A stretch of DNA of 64,000 nt from a virus, in the IMG/VR virus record IMGVR_UViG_3300026512_000003, positions 1 to 64,000 of that record, one strand, 5' to 3'. Below, in pieces: positions 1 to 64,000 of this stretch. How positions within the stretch are numbered: the stretch's first letter is position 1; each line of letters starts with the position of its first letter. The notes under the pieces were generated by a model that did not search any database, was not told the origin of the DNA, and saw only the letters and a program-made list of their open reading frames with translations. The translations under genes were made by a program, and so were the position numbers.

Positions 1-1
1 A

Positions 2-133
2 AGAAAAGATGAACCTCATGTTATAGAAAATCCAAAGGTGTGTGAATTGTGTGGAGTATGGGGAAATGAACCATTCGATGACCATATCTGCATGGATTGT
101 GAAGAACGAATAACACAAGGAGCCGTTAAATGA
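2..133 (+). CDS. Partial CDS (3' end), small CxxC..CxxC zinc-finger protein
   Basis: Frame open from the window edge: ...KVCELCGVWGNEPFDDHICMDCEERITQGAVK*; stop overlaps the next ATG (ATGA). Confidence 0.6.
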   Translation, partial: RKDEPHVIENPKVCELCGVWGNEPFDDHICMDCEERITQGAVK

Positions 134-387
134 CTAGAGCAGAAGCGATAAGACAATCAGAAATAATATCAAGAAATGAGGCAATGTTTAATTGCGGGGT
201 TCTTAATACTGTTGGTACAAAAACATCAACTGAGTTAGTAAAAGAAATATATGATGATTTTGAAAAAGAAAAAACTTGTGATGGGTGTATTCATAAGCCA
301 GGGACAAATGAAAACTATCCTATTGAATGCGGAACTTGCAGCAGATTTTATGCTGATAAATTTAAGGAGTTGATAGATGAAAAATGA
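130..387 (+). CDS. Hypothetical phage protein with CxxC...CxxC motif
   Basis: AAGGAG RBS; CDGC...CGTC; translationally coupled to neighbours. Confidence 0.75.
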   Translation: MTRAEAIRQSEIISRNEAMFNCGVLNTVGTKTSTELVKEIYDDFEKEKTCDGCIHKPGTNENYPIECGTCSRFYADKFKELIDEK

Positions 388-559
388 GAGAGCAGTAGTT
401 TTAGAAATGCTAGAAAAAATAGAAAATGAACTTATAGTAGCGGGGAGGACACTTCAATCAAAGGCTGTATTTTTTAAACAAGATACTTTATCTATGAAAA
501 ATATAGAAAAAGCTTTAGTTGAAGTTTTAAAAGCACAAAAGCATTTAAAGGAAAAGTAA
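377..559 (+). CDS. Hypothetical phage protein
   Basis: AAGGAG RBS; TAATG coupling to the next gene. Confidence 0.7.
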   Translation: MKNERAVVLEMLEKIENELIVAGRTLQSKAVFFKQDTLSMKNIEKALVEVLKAQKHLKEK

Positions 560-1095
560 TGTTTAAAAAAGTAGCAGAAGATGCAACACTGCCAACACGA
601 GGGAGTAAATACTCAGCGTGTATGGATGTTTATGCAAATGAGGATGTAACTATCGGTGCTGGTGAGACTAAGCTTGTAGGGCTTGGTATTGCGATTGACT
701 TTCAAGTAATTGATTGGAGAAAAATCATAGCTAATTACTTAGTAATGCATGGTAGAGTTTTGGAAAACTTAAAGAACGAATTTCTAAAATCCCACTACCT
801 CCAACTAACGATAAATGATTTGTTAGCAACTAAAGGTCTAATGCTTAATAGTGGGATTAAAATATTTAATCTGGATTATAAAGATGAGATTAAGGTGATT
901 ATACATAATCCTATTGTATACAACAACTTTAGTTTAAGAATGGGGACAATGGAATATGATACAGATTTTATAATCAACAAAGGTGACAAAATAGGTCAAT
1001 TAACTCTACTAGAACACAAATTAAATCTCTTTGGAATAGAGAGTGAAGATGAGTGTAGTGGTGGGTTTAGTATTACAGATAAAAAGGAAAAGTAA
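559..1095 (+). CDS. dut: Trimeric dUTPase-fold protein with degenerate catalytic motifs
   Basis: LPTRGSKYSACMDVYA (motif I), GETKLVGLGI, LDYKDEI (III), KGDKIGQL (IV), GGF (V remnant). Confidence 0.85.
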   Translation: MFKKVAEDATLPTRGSKYSACMDVYANEDVTIGAGETKLVGLGIAIDFQVIDWRKIIANYLVMHGRVLENLKNEFLKSHYLQLTINDLLATKGLMLNSGIKIFNLDYKDEIKVIIHNPIVYNNFSLRMGTMEYDTDFIINKGDKIGQLTLLEHKLNLFGIESEDECSGGFSITDKKEK

Positions 1096-1278
1096 ATGGA
1101 AAAAGAAGTAAGAGAAGAAGCTAAAATAGAAAAAAGACTAAGAGATGACTTTGAATATGCATTAAACTATTTTAATGTATCAAAAAAGATGACAGTATCT
1201 GAATTTGTGTGGGCACTAAAAAAGCTACAAAGTTATGGTTGGGATATAACGGCTGATGAGTTATTGGAAAGTATCTAA
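1096..1278 (+). CDS. Hypothetical phage protein
   Basis: AAGGA RBS; abuts the dut stop. Confidence 0.7.
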   Translation: MEKEVREEAKIEKRLRDDFEYALNYFNVSKKMTVSEFVWALKKLQSYGWDITADELLESI

Positions 1279-1289
1279 AGGAGAATATT

Positions 1290-1889
1290 ATGGTATTAAC
1301 TAAAAGAGAACTTATACAAAGATTAATAAATGGTGAAAAATTAAAACCAAAAAGTTACACTGGCAATTGCTATTGTTGTTATGATGAAGCACATATTAAA
1401 CCTTTTCGATATGTAAGTATCCCTTCATTATACAGTACTCCTATGATAAATGCATGGGAACAAGTAGAATGGGAACTATATGAAGAAACTCCAGAATGGT
1501 GGGAACCAAAAGATAAAGAAGCAGCTTATTGTATTAGCCCAACAGGAAAAGTGATTTATGATACAAAATGGAATCATGAAAAAGATAAAGATATTATCAA
1601 TCAAGGTAATATGTTTAGAACTGAAGAAGAAGCAGAAAAAGAGGTAAAACTTCGTGCCGCTAAATACAGAGTAAAAAAACATATCTGGGAACTAAATGGT
1701 GGTGAATTTATCAAGTTTAAAAGTAATGAAGAAAATTGGTCTTTCGACTCTTTAATCAAAAAACTAGGGGCTACTGCTTGGTCTACTCGTAAATTATATC
1801 CTAACTGGCAATACCTTAAAACAAAAAAACTTACAGAACAGCTTATTGATGAAATGTCTGAAGACTTAATACTCATCAGAAGTGAATAG
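1290..1889 (+). CDS. Hypothetical phage protein
   Basis: AAGGAG RBS; WxPK...Y...GNxFxTxEEAE pattern, common in small phage accessory proteins. Confidence 0.75.
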   Translation: MVLTKRELIQRLINGEKLKPKSYTGNCYCCYDEAHIKPFRYVSIPSLYSTPMINAWEQVEWELYEETPEWWEPKDKEAAYCISPTGKVIYDTKWNHEKDKDIINQGNMFRTEEEAEKEVKLRAAKYRVKKHIWELNGGEFIKFKSNEENWSFDSLIKKLGATAWSTRKLYPNWQYLKTKKLTEQLIDEMSEDLILIRSE

Positions 1890-1921
1890 ATATGTGGTGT
1901 TTCATAAATATCTATATTAAT

Positions 1922-1951
1922 TTATACATTCGTTTAAAAATGAATGTATAA
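1922..1951. other. Perfect 10-bp inverted repeat (hairpin) upstream of the 1974 ORF
   Basis: TTATACATTC-N10-GAATGTATAA. Confidence 0.6.
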
Positions 1952-1973
1952 GTCAAAACAAAAGGAATAAAAA

Positions 1974-2228
1974 ATGTTGAAATGGCTTAGAAATAGAAAG
2001 CTTCGCAAGTTTTTAAAAAAAGTAGAGAAAGTACAAGGTGTAAAGCTGAGGAATAAAGATGAGTATTTGAGTTGCAAAGACGACGATTTATGTATACATA
2101 TAGGAGGTAGAACAAAATATGCATATCGCTATAGTGATGATATCGAATGTATTGAGGAGATAACTCAAATTTTGGTTGACTTCAAAAAAGTTACTCCGTG
2201 TGATTTTAACCTCCCAAGCGAGAGGTAA
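1974..2228 (+). CDS. Hypothetical phage protein
   Basis: AAGGA RBS; 84 aa. Confidence 0.7.
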   Translation: MLKWLRNRKLRKFLKKVEKVQGVKLRNKDEYLSCKDDDLCIHIGGRTKYAYRYSDDIECIEEITQILVDFKKVTPCDFNLPSER

Positions 2229-2265
2229 TAAATAGCACTAGGAATATACTAAATAAGGAAAAGCA

Positions 2266-2484
2266 ATGTATAGGAAAGAATACTATCAAATGACACCAAA
2301 AACCTGTTTTTTATGCAAAGACAGCAATGGGAAAGTTTTTGATGAAACCGAAAAGTTTGGTGAATTGATTGACTGTAAACACAGAATAAATGTTGGAGTT
2401 ATGGAGCTACAGATAATGGAGACAGAAGAGCTCTTGAGAGATCTAAAAAAATCTAAGCGATATGCGAAGATTGTAAGGGAGTAA
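2266..2484 (+). CDS. Hypothetical phage protein
   Basis: AAGGA RBS; 72 aa, CxxC. Confidence 0.65.
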   Translation: MYRKEYYQMTPKTCFLCKDSNGKVFDETEKFGELIDCKHRINVGVMELQIMETEELLRDLKKSKRYAKIVRE

Positions 2485-2723
2485 AGTGAAGTTGCTAAGA
2501 AGAATATGCTAAAGTGACCTTTTGTTCTACTGTCAGGTTGAATAAAAGAGAGAAATGAGGTGTAATTACAGTCTGTCAAAACTGGGATTGAGCCTCATCG
2601 CTCTATCTCTTTACTTCACACATTATTACCGGTGTTACATCCTGAGACATAACTTTGTAAAAACACACATATTAAAAGAAGAGAGATAAGTATTGCTCTC
2701 ACAGAACAATTAAGGAGAAAAAA

Positions 2724-2915
2724 ATGACAAACACTACAATAACAAGAAGAGCTTTTTTAGAAGCTTATAATACAGGACTTTTTGCAAATCGAGAACAAAA
2801 TGAAGATTTCAAGAAATTTCTGGAAGAAATAATAGAGGTTCTAGACTTTGGAATTAGTCCTAAAAAGGTTGTGGTTATAGAATCAGAAGGCAGCACAATT
2901 ACGATACAGGAGTAG
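2724..2915 (+). CDS. Hypothetical phage protein
   Basis: AAGGAG RBS; 63 aa. Confidence 0.65.
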   Translation: MTNTTITRRAFLEAYNTGLFANREQNEDFKKFLEEIIEVLDFGISPKKVVVIESEGSTITIQE

Positions 2916-3038
2916 ACACAGAAATCCTAATTACACATAACAAAGGAGAATAAAATGTAAGATGTAATAGCAAGAATAAGGGTTGGAAAAGAGTTGCATA
3001 AAGTGCTTACAGTAAAAAATAAAAAAAAGGAAAACAGA

Positions 3039-3443
3039 GTGAAAACACTAGAACAAATAATAGATGAGAAAATTGTGAAGATGACAGAAGGGCTAGCTGA
3101 CCAACTAAGTACAGTATTGATTGCAAACCTTGAGATATTGAATGCTGAGTTTAGTAAAACAAAAGCTAGAGTGCAACAATTAGAGGCAAAGTTAGGAGCC
3201 ATGACCAATAAGCAAGCAAAATCAAAAGCTGATTACGATGCTATTGTTAGAACACATGCTGAGCAAAAAGCAAAACAAATATCAAATGGTAATTCTGAAC
3301 TTGTTAAGATCCTTACAGACTCAATCATCATAAAAATGTATAAAACATTTGGTTGGAGTACTGCAAGAAAAATAGGAGAATCTGAATACAAAAAAGGATG
3401 TGAGTTTATAGATTCTGTTAGCATTAAGGATCTTGTAATATGA
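3039..3443 (+). CDS. Coiled-coil plus ORF6C-like (antirepressor C-terminal) domain protein
   Basis: GTG start at 3039 after AAGGA; C-terminal MYKTFGWSTARKIGESEYKKGCEFIDSV resembles the ORF6C pattern. Confidence 0.55.
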   Translation: MKTLEQIIDEKIVKMTEGLADQLSTVLIANLEILNAEFSKTKARVQQLEAKLGAMTNKQAKSKADYDAIVRTHAEQKAKQISNGNSELVKILTDSIIIKMYKTFGWSTARKIGESEYKKGCEFIDSVSIKDLVI

Positions 3444-3805
3444 AAACAAAAATAGGAACATCTTTTCAGCTGCCTGAAAAATATAAAGATTATGAAACAC
3501 TAGATATAGGTGGGTACAAATTTATTTCAGTCCCAGACGAAGGTATTCTTGTGCAAGGGCTTAGTACAGTAAACATATTTGACTGTCAAGTAGGAGTGGT
3601 AGGATTACTTCCTTTGACTCCAGCAATTCAGAAAGAGACCTTAGGCGATAATTTTGAAGTAGAAGAAGACAGATTGGTGCATGAAGTATCATATTCTGGA
3701 TATGGCTGGTTCTTTTTAGATAAAAAAGATGCTTATGCATTTGTTGGGATGTTGTACGACATTAAAGAGGGTGCACTATCAAAAAGCATAAAAGAGAGTA
3801 AATAG
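3440..3805 (+). CDS. Hypothetical phage protein
   Basis: AAGGA RBS; ATGA overlap. Confidence 0.7.
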   Translation: MKTKIGTSFQLPEKYKDYETLDIGGYKFISVPDEGILVQGLSTVNIFDCQVGVVGLLPLTPAIQKETLGDNFEVEEDRLVHEVSYSGYGWFFLDKKDAYAFVGMLYDIKEGALSKSIKESK

Positions 3806-3813
3806 TTTTAAAT

Positions 3814-3878
3814 TAAGCATGGCGTAACTGCTGTGCTTACAATACCTTGCTTTTTTTTAGCTTACACAAGAGTAGGGT
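3814..3878 (+). terminator. Two adjacent hairpins ending the small-ORF transcription unit
   Basis: TAAGCATGGC-N6-GCTGTGCTTA, then TACCTTGCTTTT...AAGAGTAGGGTA, with T-runs. Confidence 0.5.
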
Positions 3879-3907
3879 AGGCAAAATTTCTTTTTTTTTA
3901 TAGAAAA

Positions 3908-3916
3908 TGATATAAT
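3908..3916 (+). promoter_or_regulatory. Extended -10 promoter (TGATATAAT)
   Basis: About 30 nt before ATG 3947, with upstream T-tracts. Confidence 0.7.
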
Positions 3917-3946
3917 TGTGTAAATTATTTCAAAAAGGAAGATAAA

Positions 3947-4291
3947 ATGGAAAAGAATGCTTTTGCAATCACACGAGAAGGGCATAAATTAGATGCATCA
4001 AATTATCAAGCCAATGCTGACTATATAAATGCTTTAGCTAAGGCGGATGATGAGTACGGTAGGAAAGCACCGGTAAGAGAGTTTATGAGAAATGGAATGC
4101 TTGGAACAGCTATGAAGAGAAAAATTCGCAACAAGCAGCAACACAATGCCAATCTACATAAGAGACAAGAAAATTCGATAAATCCTTTTGTTGGGTGGTC
4201 AGATGCTGAGTATAACGATTATATGAAGAAAAGTAAGAAAAAACTTGAAAAGAAAGCAGCGCTTAGTAGACCTATAGCAGCGCTTGCATAG
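3947..4291 (+). CDS. Small basic Cys-free protein, putative internal head protein
   Basis: AAGGA RBS; MEKNAF at the N-terminus and LEKKAA near the C-terminus. Confidence 0.7.
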   Translation: MEKNAFAITREGHKLDASNYQANADYINALAKADDEYGRKAPVREFMRNGMLGTAMKRKIRNKQQHNANLHKRQENSINPFVGWSDAEYNDYMKKSKKKLEKKAALSRPIAALA

Positions 4292-4307
4292 GGTCTAACA
4301 ATAAATA

Positions 4308-4316
4308 TGCTATAAT
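4308..4316 (+). promoter_or_regulatory. Extended -10 promoter (TGCTATAAT)
   Basis: Consensus match about 30 nt before ATG 4348. Confidence 0.7.
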
Positions 4317-4347
4317 CCCTCCAATACTGAAAGGTTTGGAGGCTCCT

Positions 4348-4917
4348 ATGAACGATTACCACAAAACAAAAAAACAATATAAACAAACACTACAGGAAAA
4401 ACATGACTTGTTTAACCAATTAAGAACAAAATTTCCCGACATAGATTCGAAAGAGATTTACCTGAAAGCCAAACAGGCAAAAGGCAAATTAGATCCTGAA
4501 GACTTAGCTAAAATCAATACAATACATAGAGATCCTTTATATCAACAGGCTATGACAAAACACAACGAAACACAGAAGCTGAAAAAGCAATTAGAAAGCA
4601 TTCCTAAACCACCATGGAATTCATTTAAAAGAGACGATAAAAATAGCTCTTCTCAAGCTAGTGATTCTTCGACAACATATAAAACACAAAGCAAAGATAA
4701 ACCTTCTTCTTTTAAAAAGAATGAAGTAAACAGTAAGAAAAAGAAGGGTAACTCTTTCACTAGAGAAGTAGCAAAAGATACTGAAAAAATAAAGCCGACC
4801 AATTTTTTCTTAGAGAGTGGAAAACTTCGTCCAAGAAGAGCGCTTGCTGCTGGAGCTGCAGGCTTAGCGCTTGGTGGAGCTTTATTGTATAATGACTACA
4901 AGAGCGGAAAACAATAA
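4348..4917 (+). CDS. Basic Cys-free protein with C-terminal Gly/Ala hydrophobic segment (putative ejected virion protein)
   Basis: GGAGG RBS before ATG 4348; ends RALAAGAAGLALGGALLYNDYKSGKQ. Confidence 0.7.
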   Translation: MNDYHKTKKQYKQTLQEKHDLFNQLRTKFPDIDSKEIYLKAKQAKGKLDPEDLAKINTIHRDPLYQQAMTKHNETQKLKKQLESIPKPPWNSFKRDDKNSSSQASDSSTTYKTQSKDKPSSFKKNEVNSKKKKGNSFTREVAKDTEKIKPTNFFLESGKLRPRRALAAGAAGLALGGALLYNDYKSGKQ

Positions 4918-5435
4918 ATATAATTAAAAGGATTGAAGTTTAGATTTGGCACTTTAAAAAAGAAGTTCAATAAAAGATGATAGATAAACGGTTGTTTTAT
5001 TTTCTCATAAGCTCTCAGTAGTTATAATTGCATTTCTTCCATAGTTGATTGCTACAAGAAGAGTGTTTATTTAATTTATGCCTTTATCTAAATAATTGCT
5101 CTACTAAAATTTTGTACTTCCAACCCCAATGCTATGGAAGATTTAGTAAAATTTTCGTGCACAGTTCCTAATTGGTTTTCAATATAGGGACTTTTTTCCT
5201 CATATCTCTTGCTTAATATTACCAAATATTTTTCCTAAGGCAAGAGATCTCCATGCTTATGCTTAAGATTGTAAGTTAAAATCATTATTAATTATATGTG
5301 ATACAATTATGCAAAACAAAAAGATGAGGTAAAAGTATGACCTCACAAGAACATCAAGAAAAAAATAACAACTAAACAATGCATTTTTGAGAGAATTGCA
5401 AGAAGCTTCTAAACAATAAGAGTTTTAGCATAATA

Positions 5436-5444
5436 TGGTATAAT
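5436..5444 (+). promoter_or_regulatory. Extended -10 promoter (TGGTATAAT) of the portal gene
   Basis: Consensus match 28 nt before ATG 5473. Confidence 0.7.
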
Positions 5445-5472
5445 TACCAAAAATATAGTTTTGGAGTGAGAA

Positions 5473-7254
5473 ATGGCATCAACTTTCAGTGGAAAGCTTT
5501 ACGATAGAAAATTCATGACAAGATATAATCAGCTAAGTAGTGTGTATGCTGATATCTTACCAAATGATATTCGTGAAGCAATTCAGTGGTCACAATTCAT
5601 TATTGCGAATGTGCCAAAAGCAGCTACTGCATTAGATAAGCTGTCATCGGTAGCAATTACATCTTTACAATACCAAACTTCAGACTTAACAGAGGCATCG
5701 GGAGTAGATGCTAAGTCTTGGAAGAATATTATGGAAGATAAATTAGAAATAGAAGAAAAAGTTAAAGAAATTGGGTTTAACTTTCTTCTCAATGGGAACT
5801 CATTTACATCAGTATATTTTCCTATACAAAGAAGTATGAGATGCTTAAAGTGTAAGCAGTCATCTTCTCAAATACATTTTGATGGAAAGATAACACTTAA
5901 GCCATCAATAGAACGACTTGAAACAGAGAAGAATAAAAAAAAGAAAGAAATGCTTGTGTTTAAAGGTATTTGCCCACATTGTAAAACAAGTAGCATGTTT
6001 AAAGCAGAAGACATTGTTATAAAAGATGTTAGCCGAATCAACATAGTGTCTTGGCCCGTATTTAATATGAGTTTTATTGAAGATACAGTAACAGGAAGAG
6101 CTACTTATTACTACAAGATGCCAAAATCAGAGGAAAAGCTGATAAAAGATGGCTATAACGATATGATATTTCACCAACCATTAGATATTATTGAAGCTGC
6201 TGTTCGTGGGACATCTGTTAAGTTTGATAATAACAAGATACTACACACAAGACGAAAGAAGATGAATGGGACAAACTCTAAATGGGGTATGCCTCTTCTT
6301 TTATCTGCTATCCCTGAAATGATTTCACTTTTACTTCTTAGAAAAGGGAATGAGCGTATATTGTCGGATATGATATTTCCTCTTAGGGGTGTTACTCCTC
6401 GTTCTACTGGTGCTGACGGTCAAGCAATGTATAATTTTATTAGTGGAACAGAGTTTTCTGCGAAAATTGAGAAGTTACTTCTTAGTCATAAAACAAATCC
6501 AACAAGTATTAAATACTTCCCTATACCGATAGACCCAGTAACGGCATTTGGAGAAGGAAAGAGCCTTAATTTATCAGGTGAGATAGATGAGCTAACCACA
6601 ATGATTATGACATCTATAGGGGTCCCTATAGAATTTGTTACAGGTGGACTTGGATACAGTGCTGCGGGAGCTTCAATTAGAATACTTGAAAACCAATTAA
6701 CAGACTTGTCTGGGACAATGGAAAATATAGCTAATTTTGTTGCACAGCAGGTAGCATCGTATATAGGAAAAGAACCTGTTCGCATCAAGTTTGTTCCAAT
6801 TAAACTTGTTGATGATATGACAGAAAAACAATTGCTTCTTAGTCTTTATCAAAATCAAAAAATCTCTGATCATACGATTGCGTCAATGTTTAAATTGGAT
6901 GCTAAGACAGAGAGCGATAGACTTGTTGAAGAGAGTAAAACTAGTGCTCGTGGACAAATGGAAATTCAATCTTATCAACAAGAGCTTAATCAAGACCTCG
7001 AAGAGAAAGCAAAACAAGAAGCAATGCTTTCTCAAAGCTCTACAGAACAAGTTAATCAACAAGCGATTATGCAAGAAGCTGATCAAATGGCTCAACAACT
7101 TGCTCAAATGGAAGCTGGACAAAGACGCTCTGAAATGGATAGATTGCAAAAAGATAATTGGCTATTGTATGTTGCTACTAAAGAGCGTATGGAATTTAAT
7201 GGTCGCAAGGATGCAACAGCAGCAGCACAGCAAGCACAACAGGAACAGCAATAA
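5473..7254 (+). CDS. Portal protein with Zn-ribbon insertion and Gln-rich C-terminus
   Basis: 593 aa; portal-like landmarks (IGFNFLLNGNSF, KILHTR...WGMPLL, IMTSIGVPIEFV, ISDHTI); CLKC...CPHC insertion. Confidence 0.75.
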   Translation: MASTFSGKLYDRKFMTRYNQLSSVYADILPNDIREAIQWSQFIIANVPKAATALDKLSSVAITSLQYQTSDLTEASGVDAKSWKNIMEDKLEIEEKVKEIGFNFLLNGNSFTSVYFPIQRSMRCLKCKQSSSQIHFDGKITLKPSIERLETEKNKKKKEMLVFKGICPHCKTSSMFKAEDIVIKDVSRINIVSWPVFNMSFIEDTVTGRATYYYKMPKSEEKLIKDGYNDMIFHQPLDIIEAAVRGTSVKFDNNKILHTRRKKMNGTNSKWGMPLLLSAIPEMISLLLLRKGNERILSDMIFPLRGVTPRSTGADGQAMYNFISGTEFSAKIEKLLLSHKTNPTSIKYFPIPIDPVTAFGEGKSLNLSGEIDELTTMIMTSIGVPIEFVTGGLGYSAAGASIRILENQLTDLSGTMENIANFVAQQVASYIGKEPVRIKFVPIKLVDDMTEKQLLLSLYQNQKISDHTIASMFKLDAKTESDRLVEESKTSARGQMEIQSYQQELNQDLEEKAKQEAMLSQSSTEQVNQQAIMQEADQMAQQLAQMEAGQRRSEMDRLQKDNWLLYVATKERMEFNGRKDATAAAQQAQQEQQ

Positions 7255-7291
7255 TGATGAATAATTTAATAGAATTTATAAGGAACAAGTA

Positions 7292-8032
7292 ATGAGTGTT
7301 AAAATTGGCACAGCAGTAAGTAATGGAAATATAGAGTTCTACGGAAAACACAATGTGTCTTCGTTTTTGTTTGATTTAGATGAATTCGCAATATTTAATA
7401 CTTTTTCAGAATCATGTATTTTGAATATGTCGATACCTTCTGATTTTAGCATTGATAATTCTGGTGATATTCCAATGATAAGTGGTTCTCGAGAGCTTCA
7501 TTATCATACTCATCCAGCAATTCGGATTCCTAGAGCAACATTAAATGATTTACCTGTATTTACTATAGGGTTAAATGTGAAAATTGAAGACTGGGACAAA
7601 GCAAATGGAGATATTATATCAAACTATAATTGTGATGAACAAACACTTGTTGGTGTAGGGTTGACAAAAAAGAATACTTTAACTGCTACATATTGGAACA
7701 GAAGAAAAATAGACAGTCCAAAGTCGGTAAAATATGTTTTAAAGAAAAATTTATTTAGGTTTGATCTTGTAGTAGACAAAGTAAAAGGAGCAATACACTT
7801 ATACATTGATAGTGTGCTTGTGGCTAGTCTAAGTGATGAATGTATAAAAAGCCCTCTTGATGTTGATCCTAGGATTTTAGGAGAGGATTGTGCTTGTTGG
7901 AATCGAGATAGACTTGCGGCTGGAGCAAAAGTAGGAATGTTTACTGTATATAAGGGTGAGATGAGCGAGCAAAATATGGAGAATTTGGCGAACTTTGGTG
8001 CACTTAACTTAGAAGAACTATGTAAAAATTGA
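7292..8032 (+). CDS. LamG/concanavalin A-like beta-sandwich protein (putative virion protein)
   Basis: FTIGLNVK...HLYIDSVLV...FTVYKGEMSEQNM resembles the LamG-like pattern. Confidence 0.5.
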   Translation: MSVKIGTAVSNGNIEFYGKHNVSSFLFDLDEFAIFNTFSESCILNMSIPSDFSIDNSGDIPMISGSRELHYHTHPAIRIPRATLNDLPVFTIGLNVKIEDWDKANGDIISNYNCDEQTLVGVGLTKKNTLTATYWNRRKIDSPKSVKYVLKKNLFRFDLVVDKVKGAIHLYIDSVLVASLSDECIKSPLDVDPRILGEDCACWNRDRLAAGAKVGMFTVYKGEMSEQNMENLANFGALNLEELCKN

Positions 8033-8132
8033 CATTTTTTTGGTGAAATTTAATGTAAGAAAAAGGTAAAAATTTTACAGGACTTATATATGATAGTATA
8101 TAAGAAAATAGAATATAATAGGAATAATAACA

Positions 8133-9206
8133 ATGAGTTTAATCAGCAATGTTTTAAATAAAACAAAGAATGCTTTCATAAGAAAAGAAGTAATTCCCTC
8201 TAAAGTAGAGGGAGTAGCAAGAAAAGCTGTTGAATCAGCAGGTGGAGTAGTGGGAAATACTAGCCTCTTGCCAAGACCAGCTGGTGCATTTGTTAAATTT
8301 CACAATCCAAGATTTAAAAACAATCCTGCTATGAAGAAAGCATACCGAAGCCATGGATTAACGAGGTATAACATAAGTGTAGCAGGGAATATTGCAGATT
8401 TTGGAGCTAACCAAATACCAGATCTAAAACACATTTCAAAAAAGATGACCAAGAGAGAGCATAATATTACAAATGGGATAGCTGGGCTTCATGAGACAAG
8501 AGAACTAAGACTTTCGAAAAGAGTTCCTCAAAGTAATTTTGGTCAAAGTTTTGGACATATTTCTGGAACAGGTGTTTTAGGAGCAGAACATAATGCCCTA
8601 GTTGGAAAAACATTTGCTGATGAAGTAAAAGGAAAACCGAAAGCATATTTTACCGCAACAAGAGCTCATTTTGCACCTATTAGACATGGAAAAGAAACAG
8701 AACTTATAAGAAGCTTTCTTCCAAGACCAAACAAAGCGTTAGCTAGTGGGAAAAAAGTGAAACCTCTCCGTAGCGAAACACAACCTCAGTATAATTCTTT
8801 TGATTTCAACAATGATTTTAAATATGGAAGAAGTGGCAGATTTAACCGTAAACAATTATTGAGAGCGATGAGCAAAGAACTTGGTATAGATACAAGTAAG
8901 ATGTCAACCAAAGAAATAAAAGAAGCATTGGCTAATTATAAAAAGAAAGGAGTGATAGAAGCAGGATCAAAAATTAAATCGCATAAGAGATCACTATCTA
9001 GGCCAGAGAAGATGCTTAAAGCAATAAATAAAAAAGCTGTTTTGAAAGCAAAAAAAGAAGGGTCTTATAAAAATTTGGAAAGAACTTCTCAAGGAATGAA
9101 AGAGATAGAGTCTGCACCGGGAGCTAAAAAGAGAAAAAGAGGTGCGTGGGCTCGAGAATTTGATAAGGTTCAAAGAGATAATCATCTCTTAAATGATTTT
9201 ACATAA
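8133..9206 (+). CDS. Highly basic Cys-free protein, putative internal head protein
   Basis: AGGA RBS; K/R-rich; N-terminal KNAFIR; TGATAGTAT promoter-like motif at 8091. Confidence 0.7.
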   Translation: MSLISNVLNKTKNAFIRKEVIPSKVEGVARKAVESAGGVVGNTSLLPRPAGAFVKFHNPRFKNNPAMKKAYRSHGLTRYNISVAGNIADFGANQIPDLKHISKKMTKREHNITNGIAGLHETRELRLSKRVPQSNFGQSFGHISGTGVLGAEHNALVGKTFADEVKGKPKAYFTATRAHFAPIRHGKETELIRSFLPRPNKALASGKKVKPLRSETQPQYNSFDFNNDFKYGRSGRFNRKQLLRAMSKELGIDTSKMSTKEIKEALANYKKKGVIEAGSKIKSHKRSLSRPEKMLKAINKKAVLKAKKEGSYKNLERTSQGMKEIESAPGAKKRKRGAWAREFDKVQRDNHLLNDFT

Positions 9207-9215
9207 AGAGAAGAC

Positions 9216-9884
9216 ATGATGGCTAGACTAAACACTAAAACTAACAAGAACTCTTTTACAAGAGTGTTAAACAAAAACACTTCCTTGGAAAAAACTGCAG
9301 GTTTAGGTAGTATGTTGAAAAGATTTGTTAACAAGACCACAGTTAAGGCTGGCACAGAGACTATCGACGAGGGGAAAAGAGCCCTGTTAAGACCGATAAA
9401 ACGCTCAGTCACTGGCATAGCTGATGCTATGAAAACAGGAGCTACAGTGGGAGCTAAAACTACTCCTGCTATAGGGGGCGTTGTGACAGCCACAAAAAAG
9501 CTTCCGATGTCACGACGAGCATTTCTTAGGACTTCAGCAGTTGGAGGGGCTAAAGCTGCTGTATCGGCTGTGCCAATGATGAATAGAAGTGTATACAATG
9601 CCTTCACATTAGGAACAGATAGTGCTCCAGGAATTACAACATTTATTGACGGTGCGATGAAAGCAGAGAACGGATTAAAGAAGACGCTACAGCTAAGAGA
9701 TTATCGAATGCAAACTGTTGCTGGTGTTCCAAAAGAAGTAGCCCTTGCAAAAACATATGGAAAGATGAAATTAAGAAAAGCAAGAAGACCATCAGTTATA
9801 ATGAACAATATTACTTCCCTTGTAGACGGCAACATGCTACAAAAAGTAAAACCGATGTATAATATTACTCAAATGATAAGGTAG
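9216..9884 (+). CDS. Basic Cys-free protein, putative internal head protein
   Basis: N-terminal NKNSFTRVLNKNTSLEKTAG. Confidence 0.7.
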   Translation: MMARLNTKTNKNSFTRVLNKNTSLEKTAGLGSMLKRFVNKTTVKAGTETIDEGKRALLRPIKRSVTGIADAMKTGATVGAKTTPAIGGVVTATKKLPMSRRAFLRTSAVGGAKAAVSAVPMMNRSVYNAFTLGTDSAPGITTFIDGAMKAENGLKKTLQLRDYRMQTVAGVPKEVALAKTYGKMKLRKARRPSVIMNNITSLVDGNMLQKVKPMYNITQMIR

Positions 9885-9935
9885 TGGCTAACTGATTGTT
9901 GTTAGGCGAAGAAAGTTAAAAAGGAGAGATGAAAA

Positions 9936-10373
9936 ATGGAAGAGATTTTAAAAGCATGGATAGATAATGGTTATTCTTTTTTGCAAAAACATACAATAAA
10001 GTTTTGGAATCTGAATAATATTGATTTTTGGGAAGTGTATGAAGACGAAGAAATGTGGAAACAGGTAGAGGATGGTTATTTTGAAAGTACAAATCATTTA
10101 GACCGTTCAAAATCTGGAATGAAAATAAACCTCGGCAAAATAAAGAGTTTGTCTTTTGACTGGAATGTGGATAGTGAAGAGTATTACGATTCTTTTAATG
10201 TCTATATAAACGGAAACTGGATGTTCGGAGAGAGTGGAACTCGTGCAGGGACATATAATAAAGAATATAGTGGTGAAAAAGATATAATTTTAGCTATTGA
10301 GTACACAAAAGATGGATCTGTTAGCGAAGGTGAAGATGTGGCATGGATTAAAAATATCAAGGTTTATTGGTAG
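9936..10373 (+). CDS. Jelly-roll/carbohydrate-binding-like domain protein
   Basis: SLSFDWNVDSE-YD-F-VYING ... YTKDGSVSEGEDVAWIKNI; aromatic-rich beta pattern. Confidence 0.55.
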   Translation: MEEILKAWIDNGYSFLQKHTIKFWNLNNIDFWEVYEDEEMWKQVEDGYFESTNHLDRSKSGMKINLGKIKSLSFDWNVDSEEYYDSFNVYINGNWMFGESGTRAGTYNKEYSGEKDIILAIEYTKDGSVSEGEDVAWIKNIKVYW

Positions 10374-10478
10374 TAAAATGAAGACAGGGTACTATTGTAA
10401 AATTGTTAATTGGTACTATAGTTAAGTATAATGTTAGTAGCAAAATAAAAAGTAAACAGAAAAGTAAGGAGTTATAAG

Positions 10479-11183
10479 ATGACTGAAAGGGAAATAATAC
10501 AATCAAATACAAGATTTTATGGAAAGCATATTTGTGGAAGTGTTGATAATGAAGCAATGGGAATTGTATTGTTCCCACGAGGAAATACTAGTTATACAGA
10601 AAAAAGTATGTTTCCAGATGAAGATATAGAAGTAATGCACTTTATGAATCTATCAGGTAGAACTGTAATTCCCACTCTAGAAGATTGGAACATGGAGTTA
10701 CAAAATTTAGGAATGTTTGATTTTGTAGCATATTACTACTCACTTAGTGGTTACAGAGCAAATTTTACTTTAGAATTATATGAAGGGAATCGCTTATTAG
10801 GAACATTAGAATCTCATAAAGATACTAGTACTTGGTTAAGAGGAGACTACTCAACATTTTCTTTTAAAAAGCCTGACGGAACACTTATATTAGAAATAGG
10901 AGCAAATTATTTTAGTGGGTATAGGTATGGGAACGGTGAGGTAAGAGGGTCGTTAGATATGAGTAAAAGAGGGGAAATTACAATATACCCTGCTTCATAT
11001 AGTAGAAGCCCATATTATTCAAGCTCGAACATACATTTTGAAGAGATAGATCATCCTTTTACTAAGGTAAGTAGAATAAAGCTAGTTTATGCTCATTTGC
11101 AAGCTTATTATAGTAATTCTCCAGCTACAATGAAATTTGCTCAGTTTGGAACAATATTCAAAGGTGAAAAGAGGGGCTTATAA
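10479..11183 (+). CDS. Hypothetical Tyr-rich beta protein (possible tail appendage)
   Basis: AAGGAG RBS; 234 aa. Confidence 0.7.
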   Translation: MTEREIIQSNTRFYGKHICGSVDNEAMGIVLFPRGNTSYTEKSMFPDEDIEVMHFMNLSGRTVIPTLEDWNMELQNLGMFDFVAYYYSLSGYRANFTLELYEGNRLLGTLESHKDTSTWLRGDYSTFSFKKPDGTLILEIGANYFSGYRYGNGEVRGSLDMSKRGEITIYPASYSRSPYYSSSNIHFEEIDHPFTKVSRIKLVYAHLQAYYSNSPATMKFAQFGTIFKGEKRGL

Positions 11184-11213
11184 TGAAAAGTAAAAAAACA
11201 CTAAAACAAGGAG

Positions 11214-11783
11214 ATGGAAATGACAGATGTGTATGGTAACAGAATTCAAGATAACAATGATAAATTAGTGGCAGGTGGGGCAGGACTTGCTACTGCTGGA
11301 GCAGGTTCTCATACTATAGGTAGAAAACTTAATGAGATAAGTAAAAATCAATTAGGGGATGCGAACGCCCAAGCCTTTGCAGCGAAGCATAATAAAAAGA
11401 AGATGCTTAAAGAGTCAAACAGGGCTAAAGCATTGTCAGATAGCTATGCAAAAGCAGGCGAAAAACAAAGAAGTTGGTTTCATCAGCTTGTGGATAGGGC
11501 AAAAAGTCCGTTCTCTGAAGATGCTAAAAAGCGTTCTATAAAAGATGCAAAAATAAAAGAACTTAAGCAAAACTTAGGAACTAAAATAGACAAAAGGTCT
11601 GCTAAGGTGGATAAACTAAAAAAAGCAGTTACAGATGCCACTACAAGTGAGAAAAGGCTAGCTAAAGGAGCAGCTAAAAATGTAGCGTGGGGAAACAAGT
11701 TAAGATTAACTGGTGAAGCAGGACTTCTTCTGGGAGCTGGAGCTGCTGGTTATGGCTTGTATAACAAAATGAAAGGACAATAA
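11214..11783 (+). CDS. Basic Cys-free protein with two Gly-rich hydrophobic segments (putative ejected virion protein)
   Basis: LVAGGAGLATAGAG and GEAGLLLGAGAAGYGLYNKMKGQ; start may be ATG 11220. Confidence 0.7.
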   Translation: MEMTDVYGNRIQDNNDKLVAGGAGLATAGAGSHTIGRKLNEISKNQLGDANAQAFAAKHNKKKMLKESNRAKALSDSYAKAGEKQRSWFHQLVDRAKSPFSEDAKKRSIKDAKIKELKQNLGTKIDKRSAKVDKLKKAVTDATTSEKRLAKGAAKNVAWGNKLRLTGEAGLLLGAGAAGYGLYNKMKGQ

Positions 11784-12767
11784 ATGGCACAAAGAGAAAC
11801 AAAGGCTCTAGCTTTTTCAAATGTTAAGTTTTGTTCACAACATAAGATAGAAAAAGAGCCTAGTACATATTTTAGTTGGAGACCTAGCAGGTGGGTGTTT
11901 CCTTTGGATGGTTCTGTGTGGAAGGCACACGGAGCAACATCTGTTGATAATGGGTTTGCTTTTGCGATAGATGGGCAGATTAGGCAACGATTACCGATTA
12001 TGCAACAAAAAGAGACCCATTTTGGGGCAACTATTCAAAGGATAGATTCTAATAAAGATGCTTGGTTCGGAATGATTTTAGGTGGAATGTGGGGTGGGGT
12101 AAAAGCTATTTCTTTTGTAGAGTTTTCCAACTCTGATGCAATTACTAGAATAGAAGGGACAGATGTTAGTAAGGATCCTATATCTATAGAGGGTGAGTTA
12201 GTGTATTTAGAAATAAGAGTTCGTGTAGGGGAAGAAAAACTTACACAATGGTTTATTAATGGGGAAAAAGTTTACGAAATAAATCAGCTTAGATATTGGC
12301 CATTTTTTGATTTGCTCAAGCTTGAGGGAGAAAATATAAAAGTGACAGATATCTTTATGGATATCATAAGAGAACCCGTGGACATCAACACTATGTCCTC
12401 ACAGAAACATTACAAAACTACAAATATGAAACCAGCCACTTATAGTGGAAACACAATAACTGTTGAAGATAGATTTTTGATATCTGACCTTTTCCCAGTC
12501 AAGTCGGCGGATGCTTTCATAAAATTAACAACTAGAGAGGGTGAGCCAATAGGAAATATGCATGTATATTTATATGGGGTAGGTGACTATACTTCTATAG
12601 GGGCTGATGGTTTAAATTTTAATATCTCAACAACAATACAAAGTCGAATACTTATGCCTCTTATATATGTGTGGTCTCATGGCGATGGGTTTACTATGGA
12701 ATTGGAGCTAAGCAATATAGAGTATTACTCTGAAGAGGACTATATGGCATGCCTAAAAACAAATTAG
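11784..12767 (+). CDS. Hypothetical beta-rich protein, possibly lectin-like
   Basis: 327 aa; YLEIRV...QWFINGEKV pattern. Confidence 0.65.
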   Translation: MAQRETKALAFSNVKFCSQHKIEKEPSTYFSWRPSRWVFPLDGSVWKAHGATSVDNGFAFAIDGQIRQRLPIMQQKETHFGATIQRIDSNKDAWFGMILGGMWGGVKAISFVEFSNSDAITRIEGTDVSKDPISIEGELVYLEIRVRVGEEKLTQWFINGEKVYEINQLRYWPFFDLLKLEGENIKVTDIFMDIIREPVDINTMSSQKHYKTTNMKPATYSGNTITVEDRFLISDLFPVKSADAFIKLTTREGEPIGNMHVYLYGVGDYTSIGADGLNFNISTTIQSRILMPLIYVWSHGDGFTMELELSNIEYYSEEDYMACLKTN

Positions 12768-13156
12768 AGCCTACCGAAGCTCAGATTCAAAGTGCTATAA
12801 TAGGCTACCTTGGAACAAGAAGAGATCTGATTTTTTGGAGACAAAATTCAGGCTCATTTACAGCTGCTGCAATTAGAGCTGTAATGGGTGTGTTGTCATC
12901 CGTAAATATAGGACCAGTTAAACATAGGATAATTGCTGCGGTAAAAAAATCTTTAGGGCATTATAAATGTACGAGTATATCAGGGCTTCCAGATATAACT
13001 GTTGTGTATAAAGGTCAATATATTGGATTAGAAGTAAAAACAAAAACGGGTCGGTTAACAAAAGATCAAAAAGTGCTACATCCTAAAATGGCTAAGGTTG
13101 GGGCAAAAGTTTTTATTGTAAGAAGTCTGGATGAGGTCATTGAAATTTTAAGGTAA
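12749..13156 (+). CDS. VRR-NUC (PD-(D/E)xK) nuclease / Holliday junction resolvase-like
   Basis: EAQIQSAII...GLPDI...GLEVKTKTGRLTKDQ...FIVRSLDE. Confidence 0.85.
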   Translation: MPKNKLEPTEAQIQSAIIGYLGTRRDLIFWRQNSGSFTAAAIRAVMGVLSSVNIGPVKHRIIAAVKKSLGHYKCTSISGLPDITVVYKGQYIGLEVKTKTGRLTKDQKVLHPKMAKVGAKVFIVRSLDEVIEILR

Positions 13157-13161
13157 TTTTA

Positions 13162-13170
13162 CGATATAAT
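13162..13170 (+). promoter_or_regulatory. -10 promoter (cGATATAAT)
   Basis: 28 nt before start 13199, with an upstream T-tract. Confidence 0.55.
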
Positions 13171-13198
13171 TTCACTAGATAAATCAAGGAAGAGCATT

Positions 13199-13612
13199 TT
13201 GGAACATTTTATAGTAAAGCTCGGAAACGCTATTACAACAGCACTAGGTATTTCTTCTGAAGCTACAACAACAATCATGGCTATAGGTATGGTTTGGTTT
13301 TATTTTTTTAGATGGAAGCCTGCTCAAGCTATTCTTTTGCAACATGCTGATGAAGAATCTGACGCAAATGGAAGTTATACAACTAGAGCTGAAGCGAGAG
13401 ATCGTGTCACTTCTGAGATAAAAGAACTTTTAATTCAAGTCAATAAGCTTTTAGATGACCATAAAGATAATTTATCTACATTGCGAAATGAAATGGATAA
13501 AGCTACAACAGACAGAGTTCATACTAATTCTACTTTAGAAATAATTAAAACAGATGTAACACGGATTAGTACGATTATTTCAATGAGTCCAAACGCAAGG
13601 AGTTTACAGTGA
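13199..13612 (+). CDS. Membrane protein with C-terminal coiled coil (holin-like)
   Basis: AAGGA plus TTG start; hydrophobic TTIMAIGMVWFYFF followed by RWK. Confidence 0.5.
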   Translation: MEHFIVKLGNAITTALGISSEATTTIMAIGMVWFYFFRWKPAQAILLQHADEESDANGSYTTRAEARDRVTSEIKELLIQVNKLLDDHKDNLSTLRNEMDKATTDRVHTNSTLEIIKTDVTRISTIISMSPNARSLQ

Positions 13613-14406
13613 TAATTGTAAGGAATAATATCGCTTTTAGAGTAGAAAGTTCTCAAGCAATAGCAAAATTCAAACAACATGAGAATTTTATATTAGGGCA
13701 GATTTTATATGGAAAATATGATTTCAGCGAAACAAGTAGAGAAATAATTCTTCTTAATTTCAGGTTGTGGACAGATTGGTTGAATCAGATTGAAAATACA
13801 ATTAGCTTCTTGGAAGAAGAGAAACTTACACAAAGCGATAAAAATCATATATTGTATAAAGCTAAAGCTGTAGAAAATAAATACACAAAAGCATTAATCT
13901 CTAATAGTGAGATATTTAAAACAAAGAAGAGTAAATGTTGGCTTGAAGTTCATAAAATTGTTGGTTATGAACATTTAATAGGTGAAATTAACAAAATAGT
14001 GGGATGTTCAAAAGTGAGAGCTTTTAATACTATAGTAGATGCTCTGATTGAAACAATGCTTATGGTAATGTATGAATTATGGGAAATAAAACTTGTATCA
14101 CATGTTGAGTATGAAAACAAGTTGGCTTTTACTGAGATGTGTAATTTAAAGTTAAATTCTAAAAACCCTGTAAATTTTCTTTTAAAAAGAGCTGAGATTT
14201 ATAGCAAATATTATGGAGAGGTAGATTTTGTTATACAAAACTATACGAGTCAAAAAATTTGTCCTGGGTATAGACTTTCAAAAGAGTTTAAAGAAAAAGG
14301 ATTTACACTAACAGTACCAGCTAATACAGAGTGTGTAAGATATAAAGCTGACACAAACAAATGTCCTTTGAATGGAAAAGAGTGCATGTTCAAAAAGGCT
14401 GTATGA
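13609..14406 (+). CDS. Hypothetical protein with Cys-rich C-terminus
   Basis: AAGGAG RBS; GTGA overlap. Confidence 0.7.
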   Translation: MIIVRNNIAFRVESSQAIAKFKQHENFILGQILYGKYDFSETSREIILLNFRLWTDWLNQIENTISFLEEEKLTQSDKNHILYKAKAVENKYTKALISNSEIFKTKKSKCWLEVHKIVGYEHLIGEINKIVGCSKVRAFNTIVDALIETMLMVMYELWEIKLVSHVEYENKLAFTEMCNLKLNSKNPVNFLLKRAEIYSKYYGEVDFVIQNYTSQKICPGYRLSKEFKEKGFTLTVPANTECVRYKADTNKCPLNGKECMFKKAV

Positions 14407-14558
14407 TGAGCAAAGAGAAAAAGTTGTTGATTGAATCAATGGGATGGTCAATTCGAGAATTTGTTTTACAAGAAATCAGAGTATTAAAATATTTGATTTT
14501 ATTGGCATTTATGGTGAATATATTTGGGTTAGTCGGAATATATTTGTTGCTTAGGTAA
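14403..14558 (+). CDS. Small single-TM membrane protein
   Basis: ATGA overlap at 14403; YLILLAFMVNIFGLVGIYLLL. Confidence 0.55.
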   Translation: MMSKEKKLLIESMGWSIREFVLQEIRVLKYLILLAFMVNIFGLVGIYLLLR

Positions 14559-14570
14559 TGTGATGATAAT

Positions 14571-14630
14571 CTCATAGAGTTTCCTGAGGGGAACTTTATT
14601 GAGCTTAGTCTCAAAAAAAATACAAAGGAA
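14571..14630 (+). repeat. Intergenic double-hairpin element, copy 1
   Basis: CTCA-TAGAGTTTCC-tgag-GGGAACTTTA-tTGAG-cttagt-CTCA-A run-AAGGA. Confidence 0.6.
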
Positions 14631-14635
14631 ATGTT

Positions 14636-15604
14636 ATGGCAGACAATGTTACAACAGACGAATTAGAACAAGCGTTACAGGATTTAGCGAATGAGATGGG
14701 TTTATCCGTCAAGGAATATGTAGAGAGTTTAGGTTATGCAACAGCAGCAGACTTAGTAGCGAGTAATACAGGCTTACAAGCTCAAATTACAGCTATTACA
14801 GAACTAGATGCAGACAATGGTGCGGAAAGTTTAGCAGAAAAAATTCAAGCTATTGATGCAGTTATTTCTGATGAAGATGGTGTTGTTCAAAACATTTTAG
14901 CAAAGATTTTAGAAAATCAACAAGCTATAGTAGATGAAAGCACAAGAGCTACAAATGTAGAAGCAGATTTACAATCACAAATCACTTCTAACTTAAACAA
15001 AACAAATTCAAATGAAACAGCTATAGGCAATCTGTCAGATACAGTAAGTGCAAACAAATCAGCACAAGATACAGTAAATGCAGATGTTGAAAGTCGTGTT
15101 GCAGGTGCAGAAGGTACTATCGCTACTCTTACAGGTGATGATACAGTAGATGGTTCAATTGCTAAAACAATTGCAGATGAAACAGCTCGTACAAATGCAG
15201 CAATTGCAACAGCTAAAGCAGGTGCAACAGATGATGCAAAAGCTTATACTGATGAACAAATTGAAGCAATCACAGGTGATACAGCATCAACAGTAGAGGG
15301 TCTTGACGGTCGTTTAGGCGAAGTTGAAAACACTTTAGCGGACACAACAGATGAAGATGATAACCTTGTTAAAGGTATTGTTACTCGTGTTGGTGATGTT
15401 GAAGCAGCTTTAATAAATGAAGCAGCAAGAGCAGTACAAGCAGAAGCAGATATGTTGGCACAAGCTAAAGCATATACAGATGCAAACACTCTTAAAGCAT
15501 CTTCAATGGATATTTGTGGTGTTCACAACAAATTCCGCGCAGCATTAGGCTTGGCAGATAAAGACTGTTCAGGTTCAGGTGACGGCGACGGAGCAGTAAT
15601 TTAA
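14636..15604 (+). CDS. Acidic coiled-coil fibre/stalk protein
   Basis: Repeats DESTRATNVEADL, DETARTNAAI, NEAARAVQAEADM and AKAYTD twice, typical of trimeric coiled-coil fibres. Confidence 0.65.
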   Translation: MADNVTTDELEQALQDLANEMGLSVKEYVESLGYATAADLVASNTGLQAQITAITELDADNGAESLAEKIQAIDAVISDEDGVVQNILAKILENQQAIVDESTRATNVEADLQSQITSNLNKTNSNETAIGNLSDTVSANKSAQDTVNADVESRVAGAEGTIATLTGDDTVDGSIAKTIADETARTNAAIATAKAGATDDAKAYTDEQIEAITGDTASTVEGLDGRLGEVENTLADTTDEDDNLVKGIVTRVGDVEAALINEAARAVQAEADMLAQAKAYTDANTLKASSMDICGVHNKFRAALGLADKDCSGSGDGDGAVI

Positions 15605-15645
15605 TTATTGTCAAACAAAACATATTTGTTCGTCTTAAAGACAGT

Positions 15646-15704
15646 GTGCTTACACAGCCCTTTTTTTGAGGGCTGCGGTGAGTACATCTCAAAAAAAACA
15701 AGGA
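15646..15704 (+). repeat. Intergenic double-hairpin element, copy 2
   Basis: GTGCTTAC-a-CAGCCCT-loop-AGGGCTG-cg-GTGAGTAC-at-CTCA-A run-AAGGA. Confidence 0.65.
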
Positions 15705-15710
15705 AAAAAA

Positions 15711-16571
15711 ATGCAAGTAAAAATAAATTCTTATATTTCTGTGGATAATCTAACAGAAGAACAGGCAGTTGAACACGCAATAAGTATGGTAAATGCGTAC
15801 GATACTATTAACGAAAGTCGTTTAGGGGAAGTTGTAACAAAATTATATTACATAGTTCCTGTTTTAGGAAAAATCATAGTAGTTGTAAATGAAGCGGATA
15901 AGGAAATTTTAGGCGTAGATAGTAATATCTTAGCAAATACAAATATTTCAGAGTACCCTCTAGAAAGATTACCAGCTAGCGTGATTGAGTATAAAGAGCT
16001 TATTGTTAAGGTTGGTAGTTCATTAACAATGGAGCAGATATTTAATGCGGGGCAATCTATTGTAGAAGATGCAGCAGAAAAGGTTATGCCTTATAAAATA
16101 CCAGTGTTAAAAGTTATCAATTACAACAATACTGATACAGATGCTTTGGTGATGCCTGGCGTTTTCGGAGATAATATTTTTTCAAGTGTAAGTGGTATTG
16201 TTAACAGTGGGAACGCTGAAGCTGGAGATGAAGTTATTGAAAGTAGTGAAAGATTTTATTTAGATATGCTTCCAGTTCATACAGGAATCGTCTACCATGA
16301 TGGTATAGCGGTTGCACTTACATACAGAGATAGTGCTCATAATTTTAGCACATATTATGGAAACGGGGCTTATTATCTTGCACTTGATGGACTAACTTTT
16401 AATGTAAAAGTAAATCTTGATGGTAGCCTTAAGTCTGTCCATGTTGGAGATAGAGATAGAGACAATACTTCTTCTTTCTCTGAAGATCCAGAAAACCAAA
16501 CAAATGAGTTTGTAGCTGATATGAGTGGTCATCACCCATGGAAAGTTTGTTCAGGATTTGAAGTTATTTAA
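15711..16571 (+). CDS. Paralogue A: shared ~180-aa N-terminal domain plus unique C-terminal domain
   Basis: ATG 15711 follows AAGGA; N-terminus aligns with the 16644 ORF. Confidence 0.75.
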   Translation: MQVKINSYISVDNLTEEQAVEHAISMVNAYDTINESRLGEVVTKLYYIVPVLGKIIVVVNEADKEILGVDSNILANTNISEYPLERLPASVIEYKELIVKVGSSLTMEQIFNAGQSIVEDAAEKVMPYKIPVLKVINYNNTDTDALVMPGVFGDNIFSSVSGIVNSGNAEAGDEVIESSERFYLDMLPVHTGIVYHDGIAVALTYRDSAHNFSTYYGNGAYYLALDGLTFNVKVNLDGSLKSVHVGDRDRDNTSSFSEDPENQTNEFVADMSGHHPWKVCSGFEVI

Positions 16572-16572
16572 C

Positions 16573-16637
16573 CTTAAAAAGCCCTCCTAAGAGGGTTTAA
16601 TTGAGCTTGTGAAACTCAGAAAAAACAAAAAAAAGGA
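16573..16637 (+). repeat. Intergenic double-hairpin element, copy 3
   Basis: CTTAA-AAAGCCCTC-ctaa-GAGGGTTT-aa-TTGAG-cttgtgaaa-CTCA-A run-AAGGA. Confidence 0.65.
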
Positions 16638-16643
16638 TGCAAA

Positions 16644-18071
16644 ATGCAAATTAAGATTAATTGTCATGTAGAGATGTCAGATATTACTGAAGCAGAAGCG
16701 TTAACGAAAGCTACTGAAAAAGTGGAAAGTTATGATGCTCTAGTCGAAGAAATAGCTGGAGAAGAACTGGTTACCAAGCTATACTATATAGTACCTAAAC
16801 TTGGAAAAATATTGGTTGTTGTTTCAGAAGAAGATAGAGTTATATTGGGTGTAGATAGCACAGTTCTTGCAAATACTTTGATCTCTGAATATCCTCTAGA
16901 GAAGCTTCCTTCACAGGTTGTTGCTTATCGTGAGCTTATCATTAAAGTTGGAAACGAAATAGATATGGATTCAATTATGAATGCAGCTCAATTTATTGCA
17001 GACGATACTGCATCAAAAGTTATGCCAGCTAGAATGCCTGTTGTTAAAGTGATCAACTATAACAATACCGATGAGTCTGTTTTGGTTGTTCCTAGTGTTT
17101 TTGGAGGTAATGTTTTTTCTAGTGTATCTGGTATTGTAAACAGTGGTGATGCAGAGGCAGGAAATGAAGTTATTGCTAGTTCAGGTATTATTGCTATTAC
17201 TTGTCCTACTGATGGTAGTGTAGTTGCAGGAGATACTTATAACGGTTATTTAGTTGTAGATGGAGATACTTTAAAAACTATGATTAGCAATGGTGATGAT
17301 GTAACGAATGTTTGTACTTCTTTAATAACTGATATGCGTGAGATTGCAAAAAATGTAGAAGACTTCAATCAAGATATTTCTCGTTGGGATGTTAGCAATG
17401 TTACAGATATGTATGATATGTTTTTTGGTGCAAAAGCTTTCAATCAGGATATCTCAAGTTGGGATGTTGGTAATGCTACGAGTTTGAGTTTTATGTTTTC
17501 TAATGCATCAGCTTTCAACCAAGATATCTCAAATTGGGATGTTTCTAATGTTACAGATATGGCTGGTGTATTTTCTGGTGCATCAGCTTTCAATCAAGAT
17601 ATCTCAAGTTGGAATATTGGTAATGCTACGAGTTTGAGATATATGTTTCATAATGCAAAAGCTTTCGACCAGGATATTTCAAACTGGGATGTTTCTAATG
17701 TTACGCGTATAGAAGATATGTTTTCTGGTGCAAAAGCTTTCAATCAAGATATCTCAAGCTGGGATGTTGGTAATGCTACGCAAATGCAAAATATGTTTTC
17801 TGGTGCATCAGTTTTCAACCAGGATATCTCAAGTTGGGATGTTAGTAATGTTACAAATATGAATGAGATGTTTAATAATGCATCAGCTTTCAACCAAGAT
17901 ATTTCAAGCTGGAATGTTGGTAATGTTACGCGTATGGAAAAGATGTTTAATAATGCATCAGCTTTCGACCAGGATATTTCAAGCTGGGATGTCAGCAATG
18001 TTACAAGGTCAACTTACTTTGCGCTTAGTTCTCCTATAGATGGAACAAGCAAAGAACCAAACTTTTCATAA
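16644..18071 (+). CDS. Paralogue B: shared N-terminal domain plus DUF285/BspA-like (PARCEL) repeats
   Basis: Nine 25-aa repeats F[ND]QDISxW[DN][VI]xN[VA]T...MF, preceded by the cap NVCTSLITDM. Confidence 0.85.
   Translation: MQIKINCHVEMSDITEAEALTKATEKVESYDALVEEIAGEELVTKLYYIVPKLGKILVVVSEEDRVILGVDSTVLANTLISEYPLEKLPSQVVAYRELIIKVGNEIDMDSIMNAAQFIADDTASKVMPARMPVVKVINYNNTDESVLVVPSVFGGNVFSSVSGIVNSGDAEAGNEVIASSGIIAITCPTDGSVVAGDTYNGYLVVDGDTLKTMISNGDDVTNVCTSLITDMREIAKNVEDFNQDISRWDVSNVTDMYDMFFGAKAFNQDISSWDVGNATSLSFMFSNASAFNQDISNWDVSNVTDMAGVFSGASAFNQDISSWNIGNATSLRYMFHNAKAFDQDISNWDVSNVTRIEDMFSGAKAFNQDISSWDVGNATQMQNMFSGASVFNQDISSWDVSNVTNMNEMFNNASAFNQDISSWNVGNVTRMEKMFNNASAFDQDISSWDVSNVTRSTYFALSSPIDGTSKEPNFS
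17364..18038 (+). repeat. 75-bp coding tandem repeat (9 copies)
   Basis: Recurrent TTCAAYCARGATATYTCAAGYTGGGATGTT at 75-nt period. Confidence 0.9.
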
Positions 18072-18072
18072 T

Positions 18073-18115
18073 CTCAGAAAGCCCTCTTAGGAGGGTTTTG
18101 TTGAGTTTAAAACTC
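18073..18115 (+). repeat. Intergenic double-hairpin element, copy 4 (terminator-like)
   Basis: CTCA-GAAAGCCCTC-ttag-GAGGGTTTT-gt-TGAG-tttaaaa-CTC. Confidence 0.65.
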
Positions 18116-18339
18116 CAACATTCGCACAAAATCAACAATATAATAAAAATATATAAAGAAAAGAAACCACAATGTAAAAAATAAAAATATTACCCAATAA
18201 TATTTATTGTAATGACTGTTTTAAAAGAAGAAAATCATATGAATGCTAAAGTAAGAATAATTACAGGAAAGACTCTAAACTTATTTGCTATCTATAATGT
18301 ACAAGTTAGACAAGATTATTATTTTTCTAACCCTTTTTA

Positions 18340-18348
18340 TGTTACAAT
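18340..18348 (+). promoter_or_regulatory. Extended -10 promoter-like (TGTTACAAT)
   Basis: Phased upstream T-tracts; 27 nt before ATG 18376. Confidence 0.5.
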
Positions 18349-18375
18349 CACAAAACTCATTAAAGGAGCTAAGGT

Positions 18376-18960
18376 ATGGGGTTATATAAAAAAGAGGTTT
18401 TAATTAGACCAACTTCCACAGTTACGGTATCTGGTGCTTATGATTGGACTAGAAACTGGCTACAAGACTTTCAAGATAAAAGCGAAAACAAAGATAGTAA
18501 CGGAAATTATATTGACTATTATTTTGCAGACATCTTCGATTCAAGAACATCTAATATTTATAGGATATATTCTAATCCATGTGAGGATAAATATGACTTA
18601 ACAGAGCTACGCTTTACAATACTGGATACAAGTAGATTTGTTGACAGAAGTGAGATTTCTGATAATCCTGATATTACACAAGATACAGATAAACTTGCGA
18701 CGAGAGAAGCTATAGGTTCAATCGTTAGCAACGAAGTAGCTAATCTGTACGAGATTGTCAACGAAGTTGGGACTATTTCTAATAAGAAAATGGCACTTAC
18801 TAGAGAACCAGCTGGTGAAATTATTTCTGGAACATGTGAAATTCATTTAGGAGATGATGTGTACGATAGAGTGTCATGCATACATCAGGATGGAGAGCTT
18901 GTTATTAATGAAGACAGTTATGAGGGGAAAGAGTGCATAGTGTCATTCTTAGCAAAATAG
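18376..18960 (+). CDS. Hypothetical acidic protein (possibly structural)
   Basis: AAGGAG RBS; DKLATREAI motif resembles tail-fibre joints. Confidence 0.7.
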   Translation: MGLYKKEVLIRPTSTVTVSGAYDWTRNWLQDFQDKSENKDSNGNYIDYYFADIFDSRTSNIYRIYSNPCEDKYDLTELRFTILDTSRFVDRSEISDNPDITQDTDKLATREAIGSIVSNEVANLYEIVNEVGTISNKKMALTREPAGEIISGTCEIHLGDDVYDRVSCIHQDGELVINEDSYEGKECIVSFLAK

Positions 18961-18970
18961 AAGTTGATTT

Positions 18971-18979
18971 TGGTATAAT
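18971..18979 (+). promoter_or_regulatory. Extended -10 promoter (TGGTATAAT)
   Basis: 30 nt before ATG 19010; heads the unit that includes the RNAP gene. Confidence 0.7.
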
Positions 18980-19009
18980 ACAACATATATTTTTAGAAAA
19001 GGTAGAAAA

Positions 19010-19282
19010 ATGAATGCATTCCATAAAGAAGCAAATTTGTTTCTAAATTTAGGGAAAAGGTTTACAGGTCTTGGGAATTCAATAGCAAATAAGGGCTACA
19101 AAGAAACAGCTAAGCACGGTTTTGAAACAATGAAAAATGATTTTAAAACAATGAAAGGGGTTGATTTTGCAAAAGCACATGCTGGAAAACTAGGTCTTGG
19201 AGGTGCTGGAGTTGTAGGCACGGCAGCAATGCTGGGCTCTGGGGGTAATAATAAACAGATGACAAGACCACGCCAATACTAG
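19010..19282 (+). CDS. Small basic Cys-free protein with Gly-rich hydrophobic segment
   Basis: MNAFHKEA N-terminus; KLGLGGAGVVGTAAMLGSG. Confidence 0.7.
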   Translation: MNAFHKEANLFLNLGKRFTGLGNSIANKGYKETAKHGFETMKNDFKTMKGVDFAKAHAGKLGLGGAGVVGTAAMLGSGGNNKQMTRPRQY

Positions 19283-19291
19283 GAAGCAATT

Positions 19292-19732
19292 ATGATACCT
19301 TCAGATAAAGTTAGAGCATACATTAGAGATAGGGCAGAATTAAATGTTTTGCTTGACAATAAAGAACAATATGATGATGATGAAATAGGAATGTTTAATG
19401 AGGATGTTCTTGAAGAACTCCTTATTCAATTTCCAGCTTTAAAAGCACAGAAGAATCGCATACCTGATCAGGTTGTATTGTATGGAATTATTTCTAAGTT
19501 ATTTGAAATGGTGGCTCAACAAGAACATAGAAACCAAATGGTTGTTGGTGATGATAATGTAGGGCAAATAGATTATTCAAACAAAGCAGACAAATATTTA
19601 AACTTTGCTCAGATATATGAAAATAAAAAAAATTCTCTGGCTCAAACATTTACAGCGAGTTCTTTCTATAGAGACACATGGGGAGATGTAACAATGGGTT
19701 CTAGTGATTTTGAATTTTATGCAGGTGTGTAA
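19292..19732 (+). CDS. Putative head-tail adaptor (neck) protein
   Basis: Helical 146-aa protein; VRAYIRD...YDDDEI...IDYS, like SPP1 gp15-type adaptors. Confidence 0.5.
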   Translation: MIPSDKVRAYIRDRAELNVLLDNKEQYDDDEIGMFNEDVLEELLIQFPALKAQKNRIPDQVVLYGIISKLFEMVAQQEHRNQMVVGDDNVGQIDYSNKADKYLNFAQIYENKKNSLAQTFTASSFYRDTWGDVTMGSSDFEFYAGV

Positions 19733-20271
19733 TGTCTATTATTAGAGAATCCCTTCAAGTTAATCCAATTAATGCTCAAGTTGTAAGTATAACAGGGAAG
19801 ATAAAAGTATATAATTTTGGTTGGATGTCAAATAGAGTTGTTGTTGCTACTGAAGAATCCGAAACAGACTTAGAAGGGATATTGACTGAGACTAGTCATA
19901 CTTTTATCCAAGGTAAAGTAGGACAAATTCATGAACAGAGTTCGGTAAAAGCATTGGATCCAACATTGCTTCAAGTTCCAGATGATGGTGGGGTAAAAGT
20001 GGGTGGAGATGACGAAACATCAAAAGTGTCAGTTCAAAGTTTCTTTAAAAAAGGACATAAATTTGGCTGTAGAGTTCAGAATTTTATGGGTAGAAAACCA
20101 AGCATTAGACCTACTTTTGTTAGACCTTATACAATAAATGAAGGAAAAGAGTATTATGATGCACAAGGTTCGGCTACTTTTGATCCGAAGTATACAAATT
20201 TTTCATTGCCTGCAGGGTTTGAGCAAACATCTGCTGTAGGTATAAAAACAACAACCATAATAGAGGGATAG
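19732..20271 (+). CDS. Hypothetical virion protein
   Basis: TAATG coupling to the adaptor gene. Confidence 0.65.
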   Translation: MSIIRESLQVNPINAQVVSITGKIKVYNFGWMSNRVVVATEESETDLEGILTETSHTFIQGKVGQIHEQSSVKALDPTLLQVPDDGGVKVGGDDETSKVSVQSFFKKGHKFGCRVQNFMGRKPSIRPTFVRPYTINEGKEYYDAQGSATFDPKYTNFSLPAGFEQTSAVGIKTTTIIEG

Positions 20272-20277
20272 GTAAAA

Positions 20278-23200
20278 ATGACTAAGTTAGACAGAACTCC
20301 TGATAAAATGAATGAAGCATTAAAAGACACAGTACTTAATACTTATGAAGGTAGAGAAGTAAAGGGAAAACATAAGACTCTTGTCTATAGTAATGTTCAC
20401 GCTACACCTACAGATAATGGTTATTCTTCAACAAAAAAAGCAGTAGACACAAAAGCCACTCTTTCTCAAAAATTTAAAGCTGATCTAACATTAAAAAGTT
20501 CTCTAGATGGACGAGTTCTCGAACATAAAAAAGGTGTGTTTATTGGTGATATTCCTATTTATTCTAAGAAAGGTGGTTTTGTAGTAGATGGGAACACCTA
20601 TAATATTCCTACCCAAATACGATTAAAACCATCAGCGTATACATCAGAAAAAGCCAATGGTGATGTAGAAACAATGATGAATTTAAAGAACGGGAAGGGA
20701 ATGAAACTTATTTCCCCTCAAGATAAAAATAAAATTGAATTAAAAATAGGGACTAAACAGTTTAATCCACTTGATGTTGCATATGCAATGGGAGCTAATG
20801 AAAAAGAAGCAAAGAAAGTTTTAGGTGACAAAGTTTTTGGTTTGTTACAATCAACATCTTCTCCTCATGAGTCAACTTTAAAATTAGCAACAGCATTAGG
20901 TATTTCTGAGCCAAACAACAATACTCCAATAAGCGAAGTAAAGGCTCAAATTAAAGATTACTTTCAAAAAACACAAATAGATCCACAAGCAACAAAAGAA
21001 ACTCTTGGTATGCCATTTTCTTCAATGAATCATTTAGCAATGCTTCGTTCTATTAAGAAAAATATAGGTGTGAAAACGGGGTATGAAAAACAGGACGATA
21101 AAGAAAATCTAATGTTTAAGAATATTATATCTCCAGAAAAATTAATTGGTGAGGGAGTTAATAAAAGACTAGCTCAGAGTGAAGCCAAAATGAAAAGTGG
21201 ACTCAATAATGCTTTTGCAAAAAATACAATAGGTGAAATAGTTACTGAACCTACTTTGAAAAAAGCAGCAAAGAGTTTTCTTACCACTAGTGCCATTTCA
21301 AGAATGCCTGAGGAATACAATCCTCTTCAAATGCTTCAAGGTAGTAATGATGTCACACCTTTGGGTGAAGGTGGAATTAGCGATACAAGAATGATTAATC
21401 AGAATGTAAGATCTTTACATATGTCTCAGTTGGGTTTTATAGATCCAATAAAGTCTCCAGAAGGTGCAAATACTGGAGTTACTTTAAGTCTAACACATGG
21501 TGCTCATGTTGATAGTCATGGAAATGCTGCAATTGAAGTTATAAATAACAAAACAGGAAAAAAAGAGATAAAAACTGTAGGAGATCTTTGGAATAAAAAA
21601 ATAGCTTTTCCTGATGTAAAAAAAGATGGATCAGTAGGAATGAGACATAAAGATAAAATTATTGTTGGCAACATAAGAAATGCTGACTATACTCTTGCTC
21701 ACTCCGAAAAGACATTTGGACCTGCTATGAATTCTTTAGGGGTTATAAGTTCAAACGATCCAACGAGAAATCTTATGGCATCGAAACACTCAACTCAAGC
21801 GTTGCCTTTAGTAAATGGGGATTATACTTCTGTGTCATTAGAGGGCGAAAACGGAAAAAGTATGTCTGAAAATCTTGCAAAAAGGCATTTACCACTTGCT
21901 GATATAAACGGTAAAATAACAAATGTAGATTCTAAGAATGGGTTTATTCATATTTCAAACGAAAATGGTGAACATAGCAAGATAGAGTATGCTAAAGATA
22001 AGATTCAATTAAACACGAAAACATACCTTCAACACACTCCTGTTGTAAAAGTTGGTGATACTGTAAAAAAAGGACAACATCTTGCAGATTCTAACTTTAC
22101 AAAAGATGGAAAGCTTGCTCTTGGTAAAAATTTAAGAACATCATGGATGGTGTATCCTGGAACAAGAAATGATGCTTTTATTTTATCAGAAAGTGGGGCA
22201 AAAAAACTTACTTCAGTACATTCTAAAAAATTTGATATTTCGACAAAAGAAGGCACTATTTATGATAAGAAAAAATTTGCAGCTCTTTTTCCAGAAGTAG
22301 CTCAAAAGATAGATATTCATAAATATGATGACAAAGGTTTGTTAAAAAAAGGAATGACTGTGTCTAAGGATGAACCAATATCCTTAGGCTTTAGAAAGAT
22401 GGATAGTGAGGAAGTAAAATTTGCCAATGATAAAGTAAAAAAGCTTATGTATGGCGGAATGGCCCCTGTTATCCAGAGATGGAAGGGTGACGATGTTGGA
22501 ACAATAAAAGAGATTGTTACAAAAGGGGCAAATACTAGAGTTGTATCGGAATATACTTCACCTATGAAGGTTGGTGACAAGCTAGCGGGAAGAAGTGGGA
22601 ATAAGGGTATTGTTTCGGCTATTCTTCCAGAAAAAGATATGCCTCGCGATGAAGAGGGAAATCATATAGAACTTCTCATGGGTGGAGCAGGAGTTACTTC
22701 GAGACAGAATCCGGCACAAATAATAGAGGCTTCGCTTACGGAAACAGCATTGAAAACAGGGAAAAACTATGTGTTACCTCATAACCCTGATGTGGATATG
22801 GATGTTTTTGCTAAACAGGAGGCAAAGAAAAATAATGTAAAATTGTATCATAAAATGTATGATCCACTTAGAAAAAAACATCTAGGGAAAGATGTATTTG
22901 TTGCAAATTACAATGTAATGAAATTATTTAAACAAGGTGATGCAACATATTCTGCAATTGGTCATGGTGGAGTTGGGGCAGATAATCAACCAAAAAAAGG
23001 TGGAAAAGAATCTCCTTCTACAATCTCAAACATGGAAATATCAGCACTGTTAGCACATGATGCAAAAGATTTCTTGAAAGAATCTTATAGTATTAGATCT
23101 CAGCACAATAAAGACTGGTTTAGAGCTTTTGAAGCGGGAGAGTCATTACCAGCTCCTGAATTAAAAACAGGAAAAGAGAATTTTCATAAAATGCTGTCTC

Positions 23201-24513
23201 AACTAAGAGTAAAGACTGTTAGTGATAAAAATCATATGCATTTATTGCCTATGACAGATAGAGATGTAACAAAAGTAAGTACAGGTGCTGTAACTGAGCC
23301 TTATGGGCTTAAGAGGAATACTATGACACCTGTGAAGGGTGGTTTTTATGATACTAAACTATTTGGTGGTACAGGAACGGGTGTTGCTCATATAGACCTT
23401 GGGACAAAAGTGGTCAACCCTTTGTATAAAGGTACTGTTGCTTCTCTATTAGGCACATCTGAAAAAAATTTAGATGCTAGAATTTCTAACGAGGGAGTAA
23501 ATGGAATTTATTCAGAAGTTGGAAACATAAAACCAAAAAACAAGATTAAAGAACTAAAATCAGAAATTTCAAGAACAAAAGATAATGGAAAAATAAATAG
23601 ATTGTTTAGCACTATCAAAGCAATAAGAAAAACAGATGAAAATACAAAAGATATAAGAGATGCTATGTTTATGTCCAAGGTTCCTGTACTTTCTACAGCA
23701 CTTAGACCTGTGCAGAAATTACCTTCAGGAAGCATTGTAGAACATGATATAAATATGCATTATGCAAATATAATTAGAAGTAGTAATATTCTAAAGGAGG
23801 CTAAGAAAGAAAAAGCACCAATTCATATTCAGAATCACCTTCAAGATGAGCTTCAAAAACATGTTGGTGCAATGTATGGAACAAATGAAAGCCCTGACCC
23901 AAAAATGAAAGATAAAGATGTAAAAAGTGTTATGAATATTTTAGCAGGTGATAACCCAAAAACTTCATACTGGCATCAAAAAGTAATGAGACAACAAGTG
24001 TTTGGTTCTGGTAGAGCAGTAATCCTTCCAAAAATAAAATCACTAGGAATGGATGAAATAGAGATTCCAAAATATGTAGCTTGGAAAATGTTTGAACCTC
24101 ATGTGACAAGAAAAATGTCTCAAATGGGTATTGACTCTAATACATCAAAAGATATGATAGAGAAAAAGAGTGATACAGCTAACGCTGTGTTACATCAAGT
24201 GATGAAAGAGGTTCCTGTTGTGATAAATAGAGCTCCTTCTCTTCACAAGCATAATATGACAGGACACTATGCGAAAATAAGTGCAGGTAATGCTATGCAT
24301 ATATCTCCTATTATCGAAAATGCTCAAAATGCAGACTACGATGGGGATCAAATGGGTATTCATATTCCTTTTACCCATGCAGCAATAAAAGATGTAAAAG
24401 ATAAGCTTATGGCATCAAAACAAATAATGACGAATTCAAATAAAAATAAAGTTATAATGGGGATAGATTTGGACCCGTTTATAGGATTTTATGAAGGTAG
24501 TAGAAAGAAGTAG
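20278..24513 (+). CDS. Phage DNA-directed RNA polymerase, beta subunit fused to the N-terminal half of beta'
   Basis: beta motifs LGEGG, GFIDPIKSPEGANTG, NDPTRNLMASKHSTQALPL, GKLALGKNL, VGDKLAGRSGNKG, SRQNPAQ, QPKKGG..MEISAL; beta' motifs GFYDTKLFG, AHIDL, VPVL...RP, SGRAVI, INRAPSLH, NADYDGDQM (24328-24348). Confidence 0.95.
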   Translation: MTKLDRTPDKMNEALKDTVLNTYEGREVKGKHKTLVYSNVHATPTDNGYSSTKKAVDTKATLSQKFKADLTLKSSLDGRVLEHKKGVFIGDIPIYSKKGGFVVDGNTYNIPTQIRLKPSAYTSEKANGDVETMMNLKNGKGMKLISPQDKNKIELKIGTKQFNPLDVAYAMGANEKEAKKVLGDKVFGLLQSTSSPHESTLKLATALGISEPNNNTPISEVKAQIKDYFQKTQIDPQATKETLGMPFSSMNHLAMLRSIKKNIGVKTGYEKQDDKENLMFKNIISPEKLIGEGVNKRLAQSEAKMKSGLNNAFAKNTIGEIVTEPTLKKAAKSFLTTSAISRMPEEYNPLQMLQGSNDVTPLGEGGISDTRMINQNVRSLHMSQLGFIDPIKSPEGANTGVTLSLTHGAHVDSHGNAAIEVINNKTGKKEIKTVGDLWNKKIAFPDVKKDGSVGMRHKDKIIVGNIRNADYTLAHSEKTFGPAMNSLGVISSNDPTRNLMASKHSTQALPLVNGDYTSVSLEGENGKSMSENLAKRHLPLADINGKITNVDSKNGFIHISNENGEHSKIEYAKDKIQLNTKTYLQHTPVVKVGDTVKKGQHLADSNFTKDGKLALGKNLRTSWMVYPGTRNDAFILSESGAKKLTSVHSKKFDISTKEGTIYDKKKFAALFPEVAQKIDIHKYDDKGLLKKGMTVSKDEPISLGFRKMDSEEVKFANDKVKKLMYGGMAPVIQRWKGDDVGTIKEIVTKGANTRVVSEYTSPMKVGDKLAGRSGNKGIVSAILPEKDMPRDEEGNHIELLMGGAGVTSRQNPAQIIEASLTETALKTGKNYVLPHNPDVDMDVFAKQEAKKNNVKLYHKMYDPLRKKHLGKDVFVANYNVMKLFKQGDATYSAIGHGGVGADNQPKKGGKESPSTISNMEISALLAHDAKDFLKESYSIRSQHNKDWFRAFEAGESLPAPELKTGKENFHKMLSQLRVKTVSDKNHMHLLPMTDRDVTKVSTGAVTEPYGLKRNTMTPVKGGFYDTKLFGGTGTGVAHIDLGTKVVNPLYKGTVASLLGTSEKNLDARISNEGVNGIYSEVGNIKPKNKIKELKSEISRTKDNGKINRLFSTIKAIRKTDENTKDIRDAMFMSKVPVLSTALRPVQKLPSGSIVEHDINMHYANIIRSSNILKEAKKEKAPIHIQNHLQDELQKHVGAMYGTNESPDPKMKDKDVKSVMNILAGDNPKTSYWHQKVMRQQVFGSGRAVILPKIKSLGMDEIEIPKYVAWKMFEPHVTRKMSQMGIDSNTSKDMIEKKSDTANAVLHQVMKEVPVVINRAPSLHKHNMTGHYAKISAGNAMHISPIIENAQNADYDGDQMGIHIPFTHAAIKDVKDKLMASKQIMTNSNKNKVIMGIDLDPFIGFYEGSRKK

Positions 24514-24550
24514 AATTATAAAACATAGTTTTTGTTCTTTTGGAAAACTA

Positions 24551-24559
24551 AGGTATAAT
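24551..24559 (+). promoter_or_regulatory. -10 promoter (aGGTATAAT) heading the large orphan-ORF operon
   Basis: Phased T-tracts upstream; AGGAG RBS and TTG start downstream. Confidence 0.6.
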
Positions 24560-24591
24560 TACATAACATAGAAAAAGATGAGGAGTGAGGT

Positions 24592-26343
24592 TTGAAAGTA
24601 ATCGTAGGTGAGTTAGATTTTAGTAAACTAGGGGAAACATTTGAAATAGAAAATCAAGGATGTGGGGATTACAATTGCAAATTTGAGTTATGGACAGCTA
24701 ATGAGATAGAAGTTTTAGAAAAGATTCCATTGGAGATAAAGGAAGGTGGATTCCAGGTTCCTATAAGTACATGGAAAGAAGCTTCAATAAACCCTACAGA
24801 AATAGTGATTTTTTTCCGTAAAGAATGGAGATTAGAGGCATGTAAAAGAGTTATTCTTGACAGTAACCCTGTGCAATCTGTAGGCAAGTTAGTAGTAATT
24901 AGGCCAGATGCTAATAAAGTAGAGGAATTGTTTACACAACACAAGACTACACTTGATGTTATTGTAAATAAACCATTTAGGTTGCCTCTCAGGATTAAAG
25001 ACTTTAATGAATGTTCAGAAGAAGAATGTGCTCTTGAAATAAATATAGGATGGGTTACTTATAAAGGGCAAAGTCTAAATCCATTTTTAGCAGGCTGTTC
25101 ATATTCTCTCTCTCTTGATGGTGGTCAACATTGGCAAGAAAGTCTTGACCTTCTTTTTTATGAAACAGGTAGTAAGGAAATTAAATTTATGATAGAAACA
25201 GGTGATCTTGGAATAAATGACGAAGCAGAAGTATCTTTTCAAATAAATGTAATAGAAGACCCCGAAGCAACAGAAACAGAAGATCTTGTAGATGTCGTTA
25301 CTCAAATGCCAAAAGCTTACTTTGTGGTTCAAGATAGAGGGGTGAGAAATGGAAATTTAACTTTAAATGTTTTTCACACTAGCAAATACCAAATTTCTAC
25401 AATTGAAATATCTTTAGATGATGAAGTTATATATCCTTCTCAAGAATTTAACTCTCCTTTAATAGAGATTGGAGTGGGAAGTTCAGATTTAACCGAAAGA
25501 ACACTTAAATTAAGTACCACAGGAGTTAGTGAAGGGGAGACAATTTCTGATACATACACGCAAGTAATTAAAAACTATACAACATTAGATGGGACAATTT
25601 CAACATCTCAAGATTCAGACACAGGAAAATATACAGCGTTACTTGAAGCAAGTATGCCAGATAAACTGACTAGTATTTTGTGGCAAATTGTGTATAGCTC
25701 TACAATAGTAGAAAAAGTAGTGAAATTAGAAGATAAGGATGAAAAAGCTCTTCTCCATGTTCTTTATCAAGAGTATTCAGAGCCGACAGAGACATCTATC
25801 GAATTTGATATATATAATCCAGGAAAGTATATGATAGAAGCCTATATGATTGATGAGACAGGTGAAATGTTTAAAGTATCAAGAGAATTATTTATTCCAG
25901 GTGAACGAGATGATGATGAAGAAATTAAAGTTGGCGATGATATTACAGTAGGATGCACAAGTGTACACGGTGAAGTTCCTATAATGAAAGTGTTTAGATT
26001 ATCACAAGATGGATATGAATTATTAGATAATTTTGCTATGGAAAAAGCTTTTGATAAAACTTATGTGGCTAACTTTACCGTAGAATACGAAAATAGTTTC
26101 TATATATTTCAAGCAGAAAGTAGTATTGTTGTTAAAAAAGTAGGTGAGCCTTCAGGATGTATTATTTCTTTTTCTAGAGATAAGACATCAGGAAGATCTA
26201 TCCCTTACAGATTAGAAAATTTTTCAGGTGATTTAATAGAAGAAGGAACATTAGACGATTCTACATTTGGAATATACTATAAAGTTATGGAAAACGCATC
26301 TGATGGCATTCTTACAGTGGGAAATACCAGAAAGGTAGTGTAG
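24592..26343 (+). CDS. Acidic multi-Ig/PKD-like virion protein
   Basis: Beta-rich; FYETGSKEIKF and IYNPGKYMIEAY resemble PKD/Ig strands. Confidence 0.6.
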   Translation: MKVIVGELDFSKLGETFEIENQGCGDYNCKFELWTANEIEVLEKIPLEIKEGGFQVPISTWKEASINPTEIVIFFRKEWRLEACKRVILDSNPVQSVGKLVVIRPDANKVEELFTQHKTTLDVIVNKPFRLPLRIKDFNECSEEECALEINIGWVTYKGQSLNPFLAGCSYSLSLDGGQHWQESLDLLFYETGSKEIKFMIETGDLGINDEAEVSFQINVIEDPEATETEDLVDVVTQMPKAYFVVQDRGVRNGNLTLNVFHTSKYQISTIEISLDDEVIYPSQEFNSPLIEIGVGSSDLTERTLKLSTTGVSEGETISDTYTQVIKNYTTLDGTISTSQDSDTGKYTALLEASMPDKLTSILWQIVYSSTIVEKVVKLEDKDEKALLHVLYQEYSEPTETSIEFDIYNPGKYMIEAYMIDETGEMFKVSRELFIPGERDDDEEIKVGDDITVGCTSVHGEVPIMKVFRLSQDGYELLDNFAMEKAFDKTYVANFTVEYENSFYIFQAESSIVVKKVGEPSGCIISFSRDKTSGRSIPYRLENFSGDLIEEGTLDDSTFGIYYKVMENASDGILTVGNTRKVV

Positions 26344-26347
26344 TAGA

Positions 26348-26842
26348 ATGAGAACTTCTGTTAAACTAACTGGAAAATTTATTAGAGTTCATGCAGATGA
26401 GAAGCCTGATGTATTTAAGATTGATAGAACCACTCTTATTGAAAAGCCTGTATATGAATATACAAAAGGTTTTTCTTCTGAAGTAGGAGCTAGTGGATAC
26501 TATGCTGTGAGGCTTCGAGGGAGCTGGCAAATTGTAAAAGTTGGATATGTAAAAAAAAGGTATTTTATTGTACTTTTAAGAGGAGAAGTTCCACCAGAAG
26601 TGACTTCTGAAGAAGGAACGCCTGTTCTTATTCATATTGGGGAAGAAATCTATGAAATATTAGGAATGGAAAATGGCGGAATAGTTTTTATAAATAGTAA
26701 AGAAGTCTTGTTGCAACCAGATACTTCAATAGAAGGGTTTGTGGATGTAAGAGAAACTAACAAAGATAATGATTTTCTAGTTAAAAACAAGATTGTAACT
26801 ACAAAAATAAAGCAAAACCCAATTAAAGTTTCGGTAAAATGA
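26348..26842 (+). CDS. Hypothetical virion protein
   Basis: EVGASGYY motif resembles the C-terminal modules of the upstream ORF. Confidence 0.65.
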   Translation: MRTSVKLTGKFIRVHADEKPDVFKIDRTTLIEKPVYEYTKGFSSEVGASGYYAVRLRGSWQIVKVGYVKKRYFIVLLRGEVPPEVTSEEGTPVLIHIGEEIYEILGMENGGIVFINSKEVLLQPDTSIEGFVDVRETNKDNDFLVKNKIVTTKIKQNPIKVSVK

Positions 26843-26933
26843 GAAGAATTCAAAGAATAAAAGTAGTGGCTAAATCTATTTTTATACAAAAAATTGTTCA
26901 AAAGAGCAATAATATCATCATTAGGACAAAAAA

Positions 26934-27920
26934 ATGACAGTAGAAGAAGAGTTAATAGCGCTTAAGGGTAAGGTTGCTGCATTAATCAGTATTTTAACGG
27001 GGAAGCAAGAAAGTAGAGTTGATGGAGAGAAACTCCAAAGATTTATTGAAAATTATGCAATTCTTGAAGCAATGACAGGTGATAAAACCATTTCAGCTTT
27101 TGTGGAACAAATAGGGATTATTCAAGATAGATTTTCTCAGGTGTCAGGTAGAGTAGAGGGGTTGCTTGGGGCGACGGAAGTAGAAACGGCGAAGTTATTA
27201 GAAACACTTGGTGGAGACAAAAACGATATCGCTCTAAATGTGGCGAACTCTGTGCAATTCCAATTAACGGTTACCGACTCATATAAAAGTTTACTTACGC
27301 ATCTTAACAAACTAGATATTACTGGAAAAATACAACGAATGGAAGTTACTTTAAGCGAAGGTTTGGGGCTTATTAGAAGTATGAAAGGACAAGAACAGGA
27401 AATTGCAATTTTACTACAGAAGATAGCTATGAATAAAGAGCTGATTGATGGAATGGATGTTGTTAATACACAACAAACAACATTAATAGAACATACGGAA
27501 GATATGCTTGTGGAACTTGAAAGACAAATGGAAAACTATGCTTTCTATGCTGAAGAGTTTGATAAAGTGTATTCAACAGCAACAAAATTCATTGCACAAT
27601 TTTCGAGTATGAGTCTAGAGATGGAAAGAATAACAAAAAGAGATTCTAATTTAGAACATATACTATCTACAACATTGAAAACTGTTTTTGATGATTATAT
27701 TAAGATTCAAAATATCATAAATTCTTTCAATGAAGGATTGTCAAATTTTGGTTTAGAGACAGCAGAAAAGCTTAATGGAATTAATATCTATGTAAACGAA
27801 TACAAAGCAATATCAAATGCTATTGGAACCGTTTCTGAAAGATGTGATACCGCTAAAGCAAATATTGATAATTTAACTACTGAGCTTAATGATTTAGACT
27901 GCGAATATGTGAGAGCATAA
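26934..27920 (+). CDS. Long coiled-coil hypothetical protein
   Basis: Heptad-rich; I found no Pro in 328 aa. Confidence 0.75.
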   Translation: MTVEEELIALKGKVAALISILTGKQESRVDGEKLQRFIENYAILEAMTGDKTISAFVEQIGIIQDRFSQVSGRVEGLLGATEVETAKLLETLGGDKNDIALNVANSVQFQLTVTDSYKSLLTHLNKLDITGKIQRMEVTLSEGLGLIRSMKGQEQEIAILLQKIAMNKELIDGMDVVNTQQTTLIEHTEDMLVELERQMENYAFYAEEFDKVYSTATKFIAQFSSMSLEMERITKRDSNLEHILSTTLKTVFDDYIKIQNIINSFNEGLSNFGLETAEKLNGINIYVNEYKAISNAIGTVSERCDTAKANIDNLTTELNDLDCEYVRA

Positions 27921-29029
27921 TGAGACAGTTTACTTATACTTATAGCTCTGAGATGTTTTGTAGTCATGGGTTGTGTACTTTTGTACCTCAGGCAAAGTTT
28001 TTTCATCCAACAATGGGTTTTACTGAGTTTCATGGGCCAGGTTTGTTTCAGGACTTAGATCACCTAGGATATTCAAAAAAATTTACGGACTTTTTTAAAG
28101 GTGCAATCTCTTTTAGACATTCAGTAAAAATATTTTTTCCAGAAATAAAAAAAGGGCTAATCTTTTTAGATAAATTAAAATATCGTGCTGTTTCAAAAAA
28201 TGAAAATCCAATTCTTAACTATGAGATAGTAAAAGATGATAAATATGAGGATTATATCGAGATAAAAGACCATCTTGTAGAATTCGAGGTTATAGTGAGT
28301 GCTGATTTTGGTAAAAAAATTTCTCCAGAAGAATTAGTAGAAATTGTTTGTGAGAGAATGGAGTTTTTGTTGTTCAATCAACGAATTTCAATTGCACTAC
28401 ATAAAGGAAACATGACGATAGTTCCATATGTAATTTCATATGATACAGTATATCCAATAGAATTTGCTAAGCAAACAACAAAAAGTTCCAATCTCGTTGC
28501 TAATTCTGGCTTGAATTTTGGATTTGTACTATTAGAGAATGAGAAGAACTACTTTGAAAAAAAAGGTTTTTCTTGTGATGAGGTAGATTCTTCGCTGTTG
28601 GATACAGCTTTTATTAAATCTCAAATTGATACTAAGCTATCTAAAGGTGAGGTTGATTTACACAATGTTACTACATGTTCTGAAAACTATTATTTATTAA
28701 CATTACCGAAAACACTTTTTACAAAAACAGATAAGAAGAATTTTATACCTATCTTTAATCCAGAAATAGCTATGAATTGTTGTGATTACATTAAGGCTAA
28801 GCTATGCAGTCCTTATGCTAAACAGTACAAAATACCATCTATTTCAGAATGTCCTAAAAGTTGTCCAAAATCGGATGCTGAAACAGCTTGTAAACAAGTA
28901 TATAAGTATGAAGTAATTAACAAAGCGATAATTGGTTATGTCACCTTTTCTCTCTTGGACTGGAAAAAGTTGGATGAGTTTGCAAAAATAATAAAACCTA
29001 AAGAACAAGACTATATAGAGGAGGTGTGA
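27920..29029 (+). CDS. Hypothetical protein (Cys-rich C-terminus)
   Basis: TAATG coupling; 369 aa. Confidence 0.75.
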   Translation: MRQFTYTYSSEMFCSHGLCTFVPQAKFFHPTMGFTEFHGPGLFQDLDHLGYSKKFTDFFKGAISFRHSVKIFFPEIKKGLIFLDKLKYRAVSKNENPILNYEIVKDDKYEDYIEIKDHLVEFEVIVSADFGKKISPEELVEIVCERMEFLLFNQRISIALHKGNMTIVPYVISYDTVYPIEFAKQTTKSSNLVANSGLNFGFVLLENEKNYFEKKGFSCDEVDSSLLDTAFIKSQIDTKLSKGEVDLHNVTTCSENYYLLTLPKTLFTKTDKKNFIPIFNPEIAMNCCDYIKAKLCSPYAKQYKIPSISECPKSCPKSDAETACKQVYKYEVINKAIIGYVTFSLLDWKKLDEFAKIIKPKEQDYIEEV

Positions 29030-29030
29030 A

Positions 29031-31226
29031 ATGGGAGGTATGTTAGGTAGGGAACACCCTAGGACTTCTTCGCCAAATAAGGAAGTTGTTCCTGAAGAGG
29101 AAGAAGTTATTACAGAAGACTCTGAAGTGGCACTAGGGAGTGAACAAGAAACAGGCTATATAGACTTAACTAATAAAAATGTATCTAGTATTACTTTAGC
29201 TAAATTTACTATAGAAGACTCAGAAGATGCAAGGATTGAAAAAGTTACTGTAGTTGGGACAAAGTTTATACTTCAAGACTCTTCTGATGATATTGGACCA
29301 GTGAGTAAAGAAGAATATTTCAATGCCTTACTAGATGCATCTCAAATGCAATGTTCTTTTGAAGATGGTTCAGCAAGAATTCCTTTTCAGAATGGTGGTG
29401 AAATTATTTTTCCATCAGAAATTACTGAATTTGAAATTGAAATAGAAGATGCTGTAGTTTTAGTAAAAAAAGGTAATGGGCAGTATGAAACAAAAATAGA
29501 TAATCAGAAACTAGCTTCTATTCCCCTAAATAATTTTGGTTTTTTTAAAATAGAACATGTAATCACGCATCTCATTAGTGTAAAAGATAGCGATGAAAGT
29601 GAAGTTCCTATATCAGTTTTGTCACAAAAAAAATACTTAAGGACTTATTTACCTTCAAATGAAAAAATAATATTATTTGATGAGAATATCAAAATGCTAA
29701 GTGGATGGATTGAAGGAAACGATATTAGCTATCAGGTTGTAGCGAGTGCAGACACTACTGATAGATTATATAAAGCATTCGCTATTCAGCAATTGTATGC
29801 GACAGTTGCTCCAAAATCTTTTTACGATTTACAAAGAGTTGCATTATGTGCAAAAGAAATTAGTGAAAAGTATGTTTTAGGTAGGATTTTTGGATCTAGA
29901 AGTCAGGGTGTAACTCCAACTGTGTCAGAAATAATATCAATGTCGGATGGAGTTTCAGGCGAAGCAAAAGCAGTATTCTCTACAGATAGCTTCAGTATAG
30001 ATGGATCTCAAGTAAAATCAACAAATTCAAGAGCTGTATACCATATTACTGTAGAAGGCGATTATCTAGAAAAAACTATTGTTTTCGAAGGAATTTGTGG
30101 GGCATCAGGAGAAAGAGTTTCTGCTATTACATATGATGCAAGGATTGCGTATCCATATCCTAAAAATTTTGAAACAATTAAAATACAATCTGATACATTT
30201 TCAGCAAACATTTTTTCTTACTATTCGTTTATACTAGGACTTCAAGACACAAATGCTTCAATATCAGCAGACCCAGCGGCTATGGCATTTCGTCAAATTA
30301 TGAAGTTTATAACTCATGGCCTTTCTTGCTTTGTGGGTTCAGGTAATTCAGGAATGGTCGTACATATAGTTTATGAACATTTGAAATGGATTTTACGACC
30401 TAATTTAGATAGGCTAAGGTTTGCTAAAATAAGAGAAACAGTAGATGAAACAGCTATAATACTTAGTAGAACTCAAACAAAAATGTTAAAAGAGCAAAGG
30501 AAAAATATAGGGGAATATATGACACAAACTCTTTTTTCTAGGCCTGTTTTTAATCCTCCAGCTTATTTTTTTATGAGTTTTATGTGTGTGCTTGTTCCAC
30601 TAGCATATAATAATACTCTAGAACTACCTAAGAGTTATCCTATGAATGCAGCAGGTCAAGATTCTGACATACTTGATGGAGCTCTTGATGATAACTCAGT
30701 ATTAACGGATATGCAAGTTGCCATGATGCACAAGGCAATGATGAATTATGTTACTTTTACAAAAATACAAGATATAATGAACTTTCATCTCACGGAAAAT
30801 ATAAAAGAATATTCAACAAGGTTTTTTAATAAAGCTCCTAGAGTAATTAGCAGTCCAACAGGAATACATAATGAATTCTATTCATTAGATGATCCTGGTT
30901 TTGGATTAACTAATCAAAAAGATGCTCCTTTAGTAGCTAATGAAAACAATGAGTTTGTTCGAGAGTGGAATAGAATAAAAAAACTTATTTTAAATTCTGT
31001 ATCTAGATTGTCAAATAGATATCCTTTAGCGAATAAATATGGACAAGAAGCAAATACATATATCGAAACTGATTCTAAGTTCCATAAAAAAACATTATAT
31101 AACGATAGAGTTAGTGTATTAAAAGAACTTGAATACAAAGTAACGGAAGCAGGACAAAGTACAAATGTTGATATTGCGAGACCAGCAGATATAATTACAT
31201 TGATATTACATAAAGAGGAAGAATAA
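29031..31226 (+). CDS. Hypothetical protein (731 aa)
   Basis: GGAGG RBS; long ORF. Confidence 0.8.
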   Translation: MGGMLGREHPRTSSPNKEVVPEEEEVITEDSEVALGSEQETGYIDLTNKNVSSITLAKFTIEDSEDARIEKVTVVGTKFILQDSSDDIGPVSKEEYFNALLDASQMQCSFEDGSARIPFQNGGEIIFPSEITEFEIEIEDAVVLVKKGNGQYETKIDNQKLASIPLNNFGFFKIEHVITHLISVKDSDESEVPISVLSQKKYLRTYLPSNEKIILFDENIKMLSGWIEGNDISYQVVASADTTDRLYKAFAIQQLYATVAPKSFYDLQRVALCAKEISEKYVLGRIFGSRSQGVTPTVSEIISMSDGVSGEAKAVFSTDSFSIDGSQVKSTNSRAVYHITVEGDYLEKTIVFEGICGASGERVSAITYDARIAYPYPKNFETIKIQSDTFSANIFSYYSFILGLQDTNASISADPAAMAFRQIMKFITHGLSCFVGSGNSGMVVHIVYEHLKWILRPNLDRLRFAKIRETVDETAIILSRTQTKMLKEQRKNIGEYMTQTLFSRPVFNPPAYFFMSFMCVLVPLAYNNTLELPKSYPMNAAGQDSDILDGALDDNSVLTDMQVAMMHKAMMNYVTFTKIQDIMNFHLTENIKEYSTRFFNKAPRVISSPTGIHNEFYSLDDPGFGLTNQKDAPLVANENNEFVREWNRIKKLILNSVSRLSNRYPLANKYGQEANTYIETDSKFHKKTLYNDRVSVLKELEYKVTEAGQSTNVDIARPADIITLILHKEEE

Positions 31227-32371
31227 TGACAGTTAGAAAAGAAACAGACAAATATGTTATAGAGCCTAGCTTTAGCGACATTGAGTCTTATAATGCAGGA
31301 GGAGGTGTAGTTGAACTTTCTCAAAGTGGAGACAGTGCAGGCACAAAAGGCACAGAAGTAACAATTGTCTTGCCTGAAGAGTTTATTTTAGCTATTCAAA
31401 GACAATTAGGTTCTACTTTTGCAGAAAATTCATTAGACTTATCTTTTGGGAAAGCTTCTGTGTTTAATAGAAATATGTGTAATTTTCCGCTACCTATTTC
31501 TAAGTTTTATAGTAGTACTTTTCCTGAATTAAATGAAGAGTTATACCAAGAGAACATAGCTATTGCAAAAGAGATAGATTCTAATGTTGAGGTAACAAAC
31601 TCTTTTCTTGTGCATATTGGAGTTGCAAGTAGATTAATTTTTCAGCTTGATTCAAAAAATATAAAAGTTCGATTAGTTTCGATGACAGAAAATATAACAA
31701 TTGAAGAAGATCATCCTTTTTGTGTTACAGGAGAGTTTACTATAGAAAACGATAGTGAAGAAAGTAATTCGTCCTCTGCAGAAGCAGAGATATTACAAGT
31801 GAGTCCCTATGGTAAAGTAGTTATTGTAGAACAAAAAATAGAGTGTGGATTTTTTGATACAGCTTTTGCTCTTTTTCAAGAACGGAAAGAATATGCAAAT
31901 TGTATACAAACTGCAAATTATTATATAAAAGTTATGAATGAGCAATTTTGGTTAACTGAAGATGTGGTTGCAATAGAAAAAAAAGAAAACGAATTACTTG
32001 TTTCTATAATTGCAGGAATAGAAGCTAATGGTAGGGCTTTTACGAGAATCCCGTTGGCAAATTGTGGACTAAAAATTAGAAAAAATAAGGTAGGGCTAGG
32101 GGTTCTTTCTATTGAAGGACAAGTGACGATGCAACACGCTATAGGCGAAGTGTTATACCCAGCTAGGACAATATTAGCAAGTAAGCGAAGTCATTTTGAT
32201 ATAATTTCAGATAGTGAGAGCTGGACTTTAAATGGTCCGATGATTGCTGAATACAATCAAGGACAATCTGACCTTAAGAGACCAACTGTTATGTTTTCTT
32301 GGGAAAACAGAGAAACTTTAGAAGCTAAGGTTTCTACAATGACGGCATCAAGATTGTCAGAAGAAGAATAA
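31226..32371 (+). CDS. Hypothetical protein (381 aa)
   Basis: TAATG coupling. Confidence 0.8.
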   Translation: MTVRKETDKYVIEPSFSDIESYNAGGGVVELSQSGDSAGTKGTEVTIVLPEEFILAIQRQLGSTFAENSLDLSFGKASVFNRNMCNFPLPISKFYSSTFPELNEELYQENIAIAKEIDSNVEVTNSFLVHIGVASRLIFQLDSKNIKVRLVSMTENITIEEDHPFCVTGEFTIENDSEESNSSSAEAEILQVSPYGKVVIVEQKIECGFFDTAFALFQERKEYANCIQTANYYIKVMNEQFWLTEDVVAIEKKENELLVSIIAGIEANGRAFTRIPLANCGLKIRKNKVGLGVLSIEGQVTMQHAIGEVLYPARTILASKRSHFDIISDSESWTLNGPMIAEYNQGQSDLKRPTVMFSWENRETLEAKVSTMTASRLSEEE

Positions 32372-32383
32372 AGGATAATATAG

Positions 32384-35300
32384 ATGGGTAATTTTAAACA
32401 AGAACTAATGAATGAAGAAAAAATAGATAATTTATATTCAAATATTACAACATCTTCTGATTTTCTAACAGAAAAAATAGATATTATAGGGGCAAGAACG
32501 AGCGATTCTTCATCGTTAGTTATTAATATTGGAGATGGAGAGGTTTTTCCTGTAACTGGGGAACTTCTTGAGAAATGGTCAAAAACGGCTGACTTTATAG
32601 GATATTATCCATATTTATTAGATAAATCATGGGAAACCTTCCTTAAAGTATATGAAGGCTTAACACTAAAAGATTCTTTAAAGGAAGATGAAGTAGCTAT
32701 GCTAAATACTCTTTCCCTTAAGACTTTGCAAATCAGAAATTTTATTGAAAGAAATAAAATGTCTTTAGGTGGGACAGATTTAGACTCGTATCTTGGTGTA
32801 TTATACAGTCAAGCTATAGATTTTCATTCTGGTATTTCTTATGAAAACAATATGTTAAAAAAACAACTATCATCTTTTAATTTAATTAAAATCTCAAGAG
32901 AAAAAGCGATAGTAGCTTTTATAGAAAATAAATTAAAACTGGTGGTCCATACTAGTAGATTAAGAGATGATTTTAATGGCATGATAGAGTTTGGAATATT
33001 TACAAGGAATGGAAACGAAAAAAAATTGCTTTTTAAAAAGAAACAATTACTTCTTAACGCTCAAGAAAAAGAATTTTTATTAATAGATATTCCTGAAGGT
33101 CTTTTTATAGGGGAAATATTTACTGAGAATTTTGAATCAAAAATAGATTACTATAGTCATCCAAAAAATAATTCTTTTGTGTTAAGAAACAAGACTCCAG
33201 AAAATATGAAAGTTACACTAAAGAAAGGTTCAACAGTCATGTTAGACCCTTTTGGTATTATAGAAGTTTCTTCTGGGGGAGTTGCAAATATTACGACATT
33301 GTTATCTACTGATGTCGATATTACAAACATATCTTCTTCTACTTCAGATGGATTACTTTTTAAAGACGAAATGAAGCTAGAGCACTATAAAGGATATTTT
33401 TCGCATGATTTTGATGAGATGATAATAGATCCGACTCAAGCAAATGTGCTTAAAGCAAAGTCTAGTTGCCTTAAAAGTAAGAAAATTGGATTTCGATATG
33501 CTAAAATAAATGGTGACTGGGAAAACGCATCTTATGTTGAATTCGGAGATGATGCAGATAAGGAAAAAGGTATAAGAATTGATAGCACAGATTTTATTTA
33601 TAGAGAAAATGAACTTTGGGCAAAGGCAAGCTCTGATCTTAATTTTGAGCAAGTGGTTTATACTAATAAAGAAGCAACAGTAAATGGCGTAAGAATTGAG
33701 AAATATTGTGAACAACCATTTGGAGAATTGTATAAATCTCAAGCAATGATTTATAAGAGAAATTGGCTAATTGAGAATGGTAAGGTAGATGAAATAATAG
33801 AAAAAGTGTTCTCAGTAGAGATAACATCTATAGAGAGAAGGATAGCAGCTGTCTGTGAATGTTCAGATTCTGGCAATCCTCCATTAGATACGATGAATGA
33901 TTCAAAAAACGAATATCATCCTTCAGAAGTCTCAACTTGTATTGCTTCAGAGAAAGGTTTTTTTGTTCATGATAAATTACAAGGAAGCAATAGATATCTC
34001 AACACTTGGCACAGAACAGCTTTGGGTAAATATTGTGAAAATGGATTTAAGATAAAAAGCTTTGGTGTTTATGATAGATTTTTTAATGGAATTCAGGAAC
34101 CACATTTTTTAGATGAACTTATATCCAAAGAAGAGAGACCTTATTCTAGTAAAAAAGAAAAACAAAATAGACATAATATATTTATGTGGACAGTCATTCA
34201 ACAAGACGATGGATTAGAAATTCTATTTGTTGAGCATAGTGATATTAATAGGCAAGATAATAAATTTGTCAAATTGGGATATACTGAAAGTAAAAATAAC
34301 TGTAATGATAAGTATGTATATACGACCCCTAAACTACAGAAGTATGGGAATATCTTAGGATATACATTACTTTATGCAAAAAATCCATTACCAATCCCTA
34401 ATAACCTTACTAAAACTACTTTGCTACCATCCACAACAATATCAAATACTAGTGTGGGCTGTTTAAATTTAGTAGGAAGTGCTACTTTAAATAAAATCGG
34501 AAATATGCAAGTTACATGTGCTTCTGTTCAGAAGCTATCATTCGGAACAGAAACACATTTAATTGATAATTTAGAGATAGTTGATTTCTTCTCAGAAAAT
34601 AAAAAGTATTTAGTATCAGCAGATGTAGGTGCAATTTTTGATATTACAGGGAGAGACATTGAATTAAATGAGGAATCTACAATAACAGAAATAAAAGAGT
34701 GCTATAAGAGAGGCATATCTGTTGTAAATGGAGATATTGAAATTATAGCTGTGTTCAATACTTCGGATCAAAAAGTAACTGCAAGTTATGAACTAAAGAT
34801 TAATGGTGAAAGCATAGTAAGTAGTTCACAAAAATATCCACGAATTGCTGAATATCCAAAAGATGCATATTCTCTAAAAAACACTTTTTCTAAAGATTGT
34901 TGTATTCCTGAAAAATTAGCACAGTTTCTCTATAAAACATATGGTCATGTTCAAGGTATTATAGGTATATGGCAAGAAGAAACGAGTATAAATGATAGTC
35001 TATTGCATGTTACCTCACAGCGACAATCTTTCGGATTTCAAGTGTCTGCAACTATTAACGGAATTTCTCCAGAAATTTGTTTTTGGCAAGTTTTAGAAAC
35101 GACAAGACATTTTAACACTCCTTATCTTATGAGTAAACAAATGTTAATTCGTAGTACAAAAACAGGACTTATTTCTCCGTCAATCTTTAATGATGAGAAA
35201 GATAATGGAATTGCTTTAGCACTAAGAAAAGCGATAATTGGGAACTACTCTTATAATTTTCAGCCTGTAAATTACAACTTGCAGGGGATTTGGACACCTG

Positions 35301-36109
35301 CTGTTGATTTTGTTTTAAAAAATGAAAAAATATTATTGTCTCAAAAATTAAAATACAGTCTATTTCCAGGTACAAGGTTGGGTCTAGATATTAAAATTGG
35401 ATTAACTAATACATTGTTTTGTAGTCAGGAAGGAAATCAGGGTTTACCAATTTATGAAAAAATTGATGGTGTTGTAACAAAAGATAATATTGTAAAAAAT
35501 ATGGTAAGTAGTTTTCAAAAAGGCTCTTATGCACACCATATAAAATATAATTTTCATATTGCTAATGGAAGGTTCGTTAGTAGGGAAATTATTGTTGACT
35601 TAGAAAGATACCCTGCAAAACAAGCTTATCTACAAAATAATGCTGTTCGTGAGCTGCTTAGTCCAGTTAGAGAAGATGCCTTGCAGAAAAAGTTAGATGG
35701 TAGTAGTGTGCTTGTGAAATTCGATACAAGAAGAATAGCAGATTTAAAACACACTTATTTCGATTGGTTTTCTGAAGCACCAACTGCATTATTGTGTGGT
35801 GAAGGAAATGATGAAAGTGTTTTAAACAGAAGCGATAAGCTGTCTTTATATAAAATAGCTAAGGATTCCTTTTCACCTGAAGAATGCAAAGAAGGTGCTA
35901 TCTTTTTTGAAAATAAATCTGATACAGAAAGAGAATTAACAATAAGCTTTAAAAATAATTTTATTGGCTATCTTAAAGATGATGGGATATGCTCATATTC
36001 ATTTACTGATTGTGAAGAACTTTTTGAAGCTAACATACTTTTTAGTGATAAGTATGGTAAAATAAAGAATTCAAAACAGCTAGGAAAAACAATGGGAGTG
36101 CAACAATGA
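32384..36109 (+). CDS. Large hypothetical protein (1241 aa)
   Basis: AAGGA RBS; long ORF, no recognised motif. Confidence 0.85.
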   Translation: MGNFKQELMNEEKIDNLYSNITTSSDFLTEKIDIIGARTSDSSSLVINIGDGEVFPVTGELLEKWSKTADFIGYYPYLLDKSWETFLKVYEGLTLKDSLKEDEVAMLNTLSLKTLQIRNFIERNKMSLGGTDLDSYLGVLYSQAIDFHSGISYENNMLKKQLSSFNLIKISREKAIVAFIENKLKLVVHTSRLRDDFNGMIEFGIFTRNGNEKKLLFKKKQLLLNAQEKEFLLIDIPEGLFIGEIFTENFESKIDYYSHPKNNSFVLRNKTPENMKVTLKKGSTVMLDPFGIIEVSSGGVANITTLLSTDVDITNISSSTSDGLLFKDEMKLEHYKGYFSHDFDEMIIDPTQANVLKAKSSCLKSKKIGFRYAKINGDWENASYVEFGDDADKEKGIRIDSTDFIYRENELWAKASSDLNFEQVVYTNKEATVNGVRIEKYCEQPFGELYKSQAMIYKRNWLIENGKVDEIIEKVFSVEITSIERRIAAVCECSDSGNPPLDTMNDSKNEYHPSEVSTCIASEKGFFVHDKLQGSNRYLNTWHRTALGKYCENGFKIKSFGVYDRFFNGIQEPHFLDELISKEERPYSSKKEKQNRHNIFMWTVIQQDDGLEILFVEHSDINRQDNKFVKLGYTESKNNCNDKYVYTTPKLQKYGNILGYTLLYAKNPLPIPNNLTKTTLLPSTTISNTSVGCLNLVGSATLNKIGNMQVTCASVQKLSFGTETHLIDNLEIVDFFSENKKYLVSADVGAIFDITGRDIELNEESTITEIKECYKRGISVVNGDIEIIAVFNTSDQKVTASYELKINGESIVSSSQKYPRIAEYPKDAYSLKNTFSKDCCIPEKLAQFLYKTYGHVQGIIGIWQEETSINDSLLHVTSQRQSFGFQVSATINGISPEICFWQVLETTRHFNTPYLMSKQMLIRSTKTGLISPSIFNDEKDNGIALALRKAIIGNYSYNFQPVNYNLQGIWTPAVDFVLKNEKILLSQKLKYSLFPGTRLGLDIKIGLTNTLFCSQEGNQGLPIYEKIDGVVTKDNIVKNMVSSFQKGSYAHHIKYNFHIANGRFVSREIIVDLERYPAKQAYLQNNAVRELLSPVREDALQKKLDGSSVLVKFDTRRIADLKHTYFDWFSEAPTALLCGEGNDESVLNRSDKLSLYKIAKDSFSPEECKEGAIFFENKSDTERELTISFKNNFIGYLKDDGICSYSFTDCEELFEANILFSDKYGKIKNSKQLGKTMGVQQ

Positions 36110-37698
36110 TTTGGCTAGATAATAAACTTATAAGTGTAGAGGAAGCGGTGATTGCTCACTGTTTTTCTAAAGATGGGTTACCATTAGGCACAGGAAGCAC
36201 TGGGATTGTATTTAGATATGACAACTGGGTGGGCTATATAGGACTTAAGTTAAATACTTTAGAAATAAAGACTTCTAGAGGAATAAAAACATTTTTAAAT
36301 ATTTCTGAGAGATTTTTAGAAAATATTGACTGCTTATCTAATTCAGAACGCTTATCTTCTGAAAAAAAAGGAACTTCTTCAGATTATGTTCCTGACTTAG
36401 AGAGTAATTTTATCCAAGAAATATTTTTAGAAAATAAAAAATTAAGTATAGATATTCAAGAGCTAGCAAGAAGAATATATGAATACAGCGATACAAGCGA
36501 TATTTATGAACATTTATTTTTAAACAAAGTGTTTAAAATGGGCACAAAAAGAAGTTTTCGAGAAATTCAAAGTAATGAAAATGTTTTATTTGATGGGAAC
36601 ATTGAGACAAGAGCAACGCTATTTACAGGTAAAGAAGAATATTATATAGTTAATGGATATATAATAGAATGTTTGAATGATGAAATTCGATATAATATTT
36701 GGACAACTCCTATTGACAGCGTAGATAACACATACTTTAGAGACAGCAAAGAACTTCCCCTGTGCAAACAATATATATCCGATGTCCACTTGGAAAAAGT
36801 AAAACAAAACAAAGCGTTTCATAACTCTAATTTTGATAGGAGAGAATTTAAAAGAGGATATTGGAATTTGCAAATAGGAAATCCTCTGTTGAATATCGGT
36901 TGGGAGTTTAAAACAAGTTTTATTACTGAAAATAGATGTTTAATAAAAGAAAATTCTTTAGAACTTCTTATGCCAAGCACCCCTATACACATAGAAGATA
37001 CTTCTTTTTTCGATTTAGCTCTGTTTATAGAAAATTATTCAAAGATAGAGCTGAATGATATAACTTTTGCATTAAATGATATTCTTTTCTTAAATATAAA
37101 ATCGCCTTCAGAATTTTATGAAAAAATACATAATGTAGTAGATAATATGGTTGTTTGTACAGAATTACAAAGAAAAAGATTAAATGAGCTAATACATCAA
37201 GTTAGAGTGCCATTGCCTATGTTAAATTATTTAACTTCTTTTGAAAAAATTCCTGAAAATCTTAGTGATTTTGTGATTATTCAAGCGAATCCAATAACAA
37301 AAGAAGCTGTATATTTTGAAGTTACGGAAGGTTCAAAAATAACAAGAGAAGATAACTCTATATTCTTTAGTATCTCAGGACAAAGTTATGGCTTTGAGGT
37401 AAATGGAAGTGATAGTTTTGTTTTATGGAAAAATTTCAAGAAAGATTTTAGGAATGACAACAAAGGGATTCCTGGTGAATTTTCAAAAAAACTTCGTGAT
37501 AATGGTAATGTTTCAAAGAGAAGAATTGCAACCTATAAAGATTTATTTTATGATACAGATGGGGTAGTAATTATGCTACTTAAAAAAACTGATTTACGCA
37601 TAGTGGTAGAGAATACTTATAATGCTTTTGCTAGTGAGTATATTTTTGGAACACAGAGTGGATATATAACAATAGACAGGGAGACACTATGGATTTAG
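36106..37698 (+). CDS. Hypothetical protein (530 aa)
   Basis: ATGA overlap. Confidence 0.8.
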   Translation: MIWLDNKLISVEEAVIAHCFSKDGLPLGTGSTGIVFRYDNWVGYIGLKLNTLEIKTSRGIKTFLNISERFLENIDCLSNSERLSSEKKGTSSDYVPDLESNFIQEIFLENKKLSIDIQELARRIYEYSDTSDIYEHLFLNKVFKMGTKRSFREIQSNENVLFDGNIETRATLFTGKEEYYIVNGYIIECLNDEIRYNIWTTPIDSVDNTYFRDSKELPLCKQYISDVHLEKVKQNKAFHNSNFDRREFKRGYWNLQIGNPLLNIGWEFKTSFITENRCLIKENSLELLMPSTPIHIEDTSFFDLALFIENYSKIELNDITFALNDILFLNIKSPSEFYEKIHNVVDNMVVCTELQRKRLNELIHQVRVPLPMLNYLTSFEKIPENLSDFVIIQANPITKEAVYFEVTEGSKITREDNSIFFSISGQSYGFEVNGSDSFVLWKNFKKDFRNDNKGIPGEFSKKLRDNGNVSKRRIATYKDLFYDTDGVVIMLLKKTDLRIVVENTYNAFASEYIFGTQSGYITIDRETLWI

Positions 37699-40600
37699 AA
37701 AAGGGACACATACAAGAGGAAGAAAAATCTGACTTATGGGAATTAAGAAAAAATGCTTTTTTTGAAATGGTTTCATTAGGAGAAAATTTTACACAAAAGA
37801 GTAATCTTTCGAGCAAATTAAAAAATCTTTCATTGTATATGGGTAATGTAAGTAATACTTTTTTCACAAATACTGCCTTTAGTGGGATTAAATACACAAA
37901 AGAACACCCAGTGGTAATAAAAGAAGTAGTTCATATTGATAGTGAAAATTGGATTATTTACATAGAGACTCACAAAAAAAGAGAGTGTAATATTGTTATA
38001 GAACAAGATATGTCAGATATTAAAAAGTTTGCGGTTGCATATGTGAATGGACAGTTTTATATTACAGCAAAGGGTATAAAGAGAGTTATTGCTCTAACGA
38101 AAGACTTCTATACTCCTTTTATAGGAATTTCACTCAAAGAGCTATTAAGTTTTATGACAAATCGTTATAAAACAGAACCTTTTGCGTTAAAGGATTGTGG
38201 AGAAAATGCGTATCTAATAGATGCTCCTTATGAATTATTTGGAAAACCGACTGTACCTTTTAGGGATGAAGATAATGTGGGTGTGTGGATTTCATTCGGG
38301 ACACTTATTAAAGCTGAACTATCCAATCTGTCTAAAATTAATGTTGATGGTGTTCCTTTAAGCATTGTGGAATCAAAAAATACTTCTTCTGATGTTACAA
38401 TAAAAAAATTACTATCAAATATTTCATATGGCTATAGTTCTATTATTTTAGACAAAAAAGAATTTGCAAAAAAAGTGATGCAAGAAGGTAAAAGCATTAA
38501 TTTTGATAGCAACAAAGAAGATGGGACAAGTATATGTGTCGATAGTATACTAGAAACATTATCTTCCAAAGGAATAATGGGACTACTATATGATGAAATG
38601 GATATTGTAGAAGAGTTTCCAGTATATGCATACGATAAAAGACAAGGGGCGGTTATAGAAAAGTCAAAAACCGTATTGTTGTTTAAGTATAAAAAAGAAC
38701 AAATCTATATGTATCTTGATGATTCTTCTGAGCAGATGGTTTTTATGACATATGCAGGAGATGAAAAATTATATGAAAATGAAAAATTTCAGTATGAGGT
38801 TAAAATTAGAAGTAGTGTTTGGCTGACAAAATTAGAAAATATTAAAGAAGATAATTTTGTATTGTATACAGGATTTGGAAATCTAAAGCATAACAAGATG
38901 CTAGATATCTACTTTGACAATGCAGAAGAAGCGTTTTCCGACTTATCTAATGAGTTTGCCGTAAATGTTACTGAGTTTGATGATAAATATCGAGAATACA
39001 CGGCAACACCAAACACTTTTCCTTATAATGCTAAGAAAACTTTGATTGAAGCATATGGTAACAATATAGTTCCACTAGCTTCAGGGTTGATTGAATATAA
39101 GTTTGAAAAGACAGATGCGTATGGCAACAAATTTTATAATCTTCAAACGCAAGCACACCCAATGTTGTCTAGCTTTATAGATGTGAAAAGCAAATCTCTA
39201 AGGATATTAGAACCAACCATTAAGGCATCCGGCTTATTTAAAGAAGACATATCAAAACTATATGTTGATTTCTTTTTTGAGAAATACATAGATGAGAAGC
39301 TTTTTGGAGAAATATCAAGTGATAGTAGAACTATTAGAGATTGGATTGTAGCAGGAGGTTTTGACTATATAATTAGTTCAGCATATTATAACAATGGATG
39401 GACATTGTATAAAAAAGACAATAATGAGTATAGACTTGTACAGCTAGAACCTGTAAAAATCGAATATTTATCTTCTGAAAGTATGGCAATTTCATGTGAA
39501 GCAGCAGCGGAATCGTTAGTGGACGCAGGTGAAAAAATGTTGAAGAGTATGAGTAAAACTAAAGTTATGGAAGAGCTTAGTAAAATGAGTAAAGACAAAG
39601 CTACCTCTATTGTAACAAAAATATACACAAGGTCAGAACAAATATTTTCTGGTTTTAAAACTGAAGTATTAAAAAAGAATAGTCTTATTCCAAGTGTAGC
39701 TAAAATTGCTGATTATGATTTTTCTTTTAAGAAACACTCCGAAAATAATAATTATTTTATTAATAATAAGCCAGAATCTGAATTGCTTAACCATGCTATT
39801 CTTTACGAAGATGCTTTTAATGAAATTCAGAAGAAGTATGCAGATACTTTTTTACCTTTCAATAACGAAATCAAACAAGAATTAGGATTAGCTTGTCCAT
39901 ATTTTTTAAATATGGTTGCTAGTGTAGATGGTAGTAAAATAAAAGTGGATATAGCAAGTACTATGGCTGTTAATGTGGAAAAATTAGAAAGTTGCAAATT
40001 AGGCATAAGCGTTCTAGGGGATCTTATTTCAAGAGATGATAAGATACAAATAGCTGATGAGCTGATGTTTCCAACCGAAGCGTATACACAGCAAGCTAAA
40101 CTTACATACCTAGGTAATAATGAGATATTGGCCGATGATTATGAAATTTATAGATTGGAAATCAACAGAACTTATACACAAAAAGCTAAAAAAGCTTTTA
40201 CTAGAAGTGTTGAAAGCTCAATAAGAAAGATTTCTGAAGGATATAATATCGACTTCGATAAAGAAAGACAACTTATTCAAGAACAAAGTGGAATAGGAGG
40301 GGAGGTCGAACTCGAACTACCTGAAATCCCAACATCACAGCCAATTTTTATAGGCATTAAGGGGTCAAAATTGGTGATCTCTCTGGATGGCATTAGCTAT
40401 ATCGTCTCAGATACCAGCTATGGAGCAAAAAATCTAACAGCAAGAATAGCTCTCGAAGACAAAGAGAATTTTATAATTGCATTAAGAACACTTGCTTTAA
40501 GTAATCATAATTTTACTACATACGATATGCATTTAAGTGGCATATATGATGATAAAGATGTTTACACTGTTGATGTAAAATCAATGCATGTTGACACAGG

Positions 40601-40988
40601 ATTGTTTTTTTCAGATCATATATTTAAAGTAACTGTTGCTTACAGAGTCGATGATGGTCAGATTGTAGACAAAGAAACCGGCATTCTGTATGAAAAAGAT
40701 GCAATCTTTATGAAAGAATACATAATTGAATGTATCGAATATAATATAGACAATGAAAACGCAGTTGCTAGAATAAATATACCTTTGGATTATTATGTGA
40801 AAATAGAAAATCGAAATATTTTAGAGGAAACAGCTAGTAGTCTGATGAACAATAGTGCTACATATGAGACACGCTTAAATTTACCTTGTACATTAATGTT
40901 TCCTGGTGATGGTGCCGCATTTTCTTCTAAAAACTCGGCTTCACAAGAAGGTATAACTTCTTGGTTTAAATTTAACGGTGAGGATTAA
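37689..40988 (+). CDS. Large hypothetical protein (1099 aa)
   Basis: GGAG RBS; overlaps the upstream stop. Confidence 0.85.
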   Translation: MDLEKGHIQEEEKSDLWELRKNAFFEMVSLGENFTQKSNLSSKLKNLSLYMGNVSNTFFTNTAFSGIKYTKEHPVVIKEVVHIDSENWIIYIETHKKRECNIVIEQDMSDIKKFAVAYVNGQFYITAKGIKRVIALTKDFYTPFIGISLKELLSFMTNRYKTEPFALKDCGENAYLIDAPYELFGKPTVPFRDEDNVGVWISFGTLIKAELSNLSKINVDGVPLSIVESKNTSSDVTIKKLLSNISYGYSSIILDKKEFAKKVMQEGKSINFDSNKEDGTSICVDSILETLSSKGIMGLLYDEMDIVEEFPVYAYDKRQGAVIEKSKTVLLFKYKKEQIYMYLDDSSEQMVFMTYAGDEKLYENEKFQYEVKIRSSVWLTKLENIKEDNFVLYTGFGNLKHNKMLDIYFDNAEEAFSDLSNEFAVNVTEFDDKYREYTATPNTFPYNAKKTLIEAYGNNIVPLASGLIEYKFEKTDAYGNKFYNLQTQAHPMLSSFIDVKSKSLRILEPTIKASGLFKEDISKLYVDFFFEKYIDEKLFGEISSDSRTIRDWIVAGGFDYIISSAYYNNGWTLYKKDNNEYRLVQLEPVKIEYLSSESMAISCEAAAESLVDAGEKMLKSMSKTKVMEELSKMSKDKATSIVTKIYTRSEQIFSGFKTEVLKKNSLIPSVAKIADYDFSFKKHSENNNYFINNKPESELLNHAILYEDAFNEIQKKYADTFLPFNNEIKQELGLACPYFLNMVASVDGSKIKVDIASTMAVNVEKLESCKLGISVLGDLISRDDKIQIADELMFPTEAYTQQAKLTYLGNNEILADDYEIYRLEINRTYTQKAKKAFTRSVESSIRKISEGYNIDFDKERQLIQEQSGIGGEVELELPEIPTSQPIFIGIKGSKLVISLDGISYIVSDTSYGAKNLTARIALEDKENFIIALRTLALSNHNFTTYDMHLSGIYDDKDVYTVDVKSMHVDTGLFFSDHIFKVTVAYRVDDGQIVDKETGILYEKDAIFMKEYIIECIEYNIDNENAVARINIPLDYYVKIENRNILEETASSLMNNSATYETRLNLPCTLMFPGDGAAFSSKNSASQEGITSWFKFNGED

Positions 40989-40991
40989 AAA

Positions 40992-41645
40992 ATGGATGTG
41001 ATGAATAACTGTAGCATAGAGCTAACAAACATAGAGAATACATCAGAGGGATTAAATACTTCTTCTGAGGGCATTGTTAGTATTTCAAATATAGATGACC
41101 AGAAAGGACTAGAAGAGCTTTTTAAAGAAAACGGAACATTTCTATTTCTTGAATATTTAGGGGAATTCCCAGAAATTAGCTTTGATTACTATAATGATGA
41201 TGTTGTTCTTGGAAATATACTAAAAATTAGTCCACTAAATACAGAAGTAATAAAACTTCACATGAGCTATAGGGCAGATACTGATTACACGCCTGTTGAC
41301 AAAGTCTTTCCAAAAAAATTTTTTCCGACATCCACAACAGTGAAAAATAAAATTTTACTTTGTTTTCAAAATAATGAAGACGGAGTAGGATTGTATTTAT
41401 TCACTCCTGTGAGTCAGCGATGTTTATTCTTTACTAGTCAATCAAGTGTGGAATTTAGTGATGCAAGAAAAAAGATTTTTATTTCTTTCTTACAAGACAC
41501 TAAGATATTAAATATTATTCTTGGTAAAAGAGTTCTTTTTTCGAGTAATGAAAATGTATTCGATGTTATAGATTGGAGAAAAGGAAGTAGTAAGCCTTTT
41601 TTAAGTAAAATATTCAACAAAACAGACAAACTATTTAACAGTTAA
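40992..41645 (+). CDS. Hypothetical protein (217 aa)
   Basis: GAGGA RBS. Confidence 0.75.
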   Translation: MDVMNNCSIELTNIENTSEGLNTSSEGIVSISNIDDQKGLEELFKENGTFLFLEYLGEFPEISFDYYNDDVVLGNILKISPLNTEVIKLHMSYRADTDYTPVDKVFPKKFFPTSTTVKNKILLCFQNNEDGVGLYLFTPVSQRCLFFTSQSSVEFSDARKKIFISFLQDTKILNIILGKRVLFSSNENVFDVIDWRKGSSKPFLSKIFNKTDKLFNS

Positions 41646-41654
41646 GGAAACTAC

Positions 41655-44600
41655 ATGGTACAGATATTTTCAAATGATATTACTCTTGTGAGAAAAGAGT
41701 TTAAAAGAGCAGGTGATTTATTGGCTGCAACATTTTATTTTAAAAGAATTGTTGTAGGGGGGCATACTCCTATAGAAATTTCTTTTATCTATGATGGAAT
41801 TTTAAAAAGCTTCTGTAAGCAGTTGGATACCATACATTTGACTGAGTTTGAAAATGAAATTTACTTTAAGAATGATATTGTTTTTAACCGAGAGACTCTT
41901 TTTGAAGCTATGAGAAACAGTACACAAGTTCAAATTGTAAATAATAAAGAAATTTTTACTTCGCTATTTGGTATAAAGATAGAGCCTAACATAGAAGGTT
42001 TTACATTTGAGAAGACCCTCTTCTTAGACTCTTTTCCTATTAATAGTGGAAGGGGTAATAGCTATGGGGAAGGATACTTGTTTGTGTTTGAAGATTCTCT
42101 TGTGGGAAAACTAAAAAAAGGTTTTTTTATAGGAAATGTAGTTCCTTTTTCAATGAAAGAATTTGAAGACAAAGTGAATAGTTATGGAAAATCAAAAATT
42201 CTTTCTGACATCGAAATTTCCCAGAAAGGTAAAAAAACAATAATAAGTAACAATTCTCCTTTTGAAATAAAACTCAATGTTGGAAGTTATAAATTCAATA
42301 GACATGTTGATATACACAGCGTCACATCATACAAGTACGAAAGTTTAAATGATTTGGAGCTAATTTTACAACCTGGTGACGATATAAAATTAGATACAGA
42401 ATACACTCAAAAAGAAGAGATAGTATCACTTTTGGATAGGGAGTTAGTTATTCCTAAAAAAGAAATAATTCAGGGTACTAGTGAATATGAAAATAACTTT
42501 TATGTTGTCACAAAAAATCCTTTTGAGATAGAGCTTTTAGAGGTTCTTATTCCTTCACAAAGAGTAGAACCAGATAGTTATATTGCTATTTCTCAGTTTG
42601 TAGACATAGAGGATTTGGCGGAAACAAATCTATCAATCTTGAATAAAGATTCTAATTTGGAAAATATAGAGTTAACTAGTACCTCAGGAAAGCTAACTAT
42701 TATTGATGAAGTTAAAGTTAAAAACATTATTGTTGATGGACAAGCTTCTGTTTTTTCAACAGGAATAGATCTAACCTTTAAAACAAAAATGAAAAGAATT
42801 TTTTCATATCTAGGAGAAGATGAAGCAGATTATTTGGTAGAATATGCAAATAAACTAACCTCAAAAAGAGTAATTGCTATTGAGAGGAAGGTTATTTATA
42901 ATGATGTGATTTCATCTCCTATAGACACTTTCTCAGTAGAAATAGGAATGTTTGGGAACATAGATCGCATGCTACAAAAAGCAAAAAGTGTTGTCTACAA
43001 AGATGAAATAAATGAAGAAAAGCTTCCGTGTAAGAAAGTTGCTAAAGATTTTCTAAAGAGACTTTTGACTGTATCCTATAAGGATCAAGGAAAAATAAGA
43101 TTCTCTGCAAATGATATTTTAGAACACTCATCTAAAAAAGTATGCGATGTTCCCGTTAGTCAAACTGGAAATAAAGAATTAGATGATGCTTATAGTCAAT
43201 TTAACTCAACAATAAACAAGAGCGTCTCTGGATTCAGAATGGTTAATGTATCAAATTATATATCAAGTGAGGATGTAGCTACCGTTGAACCACTTTTAAC
43301 AATGAGAGAAGATGAATCTAAAGAGTGTAGAGAAGATTTTGTATATAAAATAGAAGAAAACTTAGCAGAACTAGGATTATCTTATTCTGTAGAACATGCA
43401 CTTGCCCAACTAAGAAAAGCGACCCACTTTTTTAAAAGAAAAGAAGAAGTTGTTGCTACTGTTAGTTTTGGATTGTCAATTGATAAAAAATGGTATTTTT
43501 GCGGAGAAGATTTTGAATTAGCTGAGAATGTTGAAAATCCCAAGGTTTCCACATTTGCTGAGGGAAAAATTATAGAAAAAGCTATATCCAAAGAGCCTGG
43601 AAAAATTTTATTAACAGAAAATAAGAAGTTTCTAGACAGTAATGACTGGGGGGAACACTATAAACAAGAACTTCATGACATGTACAAAGCGTTAGTTACA
43701 GGAACCATAGAAGATAGTTCGTCGGCTACACATTCTGGTATCAGATATTTTGTAGAGCATACAATAGATGCTAATAAAAAACTTACTCTTTCATATAAAG
43801 ATATTAAAGATAATTTTGCAGAAACCATGTATCTTTCAGAAAAAAATGAAATAAAAACAAAAATTCTTTTTCCTAATATTTTTGACATGATGGTGAAACA
43901 AGGAAAAATAGGAGACGGTTCTTTTATAGAAGAGACAAATATGCATACTTTTGGAAAACTTCAAAAAGAATATTATCAAAACTACAGAGATCTACAAATA
44001 AAAGATGCTTATGACTCTGCATATGAAGTTGGGCATAGTGTTTATGTTAGAACAAATTCAAATGTGTTAAAACAGAGCGTTTCTTTGTTTGCTACACAGG
44101 GAACAGAGTTGTTTGGACTAGAGATTAAAACTGATATGCCTGAAAAAATTTCCATTCATCAACGGGAAAATGTAATTGCGAACGGAGAAAAATTTGCATA
44201 TGGGTTAGAGATACTTTTAAACAATGAAAGAATTTCGCTGATTACATATGATTATCTTTCAAAAAAAGCAACAATAGAATTATCTGAAAATGTAAAAATA
44301 GCAGATTATAGTTTCCTTCTATTTTCTTTAGATATGCTAGTGAATAACTACTATGATACCTTGGAGGGAAAAGAAAGAAGTTCTTTAGGAGTGTACGATT
44401 TCTTTAACTCACAAGGTAGATTTACGAAGTCATATTTATTTAGTTCAAAAGAAAATATTAATAGCCCTTCGATGGTGCTTAAAGGTGTTGCCCTTACAGC
44501 TTTCGGTGTAATGAGATATCTATCTAAAGGAGAACAGTCATCGGTAAACGATTGCGAGTTTAAATGGATAGGTGACACAATTAGTGTTAAGTATAACGGT

Positions 44601-44966
44601 CTTACTTTAATTAGCTTTAAGGAGTGTCAATTATTAGGGAAAAACAAAGTAGCTATGATTGCTAATGGTGTGCGTATAGAGCCACTTGTCTCTAAGTTAT
44701 TTCTTCCAGTAGAGTTTCGTGAAAGAAAATTACAGCAATGCTTGTTGCTACAAGGGGGTTTTGCAAAAGGACTTCTTTTTGGAGATGTTCATCTTTTTAG
44801 GGGTAAATATTATTTATTATCAAGTGATGGTTTAGAGAGATGGGAAATTCACAAAGGTCTATTATTAAACCATGAAGTGCTTATCTCACTTGAAGAAATT
44901 TTTGATATAATTGACCAAAATGGAAATGCTAGTTTGCCTGATGGTTTAGTAGTAGAGTTTAAATAA
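41655..44966 (+). CDS. Large hypothetical protein (1103 aa)
   Basis: AAGGA RBS. Confidence 0.85.
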   Translation: MVQIFSNDITLVRKEFKRAGDLLAATFYFKRIVVGGHTPIEISFIYDGILKSFCKQLDTIHLTEFENEIYFKNDIVFNRETLFEAMRNSTQVQIVNNKEIFTSLFGIKIEPNIEGFTFEKTLFLDSFPINSGRGNSYGEGYLFVFEDSLVGKLKKGFFIGNVVPFSMKEFEDKVNSYGKSKILSDIEISQKGKKTIISNNSPFEIKLNVGSYKFNRHVDIHSVTSYKYESLNDLELILQPGDDIKLDTEYTQKEEIVSLLDRELVIPKKEIIQGTSEYENNFYVVTKNPFEIELLEVLIPSQRVEPDSYIAISQFVDIEDLAETNLSILNKDSNLENIELTSTSGKLTIIDEVKVKNIIVDGQASVFSTGIDLTFKTKMKRIFSYLGEDEADYLVEYANKLTSKRVIAIERKVIYNDVISSPIDTFSVEIGMFGNIDRMLQKAKSVVYKDEINEEKLPCKKVAKDFLKRLLTVSYKDQGKIRFSANDILEHSSKKVCDVPVSQTGNKELDDAYSQFNSTINKSVSGFRMVNVSNYISSEDVATVEPLLTMREDESKECREDFVYKIEENLAELGLSYSVEHALAQLRKATHFFKRKEEVVATVSFGLSIDKKWYFCGEDFELAENVENPKVSTFAEGKIIEKAISKEPGKILLTENKKFLDSNDWGEHYKQELHDMYKALVTGTIEDSSSATHSGIRYFVEHTIDANKKLTLSYKDIKDNFAETMYLSEKNEIKTKILFPNIFDMMVKQGKIGDGSFIEETNMHTFGKLQKEYYQNYRDLQIKDAYDSAYEVGHSVYVRTNSNVLKQSVSLFATQGTELFGLEIKTDMPEKISIHQRENVIANGEKFAYGLEILLNNERISLITYDYLSKKATIELSENVKIADYSFLLFSLDMLVNNYYDTLEGKERSSLGVYDFFNSQGRFTKSYLFSSKENINSPSMVLKGVALTAFGVMRYLSKGEQSSVNDCEFKWIGDTISVKYNGLTLISFKECQLLGKNKVAMIANGVRIEPLVSKLFLPVEFRERKLQQCLLLQGGFAKGLLFGDVHLFRGKYYLLSSDGLERWEIHKGLLLNHEVLISLEEIFDIIDQNGNASLPDGLVVEFK

Positions 44967-44977
44967 GGAATTGCATC

Positions 44978-47617
44978 TTGATACCATTAATTCATATACT
45001 TCCTGAGGATTTACTTTTTACTGAAGCCTCAGGTATAATAAAATCAATTAGTCCGTCTTTTAATTACACGAAGAACTCAATTTTAGTGGAATTTGAATAT
45101 AATTTAGATGATACTTTTGCATTGGAAGTATTTTTAAACAGTGAAGATTATCCAATATTAGTAAAATTGCATTCATTGTATACTTCAGCTGAAATAGATG
45201 TCTCAGAGGACTTGAATTATCTACTTGCAACAGAAAAAACCGTAGTTAAAATAACGCTAGATTGGTTAGAAAAGCTAATCTATAATACTATGAATGTTGA
45301 TGATTTTAGAGCTGGTTCAACTTTTACATTGAAAATAATTCAAGATAAACAAGAGGTGTCAGATAGAGCAAAAATGACATCATTTCAGATATTGAGTGGC
45401 TTAATTTCAATGACAATAGACAGCAAAGAAGTAGTTTATACTAGTGGAACAAAAGAAACACATTATATACCTAGCCTAACCAGCAATAATGTTGCTTGTG
45501 AACTTTTAAGAATAGAGGGAATGTTTTATATATTTCAACTAACAAATTCACAAGTTATGGTTATTGCCCCACATAGAGCATTTGACAATCATTATCTGTT
45601 TCTTAACAATTTATTTATGAGAGCATTAAAGCTAGAAGATAATAAATTGGAAACAAGAGGCAAGATATTTTCTTTTAAGGATGGAAATATCTTACAGGGA
45701 TTTTCAATAACTTCAATACAAAAATTCTTTGAGGTCCAATATAAAGAGGAGTACAAACAGTACATTTTCAATGCATGCAGAGATAATAATCTTTATAGTG
45801 AAATATCTTGTCTAGCTCCTTCGATCAAACATCATTCAATGACAGTATACGATCTAAAGACTAGTGTTTTATTTTTAGGAAAAACTTCTTTTTCTAGAAA
45901 GTGGGTTAAGAATGAGAATAAATATTATATTGAAATCTTACTTGAAGGAATTAGTCATCGTTCTCAAAAAAGAGAAACAAGACAATTTAAACTCTTAATA
46001 GAACCATTAAGGTCTCTAAAAATCAAATCTAATTCTAAAAATCTTGGTGAATTTGCAACTTTTTTCAGGAAGGAAGATGAAAATTGGATACAAGAACACC
46101 TAAGCGATACAACTATAACACTTCAATCAAACGGATATATAACTGCTTCAAACAACAATTTTGTAGTAAGTTTTAAAACATCCTCTCTTCTTTTTATTAG
46201 AGACTATTTAAGAACGAATTATTCAGCTTACAAAACAGTATCGTCAAGAGATTTTTTATTACCTATGGAATCAATCAGGGAAGTGAATTTTATTGATAAC
46301 AGTATACGAAAAACAAATGGAACTTTTGATAAAAAGCAAAACATAGAAGACTTTATTCAAAGAGGGTTTCATCAAGGTGAAAGTTGTTTTACTGACAGAG
46401 ACCATTTTACAGACTTTGCTGGGCTTACATTTAGCCTCGCTCCTCTTGTGATAAATATGGATAGTGTAAATATTTTAAATCAAGATGAAATTGCACTTCT
46501 CTGTCGTAGTGTAGAAAGTGTGGAATACGGGCTACCTAGGTTAAAAAGAGATTGTCATAATTTTATGTATTCAATGTATCTTCAGTATGATTTCAAAGAA
46601 TTTTTCATTATTCTCAATGTAAAGCAAAAAATAGTGTATTTTATTAACTATTCAAACAAAGAAGTTTTTAAAAATGAAATTCAGGGTGCATTAAGTGGTT
46701 TCATAACAGACTTTAACTATAATCAGCTTAAAGAATTTTTTATAGAAGGTGGCTGGAATTCCATTTCATATGCTTCTAAAAATCTTTTTACAATTCTATC
46801 AGTAGATAACAGTGCTTTTGAACAAGAGGTTTCAGTTGTCTGGAACTATCAAGGTGGTATCTTTGAGAAAATGCTTTTAGATAACACAAAGTGCTCTCCT
46901 ACACAAACTCCAGAGAATACATTGAGAACAAGTTTTGAGAACAAAGAAGATATTTTCCGTGAATTTGCAAAGGGGATGTATGCTTCTAGAGAAGTTTCTG
47001 TTAATCAGATAACTTTAGCTGATTCAAAACTTACGATTGTAATGGATGTCGATGGAACACAAGAAAATCTTAGCATCGAAACCAAGATAGGAAATTTTGA
47101 ATTTAAAAAAAACCTAGCCAAAAAGATAAATTCTACAAGTGAAATTTACACTAGTATTGAACAAATAAATATTAGTAGTTCTCAAGGGATAGCACATCAA
47201 TATCAATGGATGCAATACGCTGTGTGTCAAACACATTTGCAAATTTCTTTTGCATTTGACATGAACATAATAGAAAATATTATAGAGAATGCAACACTTT
47301 TCACTAACGAAACATTTTCTATACTACATGATTCAGAAGGGTATGTTATACATTATACTAATGGGTCAAAAGTTGAAATTGGGGAAAAGATACTTATTGA
47401 TGATAACGAGTTAACTCTTGAAACAGAAGAAGAAGCATGGGCTAATTTGCTGGATACAAGTTCAGAAGTTAAAGATATTTTTACAAAAATAAGTGAATTT
47501 CCAGAAGTTACAACAGAAAATGAAAGACTAAGAGAAGCCATAGTGTTAACTGGTGAAGATTGTAAAATAGCAAAAATTCCAGCTACTCTAATGCAACATA
47601 AAATCATTAAGGAATAA
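44978..47617 (+). CDS. Large hypothetical protein (879 aa)
   Basis: AAGGA plus TTG start. Confidence 0.85.
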   Translation: MIPLIHILPEDLLFTEASGIIKSISPSFNYTKNSILVEFEYNLDDTFALEVFLNSEDYPILVKLHSLYTSAEIDVSEDLNYLLATEKTVVKITLDWLEKLIYNTMNVDDFRAGSTFTLKIIQDKQEVSDRAKMTSFQILSGLISMTIDSKEVVYTSGTKETHYIPSLTSNNVACELLRIEGMFYIFQLTNSQVMVIAPHRAFDNHYLFLNNLFMRALKLEDNKLETRGKIFSFKDGNILQGFSITSIQKFFEVQYKEEYKQYIFNACRDNNLYSEISCLAPSIKHHSMTVYDLKTSVLFLGKTSFSRKWVKNENKYYIEILLEGISHRSQKRETRQFKLLIEPLRSLKIKSNSKNLGEFATFFRKEDENWIQEHLSDTTITLQSNGYITASNNNFVVSFKTSSLLFIRDYLRTNYSAYKTVSSRDFLLPMESIREVNFIDNSIRKTNGTFDKKQNIEDFIQRGFHQGESCFTDRDHFTDFAGLTFSLAPLVINMDSVNILNQDEIALLCRSVESVEYGLPRLKRDCHNFMYSMYLQYDFKEFFIILNVKQKIVYFINYSNKEVFKNEIQGALSGFITDFNYNQLKEFFIEGGWNSISYASKNLFTILSVDNSAFEQEVSVVWNYQGGIFEKMLLDNTKCSPTQTPENTLRTSFENKEDIFREFAKGMYASREVSVNQITLADSKLTIVMDVDGTQENLSIETKIGNFEFKKNLAKKINSTSEIYTSIEQINISSSQGIAHQYQWMQYAVCQTHLQISFAFDMNIIENIIENATLFTNETFSILHDSEGYVIHYTNGSKVEIGEKILIDDNELTLETEEEAWANLLDTSSEVKDIFTKISEFPEVTTENERLREAIVLTGEDCKIAKIPATLMQHKIIKE

Positions 47618-47621
47618 ACAA

Positions 47622-49544
47622 ATGAGAGCATATCAACTAGCTAATTTTTATATATCAGAAGCTTTTGCGACAGAGCAGAATGTAAGGTTTGCCCCAAGGG
47701 TGGTTATTAGTGATTCTGCGGTTAATTTCTTTCTGTCAAGTGGAGATGCTTTTGGTATTAACAGAGGAAGCTCTAGGGTGATTCTTAGACTTGATGGTGT
47801 TATTTGTAAGATGAAGGTAGCTTCAAATGATGACAATAAAATAACATACGCAATACGCCCTGCAATAACAGATGGCTTTGTTCAATGGAGCGGCGATTTT
47901 AATGCTGATGACATTATTGAAGCATTATATGGTTTTTCTTTTTCGGACCGTCCCGACGATGTAGAATTTCAAATTTCAGAAGAAGGAAAAACTATAGATG
48001 TGACTGGCTCGTGGAGTACAACAGTAACATGGGACGATGATAACTTATATGTAGATGGTACTGAGGTTACTGAGACAACAGAGTTTCAAGGGGACGAAGA
48101 TTTTAAAATAACTATTGACCCAGAAACAACATTAGCTTATCTAAACAAGCAAACTCTTAGCCCTTCTGTGGACAAGACTTCTCTTGAAGGAGATACTACA
48201 AATACATTTACGGAAGTAAATATACCTCAAAGTGTTTTTGAAGAGAAAGAGCTCTCTTGTGATTATAATACAATCGAATTCGATGATTATGGTCATCAGT
48301 ACTTTAAAATTAATGCCTTGGATGCTTACACTTCCACTGAGAATATATGGCTAAAGAATAATTCTCGCCAATATTTAGATAGAGATCAGTCTGCTTTTGT
48401 TGTAGTAGGAGATAACTTCTCTATTCTAAATAGAAGTGATGCAAAATCTTTGGCAACAACAGATTTCGATCATATTAAAGGGCTAGTGTCATGTTCTGAA
48501 GCTATTTTTGTATCTTATGCAAAAGTTTATAGAAGTTATGTATACATTGATTACAGTTTTGTTTATTTTGACGAAGAAGTAAATAGATGTGGGGATCCAG
48601 ATGCTGTTCCTACAATAGAAAGAGCTTGTCGTCTGAAAGTAAAAAATAGTAGCATTACGATGAGTAAAATTAGTGATAAATTAGAGCAAATAAGTCTTAT
48701 AGATGGAGCTCAAGATTTAAGTGCTGCTATGTATGACAAAATTCGTTTTGGGATAGGATGCTTTAAATCAGATTATAAAATATACACATACAAAGATCTT
48801 ATTACAAGTCTGGAAGTTATTTTCAACAGAGAATCTTCTTCAAAATACCTAAAATTGACAGTAGAAGATCAAACTACAAGGTATGCTACAGCTATCTTAA
48901 CAAAAAGTGGATCTAAGGAATCTACAAAAAAAAGGAATATTGGTAGATATACAAATACTGCTGAAAAAAAATTGTCAAGTTCTGTTGTTTTAAATTTAAC
49001 TCTAAAGAAAAGTAACGATATGATAACCGATGACACAGAGACACTGTTTACAAATGGTGCTATTTCATTAGAGAAAGACACCTTAATGTTTCTTTCTAAA
49101 AGATTGTATGTTAATATCCTAGATGTTGCTAAGAGTTTTCCTAGAATTAGACTGTCATATTCTAACTTAGCAGTTGTGGCAATTATTGACGAAGATGGAA
49201 CCGAAAAAGAAATGCAATTAGACTACATAACTCGACAAAGAGTTATTGTTGGAAAAATAGAAGAGGATGATTCCCAGGTAGTTTTAGCTGGAGATGATTT
49301 ACTGGATTTTCTAAATGAAATAAATGTCAAATATGTATTTGAAATAACATGTAAGCCTGCTGTTCTTAAAATTACAGATTTAGATGGTAACGAAAGTAGG
49401 CATACATTTACAGAGGCAACTTTACTAATTATACATTCAGAAATAGTGGATAATTCTCCTCTGAAAAAGATATTTTATACCAATACTACAGACAATGGTA
49501 TTCTTGAAGCACTTAGTTATACTATAGAGGAAGAGGAGGAATAA
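47622..49544 (+). CDS. Acidic beta-rich hypothetical protein (640 aa)
   Basis: AAGGA RBS. Confidence 0.8.
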   Translation: MRAYQLANFYISEAFATEQNVRFAPRVVISDSAVNFFLSSGDAFGINRGSSRVILRLDGVICKMKVASNDDNKITYAIRPAITDGFVQWSGDFNADDIIEALYGFSFSDRPDDVEFQISEEGKTIDVTGSWSTTVTWDDDNLYVDGTEVTETTEFQGDEDFKITIDPETTLAYLNKQTLSPSVDKTSLEGDTTNTFTEVNIPQSVFEEKELSCDYNTIEFDDYGHQYFKINALDAYTSTENIWLKNNSRQYLDRDQSAFVVVGDNFSILNRSDAKSLATTDFDHIKGLVSCSEAIFVSYAKVYRSYVYIDYSFVYFDEEVNRCGDPDAVPTIERACRLKVKNSSITMSKISDKLEQISLIDGAQDLSAAMYDKIRFGIGCFKSDYKIYTYKDLITSLEVIFNRESSSKYLKLTVEDQTTRYATAILTKSGSKESTKKRNIGRYTNTAEKKLSSSVVLNLTLKKSNDMITDDTETLFTNGAISLEKDTLMFLSKRLYVNILDVAKSFPRIRLSYSNLAVVAIIDEDGTEKEMQLDYITRQRVIVGKIEEDDSQVVLAGDDLLDFLNEINVKYVFEITCKPAVLKITDLDGNESRHTFTEATLLIIHSEIVDNSPLKKIFYTNTTDNGILEALSYTIEEEEE

Positions 49545-51026
49545 ATGGTACCAAAAAGCAGATTATATTACAAGGGGTGCAACCCTGAAGTTGAACCAAA
49601 CTATATAGATAATGAAAAAACAGAAATAGGAAAATCCTATGGCAATAGATTTTTTACAAGGCTTTCTCAGATAGTAACTGAACAAGAAATTGGCAATAGA
49701 AACAACTTAATCTTTTATAGAAGAAAAATAGAATGGACAGAAGATAAAATAGTAAAAACAAGTCATTTGCATGTAGATTTGAATGCTGGAACAAACAACT
49801 ATGGAAAGATTGCATGGAACAGTATATTGAAAAAAGATATAACAGCAAGCGTAGATATCGGCAATAATAATAAAATTAATTTAGACTTAAGACAAAATAA
49901 CGATGTGGTTTGTGGAGACAATAATATTTTGCATGGTTCTTTTTCCAACTTAAACAATGCTGTTGTAGTTGGGAGCGATAATATTTTGGTTAATTTTAGA
50001 ACACACACAAAAGAGAATGAGCAACTAATTGGCCTGTCTAGGTTAGGAAGTCTTATGTTTTCCACAGAAATAGTAGAGCCAAGCAGCATAGGTGATACTT
50101 GTATTCAAGTTCTGTCTTGCAAAAAAGTTATGCTTGGAAGGGAGATCTTTTTTGGGACAGAACGAAAAGCATATGTATCAAGGATTGTTACAAAAGTGGA
50201 AGATGGTTATGTTTATTTTAATATACCAATTGCTGCAGGTGAAACTTCTAGAGTGGGTACTAGAGTATTTAATGAGCATTACGAGGTTCTACCAGCATTC
50301 CATAGTATTTTAGAAAGAGAGCTTCAACCATATTCAAAAAGAGCATTTTTTGGAGCAAATAAAGAGCTTTTCTTGAGAGACATAAAAATAGGGGATAATT
50401 TTATCACAAAAGTATTATTTGTTAGAGAAACTGATAATATGAGTATACTAAAAAACATTAGTCAAGATGTGATACCTATTGGAACAGAAGTATCTGCAGA
50501 GGAAGACAATCCATATATCGCATGGTCTGTTTCAATAGAAAACATTGAAGATAATAAATGTGATTTCAGTGGAAAAGGGTATCCTTTTGTAGGTAGAACA
50601 GCAATTATTGAAAATGAGTCTTATTCGATAACTGAATTTACTGAGAATACTATCAGTTTTGATAAACCTTTACCTGAAAGTGTAACAAGTATTAACTTTA
50701 GTGAAATAGAAGAATATAAAGGTGATTTAGCTAATTCTAGCAAAATAACTACACTTACTTCTTTTACGAATACAACAATTCCAGTAGAGGAACCAACTAA
50801 CTTTTTCGTTGGACAGACAGTCTACTTTAGCACAGTAAATACACCTATGCAGATTATAGAGATTGGCGATAATGAAATAATTGTTGATAATCCTGTATTC
50901 ACTGGCACAATTAATAATTCTTTTTTTGTAGGAGCAAGAAAACTTGTAGTATCTACTCATACTCTTGAAGATTTAGCAAATAATACAGCAGAGTTTTTAT
51001 ATGAAGGAATAGACGATGAAAATTAG
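49545..51026 (+). CDS. Putative tail/baseplate-associated protein with repeated small beta modules
   Basis: GNNN/GDNN/GSDN beta-roll-like stretch; repeats of T-I-V...F-VG--V...I..I....I..D.P. Confidence 0.6.
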   Translation: MVPKSRLYYKGCNPEVEPNYIDNEKTEIGKSYGNRFFTRLSQIVTEQEIGNRNNLIFYRRKIEWTEDKIVKTSHLHVDLNAGTNNYGKIAWNSILKKDITASVDIGNNNKINLDLRQNNDVVCGDNNILHGSFSNLNNAVVVGSDNILVNFRTHTKENEQLIGLSRLGSLMFSTEIVEPSSIGDTCIQVLSCKKVMLGREIFFGTERKAYVSRIVTKVEDGYVYFNIPIAAGETSRVGTRVFNEHYEVLPAFHSILERELQPYSKRAFFGANKELFLRDIKIGDNFITKVLFVRETDNMSILKNISQDVIPIGTEVSAEEDNPYIAWSVSIENIEDNKCDFSGKGYPFVGRTAIIENESYSITEFTENTISFDKPLPESVTSINFSEIEEYKGDLANSSKITTLTSFTNTTIPVEEPTNFFVGQTVYFSTVNTPMQIIEIGDNEIIVDNPVFTGTINNSFFVGARKLVVSTHTLEDLANNTAEFLYEGIDDEN

Positions 51027-52206
51027 TATAACACCAAAAGGAGTTGATTTTTTTGATAGAACTCTTGTGGCAAATATTTCAAATGAAATAGTTAAGCCTG
51101 AGGATAATATATGGGAATCACAACATGATTTTGCGATCTACACACAGAACCATATAATTTTCATATCCTTGGGAGAGGATACTCTCTATAGTATTGCTTT
51201 TGTGCAAGAAAAAGTAGTTTATGGACCTTATACTAGTATTGAAGAAATGTGTTCTCTGCATTTATTCGGAATATATGATGGGTTAATCACATTTATGAAA
51301 AAAAGTATTCTTTTTTCAGATAATAGTAGTTATCTTAAGATTGATAATTTTGAATATTTTGGGCACACAACACATTGTACAGGAAGCCCAAGTGGAATAG
51401 CAAGAAAAATAGCTTACAATATAAGAAAATTATATGATTCGTTTGAATATGAATTTTCACCAAAAACAATGATTTCTGATTCTACAGTTATAACATTTCT
51501 TAACAAGCTACATAATATGTTTTCAGGTTCTAATTTTCCTGAAAGTATTAAAAAAAATAGGTTTGAAAGTATTGTTAAAGTTTATAAAAATAGTGTTAAA
51601 TCTCTAAATAGGGATAATAAAGTCGCTATTATTATGAATACTGGAAAATCGAGACATGCTGTAGTTACAGTTCCTGATGTAATTTATCAAGGACAATATA
51701 TATTCTCAAGCAATTCTGACGAAGGGCTTGATCTTATTGAAAAACTTGTTACTAATGCTGAAACTGTAACTATTAGTAATGCGGTAGAGGTAGAACAGCT
51801 TGAAATTGATTTTGGAATAAAAGAAAAAGTTAATACAGTTCAGCTTATAGCACAAAAAATGTTTAACAATTTGATTGCAGTAGTAGCCTTTGAGAAGGAG
51901 TTGTGTTTTATAATTGAAGATAACAATGCTTTGTTTTGTATACGCAGAACGCTCCCCTCAAATGAATTTGTGGTTGAACCATTTGCTAATTTTACTATGA
52001 ATGGATTGAATGTTACAAACTCAGGTATAAAATTAATGATAAACTCTTCAGAAGAACCTCTTTTGGGAAATGTTACCATAAAAATACAAGAAAAAACATA
52101 TCAGATAGACACATTTTTAAACAGATGTTTTACTGAAGACAATAATATATATTGTCTGGAATTCTTAGAAGATTCCACTAAGTACAATCTAATAGGAGAA
52201 CTTTAA
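51016..52206 (+). CDS. Hypothetical protein (396 aa)
   Basis: AAGGA RBS; overlap with the upstream gene. Confidence 0.75.
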   Translation: MKISITPKGVDFFDRTLVANISNEIVKPEDNIWESQHDFAIYTQNHIIFISLGEDTLYSIAFVQEKVVYGPYTSIEEMCSLHLFGIYDGLITFMKKSILFSDNSSYLKIDNFEYFGHTTHCTGSPSGIARKIAYNIRKLYDSFEYEFSPKTMISDSTVITFLNKLHNMFSGSNFPESIKKNRFESIVKVYKNSVKSLNRDNKVAIIMNTGKSRHAVVTVPDVIYQGQYIFSSNSDEGLDLIEKLVTNAETVTISNAVEVEQLEIDFGIKEKVNTVQLIAQKMFNNLIAVVAFEKELCFIIEDNNALFCIRRTLPSNEFVVEPFANFTMNGLNVTNSGIKLMINSSEEPLLGNVTIKIQEKTYQIDTFLNRCFTEDNNIYCLEFLEDSTKYNLIGEL

Positions 52207-52443
52207 ATGTATATAAATGAAGCAAGTGGAGAATTGATTGACAATTCAAACAGAGTTCCAGAAGGTTCCATCCATAGGGAGATTACAGAAACTTTTAAAA
52301 AAGGGGATGCTTTGAAAAAAGTTTCTCTTTCGGACGAAACAAAAATTACTATTGTCTCTAGTTTTCCTAAAAAAAACTTTCCATTGACCGAGAAAGATAA
52401 CACCTTGATTAAGCAAAAATACGGTACAATTTCTCAAAAATAA
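52207..52443 (+). CDS. Hypothetical protein (78 aa)
   Basis: AGGAG RBS. Confidence 0.6.
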   Translation: MYINEASGELIDNSNRVPEGSIHREITETFKKGDALKKVSLSDETKITIVSSFPKKNFPLTEKDNTLIKQKYGTISQK

Positions 52444-52458
52444 TAACAAGGAGTCTCT

Positions 52459-53688
52459 ATGTTCTTAGAGCAAGTGTTTTACACATTTTCACCATATGTT
52501 TTCTCTGGAAAAAGAATATATAATTTTTGTTTTGGCTCTACAGAACCTGTAGCTTATCTAAATCTATATGTCATCTTTGATAGAAACACTTATACTATAT
52601 ATGGGCAACCATCTTTAAATAATATCAGTAATACTGATATCGTAAGCCTGTCTAAACCGCTTGCATCAAATATAGAAATTGGCAATACAGTACAAATAAC
52701 CGTCAGTAATGATAATATTAAGGGGATGAGTAGTTTTATCAATGTTTCATTAAAGATAACAGATAAGCCTGTTGTAGAGTTATCCTCGAATGATTCGTTC
52801 GATGCTATCAAATATTTAGAAGAAGCAGTAGATCCTTTAATACAAGAAGCGAAGTTGTTTACCTTAAGAAATATAGCACTTGTAGAAATTCTTTCTAAAC
52901 TAAACCTTCTTAAGAAAACGAATAGTGCGCTCGATGAAAAAAAGGCTACTTTAGCTCTAGTGCAAGATTTCTTTTCTCAAAAAAGTCTTTTAGCATCTTA
53001 TGCAAAAATAGATAGTTCATTACTTCAAGATTTTTTTACTAGAAACAGACTTCAAGCAAAAGAAGGAAATGTGTGCCAATTTTTTGCAGACATAGTAGTT
53101 CTAAGTGAACATTTGTTTAATTCTGATATAGTTTTGGAAAAAATCCCATATCAAGTGAGTGACACTATCATGTTGAAGTGGTTAAAGACAAAAGACGATA
53201 GTTATATTACGAGACTGAAAGTTTGTTCAGAAAATGTTGAAATAACAAAACAAATAGAACTCAATTTAGCAACATGTGAAACTAAAGAAAAAGTCAAAGA
53301 GATAATAAGGATTCTTTCAAGCTTCACATATGTGTCAGAAATAACTCTTACAAATAGTGAAGGAGAGACCAAACATATATCAATTGAAAAAATATATACA
53401 CCATCTTGTTTTCAATTTGATTCAAGTAGCTGTTCCCAAAATAAAGGATTGCATGGGACAGAAGGTGAGAATGTTATTTTTTCTGTTTCATATGGAACAG
53501 CTTGCGATTATTTTGTAGGAGTAATGGTAGTACATAACAATTCTGAATATGGTATTGAACGGAAGGTCGTTTACGGCGAAACTCCTATAAAAACATGGGC
53601 TACATACTGGGGTGACGCAGAAGTAGCGTTTAACTCAGGAACAGTAAACACAGACTATAAGCTAACAGTTGATATAAAAGGAGTATAA
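52459..53688 (+). CDS. Hypothetical protein (409 aa)
   Basis: AAGGAG RBS. Confidence 0.75.
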   Translation: MFLEQVFYTFSPYVFSGKRIYNFCFGSTEPVAYLNLYVIFDRNTYTIYGQPSLNNISNTDIVSLSKPLASNIEIGNTVQITVSNDNIKGMSSFINVSLKITDKPVVELSSNDSFDAIKYLEEAVDPLIQEAKLFTLRNIALVEILSKLNLLKKTNSALDEKKATLALVQDFFSQKSLLASYAKIDSSLLQDFFTRNRLQAKEGNVCQFFADIVVLSEHLFNSDIVLEKIPYQVSDTIMLKWLKTKDDSYITRLKVCSENVEITKQIELNLATCETKEKVKEIIRILSSFTYVSEITLTNSEGETKHISIEKIYTPSCFQFDSSSCSQNKGLHGTEGENVIFSVSYGTACDYFVGVMVVHNNSEYGIERKVVYGETPIKTWATYWGDAEVAFNSGTVNTDYKLTVDIKGV

Positions 53689-53689
53689 C

Positions 53690-54385
53690 ATGCGAAATAT
53701 TCTTCCCGATTTAGCTGTAAGCTTAAGAAACAGGGTAATGTCTGTTGGAAATGAACATTTAAAAGAACTATTACTTTCCGAAGAAAATCTACCATGCATA
53801 TTGGCTTATTATGGAGCATTTTCCATTTTAGGCGAAGATATGTTAGCTTATGAAAGTGAATCAATTCAGTATATTCTTCTAAGTAACAGAATATCTGTTA
53901 AAAACATTAATAAAATTGTTCAACTAAATATACTTTTATCCGATACAGATTATATTTTGAGTACAGCCGATGGCTTCAGAACCTTTGTTGAATTAGTTAA
54001 CGATGATGAAGTAAAATCAGGAACACTTTCATATGAAGAGCCTGAAAAGATTGCGTTTGCTATACTTGTGGCAATAGCTATTCTTAACTCAATAAATATC
54101 CCAATAGTATCAGATGCTGTTAAATACAGTGTTGCGTGTTTAAAAGAAGATGGTTGGGAAATGCCACCTCTATTTTTTAATAGTGACAAATTTTTTCCAT
54201 TTTTTGACAATTTTGATAAGCATTTATATGAACAAGTTTCATTTAGTAGCAAAACATTTGCGATTCATTGTAGTAAAGATGCAAAAATAGATGCATCTTC
54301 TGCCATAGAAAATTTTGCTGAAAGACACAAGACATTTCTTCAGTATATTGAGTATAAGATAAAGGAAATAAAGGGATATTTGTAA
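53690..54385 (+). CDS. Hypothetical helical protein immediately upstream of terminase
   Basis: AAGGAG RBS; position is compatible with TerS but no motif supports it. Confidence 0.7.
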   Translation: MRNILPDLAVSLRNRVMSVGNEHLKELLLSEENLPCILAYYGAFSILGEDMLAYESESIQYILLSNRISVKNINKIVQLNILLSDTDYILSTADGFRTFVELVNDDEVKSGTLSYEEPEKIAFAILVAIAILNSINIPIVSDAVKYSVACLKEDGWEMPPLFFNSDKFFPFFDNFDKHLYEQVSFSSKTFAIHCSKDAKIDASSAIENFAERHKTFLQYIEYKIKEIKGYL

Positions 54386-54386
54386 A

Positions 54387-55997
54387 ATGAAAACAAACCC
54401 TAGAGTTTCAAAATTTATGTTAGACTACGCTTTTATTGACGGAAGAAAGCTTGATTTTGAAAAATATGAAGCATTTAAGCTTCCTTACGAGGTTGATGAG
54501 AGGCAGGTTTTGCTTACAGCAGGAAGACAGGTTGGTAAGACAGTTTATCTAGCTGGAAAACTTGCTGTGAAATCTGTTTTAAAAAAAGGTTCGAGAGCGT
54601 TATATGTTGCACCATTGGAGTCTCAGACAAAGACCTTCTCAAAAACAAAACTTCAGAAAATAATAGATGATACAAAACAGTTAAAAGCAGCATATACTGG
54701 AAAAGGTACACAAAATGATGTGTTCTTTAAGCAAAACATTTTAGGAAGCTATATCGAGCTTACTTATGCTTCTGTCACAGGGATGGACCCTGTCAGGGTT
54801 AGGGGTAAGTCTGCAGATGATTTATTTATAGATGAAGCACAAGATATTGATTATGACATTTTGCCAGCAATACAAGAAGTTACAACATCTGCGGAAGACC
54901 CAACTGTGACATATGCCGGTACAGCAAAAAGCCTTGATAATACAACAGGAGTAATCTGGGATTTGTCTACAAAATTGGAAAGAATGGTTTATTGTAAACA
55001 TTGTGGACATTGGAATATTTTAGACAGAAGAAACATATCAAAAGAAGGTCTTGTCTGCAATAGAATGAAATGTCGAAGACCTATTTCTGTTAGGGATGCA
55101 AAATGGATGATTACGGGTGATAAGCACGCTACATATCAAGCTTTCAGAATACCTCAAATTTGTCTTCCAATGCATACTGAATCGAAAAGTCATTGGAATT
55201 CTGTATGGAACAAATATGTAGATTATCCTCCAGAGATTTTTAATCAAGAAATACTGGGAATTCCAAGTGGAGCAGGAGATAGACTCTTAAATCTTGAAAA
55301 ACTAAAAGCTCTTTGCACAGGTGGAAGAATGACAGTGTATCCAGATGAAGGTTTTTTCCAAAAATATCATGGTCTTTTCATGGGGATAGACTGGACAGGT
55401 GACGGAGTTCTTCTTAAATCAAGAACTGTTGCTACTGTGATTGGCCATAGAAAAGATGGAAAGCTTGAATTGGTATGGGGGAAAATCTTTCCACCAGGAA
55501 GCGTTAATGAGCAGCCTAAAGAGCTTATTAAAATTGCTAACCTTTTTAGATGCTCTGTTGTAGGAGCCGATGCTGGTATGGGTATGATGCAAAATGGGGA
55601 AATAACTCAAGCATTAGGAATAAGTAGGTTTAGAGCTATACAATATATTGCGGGGAATACTCCTTTTACTTTTGACTTTGAAAACAATACTATTAAATTG
55701 AACAAAACCCAAGCAATTGATACAGTTATGATGTTGTTCTTAAAAAAGTTTAAACCTAAAAATTTTGGGGGATCTGCAAGAAATTACTCTGGTCATGGGG
55801 TATTAGAGATTGTATTTCCAGAATATGATGATATGAGACTTTTTATACAAGATATCTTAGCTGAATTTGAACAGGAAACTGCAAAACACACTAAAATATG
55901 GACTCATAGCAACATGAAGCCCGACGATACTCTTCATGCAATAGTTTTTGGTTTTTATGCATATATGCATCATCGTAATACTGTGAGCTTTTACTAG
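54387..55997 (+). CDS. terL: Terminase large subunit
   Basis: Walker A GRQVGKT, Walker B LFIDEAQD, motif III AGTA, Zn ribbon CKHC..CNRMKC, RNase H-like MGIDW...PDDTLHA. Confidence 0.92.
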   Translation: MKTNPRVSKFMLDYAFIDGRKLDFEKYEAFKLPYEVDERQVLLTAGRQVGKTVYLAGKLAVKSVLKKGSRALYVAPLESQTKTFSKTKLQKIIDDTKQLKAAYTGKGTQNDVFFKQNILGSYIELTYASVTGMDPVRVRGKSADDLFIDEAQDIDYDILPAIQEVTTSAEDPTVTYAGTAKSLDNTTGVIWDLSTKLERMVYCKHCGHWNILDRRNISKEGLVCNRMKCRRPISVRDAKWMITGDKHATYQAFRIPQICLPMHTESKSHWNSVWNKYVDYPPEIFNQEILGIPSGAGDRLLNLEKLKALCTGGRMTVYPDEGFFQKYHGLFMGIDWTGDGVLLKSRTVATVIGHRKDGKLELVWGKIFPPGSVNEQPKELIKIANLFRCSVVGADAGMGMMQNGEITQALGISRFRAIQYIAGNTPFTFDFENNTIKLNKTQAIDTVMMLFLKKFKPKNFGGSARNYSGHGVLEIVFPEYDDMRLFIQDILAEFEQETAKHTKIWTHSNMKPDDTLHAIVFGFYAYMHHRNTVSFY

Positions 55998-56040
55998 GAA
56001 GGCAAAAACAGGGTTTTTTATTGCTTTTGAGGATTTTTTA

Positions 56041-56049
56041 TGATACTAT
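56041..56049 (+). promoter_or_regulatory. Extended -10 promoter-like (TGATACTAT) of the capsid operon
   Basis: Three T-tracts at about 10-bp spacing upstream; 32 nt before ATG 56082. Confidence 0.55.
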
Positions 56050-56081
56050 TTGAATTGATAATAATCTAGACAGGAGAGAAG

Positions 56082-56384
56082 ATGACTAGTAGACAAGAGG
56101 TAGCATTATCGTTAAGACAAGCTGCAGCACAAATCAAAGATCTTTCACAAGTGAATGTAGAATTGGAAGCTAAAAATAAAGAGTTATTGATAAAAGTAGC
56201 TTCGATGGAAAATAAAGAAGATCAACCTGCATTGCAGAAAGAAGCAGGTAGTTTTTCATTCAATGAAAGATCTGGATTTGGTCAAGTTGATGAAGGGCTC
56301 CCCGTGATAGGGACAAACTTAACAGCTGAACAGCGATTAGAAATGATCTTGAATGGCGAAAGTCCTTCTGACTATTTAGATTAA
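56082..56384 (+). CDS. Scaffold-like coiled-coil protein
   Basis: Upstream of capsid genes; LIKVAS and LQKEAG motifs. Confidence 0.55.
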   Translation: MTSRQEVALSLRQAAAQIKDLSQVNVELEAKNKELLIKVASMENKEDQPALQKEAGSFSFNERSGFGQVDEGLPVIGTNLTAEQRLEMILNGESPSDYLD

Positions 56385-56404
56385 TATAAAAATAAGGAGA
56401 ACCT

Positions 56405-56836
56405 ATGGGTTACGCAACAGATAAAGTATTTGGTAGAAGAGAAACGGTACATATTGTATCTCCAGATTTCTTAGCATTACCAAAAATGGAAATAGATTTA
56501 GGAGCAGACACAGTTATTAAAGCTGGTCAATTTGTAGGGGTTGATGGAAAGTTAGCTACATTAACTGACACAGCCAAAGCAGTGTATTTAGTAACAGAAG
56601 GATCTCACTACGAAGATATGCTTAAAAGACCTAAGCCTTCAAAAGTTATAGAAGGATTTTTTGGTGAAATGCTTGTTCATACAAAAGTATTTAACGAAGC
56701 TGGGACAGTTTTTGCAATAGGTGACAAAATTTCAGTAGCAGAGGGAGTAATTGTGCATAAAAATGACACAAACACCATAGCTATTGGCGAAGTAGTTAAA
56801 AGAGGCGATGATTGGATCGCGGTAGTTTTAGGTTAG
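56405..56836 (+). CDS. Capsid decoration/cement-like protein
   Basis: Directly upstream of the MCP; beta-rich IKAGQFV...FAIGDKISVAEG...AIGEV, beta-tulip-like. Confidence 0.55.
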   Translation: MGYATDKVFGRRETVHIVSPDFLALPKMEIDLGADTVIKAGQFVGVDGKLATLTDTAKAVYLVTEGSHYEDMLKRPKPSKVIEGFFGEMLVHTKVFNEAGTVFAIGDKISVAEGVIVHKNDTNTIAIGEVVKRGDDWIAVVLG

Positions 56837-56848
56837 TAAGGAGTAAAT

Positions 56849-57826
56849 ATGCAACCAGCAGTATCAACAACAGTTAGTTCAAACCAATTTGTTTCAAGAT
56901 TATTCGATGACGAAGGTTTTGTAAAAGAAGCAGCAGATGCTCTATCACTTTTTATCCAAGATAAAATTCGTGAAAAAGGATTTGCTCGTAAAATAGTTAA
57001 ACCTACTCCTGTTTCAGCAAAAGATTTAGTGCCTACAGAGCATACTGATCAACCTGCAATCATGGTAGAAAGAGATGTGGATGCTCGTGCAATGACAGTT
57101 CCTCTTCGTGGTCGTGGTGAATTCAGATATCATGAAACAGACAGATATATGGTTTATTTTGAAAAAGTTGTTTCTGAAAAAATTAGAAAATCAAAAATGG
57201 AAATGATGACAGTTAAAACTGATTATAAAAAACTTTTCCAAGATAGAATTTCTGAAGCAATGTACGAAGTAGAAGACTTAACAGTTATGGGTGGTGTAAA
57301 AAGTGCTCTTGCTAATGAGGAAGCTGCATATAAAGAAGCAAATGGTGGTGATTTAGCTTCTCAAGGAAATAAAACTTTCTCAGCTCAGACAGTTTACTTT
57401 GGAGAAGGTGAAACATTAGACAAATCGAATCTAGTATTCCTATTCCAACTTCCAACAAGAAATAGAATTAGTAATAAAACAGTTCTATTAACAGAAACAC
57501 TTCTACAAGAGTTAATGCATATGACTATGCAAGAAGTCGGTGATAGTGTTGTTTCTAAATTCTGGCAAGATGGTGTTGATAATATTTCAGAGTTCTGGAA
57601 TAAACAAGTAGTAACAACAATTAAATCACACATCATTAAAAATAATGAAATCTACACATTTGCTTCTCCAGAGATGTATGGACATTTCTTTATCTTACAA
57701 GACCACACTTCGTATTTCGAAATTGATCGAGACATGATGACTATGGATAGTGAAGCATATATTGCTCATGCAATTGGAAACACTAAAGGTGTTTACAAAG
57801 GTGTGTTTACAGATATCGCTGAATAG
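56849..57826 (+). CDS. Major capsid protein (HK97 fold, predicted)
   Basis: 325 aa; strong AAGGAG RBS and biased codons; IREKGFARKI, long helix ending YEVED, C-terminal HAIGNTKGV; followed by a terminator. Confidence 0.75.
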   Translation: MQPAVSTTVSSNQFVSRLFDDEGFVKEAADALSLFIQDKIREKGFARKIVKPTPVSAKDLVPTEHTDQPAIMVERDVDARAMTVPLRGRGEFRYHETDRYMVYFEKVVSEKIRKSKMEMMTVKTDYKKLFQDRISEAMYEVEDLTVMGGVKSALANEEAAYKEANGGDLASQGNKTFSAQTVYFGEGETLDKSNLVFLFQLPTRNRISNKTVLLTETLLQELMHMTMQEVGDSVVSKFWQDGVDNISEFWNKQVVTTIKSHIIKNNEIYTFASPEMYGHFFILQDHTSYFEIDRDMMTMDSEAYIAHAIGNTKGVYKGVFTDIAE

Positions 57827-57839
57827 TAGGAGGTAACAC

Positions 57840-58112
57840 ATGCTGCCTTTTTTCAACATTGAGAATCGTACGAAGCAGAACATAGCAATCGGCACCGTGA
57901 TCATTCACGGTGGTGAAATAAAGTCTATTAGTAGCAGCTTATATTACAGAAAACATTCTTATGTGGAAAGAATGATAAAAGAAGGAAGACTTGCATTGGC
58001 TGGTCAATCTGAAAAGAAAGAGCCTTTGGAGCCAAAGACAAAAGGTTTTGCTCCCGTTCAACCCACAATAAAAGGGTATGTTTTAGTAGAAAAGCTAAAC
58101 AAAGACTCATAA
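57840..58112 (+). CDS. Small capsid-associated hypothetical protein
   Basis: AGGAGG RBS after the MCP. Confidence 0.65.
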   Translation: MLPFFNIENRTKQNIAIGTVIIHGGEIKSISSSLYYRKHSYVERMIKEGRLALAGQSEKKEPLEPKTKGFAPVQPTIKGYVLVEKLNKDS

Positions 58113-58114
58113 AA

Positions 58115-58146
58115 GAAAAAAAGGGGTAAGTATTCCCCTTCTTTTC
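58115..58146 (+). terminator. Rho-independent terminator (possibly bidirectional)
   Basis: A-run, AAGGGG-N8-CCCCTT, CTTTT. Confidence 0.7.
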
Positions 58147-58184
58147 ACAGTATTAAGTAAAAATTTTTTTTAAGGATGTTTAAA

Positions 58185-58292
58185 ATGCCAGAAGAACTCG
58201 CCATAGTTATCAAAGAAGAAGTAAAAAAACAAGTGCTAATGTTTCTGTTGACTCATTATTTAAAAAGACTTGCGGAGGGCCAGAGATGTTAA
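58185..58292 (+). CDS. Possible 35-aa peptide
   Basis: AAGGA RBS; MPEELAIVIKEEVKKQVLMFLLTHYLKRLAEGQRC*, overlapping the next start. Confidence 0.35.
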   Translation: MPEELAIVIKEEVKKQVLMFLLTHYLKRLAEGQRC

Positions 58293-59260
58293 TAGATATT
58301 GTAAATGATTTAGGGCAAAAAGTTTTAATGGAAAAAGTTGCTAGTTCTGAAGATGTAAAAGGAAGATTGGCTCGTATTTCTAATTTAACTATTCCAGAGC
58401 GAGATTCTTTAACTAAAGAGGCTTTTGCGTGGCCAGAGGAAAAGCTGTTTCCTATTCATACACCTGAACAAGCATTAGTAAGTAGTGCTTACCTATCTTC
58501 TAATCCTGATGTGCCAAGCTTCGTTAAAACAGCTTGTGAAGAAGCGTGCCAACTATGGGGATATGATGTAACAATAGAACCTTTTATAAAAGAAGCTGCT
58601 GCAAAAGAAGTTCCTGAAGATATTTTTCTGCTTCCAATACAAAGAAAATTGCCTGTGGTAGACAGAGAAAGTTTTATTCGCTCAAAAGGTATTCTAGAGA
58701 AACATGCAAGCGACCTAAGTATAGGTGATACTGTTCTTGCATATAGACAACTTACAAAAAGAGCTTCTGCATTAGGAGAGACTGTCAATGAAAAAGAATC
58801 CATTTTAGGTCTTTATGGTGGAATAAAAAAAGACAGTGCTTGTGAGCAACTTAGGCTAAGGTCTTTAGAAACTGGTGATGAGAGATATGAAAAAATTGCA
58901 AGCAGTATTCAGTTAAACTTACTTACGAACCCTACTGATATTTCAAATTTTATTTTTGATGTTTCTGAAATAGATGAAGATAATAATTTCGTAAAAACTG
59001 CGTCAGAAACAATTCTTGATTTTATTGATCCAACTATACCACAAGAAGATGTATTTACTGTAGGCGATAAGTGCTTTTCTCTTGAAAAAGTTGCTAGTCT
59101 TCAGCCGAATGATTTAATAGAAATATTCAGTGAGACAGATCTTGAAAGTTTGTATCTTACTGGTAATTTGGATATAATGTCTTTACAAAAATTTGCTGAA
59201 GAGTCTCCTTCAGAAGTGCAAGAGCTTCTAGGTGATTTTATTCAAGAAAAAATACAATAG
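58286..59260 (+). CDS. KxA-repeat protein (putative prohead core/scaffold) with two DUF6582-like motifs
   Basis: Ten hydrophobic-x-K-x-A motifs; FAWPEEKLFPI and FLLPIQRKLPV. Confidence 0.6.
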   Translation: MLIDIVNDLGQKVLMEKVASSEDVKGRLARISNLTIPERDSLTKEAFAWPEEKLFPIHTPEQALVSSAYLSSNPDVPSFVKTACEEACQLWGYDVTIEPFIKEAAAKEVPEDIFLLPIQRKLPVVDRESFIRSKGILEKHASDLSIGDTVLAYRQLTKRASALGETVNEKESILGLYGGIKKDSACEQLRLRSLETGDERYEKIASSIQLNLLTNPTDISNFIFDVSEIDEDNNFVKTASETILDFIDPTIPQEDVFTVGDKCFSLEKVASLQPNDLIEIFSETDLESLYLTGNLDIMSLQKFAEESPSEVQELLGDFIQEKIQ

Positions 59261-59269
59261 GAGTTTATC

Positions 59270-59533
59270 ATGTCAGTAATGATGGATTATAGATCGGGTC
59301 AGCAACATTCAATTTCTCCATTCTATGGAGCTGGAACAGCACATATGATTGATGTCATTCATAGGAATGAAGGTAAGGTGATTAGTGCTCAAGGATTGGT
59401 GGAAGATATTTCATCAGTAGATAATGAAAACGACGGTAATAAAATAGTTAGAAGTGCATCTGTTCAAGGAATTAGTGGGTACACTAAATACCAAGGAAGT
59501 GTAGAGATGGTAGAAATACCTCTTGAAAACTAA
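59270..59533 (+). CDS. Hypothetical protein
   Basis: AGGAG RBS. Confidence 0.65.
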   Translation: MSVMMDYRSGQQHSISPFYGAGTAHMIDVIHRNEGKVISAQGLVEDISSVDNENDGNKIVRSASVQGISGYTKYQGSVEMVEIPLEN

Positions 59534-59547
59534 TAAAGGAATGAAAA

Positions 59548-59859
59548 ATGGCAACTGTACCATCAAATGAACCAGCATTAAATACAGAAGGTTTTTCATC
59601 TGTATCTGGAGCAATCACATTACAAAAACAAATTCAAGCAGTTAGAAAAGCAGATCCTATTTTTGCGATAGGCGATGAGAACCTAAAGGGTTATGTTGCT
59701 TTAAAAATGTATGATCAAACAACAGCATCTGTTATTAACTCGGAAGATCTTGACCCAACAGACTTCGACTTATTTAGAGGAGAAAGTTACGCAAGTGGCC
59801 AACCATATGTAACAAACGAGGCAACTTGGGCTAGTGGTGGAGACCTTGCAGACTTATAA
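59548..59859 (+). CDS. Hypothetical protein
   Basis: AAGGA RBS. Confidence 0.65.
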   Translation: MATVPSNEPALNTEGFSSVSGAITLQKQIQAVRKADPIFAIGDENLKGYVALKMYDQTTASVINSEDLDPTDFDLFRGESYASGQPYVTNEATWASGGDLADL

Positions 59860-60454
59860 TAGCGATGGCACTATAGAACACTTTAAGAAAAAATTCTCTT
59901 CTTCTTTACCACCCTCTGAGCTTGAATATCTTTTGTTCAAGGGGTTTAATAATGCAAAAGCTACTTTTGACGCTTCAAAAGGGGCAGGATTTGCAACCCA
60001 TTTATCTAATCATTTACAAAGACTTTACAGGGACGCAGAGTCAACAAAAAGCTCATTAAAGACAAGCGAGGGTTCTTTATTAAAAGACAATAAAGTTCTC
60101 CGTGCGAAAGATGAACTATATATGCGTTTTGGGACTGAGCCTTCAAATGAAGAAATCGCTAAACATTTAAAAATGCCTCTGAAGGACATTTCAAAGTCAC
60201 TACGAAATTCAGGAAGACAAAATGTTAAAGTTAAAGAGTATAAAAGCAAGCAAATACAAATAGATGTACCTACTCTTTTACCTTCAATTAAAAAAGATGA
60301 GCAAAAAATAGCAGATACAATTGCTAAAGGCATGAACCTGCAGCAAAGTCTTAAGCATACAGGTATGTCTAAGAGTGAGTTTTATCGACAGCAAGGCACA
60401 TTTAAAGATAAGCTTAGGCAATCATACTTACGAACAGCCGAAAGGGAGAGTTAA
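59834..60454 (+). CDS. Sigma70-family RNA polymerase sigma factor (regions 2-4; start uncertain)
   Basis: Region 2 FDASKGAGFATHL (cf. FDPxRGxKFSTYA); region 3 ELYMRFGTEPSNEEIAKHLKM; region 4-like HTH GMNLQQSLKHTGMSKSEFYR. Confidence 0.75.
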   Translation: MVETLQTYNSDGTIEHFKKKFSSSLPPSELEYLLFKGFNNAKATFDASKGAGFATHLSNHLQRLYRDAESTKSSLKTSEGSLLKDNKVLRAKDELYMRFGTEPSNEEIAKHLKMPLKDISKSLRNSGRQNVKVKEYKSKQIQIDVPTLLPSIKKDEQKIADTIAKGMNLQQSLKHTGMSKSEFYRQQGTFKDKLRQSYLRTAERES

Positions 60455-60913
60455 ATGATAGCAAAAGTTTTTGCCAATCCCAACTTCGGGTCAATAAAAT
60501 TACAAGAACAAGAGGATATCCTTGTTAGAATTAATGAATACTTTTATTCTATAGAAGAACTTTTTCTCTCAATCAAGAATCAGATTACATCAAAAGGATT
60601 TGTTATGGCACAAATAGAGTTAGAGCAGGCTTCAAGTTATCATGATATAATGGAAGTGTCCGAAAGAAACATAGTAAAAATTAATACTTTTTTGCAAAAT
60701 TTAGATGCAACACTTCAGGATAACTATCTTTTATCAAAAGAAATACTTCAGACAACCAAAGTTGATTATGTTAATGGTATGGGAATAGGCTCTATTTCTG
60801 TGTCAGAAAAAACTATTACTATTAATCCCAATGCAAACACGGTAGTTGTACTAAATGAAGATGGAATAACTATCGACAAAGATGGGGTAACAAAAGAAGT
60901 TTCCTATGATTAA
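60455..60913 (+). CDS. Hypothetical protein, C-terminal beta-strand repeats
   Basis: GGAG RBS; SISVSEKTITI...VVVLNEDGITI. Confidence 0.65.
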   Translation: MIAKVFANPNFGSIKLQEQEDILVRINEYFYSIEELFLSIKNQITSKGFVMAQIELEQASSYHDIMEVSERNIVKINTFLQNLDATLQDNYLLSKEILQTTKVDYVNGMGIGSISVSEKTITINPNANTVVVLNEDGITIDKDGVTKEVSYD

Positions 60914-61667
60914 AATTGGTGTAAAAAAATTAACGAATTCCAGTTTTGAAGTTGTTCTAAAAGAAGATTTTGATTATTCGGAAGTGAAAATTTATCTCAA
61001 AGTGAAGGAATTTGAAGATTTTATTCCATTTGGAAGATGTAAAACAAATGGAGAACATGAAGCTGGGTTATCATTAAAAGATGGTGTTTTTAAAATTAAT
61101 GTCACTAGTTTAATTTTTGAAGACATCTATGATAAAGTGTTTTATTTTGCCTTCTTTGATGATAGTGGTGATTTAATAGACGCTAGCGAGCATTTTAAGG
61201 TGTTTCCTGAGGTTAATAAGGCACTCAAAGGTGTTTCCAATAAACTTAGACATGATTTTGAAATATCATCTAAGTTTTCAGGTGTATTTCTTCAGCTGTA
61301 TATTCCTAATCTATTAGAAGCAAAATGTGCTAAGTGTTGGGATTATGAGTTGGAGCAAAAAATATCTTCAAAATGTGATTGCCAAGGAGAAAGATACTTT
61401 AAAGTTCCTTTCTTATCTAAAAAGACAAAAACTCAAACATCTCAGGTATTCGAAAAAAGTGGTCAAGTAACTAGAGAGGTTGTACTATTTCAGACTTATG
61501 CTAGACTTGATTTCACAAAAGGTCTTTTTATCAAAGATCCAACCAATGGTGAATATTTTGAAATACAAGACAGAACAGTTGCAAATATTGGTGGGAACAG
61601 AACCTCAACAGTTCTTCAGTTAACTACTCTAAATGCAAATGACATCAGAATAGCTAACTTAATTTAA
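60906..61667 (+). CDS. Putative neck/head-closure protein
   Basis: CAKCWD...SKCDC followed by a beta-barrel-like C-terminus (GEYFEIQD). Confidence 0.45.
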   Translation: MIKIGVKKLTNSSFEVVLKEDFDYSEVKIYLKVKEFEDFIPFGRCKTNGEHEAGLSLKDGVFKINVTSLIFEDIYDKVFYFAFFDDSGDLIDASEHFKVFPEVNKALKGVSNKLRHDFEISSKFSGVFLQLYIPNLLEAKCAKCWDYELEQKISSKCDCQGERYFKVPFLSKKTKTQTSQVFEKSGQVTREVVLFQTYARLDFTKGLFIKDPTNGEYFEIQDRTVANIGGNRTSTVLQLTTLNANDIRIANLI

Positions 61668-63287
61668 AATCATTTCAACAACCTTAGCTGTGTTTTTTTG
61701 ATTTGATAATGAAGATTTACAACCTTCCATCGTAGTGTAACTTGATGCTATGTGGTTAAGAACAAAAGAAATAATTCTACATAGGTATAAATCAGGCTGG
61801 CGTTTCTTTAATAATCGTACAGTATTTTTACTACTCTTTGTTAAGTTATGCTCCATATTCTTAAAAATAGACTTTGAGTTTATAAAGAGGATTTTGTTCT
61901 CAACAAATACAAAGTATTGAACAATGTTAAAAAAAGCATCTTGTGTAATACTTGTGTTATCACTAACATGAGAAATACATAGCTGATACTCTATTTTAAA
62001 AATAGTGCATACTATACAAGAAATTATCTCAGATAACAGTTTTTTTTCAGGTGCTTTAAGAATAGTAGAAAGTACCTTTATGCGGCTACTATTACCTACC
62101 GGCTTCTTTCTAAATTTTTTATTGATTAGCTCTTGACTGAATCTAGAGTTAGTGCCATCGCTTAAGTGAATACAGTTATGAGTGAAGTCAAACTCAAAAG
62201 AACCTGAGTGTCCACTAAATATATTGGATAATTTAGTAGATGCAATCTGAGCAATTTTTTTATCACATATTTTAAGGGGAGAGTTGCGAAATAATTTTCT
62301 AAAAAAAGAATTTTTTTTGAGTTTACGGGCTGCATTTCTCGAGGTAATCGTTCTATTGTTATTTAACTTATCAAACACTTTTCCGTCAGAGAAAGCATAT
62401 AGGCTTAGAATCGCATTTTTTTCTTTGTCAGGGATATGAATGTGTTCTAATTCATCAGGAGATACATAGCTTAGTAATTCTACGGGAATATTAGTAGGAT
62501 GTATAGTTGCTTCTTTTATGAAATTTCGTAATGTAGAGATACTTAAGAATTCTCTGTTCTTGTACAATAATTCAGATAAAGGAATATCATTAAAGTGAGT
62601 GTCTATATATTGTGCAAGTTCGTTACAAAGAATAATTTTTCTGAGTATACTAACAGTAATACTCTTTGAAAAGATTATTTGCTTCGCAAAGGTTGATGAT
62701 AATTCAAAATACAATGTTTCTATAGAACCAACAAAAATAATATTCTCCCTTTTTGAGGAAGTCGCTTTTACGCTCTTTTGTATGTGTAAAGCTTTTTCTT
62801 TCGGATTAAACCTAAAAGGTCTTGCTTTGTACCCGCTCATTAGAAGAATTTCGGATGATTTTCCGTTTGTAACGGAAGCAAAACCTATTGGCAACCCTTC
62901 GTAATTATGCATTATTATATATGTGGTGTTCTTTCTGAAAACACCATTATTTAGAAATTCTACAGAAAATGTTTTTGTCGAAAAATAGACATCTTTTTCT
63001 ATTTTTTTCAAAGAGTTGTCATATATAAGAGTCCCTATTAACTCATTCCAATTGTAATGTTTAGCATTTGGGATAGAACATTTTAGGTACTTATGTCGCA
63101 TAGAATTAAAAATTCTTTTTTCTTGAAGAAGGTCCTCGAAGGCAAATCTAATTCCTTTGAAGTCAAGCAAAGATCTTAAATTATCTGTCTTAAATCCTTC
63201 TTCGGTTTCAAAAACTCCATTCCTGTATACAACTGTAATGTCAAAGAAATCAGTAATCAAAGAAACTTCTGTTTGAGTGAATAACAT
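61659..63287 (-). CDS. Hypothetical protein, weak DnaG-primase-like segment
   Basis: ATG 63287 follows AAGGA; YIIMHNYEGLPIGFAS resembles DnaG IIFPIxxxxGxxIGFxGR. Confidence 0.6.
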   Translation of the reverse strand: MLFTQTEVSLITDFFDITVVYRNGVFETEEGFKTDNLRSLLDFKGIRFAFEDLLQEKRIFNSMRHKYLKCSIPNAKHYNWNELIGTLIYDNSLKKIEKDVYFSTKTFSVEFLNNGVFRKNTTYIIMHNYEGLPIGFASVTNGKSSEILLMSGYKARPFRFNPKEKALHIQKSVKATSSKRENIIFVGSIETLYFELSSTFAKQIIFSKSITVSILRKIILCNELAQYIDTHFNDIPLSELLYKNREFLSISTLRNFIKEATIHPTNIPVELLSYVSPDELEHIHIPDKEKNAILSLYAFSDGKVFDKLNNNRTITSRNAARKLKKNSFFRKLFRNSPLKICDKKIAQIASTKLSNIFSGHSGSFEFDFTHNCIHLSDGTNSRFSQELINKKFRKKPVGNSSRIKVLSTILKAPEKKLLSEIISCIVCTIFKIEYQLCISHVSDNTSITQDAFFNIVQYFVFVENKILFINSKSIFKNMEHNLTKSSKNTVRLLKKRQPDLYLCRIISFVLNHIASSYTTMEGCKSSLSNQKNTAKVVEMILN

Positions 63288-63288
63288 T

Positions 63289-63537
63289 CTATAATCCTTG
63301 TTGAAGTTTATCAACCATGTCCATAACATCTCTAGAGTCAGACTTATTAACAGCAAGTAGTCCACCTTTTATCAAAGCTAAAGCAGAGTATATTTTATCT
63401 TCTTTTGCTTTTCTAAACCGTGCTACTAATAAATTATTGTAGCAAGAGGATTGAAAACTATCGGCTGGTGGTGTCACTAAACTATCAATATATTTATAGC
63501 CCCAAATAGCTACTGCTGGGGCTGTTCTAGCAAAAAA
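63289..63537 (-). CDS. -1 frame extension of the tail-chaperone-like gene (GT-type product)
   Basis: Frame opens right after a TGA at 63540-63538, exactly at the T6 run: FFARTAPAVAIWGYKYIDSLVTPP...QQGL*; no RBS before GTG 63477. Confidence 0.65.
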   Translation of the reverse strand, partial: FFARTAPAVAIWGYKYIDSLVTPPADSFQSSCYNNLLVARFRKAKEDKIYSALALIKGGLLAVNKSDSRDVMDMVDKLQQGL

Positions 63538-63968
63538 TCAGTCAGTCCTGGATGAAGAAGAAGATGTGAAATTCTCCAAAAATCAACACTTTGTTGGATA
63601 ATCATTGTAATTTTGGCATCAGACATAGCGTATAAAAATTGAAATTTATCCTCTATTTCCATTTCTGACAAATCATCACCATCAATTTCAACAAGAGCAT
63701 ATGATAAGTTTCGAATTTGAGTGAGTGTTTCATATTGTTTTTCTGTAATTGGATCAACCATCAACCTTCTAACATATTCTAAATAATCAGTAAAATCATT
63801 AATAGTTTTGCTTCTAAGAGTGAAAGTACTACCAAATGGTAACTTATATGATTTTTCAAAATATCCTAAAGGGGATAAGACTTCTCTAGCTGCTTTTATG
63901 ACATCTTCTTCGTCTACTTCTAAGTTAGATACTGCTAACTCAAAAGGTTGTTCACTAATCTCATCCAT
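63510..63968 (-). CDS. Tail assembly chaperone-like protein (may start beyond the window edge)
   Basis: Acidic; FTLRS...LSYALVEIDG pattern; frame stays open to 64000. Confidence 0.6.
   Translation of the reverse strand: MDEISEQPFELAVSNLEVDEEDVIKAAREVLSPLGYFEKSYKLPFGSTFTLRSKTINDFTDYLEYVRRLMVDPITEKQYETLTQIRNLSYALVEIDGDDLSEMEIEDKFQFLYAMSDAKITMIIQQSVDFWRISHLLLHPGLTDFLLEQPQQ
63531..63537 (-). other. Slippery heptamer T TTT TTG (programmed -1 frameshift)
   Basis: GAT TTT TTG six codons before the stop; correct X XXY YYZ phase. Confidence 0.7.
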
Positions 63969-64000
63969 AAGTTCCTTATAGCGTTCTTCGTCTGTTCTCG

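Follow-up and report, generated by a model that had tools for sequence, protein, structure and literature searches.

Organization of the RNA polymerase genes

The window analyzed here is the 64,000-nt stretch covering positions 1 to 64,000 of IMG/VR virus record IMGVR_UViG_3300026512_000003. It contains a large RNA polymerase (RNAP) gene whose reading frame is uninterrupted from the start codon to a TAG stop. The features of this gene are as follows.

20278..24513, plus strand: large RNAP chain, beta + beta'-N fusion (1411 aa, cysteine-free)
20278..23208, plus strand: beta part, residues 1 to ~977
23206..23235, plus strand: beta/beta' junction, ~residues 977-986
23365..23397, plus strand: site of the missing zinc ribbon of the beta' clamp (C70, C72, C85 and C88 in E. 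coli)
23719..23916, plus strand: clamp helices, residues 1148-1213; predicted sigma docking site (model only)
24328..24348, plus strand: catalytic loop NADYDGD, residues 1351-1357
24511..24513, plus strand: TAG stop; the chain ends at approximately E. coli beta' 513-517

The initial annotation described beta motifs followed by beta' motifs in one 1411-aa chain with no intervening stop, and the Pfam and PDB matches agree with that description. The Pfam domains occur in the order Rpb2_3 (345-411), Rpb2_6 (541-883), Rpb1_1 (1083-1224), and Rpb1_2 (1292-1374), and the PDB sequence matches assign residues 84-997 to beta and 1064-1409 to beta'. The junction, earlier put at about 23200-23260, was placed at nt ~23206-23235, and 54 residues were counted after NADYDGD (about 55 had been estimated). 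The beta-beta' linker is short and of equal length in the split and most fused relatives. Compared with E. coli beta, the beta part is shorter by ~360 aa, and it retains the equivalents of E. coli R678, D814, K1065, K1073, and R1106. Both catalytic barrels are found on the single chain, as the annotation had stated: D1353, D1355, and D1357 of NADYDGD show no variation across 46 aligned relatives, and the second barrel contributes lysines K768 and K776 (equivalent to E. coli K1065 and K1073). Judged by the catalytic DxDGD motif and the two-lysine barrel in its sequence, the large chain is predicted to belong to a two-barrel, bacterial-type DNA-dependent RNAP. The rifampicin pocket of the beta part carries the substitutions Q513R, D516E, H526G, R529D, and S531T, and the phage RNAP would be expected to be rifampicin-resistant. 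The clamp zinc ribbon (Zn1) is absent in 10/10 family rows displayed and present in the cellular rows.

We concluded that the TAG stop of the large chain is, on comparative grounds, real because the chain ends 53-67 aa after the catalytic motif in 32 close relatives. In 43 distant relatives it ends at matching positions. The chance that the stop is a sequencing error with beta'-C continuing beyond it, or that the gene is a decaying fragment, appears vanishingly small: the stop position is conserved across the family, the DNA 3' of the ORF carries no beta'-C (intact beta'-C genes sit elsewhere), and the invariant catalytic residues argue against decay. The commonest cut in the family lies 84-91 aa after the catalytic motif, near the cyanobacterial and phiKZ site; in the subclade of the 1411-aa chain beta'-N is shortened further, to 53-67 aa after the motif. 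The large chain ends at ~E. coli beta' 515 and the second chain starts at ~575, and ~57 E. coli-equivalent residues between the two chains are missing in this trimmed subclade.

The 64-kb window holds neither a beta'-C nor an alpha gene, and no RNAP match was obtained for the next ORF (24592), as first reported. The separate beta'-C subunit that had been predicted was recovered by a genome-wide search of the same contig.

88304-90046, minus strand, same contig, outside the window: beta'-C, 580 aa (~E. coli beta' 575-1356)

This gene is on the opposite strand, 64 kb from the large-chain gene and three genes downstream of the head protease gene. Its product includes the bridge helix, a trigger loop with Q304 and H311, and the second zinc site with all four of its cysteines; the active-site residues identified are R179, T189, G193, K197, Q304, and H311, and the trigger loop differs from that of E. 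coli at R933 (S) and F935 (K). The predicted structure is beta'-like (pLDDT 83.5; Foldseek TM by query 0.59-0.72), and position 21 of the beta'-C profile is aligned to residue 12 of RpoC2 in 8syi_Z. PF04983 (Rpb1_3) gave zero matches in the genome because the domain is too diverged. By these alignments, the trigger loop and bridge helix are supplied by the second gene.

Sigma factor, alpha, and gene co-occurrence

A third gene was detected only via homology to gp10 of Salmonella phage Arash.

59834..60454, plus strand: sigma-70-family factor, 206 aa, cysteine-free (Arash gp10 homologue)

The sigma ORF matches PF04539 (region 3) above cut-off (E 1.1e-9) and phrog_351 across residues 24-202, and scores 0.96 in Atlas. 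It has no region 4 match, and PF04542 (region 2) has no match in the genome because that domain is too diverged. In the docking model sigma sits on the clamp and flap of the large chain, with residues 22-36 placed on the clamp and residues 163-206 contributing to the contacts on the flap side. The docking score was 0.71 vs. 0.00 for the best control, a mark attained by 58/80 solved complexes and 2/110 mismatched pairs; the runs showed at least 80% contact agreement and a partner pLDDT of at least 71. The docking may pass through resemblance to solved bacterial holoenzymes, and the model is also compatible with binding to the host RNAP.

The genome search for alpha proposed earlier found none, in keeping with the initial annotation: PF01193 and PF01000 have no match in the contig. 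Since the contig is 88% complete, the unassembled part could still encode alpha or another RNAP. PF01193 was found above cut-off in 0/31 related genomes and in 14/14 controls (very divergent alpha would be missed by Pfam); one relative gave a match below cut-off (E 0.006, 28 positions). The other two genes are regular companions of the large chain. beta'-C is present in 31/31 large relatives, and in 21/21 relatives not chosen via beta'-C, four of which are fully fused. Sigma70_r3 was found in 29/31 relatives, the remaining two being matched by the family profile. Two relatives from the nearest clade with complete genomes encode a single copy each of large chain, beta'-C, and sigma, and like the contig they have a single RNAP set. 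A scan of viral contigs with a single protein returned nothing, and an alignment-based scan recovered the relatives; at least 561 stretches matched in the IMG/VR scan, part of them non-members. The large chain, as far as homology can place it, belongs to a large phage family and is not an isolated case.

The two chains could depend on the host's alpha dimer (and omega), or the phage sigma could redirect the host polymerase instead. Near residues 787-811 the beta part retains DMP and GVxSR-type motifs, whose bacterial counterparts are close to alpha, whereas the trimmed subclade lacks beta' 518-574, part of which faces alpha. Among phages without an RNAP of their own, many carry sigma factors directed at the host enzyme (PMC13282480); here, however, sigma accompanies the RNAP in 31/31 genomes and shares its cysteine loss, and the phiKZ and AR9 cores function without alpha (PMC7598289). 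We regard such use of host subunits as unlikely.

Phylogeny and origin

In the phylogeny suggested as a check, the protein was placed among phage enzymes. The split forms make up one clade, nested among phage enzymes that are fully fused. A branch with SH-aLRT 100 has all 18 cellular rows on the same side; the split clade is apart from the sampled cellular sequences, Helicobacter included, and does not nest in sampled cellular RpoBC. The trees hold 13-18 cellular rows, have long branches, and do not include cyanobacterial and mReC sequences. Grouping the fully fused enzymes in one clade was rejected by an AU test (p 0.015), a result that gives weak support because the group was defined after the tree was seen and LG+G4 was the model used. 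With the root placed on cells, fusion would have come earlier, followed by one fission near the cyanobacterial/phiKZ cut.

For SSB, DnaB, and NrdA the best clade-specific NCBIfam models are PRK08486, PRK08506, and PRK08447, which we take to be Campylobacterota families, a point in favor of the idea that a fused RpoBC of the Helicobacter type was captured recently from the host and later broken. Against such a capture, a named Helicobacter RpoBC is 24% identical and groups with E. coli and Acinetobacter across the separating branch, and the nearest kin of the large chain are proteins of Salmonella and Vibrio phages and metagenomes. This origin is very improbable. No Campylobacterota rpoBC was among the 60 rows listed from the plasmid collection; the Helicobacter-type fusions came from another search. 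P0102 was rejected as a donor, being a cellular gene that adjoins rpsF, ssb, and rplK and falls with the cellular sequences in the tree. Also rejected was a 790-aa ORF at 157436 as an RNAP N-terminus, which has no Pfam/PHROG match and is an Arash gp218 homologue.

Comparison with known RNA polymerases

The RpoC1/RpoC2 proteins of cyanobacteria and plastids are split at nearly the same beta' position; in those enzymes beta forms a chain of its own and there is an alpha. In the fused RpoBC of Helicobacter, Wolbachia, and others, the beta C-terminus is joined to the beta' N-terminus as in the phage chain, but beta' is full-length, Zn1 is kept, alpha is present, and the proteins are separate in the tree. 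The phage enzyme departs from the alpha2 beta beta' omega core that is canonical in bacteria: no alpha was found, Zn1 is deleted, and the chain lies outside the clade of sampled cellular sequences.

The same fusion and split occur in the orthologous chains of Arash (gp206 + gp216, with gp10; OQ632216; PMC10585845) and in Vibrio phages D69, D148, and D181. These phages are in the same tree clade, share portal, terminase, capsid, and sigma, and have ~25-31% identity to the chains described here. They differ in that their beta'-C gene is 0.6-4.8 kb downstream, vs. 64 kb away and on the opposite strand here, and in that they retain the last 30 aa of beta'-N, which are trimmed here. Neither the additional sigma of Arash nor its gp217 helicase was found in our contig. 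The Arash paper labels the genes beta and beta', with no mention of the layout (PMC10585845).

Like the present enzyme, the phiKZ/AR9 RNAPs lack alpha and omega, and their beta' is divided downstream of the catalytic barrel, where the cyanobacterial cut also lies; one of the phiKZ/AR9 forms is a virion enzyme (PMC7598289, PMC7824862). Their core consists of 4-5 chains, beta being in pieces and unfused to beta', whereas here beta is whole and there are two chains; they usually come in two RNAP sets (virion and non-virion) vs. one here, and have no sequence-recognizable sigma vs. a Pfam-detectable one here. The nearest described layout is that of K2ORF6p + K2ORF7p from the yeast virus-like element pGKL2, two chains with beta joined to part of beta' and the C-terminal remainder of beta' on its own (PMC6211774). 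That enzyme is cut later, between beta'a15 and a16 (archaeal-like), and lacks most of the clamp and rim helices; the phage enzyme is cut before the rim helices and retains these and the clamp helices. It is kin of poxvirus enzymes and has no sigma (PMC6211774), unlike the phage enzyme.

The RNAPs of mReC phages and of YerA41/Carin-5/RP13 can be aligned to bacterial beta and beta' (PMC7481178), and beta' is split too in YerA41 and RP13. In the mReC-dataset rows examined, beta and beta' are separate genes, and our enzyme is set apart from them by gene layout. The mReC class is defined by separate beta and beta' genes of at least 800 aa each, a definition that leaves out the 1411-aa fused chain with its 580-aa beta'-C. 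YerA41 keeps Zn1 and 16 cysteines and is outside the Arash-type family; its RNAP and sigma were likewise found in particles (PMC7354516). In crAss phi14:2 gp66, P23-45, and YonO-like enzymes both barrels are on a single chain and use is packaged/injected, but they are far more divergent from the cellular subunits (PMC7481178). N4 vRNAP is a functional analogue of unrelated fold. None of these last four was among the best 60 PDB sequence matches.

Evidence for probable virion packaging

Three further genes of the window have Arash homologues.

5473..7254, plus strand: portal-like protein (Arash gp204 homologue)
54387..55997, plus strand: terminase large subunit (Arash gp1 homologue)
56849..57826, plus strand: major capsid protein (Arash gp226 homologue)

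Arash gp206, gp216, and gp10 were all detected by particle proteomics (PMC10585845 Table 2). Computed from that paper, unique peptides per 100 aa were 8.4, 6.6, and 10.3, respectively (2.3, 2.0, and 2.0 spectra per residue), vs. 9.8 for capsid, 5.5 for portal, and 0.2-1.4 for six replication/metabolic enzymes. The second Arash sigma, the cysteine-bearing gp196, is missing from the particle list (PMC10585845). The Arash proteins are only ~25-27% identical to the orthologs in IMGVR_UViG_3300026512_000003, and packaging is therefore transferred by homology. Both RNAP chains contain almost no cysteine. The large chain has 0 cysteines in 1411 aa vs. 1.04% genome-wide (P ~4e-7); cysteine is also missing from the large chain of 32/32 close relatives and from 23/26 sigma orthologs. 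The N4 virion RNAP is likewise without cysteine (PMC3915230). The RNAP genes are positioned among virion genes, and the portal gene adjoins the RNAP gene in most relatives.

The same two-chain enzyme might instead be a non-virion RNAP made after infection for middle/late genes, with the Arash particle signal due to carry-over. The Arash preparation (sucrose gradient) yielded 116 proteins including many enzymes, among them clearly non-structural ones, and its authors raise carry-over (PMC10585845); moreover, only one RNAP is encoded, and it must therefore serve whatever stage needs RNAP, possibly both. Yet the peptide coverage is like that of capsid and portal and unlike that of the carried-over enzymes, and the family-wide cysteine loss and Zn1 deletion, together with the location among virion genes, also speak against a non-virion role, which we consider rather unlikely. 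By analogy with Arash, the RNAP of IMGVR_UViG_3300026512_000003 is probably carried in the virion.

Proposed mechanism and significance

A two-chain, alpha-less, virion-packaged phage RNAP with its own sigma is the reading we judge likely; its assembly, activity, and injection we infer. Chain 1 (beta + beta'-N) would provide both barrels, the catalytic aspartates, the flap, and the clamp, and chain 2 (beta'-C) would contribute the rim helices, bridge helix, trigger loop, and second zinc site. The phage sigma-70-family protein would bind clamp and flap for promoter recognition, and the covalent beta-beta' link probably replaces a phage alpha in assembly. The two chains and sigma would be produced with the virion genes, packed in the head, and injected, and the injected enzyme would transcribe early genes independently of the host enzyme. 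More tentatively, with the balance not quite in its favor, the three proteins (beta-beta'N, beta'-C, and sigma; ~2,200 residues) may form a self-sufficient injected holoenzyme that is promoter-specific without alpha or omega.

A full-text search of the open-access literature found no published account of the fused-and-split layout, and the published surveys of phage RNAPs consulted do not describe this large phage lineage. How a cell-type RNAP assembles without alpha has been stated as an open question (PMC7598289). The Arash-type family offers a natural series (one chain; two chains from neighboring genes; two genes 64 kb apart; three chains) in an RNAP near enough to the bacterial enzyme for residue-by-residue comparison and, unlike the phiKZ-type enzymes, paired with a recognizable sigma-70. 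Arash, a cultured phage that grows on a standard Salmonella strain, makes the family experimentally accessible. The same beta' linker would appear to have been cut independently once more. If the proposal of a packaged, alpha-less enzyme is true, the beta-beta' fusion would replace the alpha scaffold, leaving the capsid would be what the subsequent fission and the loss of cysteines and of the zinc ribbon are adapted to, and the enzyme would represent a minimal sigma-dependent bacterial-type RNAP.

The two polymerase chains

The phage contig is 165,427 bp long (the window is its first 64 kb), was rated 88% complete, and carries both RNA polymerase (RNAP) chains:

20278-24513, plus strand: large RNAP chain, 1411 open codons, TAG at the end
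88304-90046 (genome coordinates), minus strand, same contig: beta'-C, 580-aa ORF with a PF04998 match

Pfam placed two beta domains and then two beta' domains on the large chain; PDB matches by sequence alignment covered residues 84-997 (beta) and 1064-1409 (beta'), and comparison with E. coli put the end of beta at about residue 977 and the start of beta' at about 980-986. NADYDGD occupies residues 1351-1357, followed by 54 residues to the C-terminus. These results bear out the initial annotation, which had described a 1411-aa beta-to-beta' chain ending shortly after this motif. It had also considered that the stop might be a sequencing error; the C-terminus lies 53-67 residues past the catalytic motif in 32 close proteins (49-63% identity, this protein included), which argues against an error. 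Judged from these homologues, the TAG stop is real. The C-terminus lies 84-114 residues past the motif in 43 more distant homologues, and 19 others continue for 552-782 residues. About 100 proteins of the family (Arash-type fused-and-split phage RNAPs and their fully fused kin) ranked ahead of the first cellular beta.

The separate beta'-C subunit predicted earlier is present, outside the window on the same contig. It matches beta' of solved structures both by sequence and by predicted fold, and keeps bridge-helix residues R780, T790, and G794 (E. coli numbering), trigger-loop Q929 and H936 (R933 is replaced by serine and F935 by lysine), and 4/4 cysteines of the second zinc site. In E. coli beta' equivalents, the first chain ends at about 515 and the second starts at about 575. 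We found 46 stand-alone beta'-C homologues, nearly all of 520-624 aa, several sharing a contig with a large chain. We concluded that the enzyme is almost certainly a two-chain RNAP. Residues of the rifampicin pocket are changed, so resistance to the drug is predicted.

The family cut usually falls in a variable linker just ahead of the TTxGR motif (most relatives), about ten residues from the start of cyanobacterial RpoC2, and phiKZ-type enzymes have beta' cut at that same site (PMC7598289). The cut described at first, right after the catalytic loop, is thus a shortened version of a weak point that was already known.

Family layouts and phylogeny

Among the best 79 viral loci, 11 carry the full fusion and 46 a beta'-C gene 0.5-5.1 kb downstream; the fetched flank of the other 22 contains none, some of these being incomplete at their ends and some having the gene far off. 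A few relatives are cut once more, within beta or where beta meets beta'. The third chain in L112, L114, L120, L126, and L142 results from a cut at profile position 914, near the C-terminal end of the beta part, or at the point where beta passes into beta'; in L126 and L142 the extra cuts might stem from sequence errors. In one subgroup (L097, L112-L118, L120, L134) beta'-C has a C-terminal extension of 400-850 residues, and several members have lost all four second-site zinc cysteines. Many family members contain intein/homing-endonuclease domains (P0041, P0051, P0059, P0069, P0072, P0187-P0213). Loci L125-L134, L143, and L144 sit in contigs binned to unrelated bacterial and archaeal MAGs, and are probably phage contigs in bins, not host genes.

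The only cultured phages matching the large chain over its whole length are Salmonella phage Arash and Vibrio phages D69, D148, and D181, and the same four are the only ones matching the capsid protein. Arash and this contig have portal, terminase, and several virion genes in common. In D148 and D181 a homing endonuclease gene lies inside the matching stretch.

In joined-chain trees all split forms made one clade (SH-aLRT 99-100) nested among fully fused phage enzymes, which themselves form a grade; the placement held whether or not junction columns were included, and also under a mixture model. A single fused clade was rejected by the AU test (p 0.015), for a group named after seeing the tree and under LG+G4. 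Rooted on cells, the trees imply fusion first and one later fission, an order we regard as quite likely. The trees have long branches and came from quick searches without bootstrap, with 13-18 cellular rows and no archaeal, cyanobacterial, or mReC sequences. All cellular rows, including the named Helicobacter RpoBC (24% identity), fell on the opposite side of the tree, which argues against the origin within host RpoBC that had been raised at first. This separation is meaningful because the host may be a member of the Campylobacterota; the host-hinting protein families of this phage are ones that we take to be Campylobacterota families.

Other fused polymerases were encountered. L022:8001-14756 (GCA_021801885.1), from a cellular genome, encodes a fused RpoBC of compact size (2251 aa) adjoining rpsF, ssb, and rplK, which groups with a Dojkabacteria sequence. 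L146:7239-12764, in an 883-kb Vicinamibacterales contig, encodes a divergent fused RNAP-like protein of 1841 aa, perhaps a mobile-element enzyme, whose long branch falls outside the family. P0229, P0231, P0232, P0233, and P0235 are divergent fully fused RNAPs (2480-2860 aa) in a clade of their own, neither cellular nor family.

Sigma factor and alpha

A sigma-70-family gene lies within the window:

59834-60454: homologue of Arash gp10, Sigma70_r3 above cut-off

Across 31 large related genomes, ten of them chosen through beta'-C, this subunit was present in all 31 and Sigma70_r3 in 29, the remaining two being caught by the family sigma profile; an alpha domain above cut-off was found in 0/31 by Pfam-type profile search. 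A complex model of sigma with large-chain residues 625-1411 scored 0.71 versus 0.00 for the best control, on a scale whose mark was attained by 58/80 solved complexes and 2/110 mismatched pairs; the runs had at least 80% contact agreement and partner pLDDT of at least 71. The modelled contacts are with the clamp helices and flap tip. Resemblance to solved bacterial holoenzymes may explain the score, and the model would also be compatible with sigma binding the host polymerase.

Probable packaging in the virion

In purified Arash particles gp206 (the large-chain homologue) had the most spectra, gp216 (beta'-C) the fifth most, and gp10 was also detected, in a protein list that is permissive and for which the authors allowed carry-over (PMC10585845). 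Normalised from the published table, unique peptides per 100 residues were 8.4, 6.6, and 10.3 for gp206, gp216, and gp10, similar to capsid and portal, whereas six enzymes of replication and metabolism gave 0.2-1.4; in spectra per residue the three proteins reached 2.3, 2.0, and 2.0. All three RNAP genes lie among virion genes, with beta'-C near the head protease. The large chain has no cysteine, versus 1.04% genome-wide, and is cysteine-free in 32/32 close relatives, as are 23/26 sigma orthologs; most family cores have 0-8 cysteines per ~2050 residues, versus 14-34 in cells. Split and fused members alike have a deletion of the clamp zinc ribbon, which is present in cells and in phage YerA41, whose RNAP lies outside the family. 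The injected N4 polymerase is cysteine-free as well (PMC3915230).

Beside the observed homology, co-occurrence, and residue conservation, we propose that the two chains would assemble without alpha into an active core, which would take up the phage sigma, be packaged in the virion, and after injection transcribe early genes. We consider this full sequence of events reasonably probable.

Several other virion proteins were noted. Arash gp217 (L014:2261-3679), a cysteine-free helicase immediately after beta'-C, equals the RNAP in per-residue abundance in the particles. Its homologues occur in 49 family loci; none was found in this contig, and the helicase may be a co-injected partner that this subclade has lost. 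The zinc-site region of the beta'-C profile (positions 205-275) was matched by Arash gp7 (L011:7425-8105), a virion protein of 226 aa (E 9e-13), and again at OZ195729 7912-8112 (genome of L010; E 2e-7). By sequence the gp7 type looks like a stand-alone copy of an RNAP zinc module, encoded close to sigma; this contig showed no separate copy. A hydrophobic-x-K-x-A motif occurs 3 times in the large RNAP chain (raw count) and is repeated, up to 10 times per protein, in many virion-block proteins:

58286-59260 (window): virion-block protein with the motif
72076-74202 (genome): virion-block protein with the motif
86867-87472 (genome): virion-block protein with the motif
92021-93274 (genome): virion-block protein with the motif, matching head maturation protease
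157436-159808 (genome): virion-block protein with the motif

A 1396-aa protein without cysteine (genome 65924-70114, minus strand, = L001:2924-7114) had zero PHROG matches and is a candidate tape-measure or ejection protein. At 16644-18071 in the window, a 475-aa ORF contains DUF285 (BspA-like) repeats (E 6e-98).

Comparison with described polymerases

The enzyme resembles the bacterial holoenzyme in its proposed manner of working, and the phiKZ/AR9 enzymes in having no alpha and in the site of the beta' cut, and belongs to neither group. Among described layouts the closest is that of the yeast pGKL2 ORF6/ORF7 pair, which differs in its cut, its missing clamp, and its origin; its fusion was termed unique by its authors (PMC6211774). 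In the mReC rows compared, beta and beta' are separate genes, whereas they are fused here. The Arash paper labels the genes beta and beta' and does not remark on the layout (PMC10585845), and our literature search found no published description of the combination or the family. We concluded that the fused-and-split RNAP of this phage is real, and that each ingredient is already known while the combination and the family are apparently undescribed. What sets this copy apart is its subclade, in which the two halves lie on opposite strands with 30-70 kb between them and whose members nearest to this phage have lost additional residues around the cut.

Follow-up and report, generated by a model that had tools for sequence, protein, structure and literature searches.

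Does the RNA polymerase (RNAP) gene of a large phage, whose DNA comes from a hydrothermal-vent metagenome, encode an enzyme that travels inside the virion and enters the host together with the phage DNA? The question is raised by a locus in the 64,000-nucleotide stretch analyzed here (the window; positions 1 to 64,000 of the 165-kb record IMGVR_UViG_3300026512_000003), where an earlier note had taken the lack of cysteine and of the beta' zinc finger in one large ORF as the signature of an injected virion enzyme.

This ORF matched the Pfam families Rpb2_3, Rpb2_6, Rpb1_1 and Rpb1_2, its beta regions comprising Rpb2 domain 6 (beta catalytic barrel region) and Rpb2 domain 3 (fork/hybrid-binding region), with E values of 1e-30 for PF00562 and 1e-10 for PF04565. 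Its residues 84-979 can be aligned with 96-1051 of a solved beta chain of 1,072 aa, and in the main alignment with the Thermus beta chain residues 84-834 are paired with residues 110-904. The beta'-N portion matches residues ~16-76 and 170-530 of bacterial beta', and the C-terminus lies about 55 residues past the catalytic loop, whose D-x-D-G-D motif is kept in the homologues examined. All Pfam and PDB matches of the fusion were to beta or beta', and none was to the single-subunit T7-like fold. Rpb1 domain 5 and the second zinc cluster are present in a separate beta'-C polypeptide with cysteines at positions 213, 264, 271 and 274. Judged by these matches, the enzyme is a bacterial-type RNAP of two polypeptides, a beta::beta'-N large subunit and a separate beta'-C. 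With bacterial RNAPs, including fused beta-beta' forms such as P0100, it has in common a nearly full-length beta, the clamp helices, the NADxDGD loop, the Zn-II cluster in beta'-C and, in the form of a sigma-like candidate, a putative sigma-70-family partner; unlike them, it has neither the N-terminal zinc-binding domain (ZBD) of beta' nor free cysteines, and its beta' is divided downstream of the catalytic domain. The phage core totals ~1,990 aa, whereas among the solved structures listed cellular beta alone has ~1,070-1,340 aa and beta' ~1,160-1,500 aa. The record holds one RNAP set, with a single match each for PF00562, PF00623 and PF04998, and no paralogous non-virion set was found in it; since the record is estimated to be 88% complete, a second set could be missing from it. 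The features of the locus are listed below.

Table 1. Features of the RNAP locus and of associated genes (window coordinates unless marked as genome).
Feature	Position	Strand	Basis or remark
Portal protein	5473..7254	+	tblastn vs Arash gp204 portal, E 3e-60
194-aa ORF, kept in relatives, first gene past terminator-like hairpin	18376..18960	+	
146-aa Cys-free ORF, probably head-to-tail adaptor (neck)	19292..19732	+	AF2 model and structural search
179-aa ORF, 6-nt gap upstream of RNAP gene	19732..20271	+	Sole homologue in L022, closest relative locus
beta::beta'-N fusion subunit of bacterial-type multisubunit RNAP, 1411 aa, 0 Cys	20278..24513	+	Pfam and Cys count
beta portion, aa 1 to ~980	20278..23217	+	Compact, nearly full length
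beta'-N portion, aa ~985-1411	23230..24510	+	Alignment to bacterial beta'
GTGTGV linker at ZBD site, aa 1031-1036	23368..23385	+	Alignments to beta' chains, P0100, phiKZ
beta' clamp helices, aa 1151-1195	23728..23862	+	Aligned to bacterial beta' coiled-coil; interface from complex model
Catalytic loop NADYDGD, aa 1351-1357, intact	24328..24348	+	Three Asp of NADFDGD motif kept
Large terminase	54387..55997	+	tblastn vs Arash gp1, E 3e-65
Major capsid protein, 325 aa, 0 Cys	56849..57826	+	tblastn vs Arash gp226, E 4e-32
Sigma-70-family-like protein, 206 aa, 0 Cys, late block	59834..60454	+	Pfam Sigma70_r3
beta'-C, second RNAP polypeptide	genome 88304-90046, outside window	-	PF04998, E 3e-11

The translation of the fusion ORF was confirmed to contain no cysteine in its 1,411 residues, where about 13-15 would be expected from the cysteine content of 53 window ORFs (0.90%) or of 184 genome ORFs (1.08%), the probability of finding none being 2e-7 to 3e-6. 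The large neighbors do contain cysteine, as had been claimed, with 8 residues at 24592-26343, 11 at 27920-29029 and 18 at 32384-36109. A count over homologues, which the earlier note had suggested, revealed that 83 of 99 lack cysteine in the 1,362 core columns; at identities of 24-63% these columns hold 24 cysteines in 133,881 residues (0.018%), compared with 0.61% for cellular beta controls. What cysteine remains in the family belongs either to inserts (inteins or homing endonucleases) or to the Zn-II cluster of full beta-beta' fusions. For a genome of 31-35% GC in which cysteine is scarce in many small ORFs, one might think of chance or of a side effect of AT-rich codon usage. Such an origin has practically no probability when the value for the fusion protein alone is ~2e-7, when the trait recurs in 83 of the 99 homologues, that of the 53% GC phage Arash among them, and when neighboring large ORFs have a normal cysteine content; the family data refute it. 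Because the level of 0.018% is kept down to 24% identity, a strong and specific selection is needed. Family-wide cysteine suppression, as in the ejected virion RNAPs of N4-like phages, is found in this beta::beta'-N family.

The replacement of the four-cysteine ZBD of beta' by GTGTGV between TKLFG and AHIDL (nt 23353-23400) was likewise borne out. When compared to solved bacterial beta' chains and to the cellular-type fused homologue P0100, the fusion lacks a segment of ~35 aa with four cysteines, 'PTKDYECYCGKY...CDKCGVEV...', between 'IFG' and 'GHI.L' and has 5-6 residues instead; in every family member examined the ZBD is exchanged for about 5 residues. According to these alignments, the loss is the deletion of an accessory domain with the catalytic core untouched. 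At the same site, gp180 of the phiKZ virion RNAP is devoid of the ZBD (IFG-RVGSTDRESLF-GYIHL), whereas the non-virion gp55 of phiKZ (CxC...CxxC) and the RNAP of Yersinia phage YerA41 (CRC...CEKC) retain it. On the basis of this comparison we propose a ZBD-less beta'-N as a feature of jumbo-phage virion RNAPs, which is a suggestion of the present analysis and no established criterion.

The beta'-C subunit had been predicted to be free of cysteine as well, and this turned out to be wrong, as exactly the four zinc-ligand cysteines are kept and no others. Among 47 beta'-C homologues, cysteine is confined to the zinc cluster in 46 and absent from one; five full-length fusions are also devoid of the cluster. 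Retention of the cluster (4-6 cysteines) in beta'-C speaks to some extent against complete unfolding in an oxidizing compartment as the selective force.

The genes for portal, adaptor-like protein, terminase and capsid have the same orientation as the RNAP gene, and a terminator-like hairpin is located at 18078-18099. From gene order, the RNAP gene is part of a late structural block and follows a neck-adaptor-like gene. For the latter, an AF2 model (pLDDT 73.9) searched against 48,161 chains gave phage head-to-tail adaptor or neck proteins as 11 of the 12 top matches, with Z scores of 7.1-8.9 that are middling for helical proteins, and a Foldseek search against the PDB gave no match; in the loci L022 and L023, the same place ahead of the RNAP gene is taken by homologues. 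The fold thus moderately supports the earlier assignment of a neck protein to the RNAP unit. Searches of Pfam and PHROGs returned no match for the 'cargo-like protein' also placed there, nor for the 179-aa ORF. Arash, Vibrio phage D69 and the locus L024 each have the portal gene (or an ORF of portal size) followed by a small ORF and then by the RNAP gene. Elsewhere in the vent-phage genome, at 65924-70114, there is a second giant ORF without cysteine (1,396 aa) whose product resembles tape-measure or ejection proteins.

The sigma-like protein scored 38.7 bits for Sigma70_r3 against a cut-off of 25.3 bits, aligns to residues 129-218 of RpoS and is homologous to Arash gp10 (E 8e-7), which was detected in virions; a Pfam search did not detect sigma region 2 in it. 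A model of the complex places its residues 22-36 on the clamp helices with a score of 0.78 (best control, 0.01), a pass that may echo like complexes already solved. The mark was reached by 58 of 80 solved complexes and by 2 of 110 mismatched pairs; three runs share at least 50% of contacts, and the pLDDT of the partner is at least 69. The clamp helices are the predicted docking site for the sigma-like protein, which we regard as a candidate specificity factor for the phage RNAP.

The closest characterized homologue of the fusion is gp206 of Salmonella phage Arash (25.5% identity over 96% of the query), a phage that shares the beta::beta'-N fusion with a separate beta'-C, the sigma-like homologue and an RNAP gene just downstream of the portal gene. 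In the virion proteome of Arash, gp206 is the top protein with 128 unique peptides and 3,516 spectra, while beta'-C gp216 was found with 40 peptides and the sigma-like gp10 with 100% coverage (PMC10585845). We find a single cysteine in the 1,525 aa of gp206 and only the four cluster cysteines in gp216, and D69 has the same pattern; the Arash paper does not remark on cysteine or ZBD features (PMC10585845). Arash differs in having a second sigma factor, gp196, which contains cysteine and does not appear among the virion proteins listed, and an SNF2 helicase devoid of cysteine, gp217; homologues of neither were found in the vent-phage genome.

A virion proteome of 116 proteins that includes ribonucleotide reductase, primase and ligase can also be read otherwise, and its authors themselves consider carry-over of abundant cytoplasmic proteins possible (PMC10585845). 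The RNAP might be an intracellular enzyme and no virion component, its cysteine and ZBD state reflecting lineage history and the Arash signal the carry-over of an abundant late protein. Many clearly non-structural enzymes in that proteome, the recovery of RNAP, DNA polymerase and similar proteins from YerA41 particles and the single RNAP set, as expected of a replicative-cycle enzyme, agree with such a view. Nevertheless, we consider it improbable: gp206 tops the spectra with its 128 unique peptides, whereas probable contaminants yielded far fewer (2 each for primase and ligase, 11 for the alpha subunit of ribonucleotide reductase; PMC10585845), cysteine is held at its very low level to 24% identity, the RNAP gene is embedded among neck-like and structural genes, and the ZBD is lost alike in the phiKZ virion RNAP and kept in non-virion or early RNAPs. 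By analogy with Arash, the vent-phage enzyme is probably a packaged virion RNAP. This part of the earlier claim has indirect support from the Arash virion homologue, the late block, the family-wide cysteine loss and the ZBD loss.

The phiKZ virion RNAP (gp178, gp149, gp180, gp80) is of the beta/beta' type, packaged and injected, and retains the cysteine cluster in beta'-C, as does the vent phage. However, it consists of at least four to five polypeptides, lacks a homologue of sigma and coexists with a second set that is non-virion (PMC7598289, PMC13282480), whereas the vent phage, unlike phiKZ and AR9, has two polypeptides, one set and a Sigma70_r3-positive ORF. It also diverges far more from cellular RNAP, being barely detected by Pfam, and its cysteine is reduced but not eliminated (16 in 2,614 aa; 0.61% vs 1.16%). 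As this enzyme is packaged and ejected and yet has 16 cysteines, zero cysteine is not a necessary signature of a packaged enzyme. The N4 virion RNAP, in turn, is indeed Cys-free (gp50, none in 3,500 aa), and cysteine suppression in ejected proteins of Schitoviridae (N4-like phages) has already been published, with passage through the periplasm as rationale (PMC11445570). N4 gp50 and gp71 of Pseudomonas phage DEV are giant, capsid-packed, ejected RNAPs with full cysteine suppression like the vent family, but their fold is unrelated (single-subunit, T7-like, ~3,500 aa), they belong to podoviruses with an ejectosome, and they have no zinc cluster in a partner subunit. YerA41 (gp137-139) also has a phage beta, beta'-N and beta'-C and a sigma gene that adjoins capsid genes, and its RNAP and sigma factor are reported as particle-associated; in contrast to the vent phage, its RNAP genes are not fused and are listed among those expressed early, and their cysteine content is normal (16 in 1,998 aa).

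The account that we favor, and hold to be fairly probable, is that of a late-made, packaged and delivered RNAP that starts phage transcription and whose loss of cysteine and ZBD was selected by life in the particle or during ejection. Produced late, alongside head and neck proteins, the RNAP would enter the capsid, probably accompanied by the sigma-like factor. Delivered with the DNA, it would begin phage transcription without host RNAP, and copies made later would probably also perform later transcription because the genome carries a single RNAP set. As a protein carried in the particle or ejected from it, the enzyme would have been stripped by selection of all non-ligand cysteines and of the N-terminal, surface-exposed zinc finger of beta', so that only the buried four-cysteine zinc cluster of beta'-C is left; cysteine may be avoided because the enzyme crosses the envelope or because it is stored for long in an oxidizing particle. 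We infer packaging from homology to Arash, and also infer that the enzyme is ejected, that it carries out early transcription with the sigma-like protein, and what causes the avoidance of cysteine. If the RNAP gene were expressed only late, the injected copy would be obligatory for the cycle, which is a strong claim.

Storage alone might account for the composition, the folded enzyme having to survive in an oxidizing extracellular particle in which free thiols would oxidize or cross-link; unfolded threading through tail and periplasm would then play no part, and ejection may happen but would not have selected composition. This is consistent with the buried zinc cluster being kept in 46 of 47 beta'-C homologues while free cysteines and the exposed ZBD are gone, and with the cysteine poverty of abundant Arash virion proteins whether likely ejected or not (capsid gp226, 0/307; gp227, 0/283; gp4, 0/1097; gp229, 2/2548) and of the vent-phage capsid protein. 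But the large tail- or baseplate-sized proteins encoded at 32384-52206 have a normal cysteine content of 0.7-1.5%, so that residence in the particle is not enough by itself. Moreover, the other giant Cys-free ORF resembles a tape-measure or ejection protein, the zinc cluster is lost too in the five full-length fusions, and the precedent of N4 and DEV ties cysteine loss to ejected proteins. We rate storage alone as rather unlikely, though a more serious competitor than an intracellular enzyme, and retain the reading of a packaged and delivered RNAP.

Both packaged multisubunit RNAPs (phiKZ, AR9) and ejected proteins free of cysteine (N4, DEV) had been described before, but no connection between the two had been drawn. 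Reviews on jumbo-phage RNAPs describe two paralogous sigma-less sets of four or five polypeptides each, from which the present family differs by its one set, the fusion of beta to beta'-N, the sigma-70 relative and the near-total removal of cysteine. We put forward, as a tentative idea only, that a clade of phages of ~150-220 kb uses a single sigma-dependent, thiol-free RNAP holoenzyme that is packed, ejected and serves as the sole phage RNAP throughout the cycle. Arash, D69 and many metagenomic contigs could belong to such a clade, which, with equal reserve, might be both undescribed and widespread. If true, the strategy would be poxvirus-like and would differ from the use of two enzymes by phiKZ and AR9, and ejected multisubunit RNAPs could be predicted from sequence alone by the combination of no ZBD and no free cysteine. 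Should the link to packaging and ejection hold, the signature could predict phage enzymes that travel with the DNA, Arash on Salmonella would offer a culturable model for a core of ~225 kDa that crosses a channel of ~35-45 Å and refolds, and the enzyme would provide a natural Cys-free scaffold of a bacterial-type RNAP for site-specific labeling.

The RNAP ORF encodes a protein of 1411 amino acid residues, in which Pfam recognized domains 3 and 6 of Rpb2 followed by domains 1 (C-terminal part only) and 2 of Rpb1. Residues 84-979 match nearly the whole length of compact solved beta chains in alignments, and from about residue 993 onwards the protein aligns to bacterial beta' at about residues 16-76 and 170-530. 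Given these alignments, and since the beta' portion includes clamp helices and a catalytic loop that is intact (NADYDGD, residues 1351-1357), the product is, judged by its sequence, a beta::beta'-N fusion that ends shortly past the catalytic barrel. The C-terminal half of beta' (beta'-C; PF04998) is the 580-residue product of a separate gene. As each of the three RNAP Pfam domains searched for occurs once in the record, which is estimated to be 88% complete, a single RNAP set would be encoded.

Positions of the features discussed (window coordinates, or coordinates of the whole genome record where marked)
Feature	Position	Strand	Basis
Portal	5473-7254	same strand as RNAP gene	similarity to Salmonella phage Arash
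DUF285-repeat ORF	16644-18071	+	three DUF285 repeats (E 6e-98)
Terminator-like hairpin	18078-18099		
Putative neck protein	19292-19732		structural search
ORF preceding RNAP gene	19732-20271		
RNAP (beta::beta'-N)	20278-24513		Pfam, alignment
ORF with Ig-like leads	24592-26343		
Large terminase	54387-55997	same strand as RNAP gene	similarity to Salmonella phage Arash
Major capsid protein	56849-57826	same strand as RNAP gene	similarity to Salmonella phage Arash
Sigma-like protein	59834-60454	+	Pfam, sigma-70 region 3
1396-residue ORF	genome 65924-70114 (L005:1924-6114)	-	
beta'-C	genome 88304-90046	-	PF04998
417-residue ORF	genome 92021-93274	-	similarity to Arash gp222

The viral record, whose first 64 kb make up the window, is linear, comprises 165,427 bp and stems from a hydrothermal-vent metagenome assembly. 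Almost the entire window (559-61667) is one gene block in the same orientation, with genes for portal, large terminase and major capsid protein, and the RNAP gene lies inside this late structural block, 6 nt after the preceding ORF. In Salmonella phage Arash the RNAP gene comes after the portal gene, and in Vibrio phage D69 and a 190-kb relative it likewise follows a portal-sized ORF. The earlier note had placed a neck protein near the RNAP gene. The candidate, encoded two genes upstream and found at the same position in relatives, was modelled as a folded protein (pLDDT 73.9), and phage head-to-tail adaptor or neck proteins made up 11 of its 12 best matches in an exhaustive VIA structural search (Z 7.1-8.9). 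However, such Z values are common among helical proteins and Foldseek found nothing at E <= 0.001 in the PDB, so that the neck assignment, which comes from the VIA search only, has moderate support.

Megablast of the RNAP gene against phage records gave no match. Searches of at least 20 neighbouring ORFs against Pfam and PHROGs were negative except for the DUF285 repeats of a 475-residue protein, possibly a surface or adhesin-like virion protein, whose ORF is followed by a terminator-like hairpin. The ORF preceding the RNAP gene retrieved only itself in a word-index homologue search, and sub-threshold Ig-like leads (<=0.85), the only ones obtained in the ESM Atlas for the ORF starting at 24592, were set aside. 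Neither 9-mer enrichment in 56 intergenic regions nor a sigma-70 promoter scan (36 sites versus 36.7 expected) revealed a phage-specific promoter motif.

As the earlier note had stated, the RNAP contains no cysteine at all, where about 13-15 would be expected from the cysteine frequencies of 0.90% over 53 window ORFs and 1.08% over 184 genome ORFs; the probability of finding none by chance is 2e-7 to 3e-6, and neighbouring large ORFs do contain 5-18 cysteines each. Also, the deletion of the four-cysteine zinc-binding domain (ZBD) of beta' was borne out by alignment to cellular beta', which reads IFGP-TKDYECYCGKY...CDKCGVEV...-GHIAL where the RNAP reads LFGG-TGTGV-AHIDL (nt 23353-23400). Published deletions in E. 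coli beta' point to a role of the ZBD in modulating termination and antitermination and not in catalysis, so that the domain would be dispensable.

When window regions 3947-19282 and 56082-57826 were scanned for small or medium-sized head ORFs without cysteine, these were found to be numerous (starting at 3947, 4336, 8133, 9216, 9936, 11214, 13199, 19010, 19292, 56082 and 56405, besides the capsid gene at 56849), in contrast to the run of large ORFs at 32384-55997, with 0.7-1.7% cysteine. The only other giant cysteine-free ORF is located outside the window and encodes a helical, Ser/Lys/Gly-rich protein of 1396 residues with a glycine-zipper hydrophobic segment near its N-terminus and no Pfam match; its make-up suggests a tape-measure or ejection protein.

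Among 5.8 billion proteins searched, about 100 phage-type RNAP homologues with 24-63% identity were found, many of them on contigs of 150-220 kb. Cysteines were counted for 99 homologues in an alignment of 100 sequences (1362 core columns), a check that the earlier note had proposed and that agrees with its reading: the core is free of cysteine in 83 homologues and contains a single one in 11 and two or three in 5. Altogether, 24 cysteines occur among 133,881 core residues (0.018%), compared to 0.61% in cellular beta sequences that this search also retrieved. The cultured relatives Arash (gp206) and Vibrio phage D69 have 1 cysteine in 1525 and 2 in 1527 residues, respectively, and the ZBD is absent from every family member examined. 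Non-core cysteines are confined to low-occupancy insertions, labelled by Pfam as inteins or LAGLIDADG endonucleases, or to a single cluster, C-x(50-70)-C-x6-C-x2-C, in the beta'-C part of full beta-beta' fusions. Intein or LAGLIDADG/homing-endonuclease inserts were seen in homologues P0039, P0049, P0057, P0067, P0070, P0076, P0093 and P0094 and, since nearly all cysteines of these proteins lie within the inserts, the spliced RNAP would be almost cysteine-free again. Five full-length fusions of 2020-2097 residues (P0073, P0075, P0081, P0088 and P0090) have no cysteine, even the second zinc cluster being gone. The first three match Peptidase_M23 (PF01551) in precomputed Pfam annotation, which may reflect the shared sandwich-barrel hybrid motif of beta/beta' and not a lytic domain.

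The expectation that beta'-C would be cysteine-free too proved literally wrong, as it retains four cysteines (213, 264, 271 and 274), all at the second zinc site of beta' (HDCG...ETCRAKHGVCALCFG). Cysteines are restricted to this cluster in 46 of 47 phage beta'-C homologues, which have either these four or six, the additional two being adjacent to the cluster; the remaining homologue has none. The accurate description is that the core enzyme of about 1990 residues has no cysteine other than zinc ligands.

In phage phiKZ, the virion beta'-N gp180 (IFG-RVGSTDRESLF-GYIHL) lacks the ZBD at exactly the same site as the RNAP studied here, whereas the non-virion beta'-N gp55 keeps CxC...CxxC, so that ZBD loss tracks the virion class in the sole lineage having both enzymes. 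The YerA41 enzyme, for which early-expressed genes are listed, retains the ZBD and contains 16 cysteines in 1998 residues. By this sequence comparison the ZBD-less family is on the virion side. The phiKZ RNAP genes were taken from annotation, as they are too divergent for Pfam, which mostly missed them. A packaged enzyme need not be free of cysteine, since the virion RNAP of phiKZ, although both packaged and injected, has 16 cysteines in 2614 residues (0.61%; non-virion enzyme, 1.16%). Cysteine suppression in ejected proteins is established for N4-like phages and has been rationalized by the periplasm and Dsb (PMC11445570). The virion RNAP of N4 (gp50, 3500 residues) is indeed cysteine-free, as stated in the earlier note, but suppression in N4/DEV was reported for an unrelated single-subunit enzyme.

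In the virion proteome of Arash, gp206 is the top protein by spectra (3516 spectra, 128 unique peptides), exceeding the capsid protein, although the latter, with its 307 residues, ranks above gp206 when length is taken into account; beta'-C (gp216) was detected with 40 peptides and the sigma-like gp10 with 100% coverage (PMC10585845). The 116 proteins listed include ribonucleotide reductase, primase and ligase with only 2-11 unique peptides, and carry-over into the preparation was raised as a possibility by the authors (PMC10585845). From this one imperfect proteome and the comparative signatures, the RNAP is likely a virion enzyme. An SNF2-family helicase encoded next to beta'-C in Arash, gp217 (L001 23046-24464; 472 residues), is cysteine-free and, with 38 peptides and 1148 spectra, abundant in virions, which suggests a packaged transcription module. 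In the phage record (165 kb), a Helicase_C profile found no match, and phmmer searches of the genome with Arash gp196, gp217, gp4, gp8 and gp229 were negative; the 417-residue ORF outside the window shares 44% identity over 201 residues with the Arash virion protein gp222.

Cysteine avoidance need not reflect transit through the periplasm. Full unfolding in an oxidising compartment would expose the conserved zinc cluster of beta'-C. This speaks for, or at least leaves room for, selection on the stability of the folded enzyme during storage in the extracellular particle, although the large tail-sized proteins of the phage have ordinary cysteine content.

For the RNAP as a virion enzyme, a candidate sigma-like partner of 206 residues is encoded in the late block, a few genes downstream of the capsid gene. 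It scores above the Pfam cut-off for sigma-70 region 3, which no other gene of the record does, can be aligned with residues 129-218 of RpoS and has a homologue in Arash gp10 (E 8e-7), a protein detected in virions; a Sigma70_r2 profile had no match in the genome. The protein is cysteine-free, but sigma factors are generally cysteine-poor and this state, also in its homologues, was discarded as uninformative. A complex model with RNAP residues 985-1411 scored 0.78 versus 0.01 for the best control (contact agreement between runs >= 50%, partner pLDDT >= 69), a mark reached in calibration by 58 of 80 solved complexes and 2 of 110 mismatched pairs. Sigma-like residues 22-36 were placed on the clamp helices (1151-1195), and as this is the textbook sigma2/beta' interface, the result may reflect memory of solved holoenzymes.

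We propose that a core of two polypeptides and the sigma-like factor would be synthesized late, packed into the capsid and brought into the host along with the DNA, whereupon they would start transcription. Because no second RNAP is encoded in the record (estimated 88% complete), newly made RNAP would take over in later transcription. In reviews, the multisubunit RNAPs of phages are portrayed as two paralogous sets of 4-5 polypeptides each and those of jumbo phages as lacking sigma homologues, in contrast to the sigma-like candidate here; cysteine and the ZBD are unmentioned (PMC7598289, PMC7824862, PMC13282480). The Arash study reported RNAP in virions but not its cysteine or ZBD features (PMC10585845). 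What is new is a single-set RNAP family that is, by these analyses, beta::beta'-N fused, putatively sigma-associated and nearly thiol-free.

Follow-up and report, generated by a model that had tools for sequence, protein, structure and literature searches.

Which core enzyme does a sigma factor serve in a phage that encodes a multisubunit RNA polymerase (RNAP) of its own? The question is raised by a gene for a sigma70-family protein situated among the particle genes of an uncultured bacterial virus. The virus is represented by a linear IMG/VR record of 165,427 bp (88% complete according to CheckV), and the stretch analysed here, the first 64 kb of that record, is referred to as the window. In the current view, large phages either carry their own RNAP and no sigma factor or carry a sigma factor that uses the host core: the RNAP-bearing jumbo phages covered by two reviews are without sigma and the sigma-bearing ones without RNAP (PMC7598289, PMC7824862). 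The clade to which this phage belongs carries both RNAP and sigma, inherited together.

Gene and domains of the sigma factor

The sigma gene and the particle genes around it are arranged in the window as follows.

5473–7254, portal
54387–57826, plus strand, head module upstream of the sigma-containing run (PHROGs 675 and 2522; BLAST matches to Arash gp1 and gp226)
54387–55997, plus strand, terminase large subunit
56082–56384, plus strand, scaffold-like ORF
56405–56836, plus strand, ORF between the scaffold-like ORF and the major capsid gene
56849–57826, plus strand, major capsid protein
58115–58146, no strand assigned, hairpin rich in G+C and flanked on either side by T/A runs, within the 173-nt interval that follows the capsid genes
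58286–61667, plus strand, tight same-strand run holding sigma, ending at a strand switch; its members are ORFs 58286–59260, 59270–59533 and 59548–59859, sigma, and ORFs 60455–60913 and 60906–61667
59834–60454, plus strand, sigma70-family gene (GTG start, 206 aa)

The sigma gene lies downstream of the terminase and major capsid genes on the same strand, which bears out its predicted location among capsid genes. Its 5' end shares 26 nt with ORF 59548–59859, ORF 60455–60913 begins directly after its stop codon, and a GAGG sequence is found 13 nt 5' of the GTG. Since relatives begin 7–10 residues ahead of a conserved T-I-x-x-F motif, uncertainty about the start is limited to a few codons. The hairpin, which was flagged on the minus strand, divides the sigma-containing run from the capsid genes; read on the plus strand, as we infer, it is possibly an attenuator or terminator ahead of the run.

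Between 58.2 and 61.7 kb, no plus-strand terminator was flagged and sigma70-type promoters are not in excess. A k-mer analysis reveals enrichment of TATAAT-like words in intergenic DNA, and host RNAP may therefore also be used. Neither k-mer enrichment nor a consensus scan (35 sites versus 37.6 expected) yielded a clear bipartite motif attributable to the sigma factor. Searches of PHROG and Pfam gave no match for the ORFs adjoining sigma or for ten other ORFs of the window, and a structural Atlas search of the sigma neighbours returned weak leads only. ORF 60906–61667 has only viral structural neighbours, including one cluster with T4_neck-protein in 13% of its members, which is likewise a weak lead.

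The sigma product has a pI of 9.68, with 37 Lys and Arg versus 25 Asp and Glu residues, and contains neither Cys nor Trp. Residues 86–126 match Pfam Sigma70_r3 (PF04539) with 38.7 bits against a cut-off of 25.3 (E = 1.1e-9), a match shared by four other members of the family, and PHROG 351 (RNA polymerase sigma factor) is matched with an E-value of 1.2e-5. A phmmer search against the PDB aligns residues 40–128 colinearly with regions 2.2–3.1 of RpoS, SigF, RpoD, SigB, SigA and FliA. We built an AlphaFold2 model from a 26-sequence family alignment (mean pLDDT 83); it consists of three helical blocks (residues ∼10–72, 79–126 and 145–205) and a low-confidence linker. The top 50 Foldseek matches of this model are all sigma chains, aligned over 203–232 columns and nearly all taken from holoenzyme or initiation complexes, and VIA-align gives Z-scores of 9–10. 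Domain 2 superimposes on domain 2 of Taq sigmaA (3ugo_A; Z 9.2) with an rmsd of 2.6 Å over 70 residues, and domains 2 and 3 jointly superimpose on T. thermophilus sigmaA with 5.8 Å over 120 residues (VIA-align). The gene product is a genuine sigma70-family protein with domains 2, 3 and 4 and predicted core binding; it was correctly described in the original prediction as compact, basic, Cys-free and sigma70-like. Its domains map to the window as follows.

59861–60049, plus strand, residues ∼10–72, sigma domain 2 (regions 2.1–2.4), from the RpoS alignment, VIA and the family alignment
60068–60211, plus strand, residues ∼79–126, sigma domain 3 (regions 3.0/3.1), from PF04539, with helices 79–99, 105–112 and 116–126
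60212–60265, plus strand, residues ∼127–144, linker in the position of region 3.2 (pLDDT 52–67)
60266–60448, plus strand, residues ∼145–205, sigma domain 4 with the conserved helix-turn-helix KHTGMSKSEFYR, from family and fold alignments

Pfam Sigma70_r2 has no match in this protein, and in its homolog Arash gp10 it gives an E-value of 0.0036. The support for domain 4 is at the level of the fold, since Pfam r4 and r4_2 have no match in this sigma factor: the fold alignments extend to model residues 205–206 and to the sigma4 end of the holoenzyme sigma chains. Close relatives share a C-terminal helix-turn-helix of the form KHTG[LM]SKSxFYR.

Within domain 2, Thr55 is invariant across the family, and the melting aromatics of region 2.3 are replaced. 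In the RpoS alignment, sigma70 residues Y430, W433 and W434 (which we take to be numbered so, by our own transfer from the motif FSTYATWWIRQ) correspond to H56, N59 and H60. In region 2.2, sigma70 Q406, E407 and N409 correspond to Y32, L33 and F35 in the same alignment, and E407 is retained in most of the wider sigma family.

The nearest NCBIfam models are those of group 3 sigma factors (FliA/WhiG and SigB/F/G; E = 2e-6 and 4e-6), with scores below threshold (27.8 bits versus a curated cut-off of 189.6, and 26.6 versus 234.35); the protein thus falls outside every curated bacterial subfamily. It resembles group 3 factors, which are among its PDB matches, in the sigma2-sigma3-sigma4 plan without region 1.1 and in size. 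It differs from them in having other residues in place of the Trp dyad and Tyr of region 2.3, in being encoded by a phage and in tracking the phage RNAP. Only one sigma-like ORF is found in this genome; since the record is 88% complete, a second specificity factor could be missing from it. The sigma factor is free of Cys in 22 of 23 family members. As a functional sign, the absence of Cys from a single 206-residue protein is weak (P ∼0.10 at the 1.1% Cys of this genome), and we discarded it at that level while retaining the absence of Cys as a characteristic of the family.

The phage RNA polymerase and its docking surfaces

Two RNAP chains are encoded by the phage, the second of them outside the window.

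20278–24513, plus strand, RNAP chain 1, beta fused to beta'-N (1411 aa, no Cys; Pfam Rpb2_3, Rpb2_6, Rpb1_1 and Rpb1_2)
22414–22470, plus strand, beta flap-tip helix, fusion residues 713–731, docking site for sigma domain 4, from an alignment with C. difficile beta
23746–23880, plus strand, beta' clamp helices, fusion residues 1157–1201, docking site for sigma region 2.2, from an alignment with bacterial beta'
88304–90046 of the genome, minus strand, RNAP chain 2, beta'-C (27% identity over 523 residues to Arash gp216)

Since Rpb2 domains 3 and 6 are followed by Rpb1 domains 1 and 2, ORF 20278–24513 represents a fusion of beta with beta'-N. No alpha subunit was noted for the phage RNAP, and a search of this genome with a profile of the RNAP fusion found no second beta/beta'-N gene. 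Phages phiKZ and AR9 differ in having two RNAP sets, virion and non-virion, each of at least four chains.

Both surfaces on which a sigma factor docks can be recognised in the fusion, as had been proposed from two short motifs. The motif assigned to the clamp helices lies at fusion residue 1157, and the stretch DINMHYANIIRSSNILKEAKKEKAPIHIQNHLQDELQKHV aligns without gaps to the clamp helices of bacterial beta'. The motif assigned to the flap tip lies at residue 717 and likewise aligns gap-free with the bacterial beta flap-tip helix (NDKVKKLMYGG versus EERLLRAIFGE, with VKKLMYG opposite LLRAIFG). Clamp helices and flap tip are both kept in 21 aligned RNAP relatives.

In E. coli beta', mutation of residues R275, E295 and A302 abolishes sigma70 binding. 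The corresponding positions of the phage RNAP are occupied by Ser, Leu and His, respectively. Within the RNAP family, the R275 position is mostly small or hydrophobic, the E295 position is Leu in the hand-aligned members and Ala or Gly prevail at the A302 position. The interface keeps its scaffold, with contact residues unlike those of the bacterial holoenzyme, a pattern that fits a private sigma–core interface.

In 22 sigma–RNAP pairs, we also looked for residues of region 2.2 that co-vary with the clamp helices and for residues of sigma4 that co-vary with the flap tip. Such co-variation was rejected as evidence of coupling because the changes coincide only with subclade boundaries.

Co-inheritance and gene position in relatives

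An exhaustive phmmer search with the sigma protein finds six close relatives (E-values from 5e-38 to 6e-11), followed by generic sigma factors. Searches of a phage collection with sigma and its region by tblastn and megablast found nothing, a word-based protein search recovered sigma itself only, and single-protein scans of viral contigs gave nothing useful, apart from one chance match of 27 residues. Two metagenome contigs match the gene order of the window, with the terminase, the scaffold-like ORF, a homolog of ORF 56405 and a capsid protein of 78% identity; they continue with four small ORFs, sigma and a homolog of ORF 60455.

Full-length homologs of the RNAP fusion are encoded by Salmonella phage Arash (25% identity over 96%) and by the Vibrio phages D69, D148 and D181, and this RNAP occurs in at least 254 IMG/VR contigs. 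We ran a profile of the sigma family on the 23 longest RNAP-bearing contigs, and 19 of them contain exactly one match. The sole complete record missed by the profile has an ortholog that is detected with an E-value of 1.8e-24 when the sigma factor of its nearest relative serves as the query. The three RNAP contigs without a sigma match are fragments (56–59% complete), and all 11 RNAP-bearing records that are at least 90% complete contain a single ortholog. Arash and D69 each have exactly one sigma factor by the same profile, and D148 and D181 each have a match to Arash gp10. Since sigma is present in every near-complete relative that bears the RNAP, it is most likely the promoter-recognition subunit of that enzyme; its absence from relatives that keep the RNAP would have spoken against the partnership.

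Maximum-likelihood trees of sigma and RNAP from 22 genomes have 15 of 19 splits in common, and the correlation between them (Mantel r = 0.91) was reached by none of 2000 permutations. The predicted co-phylogeny is thus found, and the congruence shows long vertical co-inheritance without replacement by host sigma factors. Any core gene that is inherited vertically would show such co-phylogeny, and the proposal that the factor is a likely partner of the phage RNAP, strengthened by co-occurrence and congruent trees, therefore stands as the best-supported reading of the sequences and not as a shown fact. BLAST still detects approximately 11 proteins shared by this phage and Arash, and sigma is one of them, along with the terminase, portal, capsid protein and both RNAP chains. 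Co-occurrence and congruent trees would equally be expected of a vertically inherited sigma factor that serves the host.

More distant RNAP-bearing phages differ. The family profile and Pfam r2/r4 find no sigma factor in YerA41, Carin-5 or RHph_TM30, and Vibrio phage 1.031.O has an ordinary r2 + r4 sigma factor; for this reason, we do not extend the statement on co-occurrence to such phages.

All 22 relatives examined have sigma on the same strand within a block of particle genes. It comes, in most of the wider family, after the C-terminal end of an Arash gp8 homolog (gp8 being both a cell-wall hydrolase and a structural protein), and in several members, including Arash, it precedes homologs of gp11–gp13, all of which are listed in the Arash particle proteome. 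In the subclade of the phage studied here, its immediate neighbours are different proteins, and profile–profile comparison reveals no kinship between the sigma neighbours of different subclades. Genes for packaged components are expected in or with the late particle genes; the sigma gene occupies such a position, and its late timing is predicted.

Core partner and presence in the particle

We consider it likely that the sigma factor serves as specificity subunit of the phage's own two-chain RNAP, packaged or not. The joint claim that this subunit is in addition both made late and packaged is made with moderate confidence. For this phage, we infer phage-core binding, late timing, packaging and injection. 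According to the proposed mechanism, sigma domain 2 would dock on the retained beta' clamp helices and domain 4 on the retained flap-tip helix of beta, and the resulting holoenzyme would recognise phage promoters. Sigma would be transcribed together with the late particle genes and its product loaded into the particle along with the polymerase, so that the next cell would receive, along with the DNA, an initiation-competent holoenzyme that could begin early transcription. That the whole clade of large phages packages and injects such a minimal holoenzyme, made of two catalytic chains and a canonical sigma70-family subunit without alpha or omega, is a tentative extension of this model.

Data on particles come from relatives. 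Arash gp10 ('RNA polymerase sigma factor RpoS', OQ632216) belongs to the same family as the sigma factor described here (BLASTP E = 8e-8, profile E = 1.8e-9, with a match to Sigma70_r3). The two phages also share the RNAP layout, with a beta/beta'-N fusion (gp206) and a beta'-C chain (gp216) in Arash, and the location of sigma among particle genes, downstream of the terminase and on its strand. They differ in that the two sigma factors are only 27% identical over 102 residues, that gp10 has 234 residues, with an extra N-terminal helix region (on the side of region 2.1) that is missing from the 206-residue subclade, and that the immediate neighbours of sigma are non-homologous. In Arash particles, gp10 was detected with 24 unique peptides and 100% coverage beside gp206 and gp216; gp206 is the most detected particle protein (3516 spectra, 128 unique peptides), and gp216 is represented by 40 unique peptides (PMC10585845). 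The numbers of unique peptides per 100 residues are as follows.

Sigma gp10, 10.3
RNAP gp206, 8.4
RNAP gp216, 6.6
Capsid protein, 9.8
Portal, 5.5

The Arash particles were purified on a sucrose gradient, and 116 proteins are listed, replication enzymes among them, so that contamination is real; the primase, DNA ligase, two DNA helicases (gp193 and gp197) and reductase subunit gp61 have 2 unique peptides each, and carry-over was raised as an alternative by the authors themselves (PMC10585845). In YerA41, the sigma-annotated g019 is a late-class gene situated between capsid and tail genes; its product was found by LC-MS/MS to be associated with the particle, as were most of the RNAP subunits (PMC7354516). 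YerA41 thus resembles our phage in having its own multisubunit RNAP (g054–056 and g162) and a late, particle-associated, sigma-annotated protein; it differs in that beta, beta'-N and beta'-C are encoded separately and in that kinship of g019 to this sigma family is not established. The best YerA41 candidate, YerA41_195c (E = 0.0024), aligns in a region-3-like stretch only and has no Pfam match, and its identity with g019 is unconfirmed. The presence of sigma in virions is accordingly a published finding for distant phages only, obtained with impure preparations, and it is predicted for this phage.

A late or middle sigma factor might instead redirect host RNAP, as do T4 gp55 or SPO1 gp28/gp33-34, with the phage RNAP relying on another factor or on none. 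This we regard as unlikely, although several points agree with it: the protein is a conventional sigma2-3-4 factor nearest to group 3, the E407 retained in most of the wider family belongs to region 2.2, and the intergenic TATAAT-like words suggest some host-type promoters. Although very divergent, T4 gp55 binds host beta', and by this precedent the divergence of region 2.2 is compatible with host binding as well. According to the two reviews, phage-encoded sigma factors moreover use the core of the host (PMC7598289, PMC7824862). The phages behind that model have no core of their own, since the reviews place sigma and RNAP in separate jumbo phages, whereas the factor described here tracks the phage RNAP in every near-complete genome, across phages whose hosts include Salmonella and which include isolates from Vibrio. 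A sigma factor that switches on late genes is normally made before them, but the gene lies inside the block of particle genes. The genes for T4 gp55 and SPO1 gp28/gp34 are not known to be embedded in such a block. These factors resemble ours in being small, divergent, phage-encoded members of the sigma family, and they differ in that their phages lack an RNAP, whereas this phage has beta/beta'-N and beta'-C chains; searches of Pfam, PHROG and the phage collection gave no similarity to T4 gp55 or SPO1-type factors, and the lack of gp55-type similarity in the PHROG and Pfam output also argues against host redirection. The abundance of sigma in Arash particles (PMC10585845) points in the same direction.

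If sigma serves the phage RNAP, it could still act only inside the cell, for example as a switch to late promoters, its detection in the particles of relatives being due to carry-over. The many non-structural enzymes in the Arash proteome and the carry-over discussed by its authors (PMC10585845) agree with this explanation, as do the lack of an [LFIMY]-x-K-x-A site in sigma and of any known packaging signal. We nevertheless consider it improbable because Arash gp10 is close to the capsid protein and the RNAP chains in its density of unique peptides and far above likely contaminants, and because the location among particle genes is conserved in all subclades despite different immediate neighbours. 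Binding to both cores, in which sigma would be brought in together with the phage enzyme and capture host core as well, so that a takeover of host transcription is added to its main role, is conceivable since the phage RNAP has docking elements homologous to those of bacteria; nothing specific speaks for it, the contact residues differ on both sides, and we regard it as highly improbable. We keep to the reading in which sigma is the specificity subunit of the phage RNAP.

On this preferred reading, the closest functional parallels are phiKZ gp68 and AR9 gp226, which likewise belong to beta/beta' enzymes that lack alpha and omega and need a phage-encoded specificity subunit. In the phiKZ non-virion RNAP, gp68 is an embedded subunit in the position of sigma and a proposed sigma descendant (PMC8287921), and AR9 gp226 is a functional sigma according to one of the two reviews (PMC7598289 or PMC7824862). 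Neither has recognisable sequence similarity to sigma70, and phiKZ and AR9 are without a sigma factor according to the reviews, whereas the factor described here is a plain sigma70-family protein that is detected by Pfam. It represents a new phage-specific branch of a known family, of which one homolog, Arash gp10, has been annotated and listed in a proteome in a single paper (PMC10585845). In our literature search, neither a description nor a test of a sigma70-family subunit of a phage multisubunit RNAP was found, and a canonical sigma factor that serves a virus-encoded multisubunit RNAP and travels in the particle is undescribed in the literature searched.

If sigma serves the phage core, this phage would provide a very small, alpha-less and nearly Cys-free holoenzyme of bacterial type for structural and mechanistic work, show how the sigma–core interface can be rewired and support the descent of phiKZ gp68 from sigma. 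If sigma is packaged, the injected transcription machines of N4 and phiKZ would be joined by one of a new kind. A clade-wide injected holoenzyme, if true, would be the first sigma-dependent virus-encoded RNAP and an extant intermediate linking the cellular holoenzyme with the enzymes of phiKZ and AR9, in which divergence has made the sigma-like subunit unrecognisable. The clade has cultured members in Arash, which infects Salmonella, and in the Vibrio phages D69, D148 and D181.

Cysteine content and architecture of the RNAP genes

The 1411-residue β/β′-N fusion (20278–24513) of the phage RNAP does not contain a single cysteine, where about 16 would be expected at the genome's cysteine frequency of 1.1%. 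The homologs of the fusion in 22 relatives (loci L011–L088) have between zero and four cysteines within their β/β′-N part. Bacterial β′ carries a four-cysteine zinc-binding element at its N-terminus, whereas the phage fusion has no cysteine. Because the β/β′-N parts hold so few of these residues, we conclude from the sequences that the zinc-binding element must be absent. Four cysteines are retained in the phage β′-C chain, and 22 of the 23 members of the sigma family are cysteine-free.

The β/β′-N fusion is not universal among the relatives. In genomes G015 (L084) and G016 (L088), β (approximately 1140–1160 residues) and β′-N (370–441 residues) are encoded by separate neighbouring open reading frames. 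In G020 (L038) and G008 (L048), the open frame extends to 1965 and 2096 residues, respectively, and contains a cysteine cluster close to its end, suggesting that β and β′ are completely fused in these two genomes.

Sigma gene position and a sigma-like candidate in YerA41

The 97-kb fragment G017 (L011/L089) carries the sigma most closely related to that of the window. There, the sigma and RNAP genes are convergent on opposite strands and separated by approximately 1.7 kb, whereas the window's sigma gene shares a strand with the RNAP gene and lies 35 kb downstream of it. The different layout is due to a rearrangement or else to an artefact of the assembly.

A sigma-like candidate comes from Yersinia phage YerA41:

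L118:33934–34482, minus strand: YerA41_195c, annotated as 'structural protein'

Compared with the family profile, the final stretch of YerA41_195c aligns with sigma region 3.0/3.1 (E-values of 0.0024 and 0.0045), and domain 4 is not present in this open reading frame. YerA41_195c could be what PMC7354516 (2020) calls g019, a truncated sigma-like protein.

Helicase gene beside the Arash RNAP gene

L002:13262–14680, directly after the β′-C gene of Salmonella phage Arash: gp217, DNA helicase

In the Arash particle proteome (PMC10585845), gp217 is represented by 38 unique peptides, or 8.1 per 100 residues, an abundance that matches that of the RNAP chains. Since a linked helicase has also been noted for phage RNAP genes in a review, gp217 may be a further polymerase accessory.

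Candidate promoter element and other window features

Genome positions 2682 (inside the window), 101056, 117643 and 142423: intergenic copies of AGAGATAAG
58115–58146: G+C-rich hairpin, 12-bp stem, A and T runs at both flanks
16644–18071: DUF285 protein, 475 residues, three DUF285 repeats (E-value of 6e-98)

The genome contains five copies of the 9-mer AGAGATAAG. The four intergenic ones each point toward a gene start located 40–160 nt downstream, and the surrounding DNA is also enriched in ACATAAC and TTTGTAAAA. The 9-mer is a candidate promoter element, for which no fixed spacing was found.

The hairpin, situated in a 173-nt gap behind the capsid gene block, resembles a bidirectional terminator or attenuator. 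The DUF285 protein is encoded upstream of the RNAP gene, and its repeats are leucine-rich repeats of the Mycoplasma or BspA type; it may be a host-binding protein and may provide a clue to the low-GC host.
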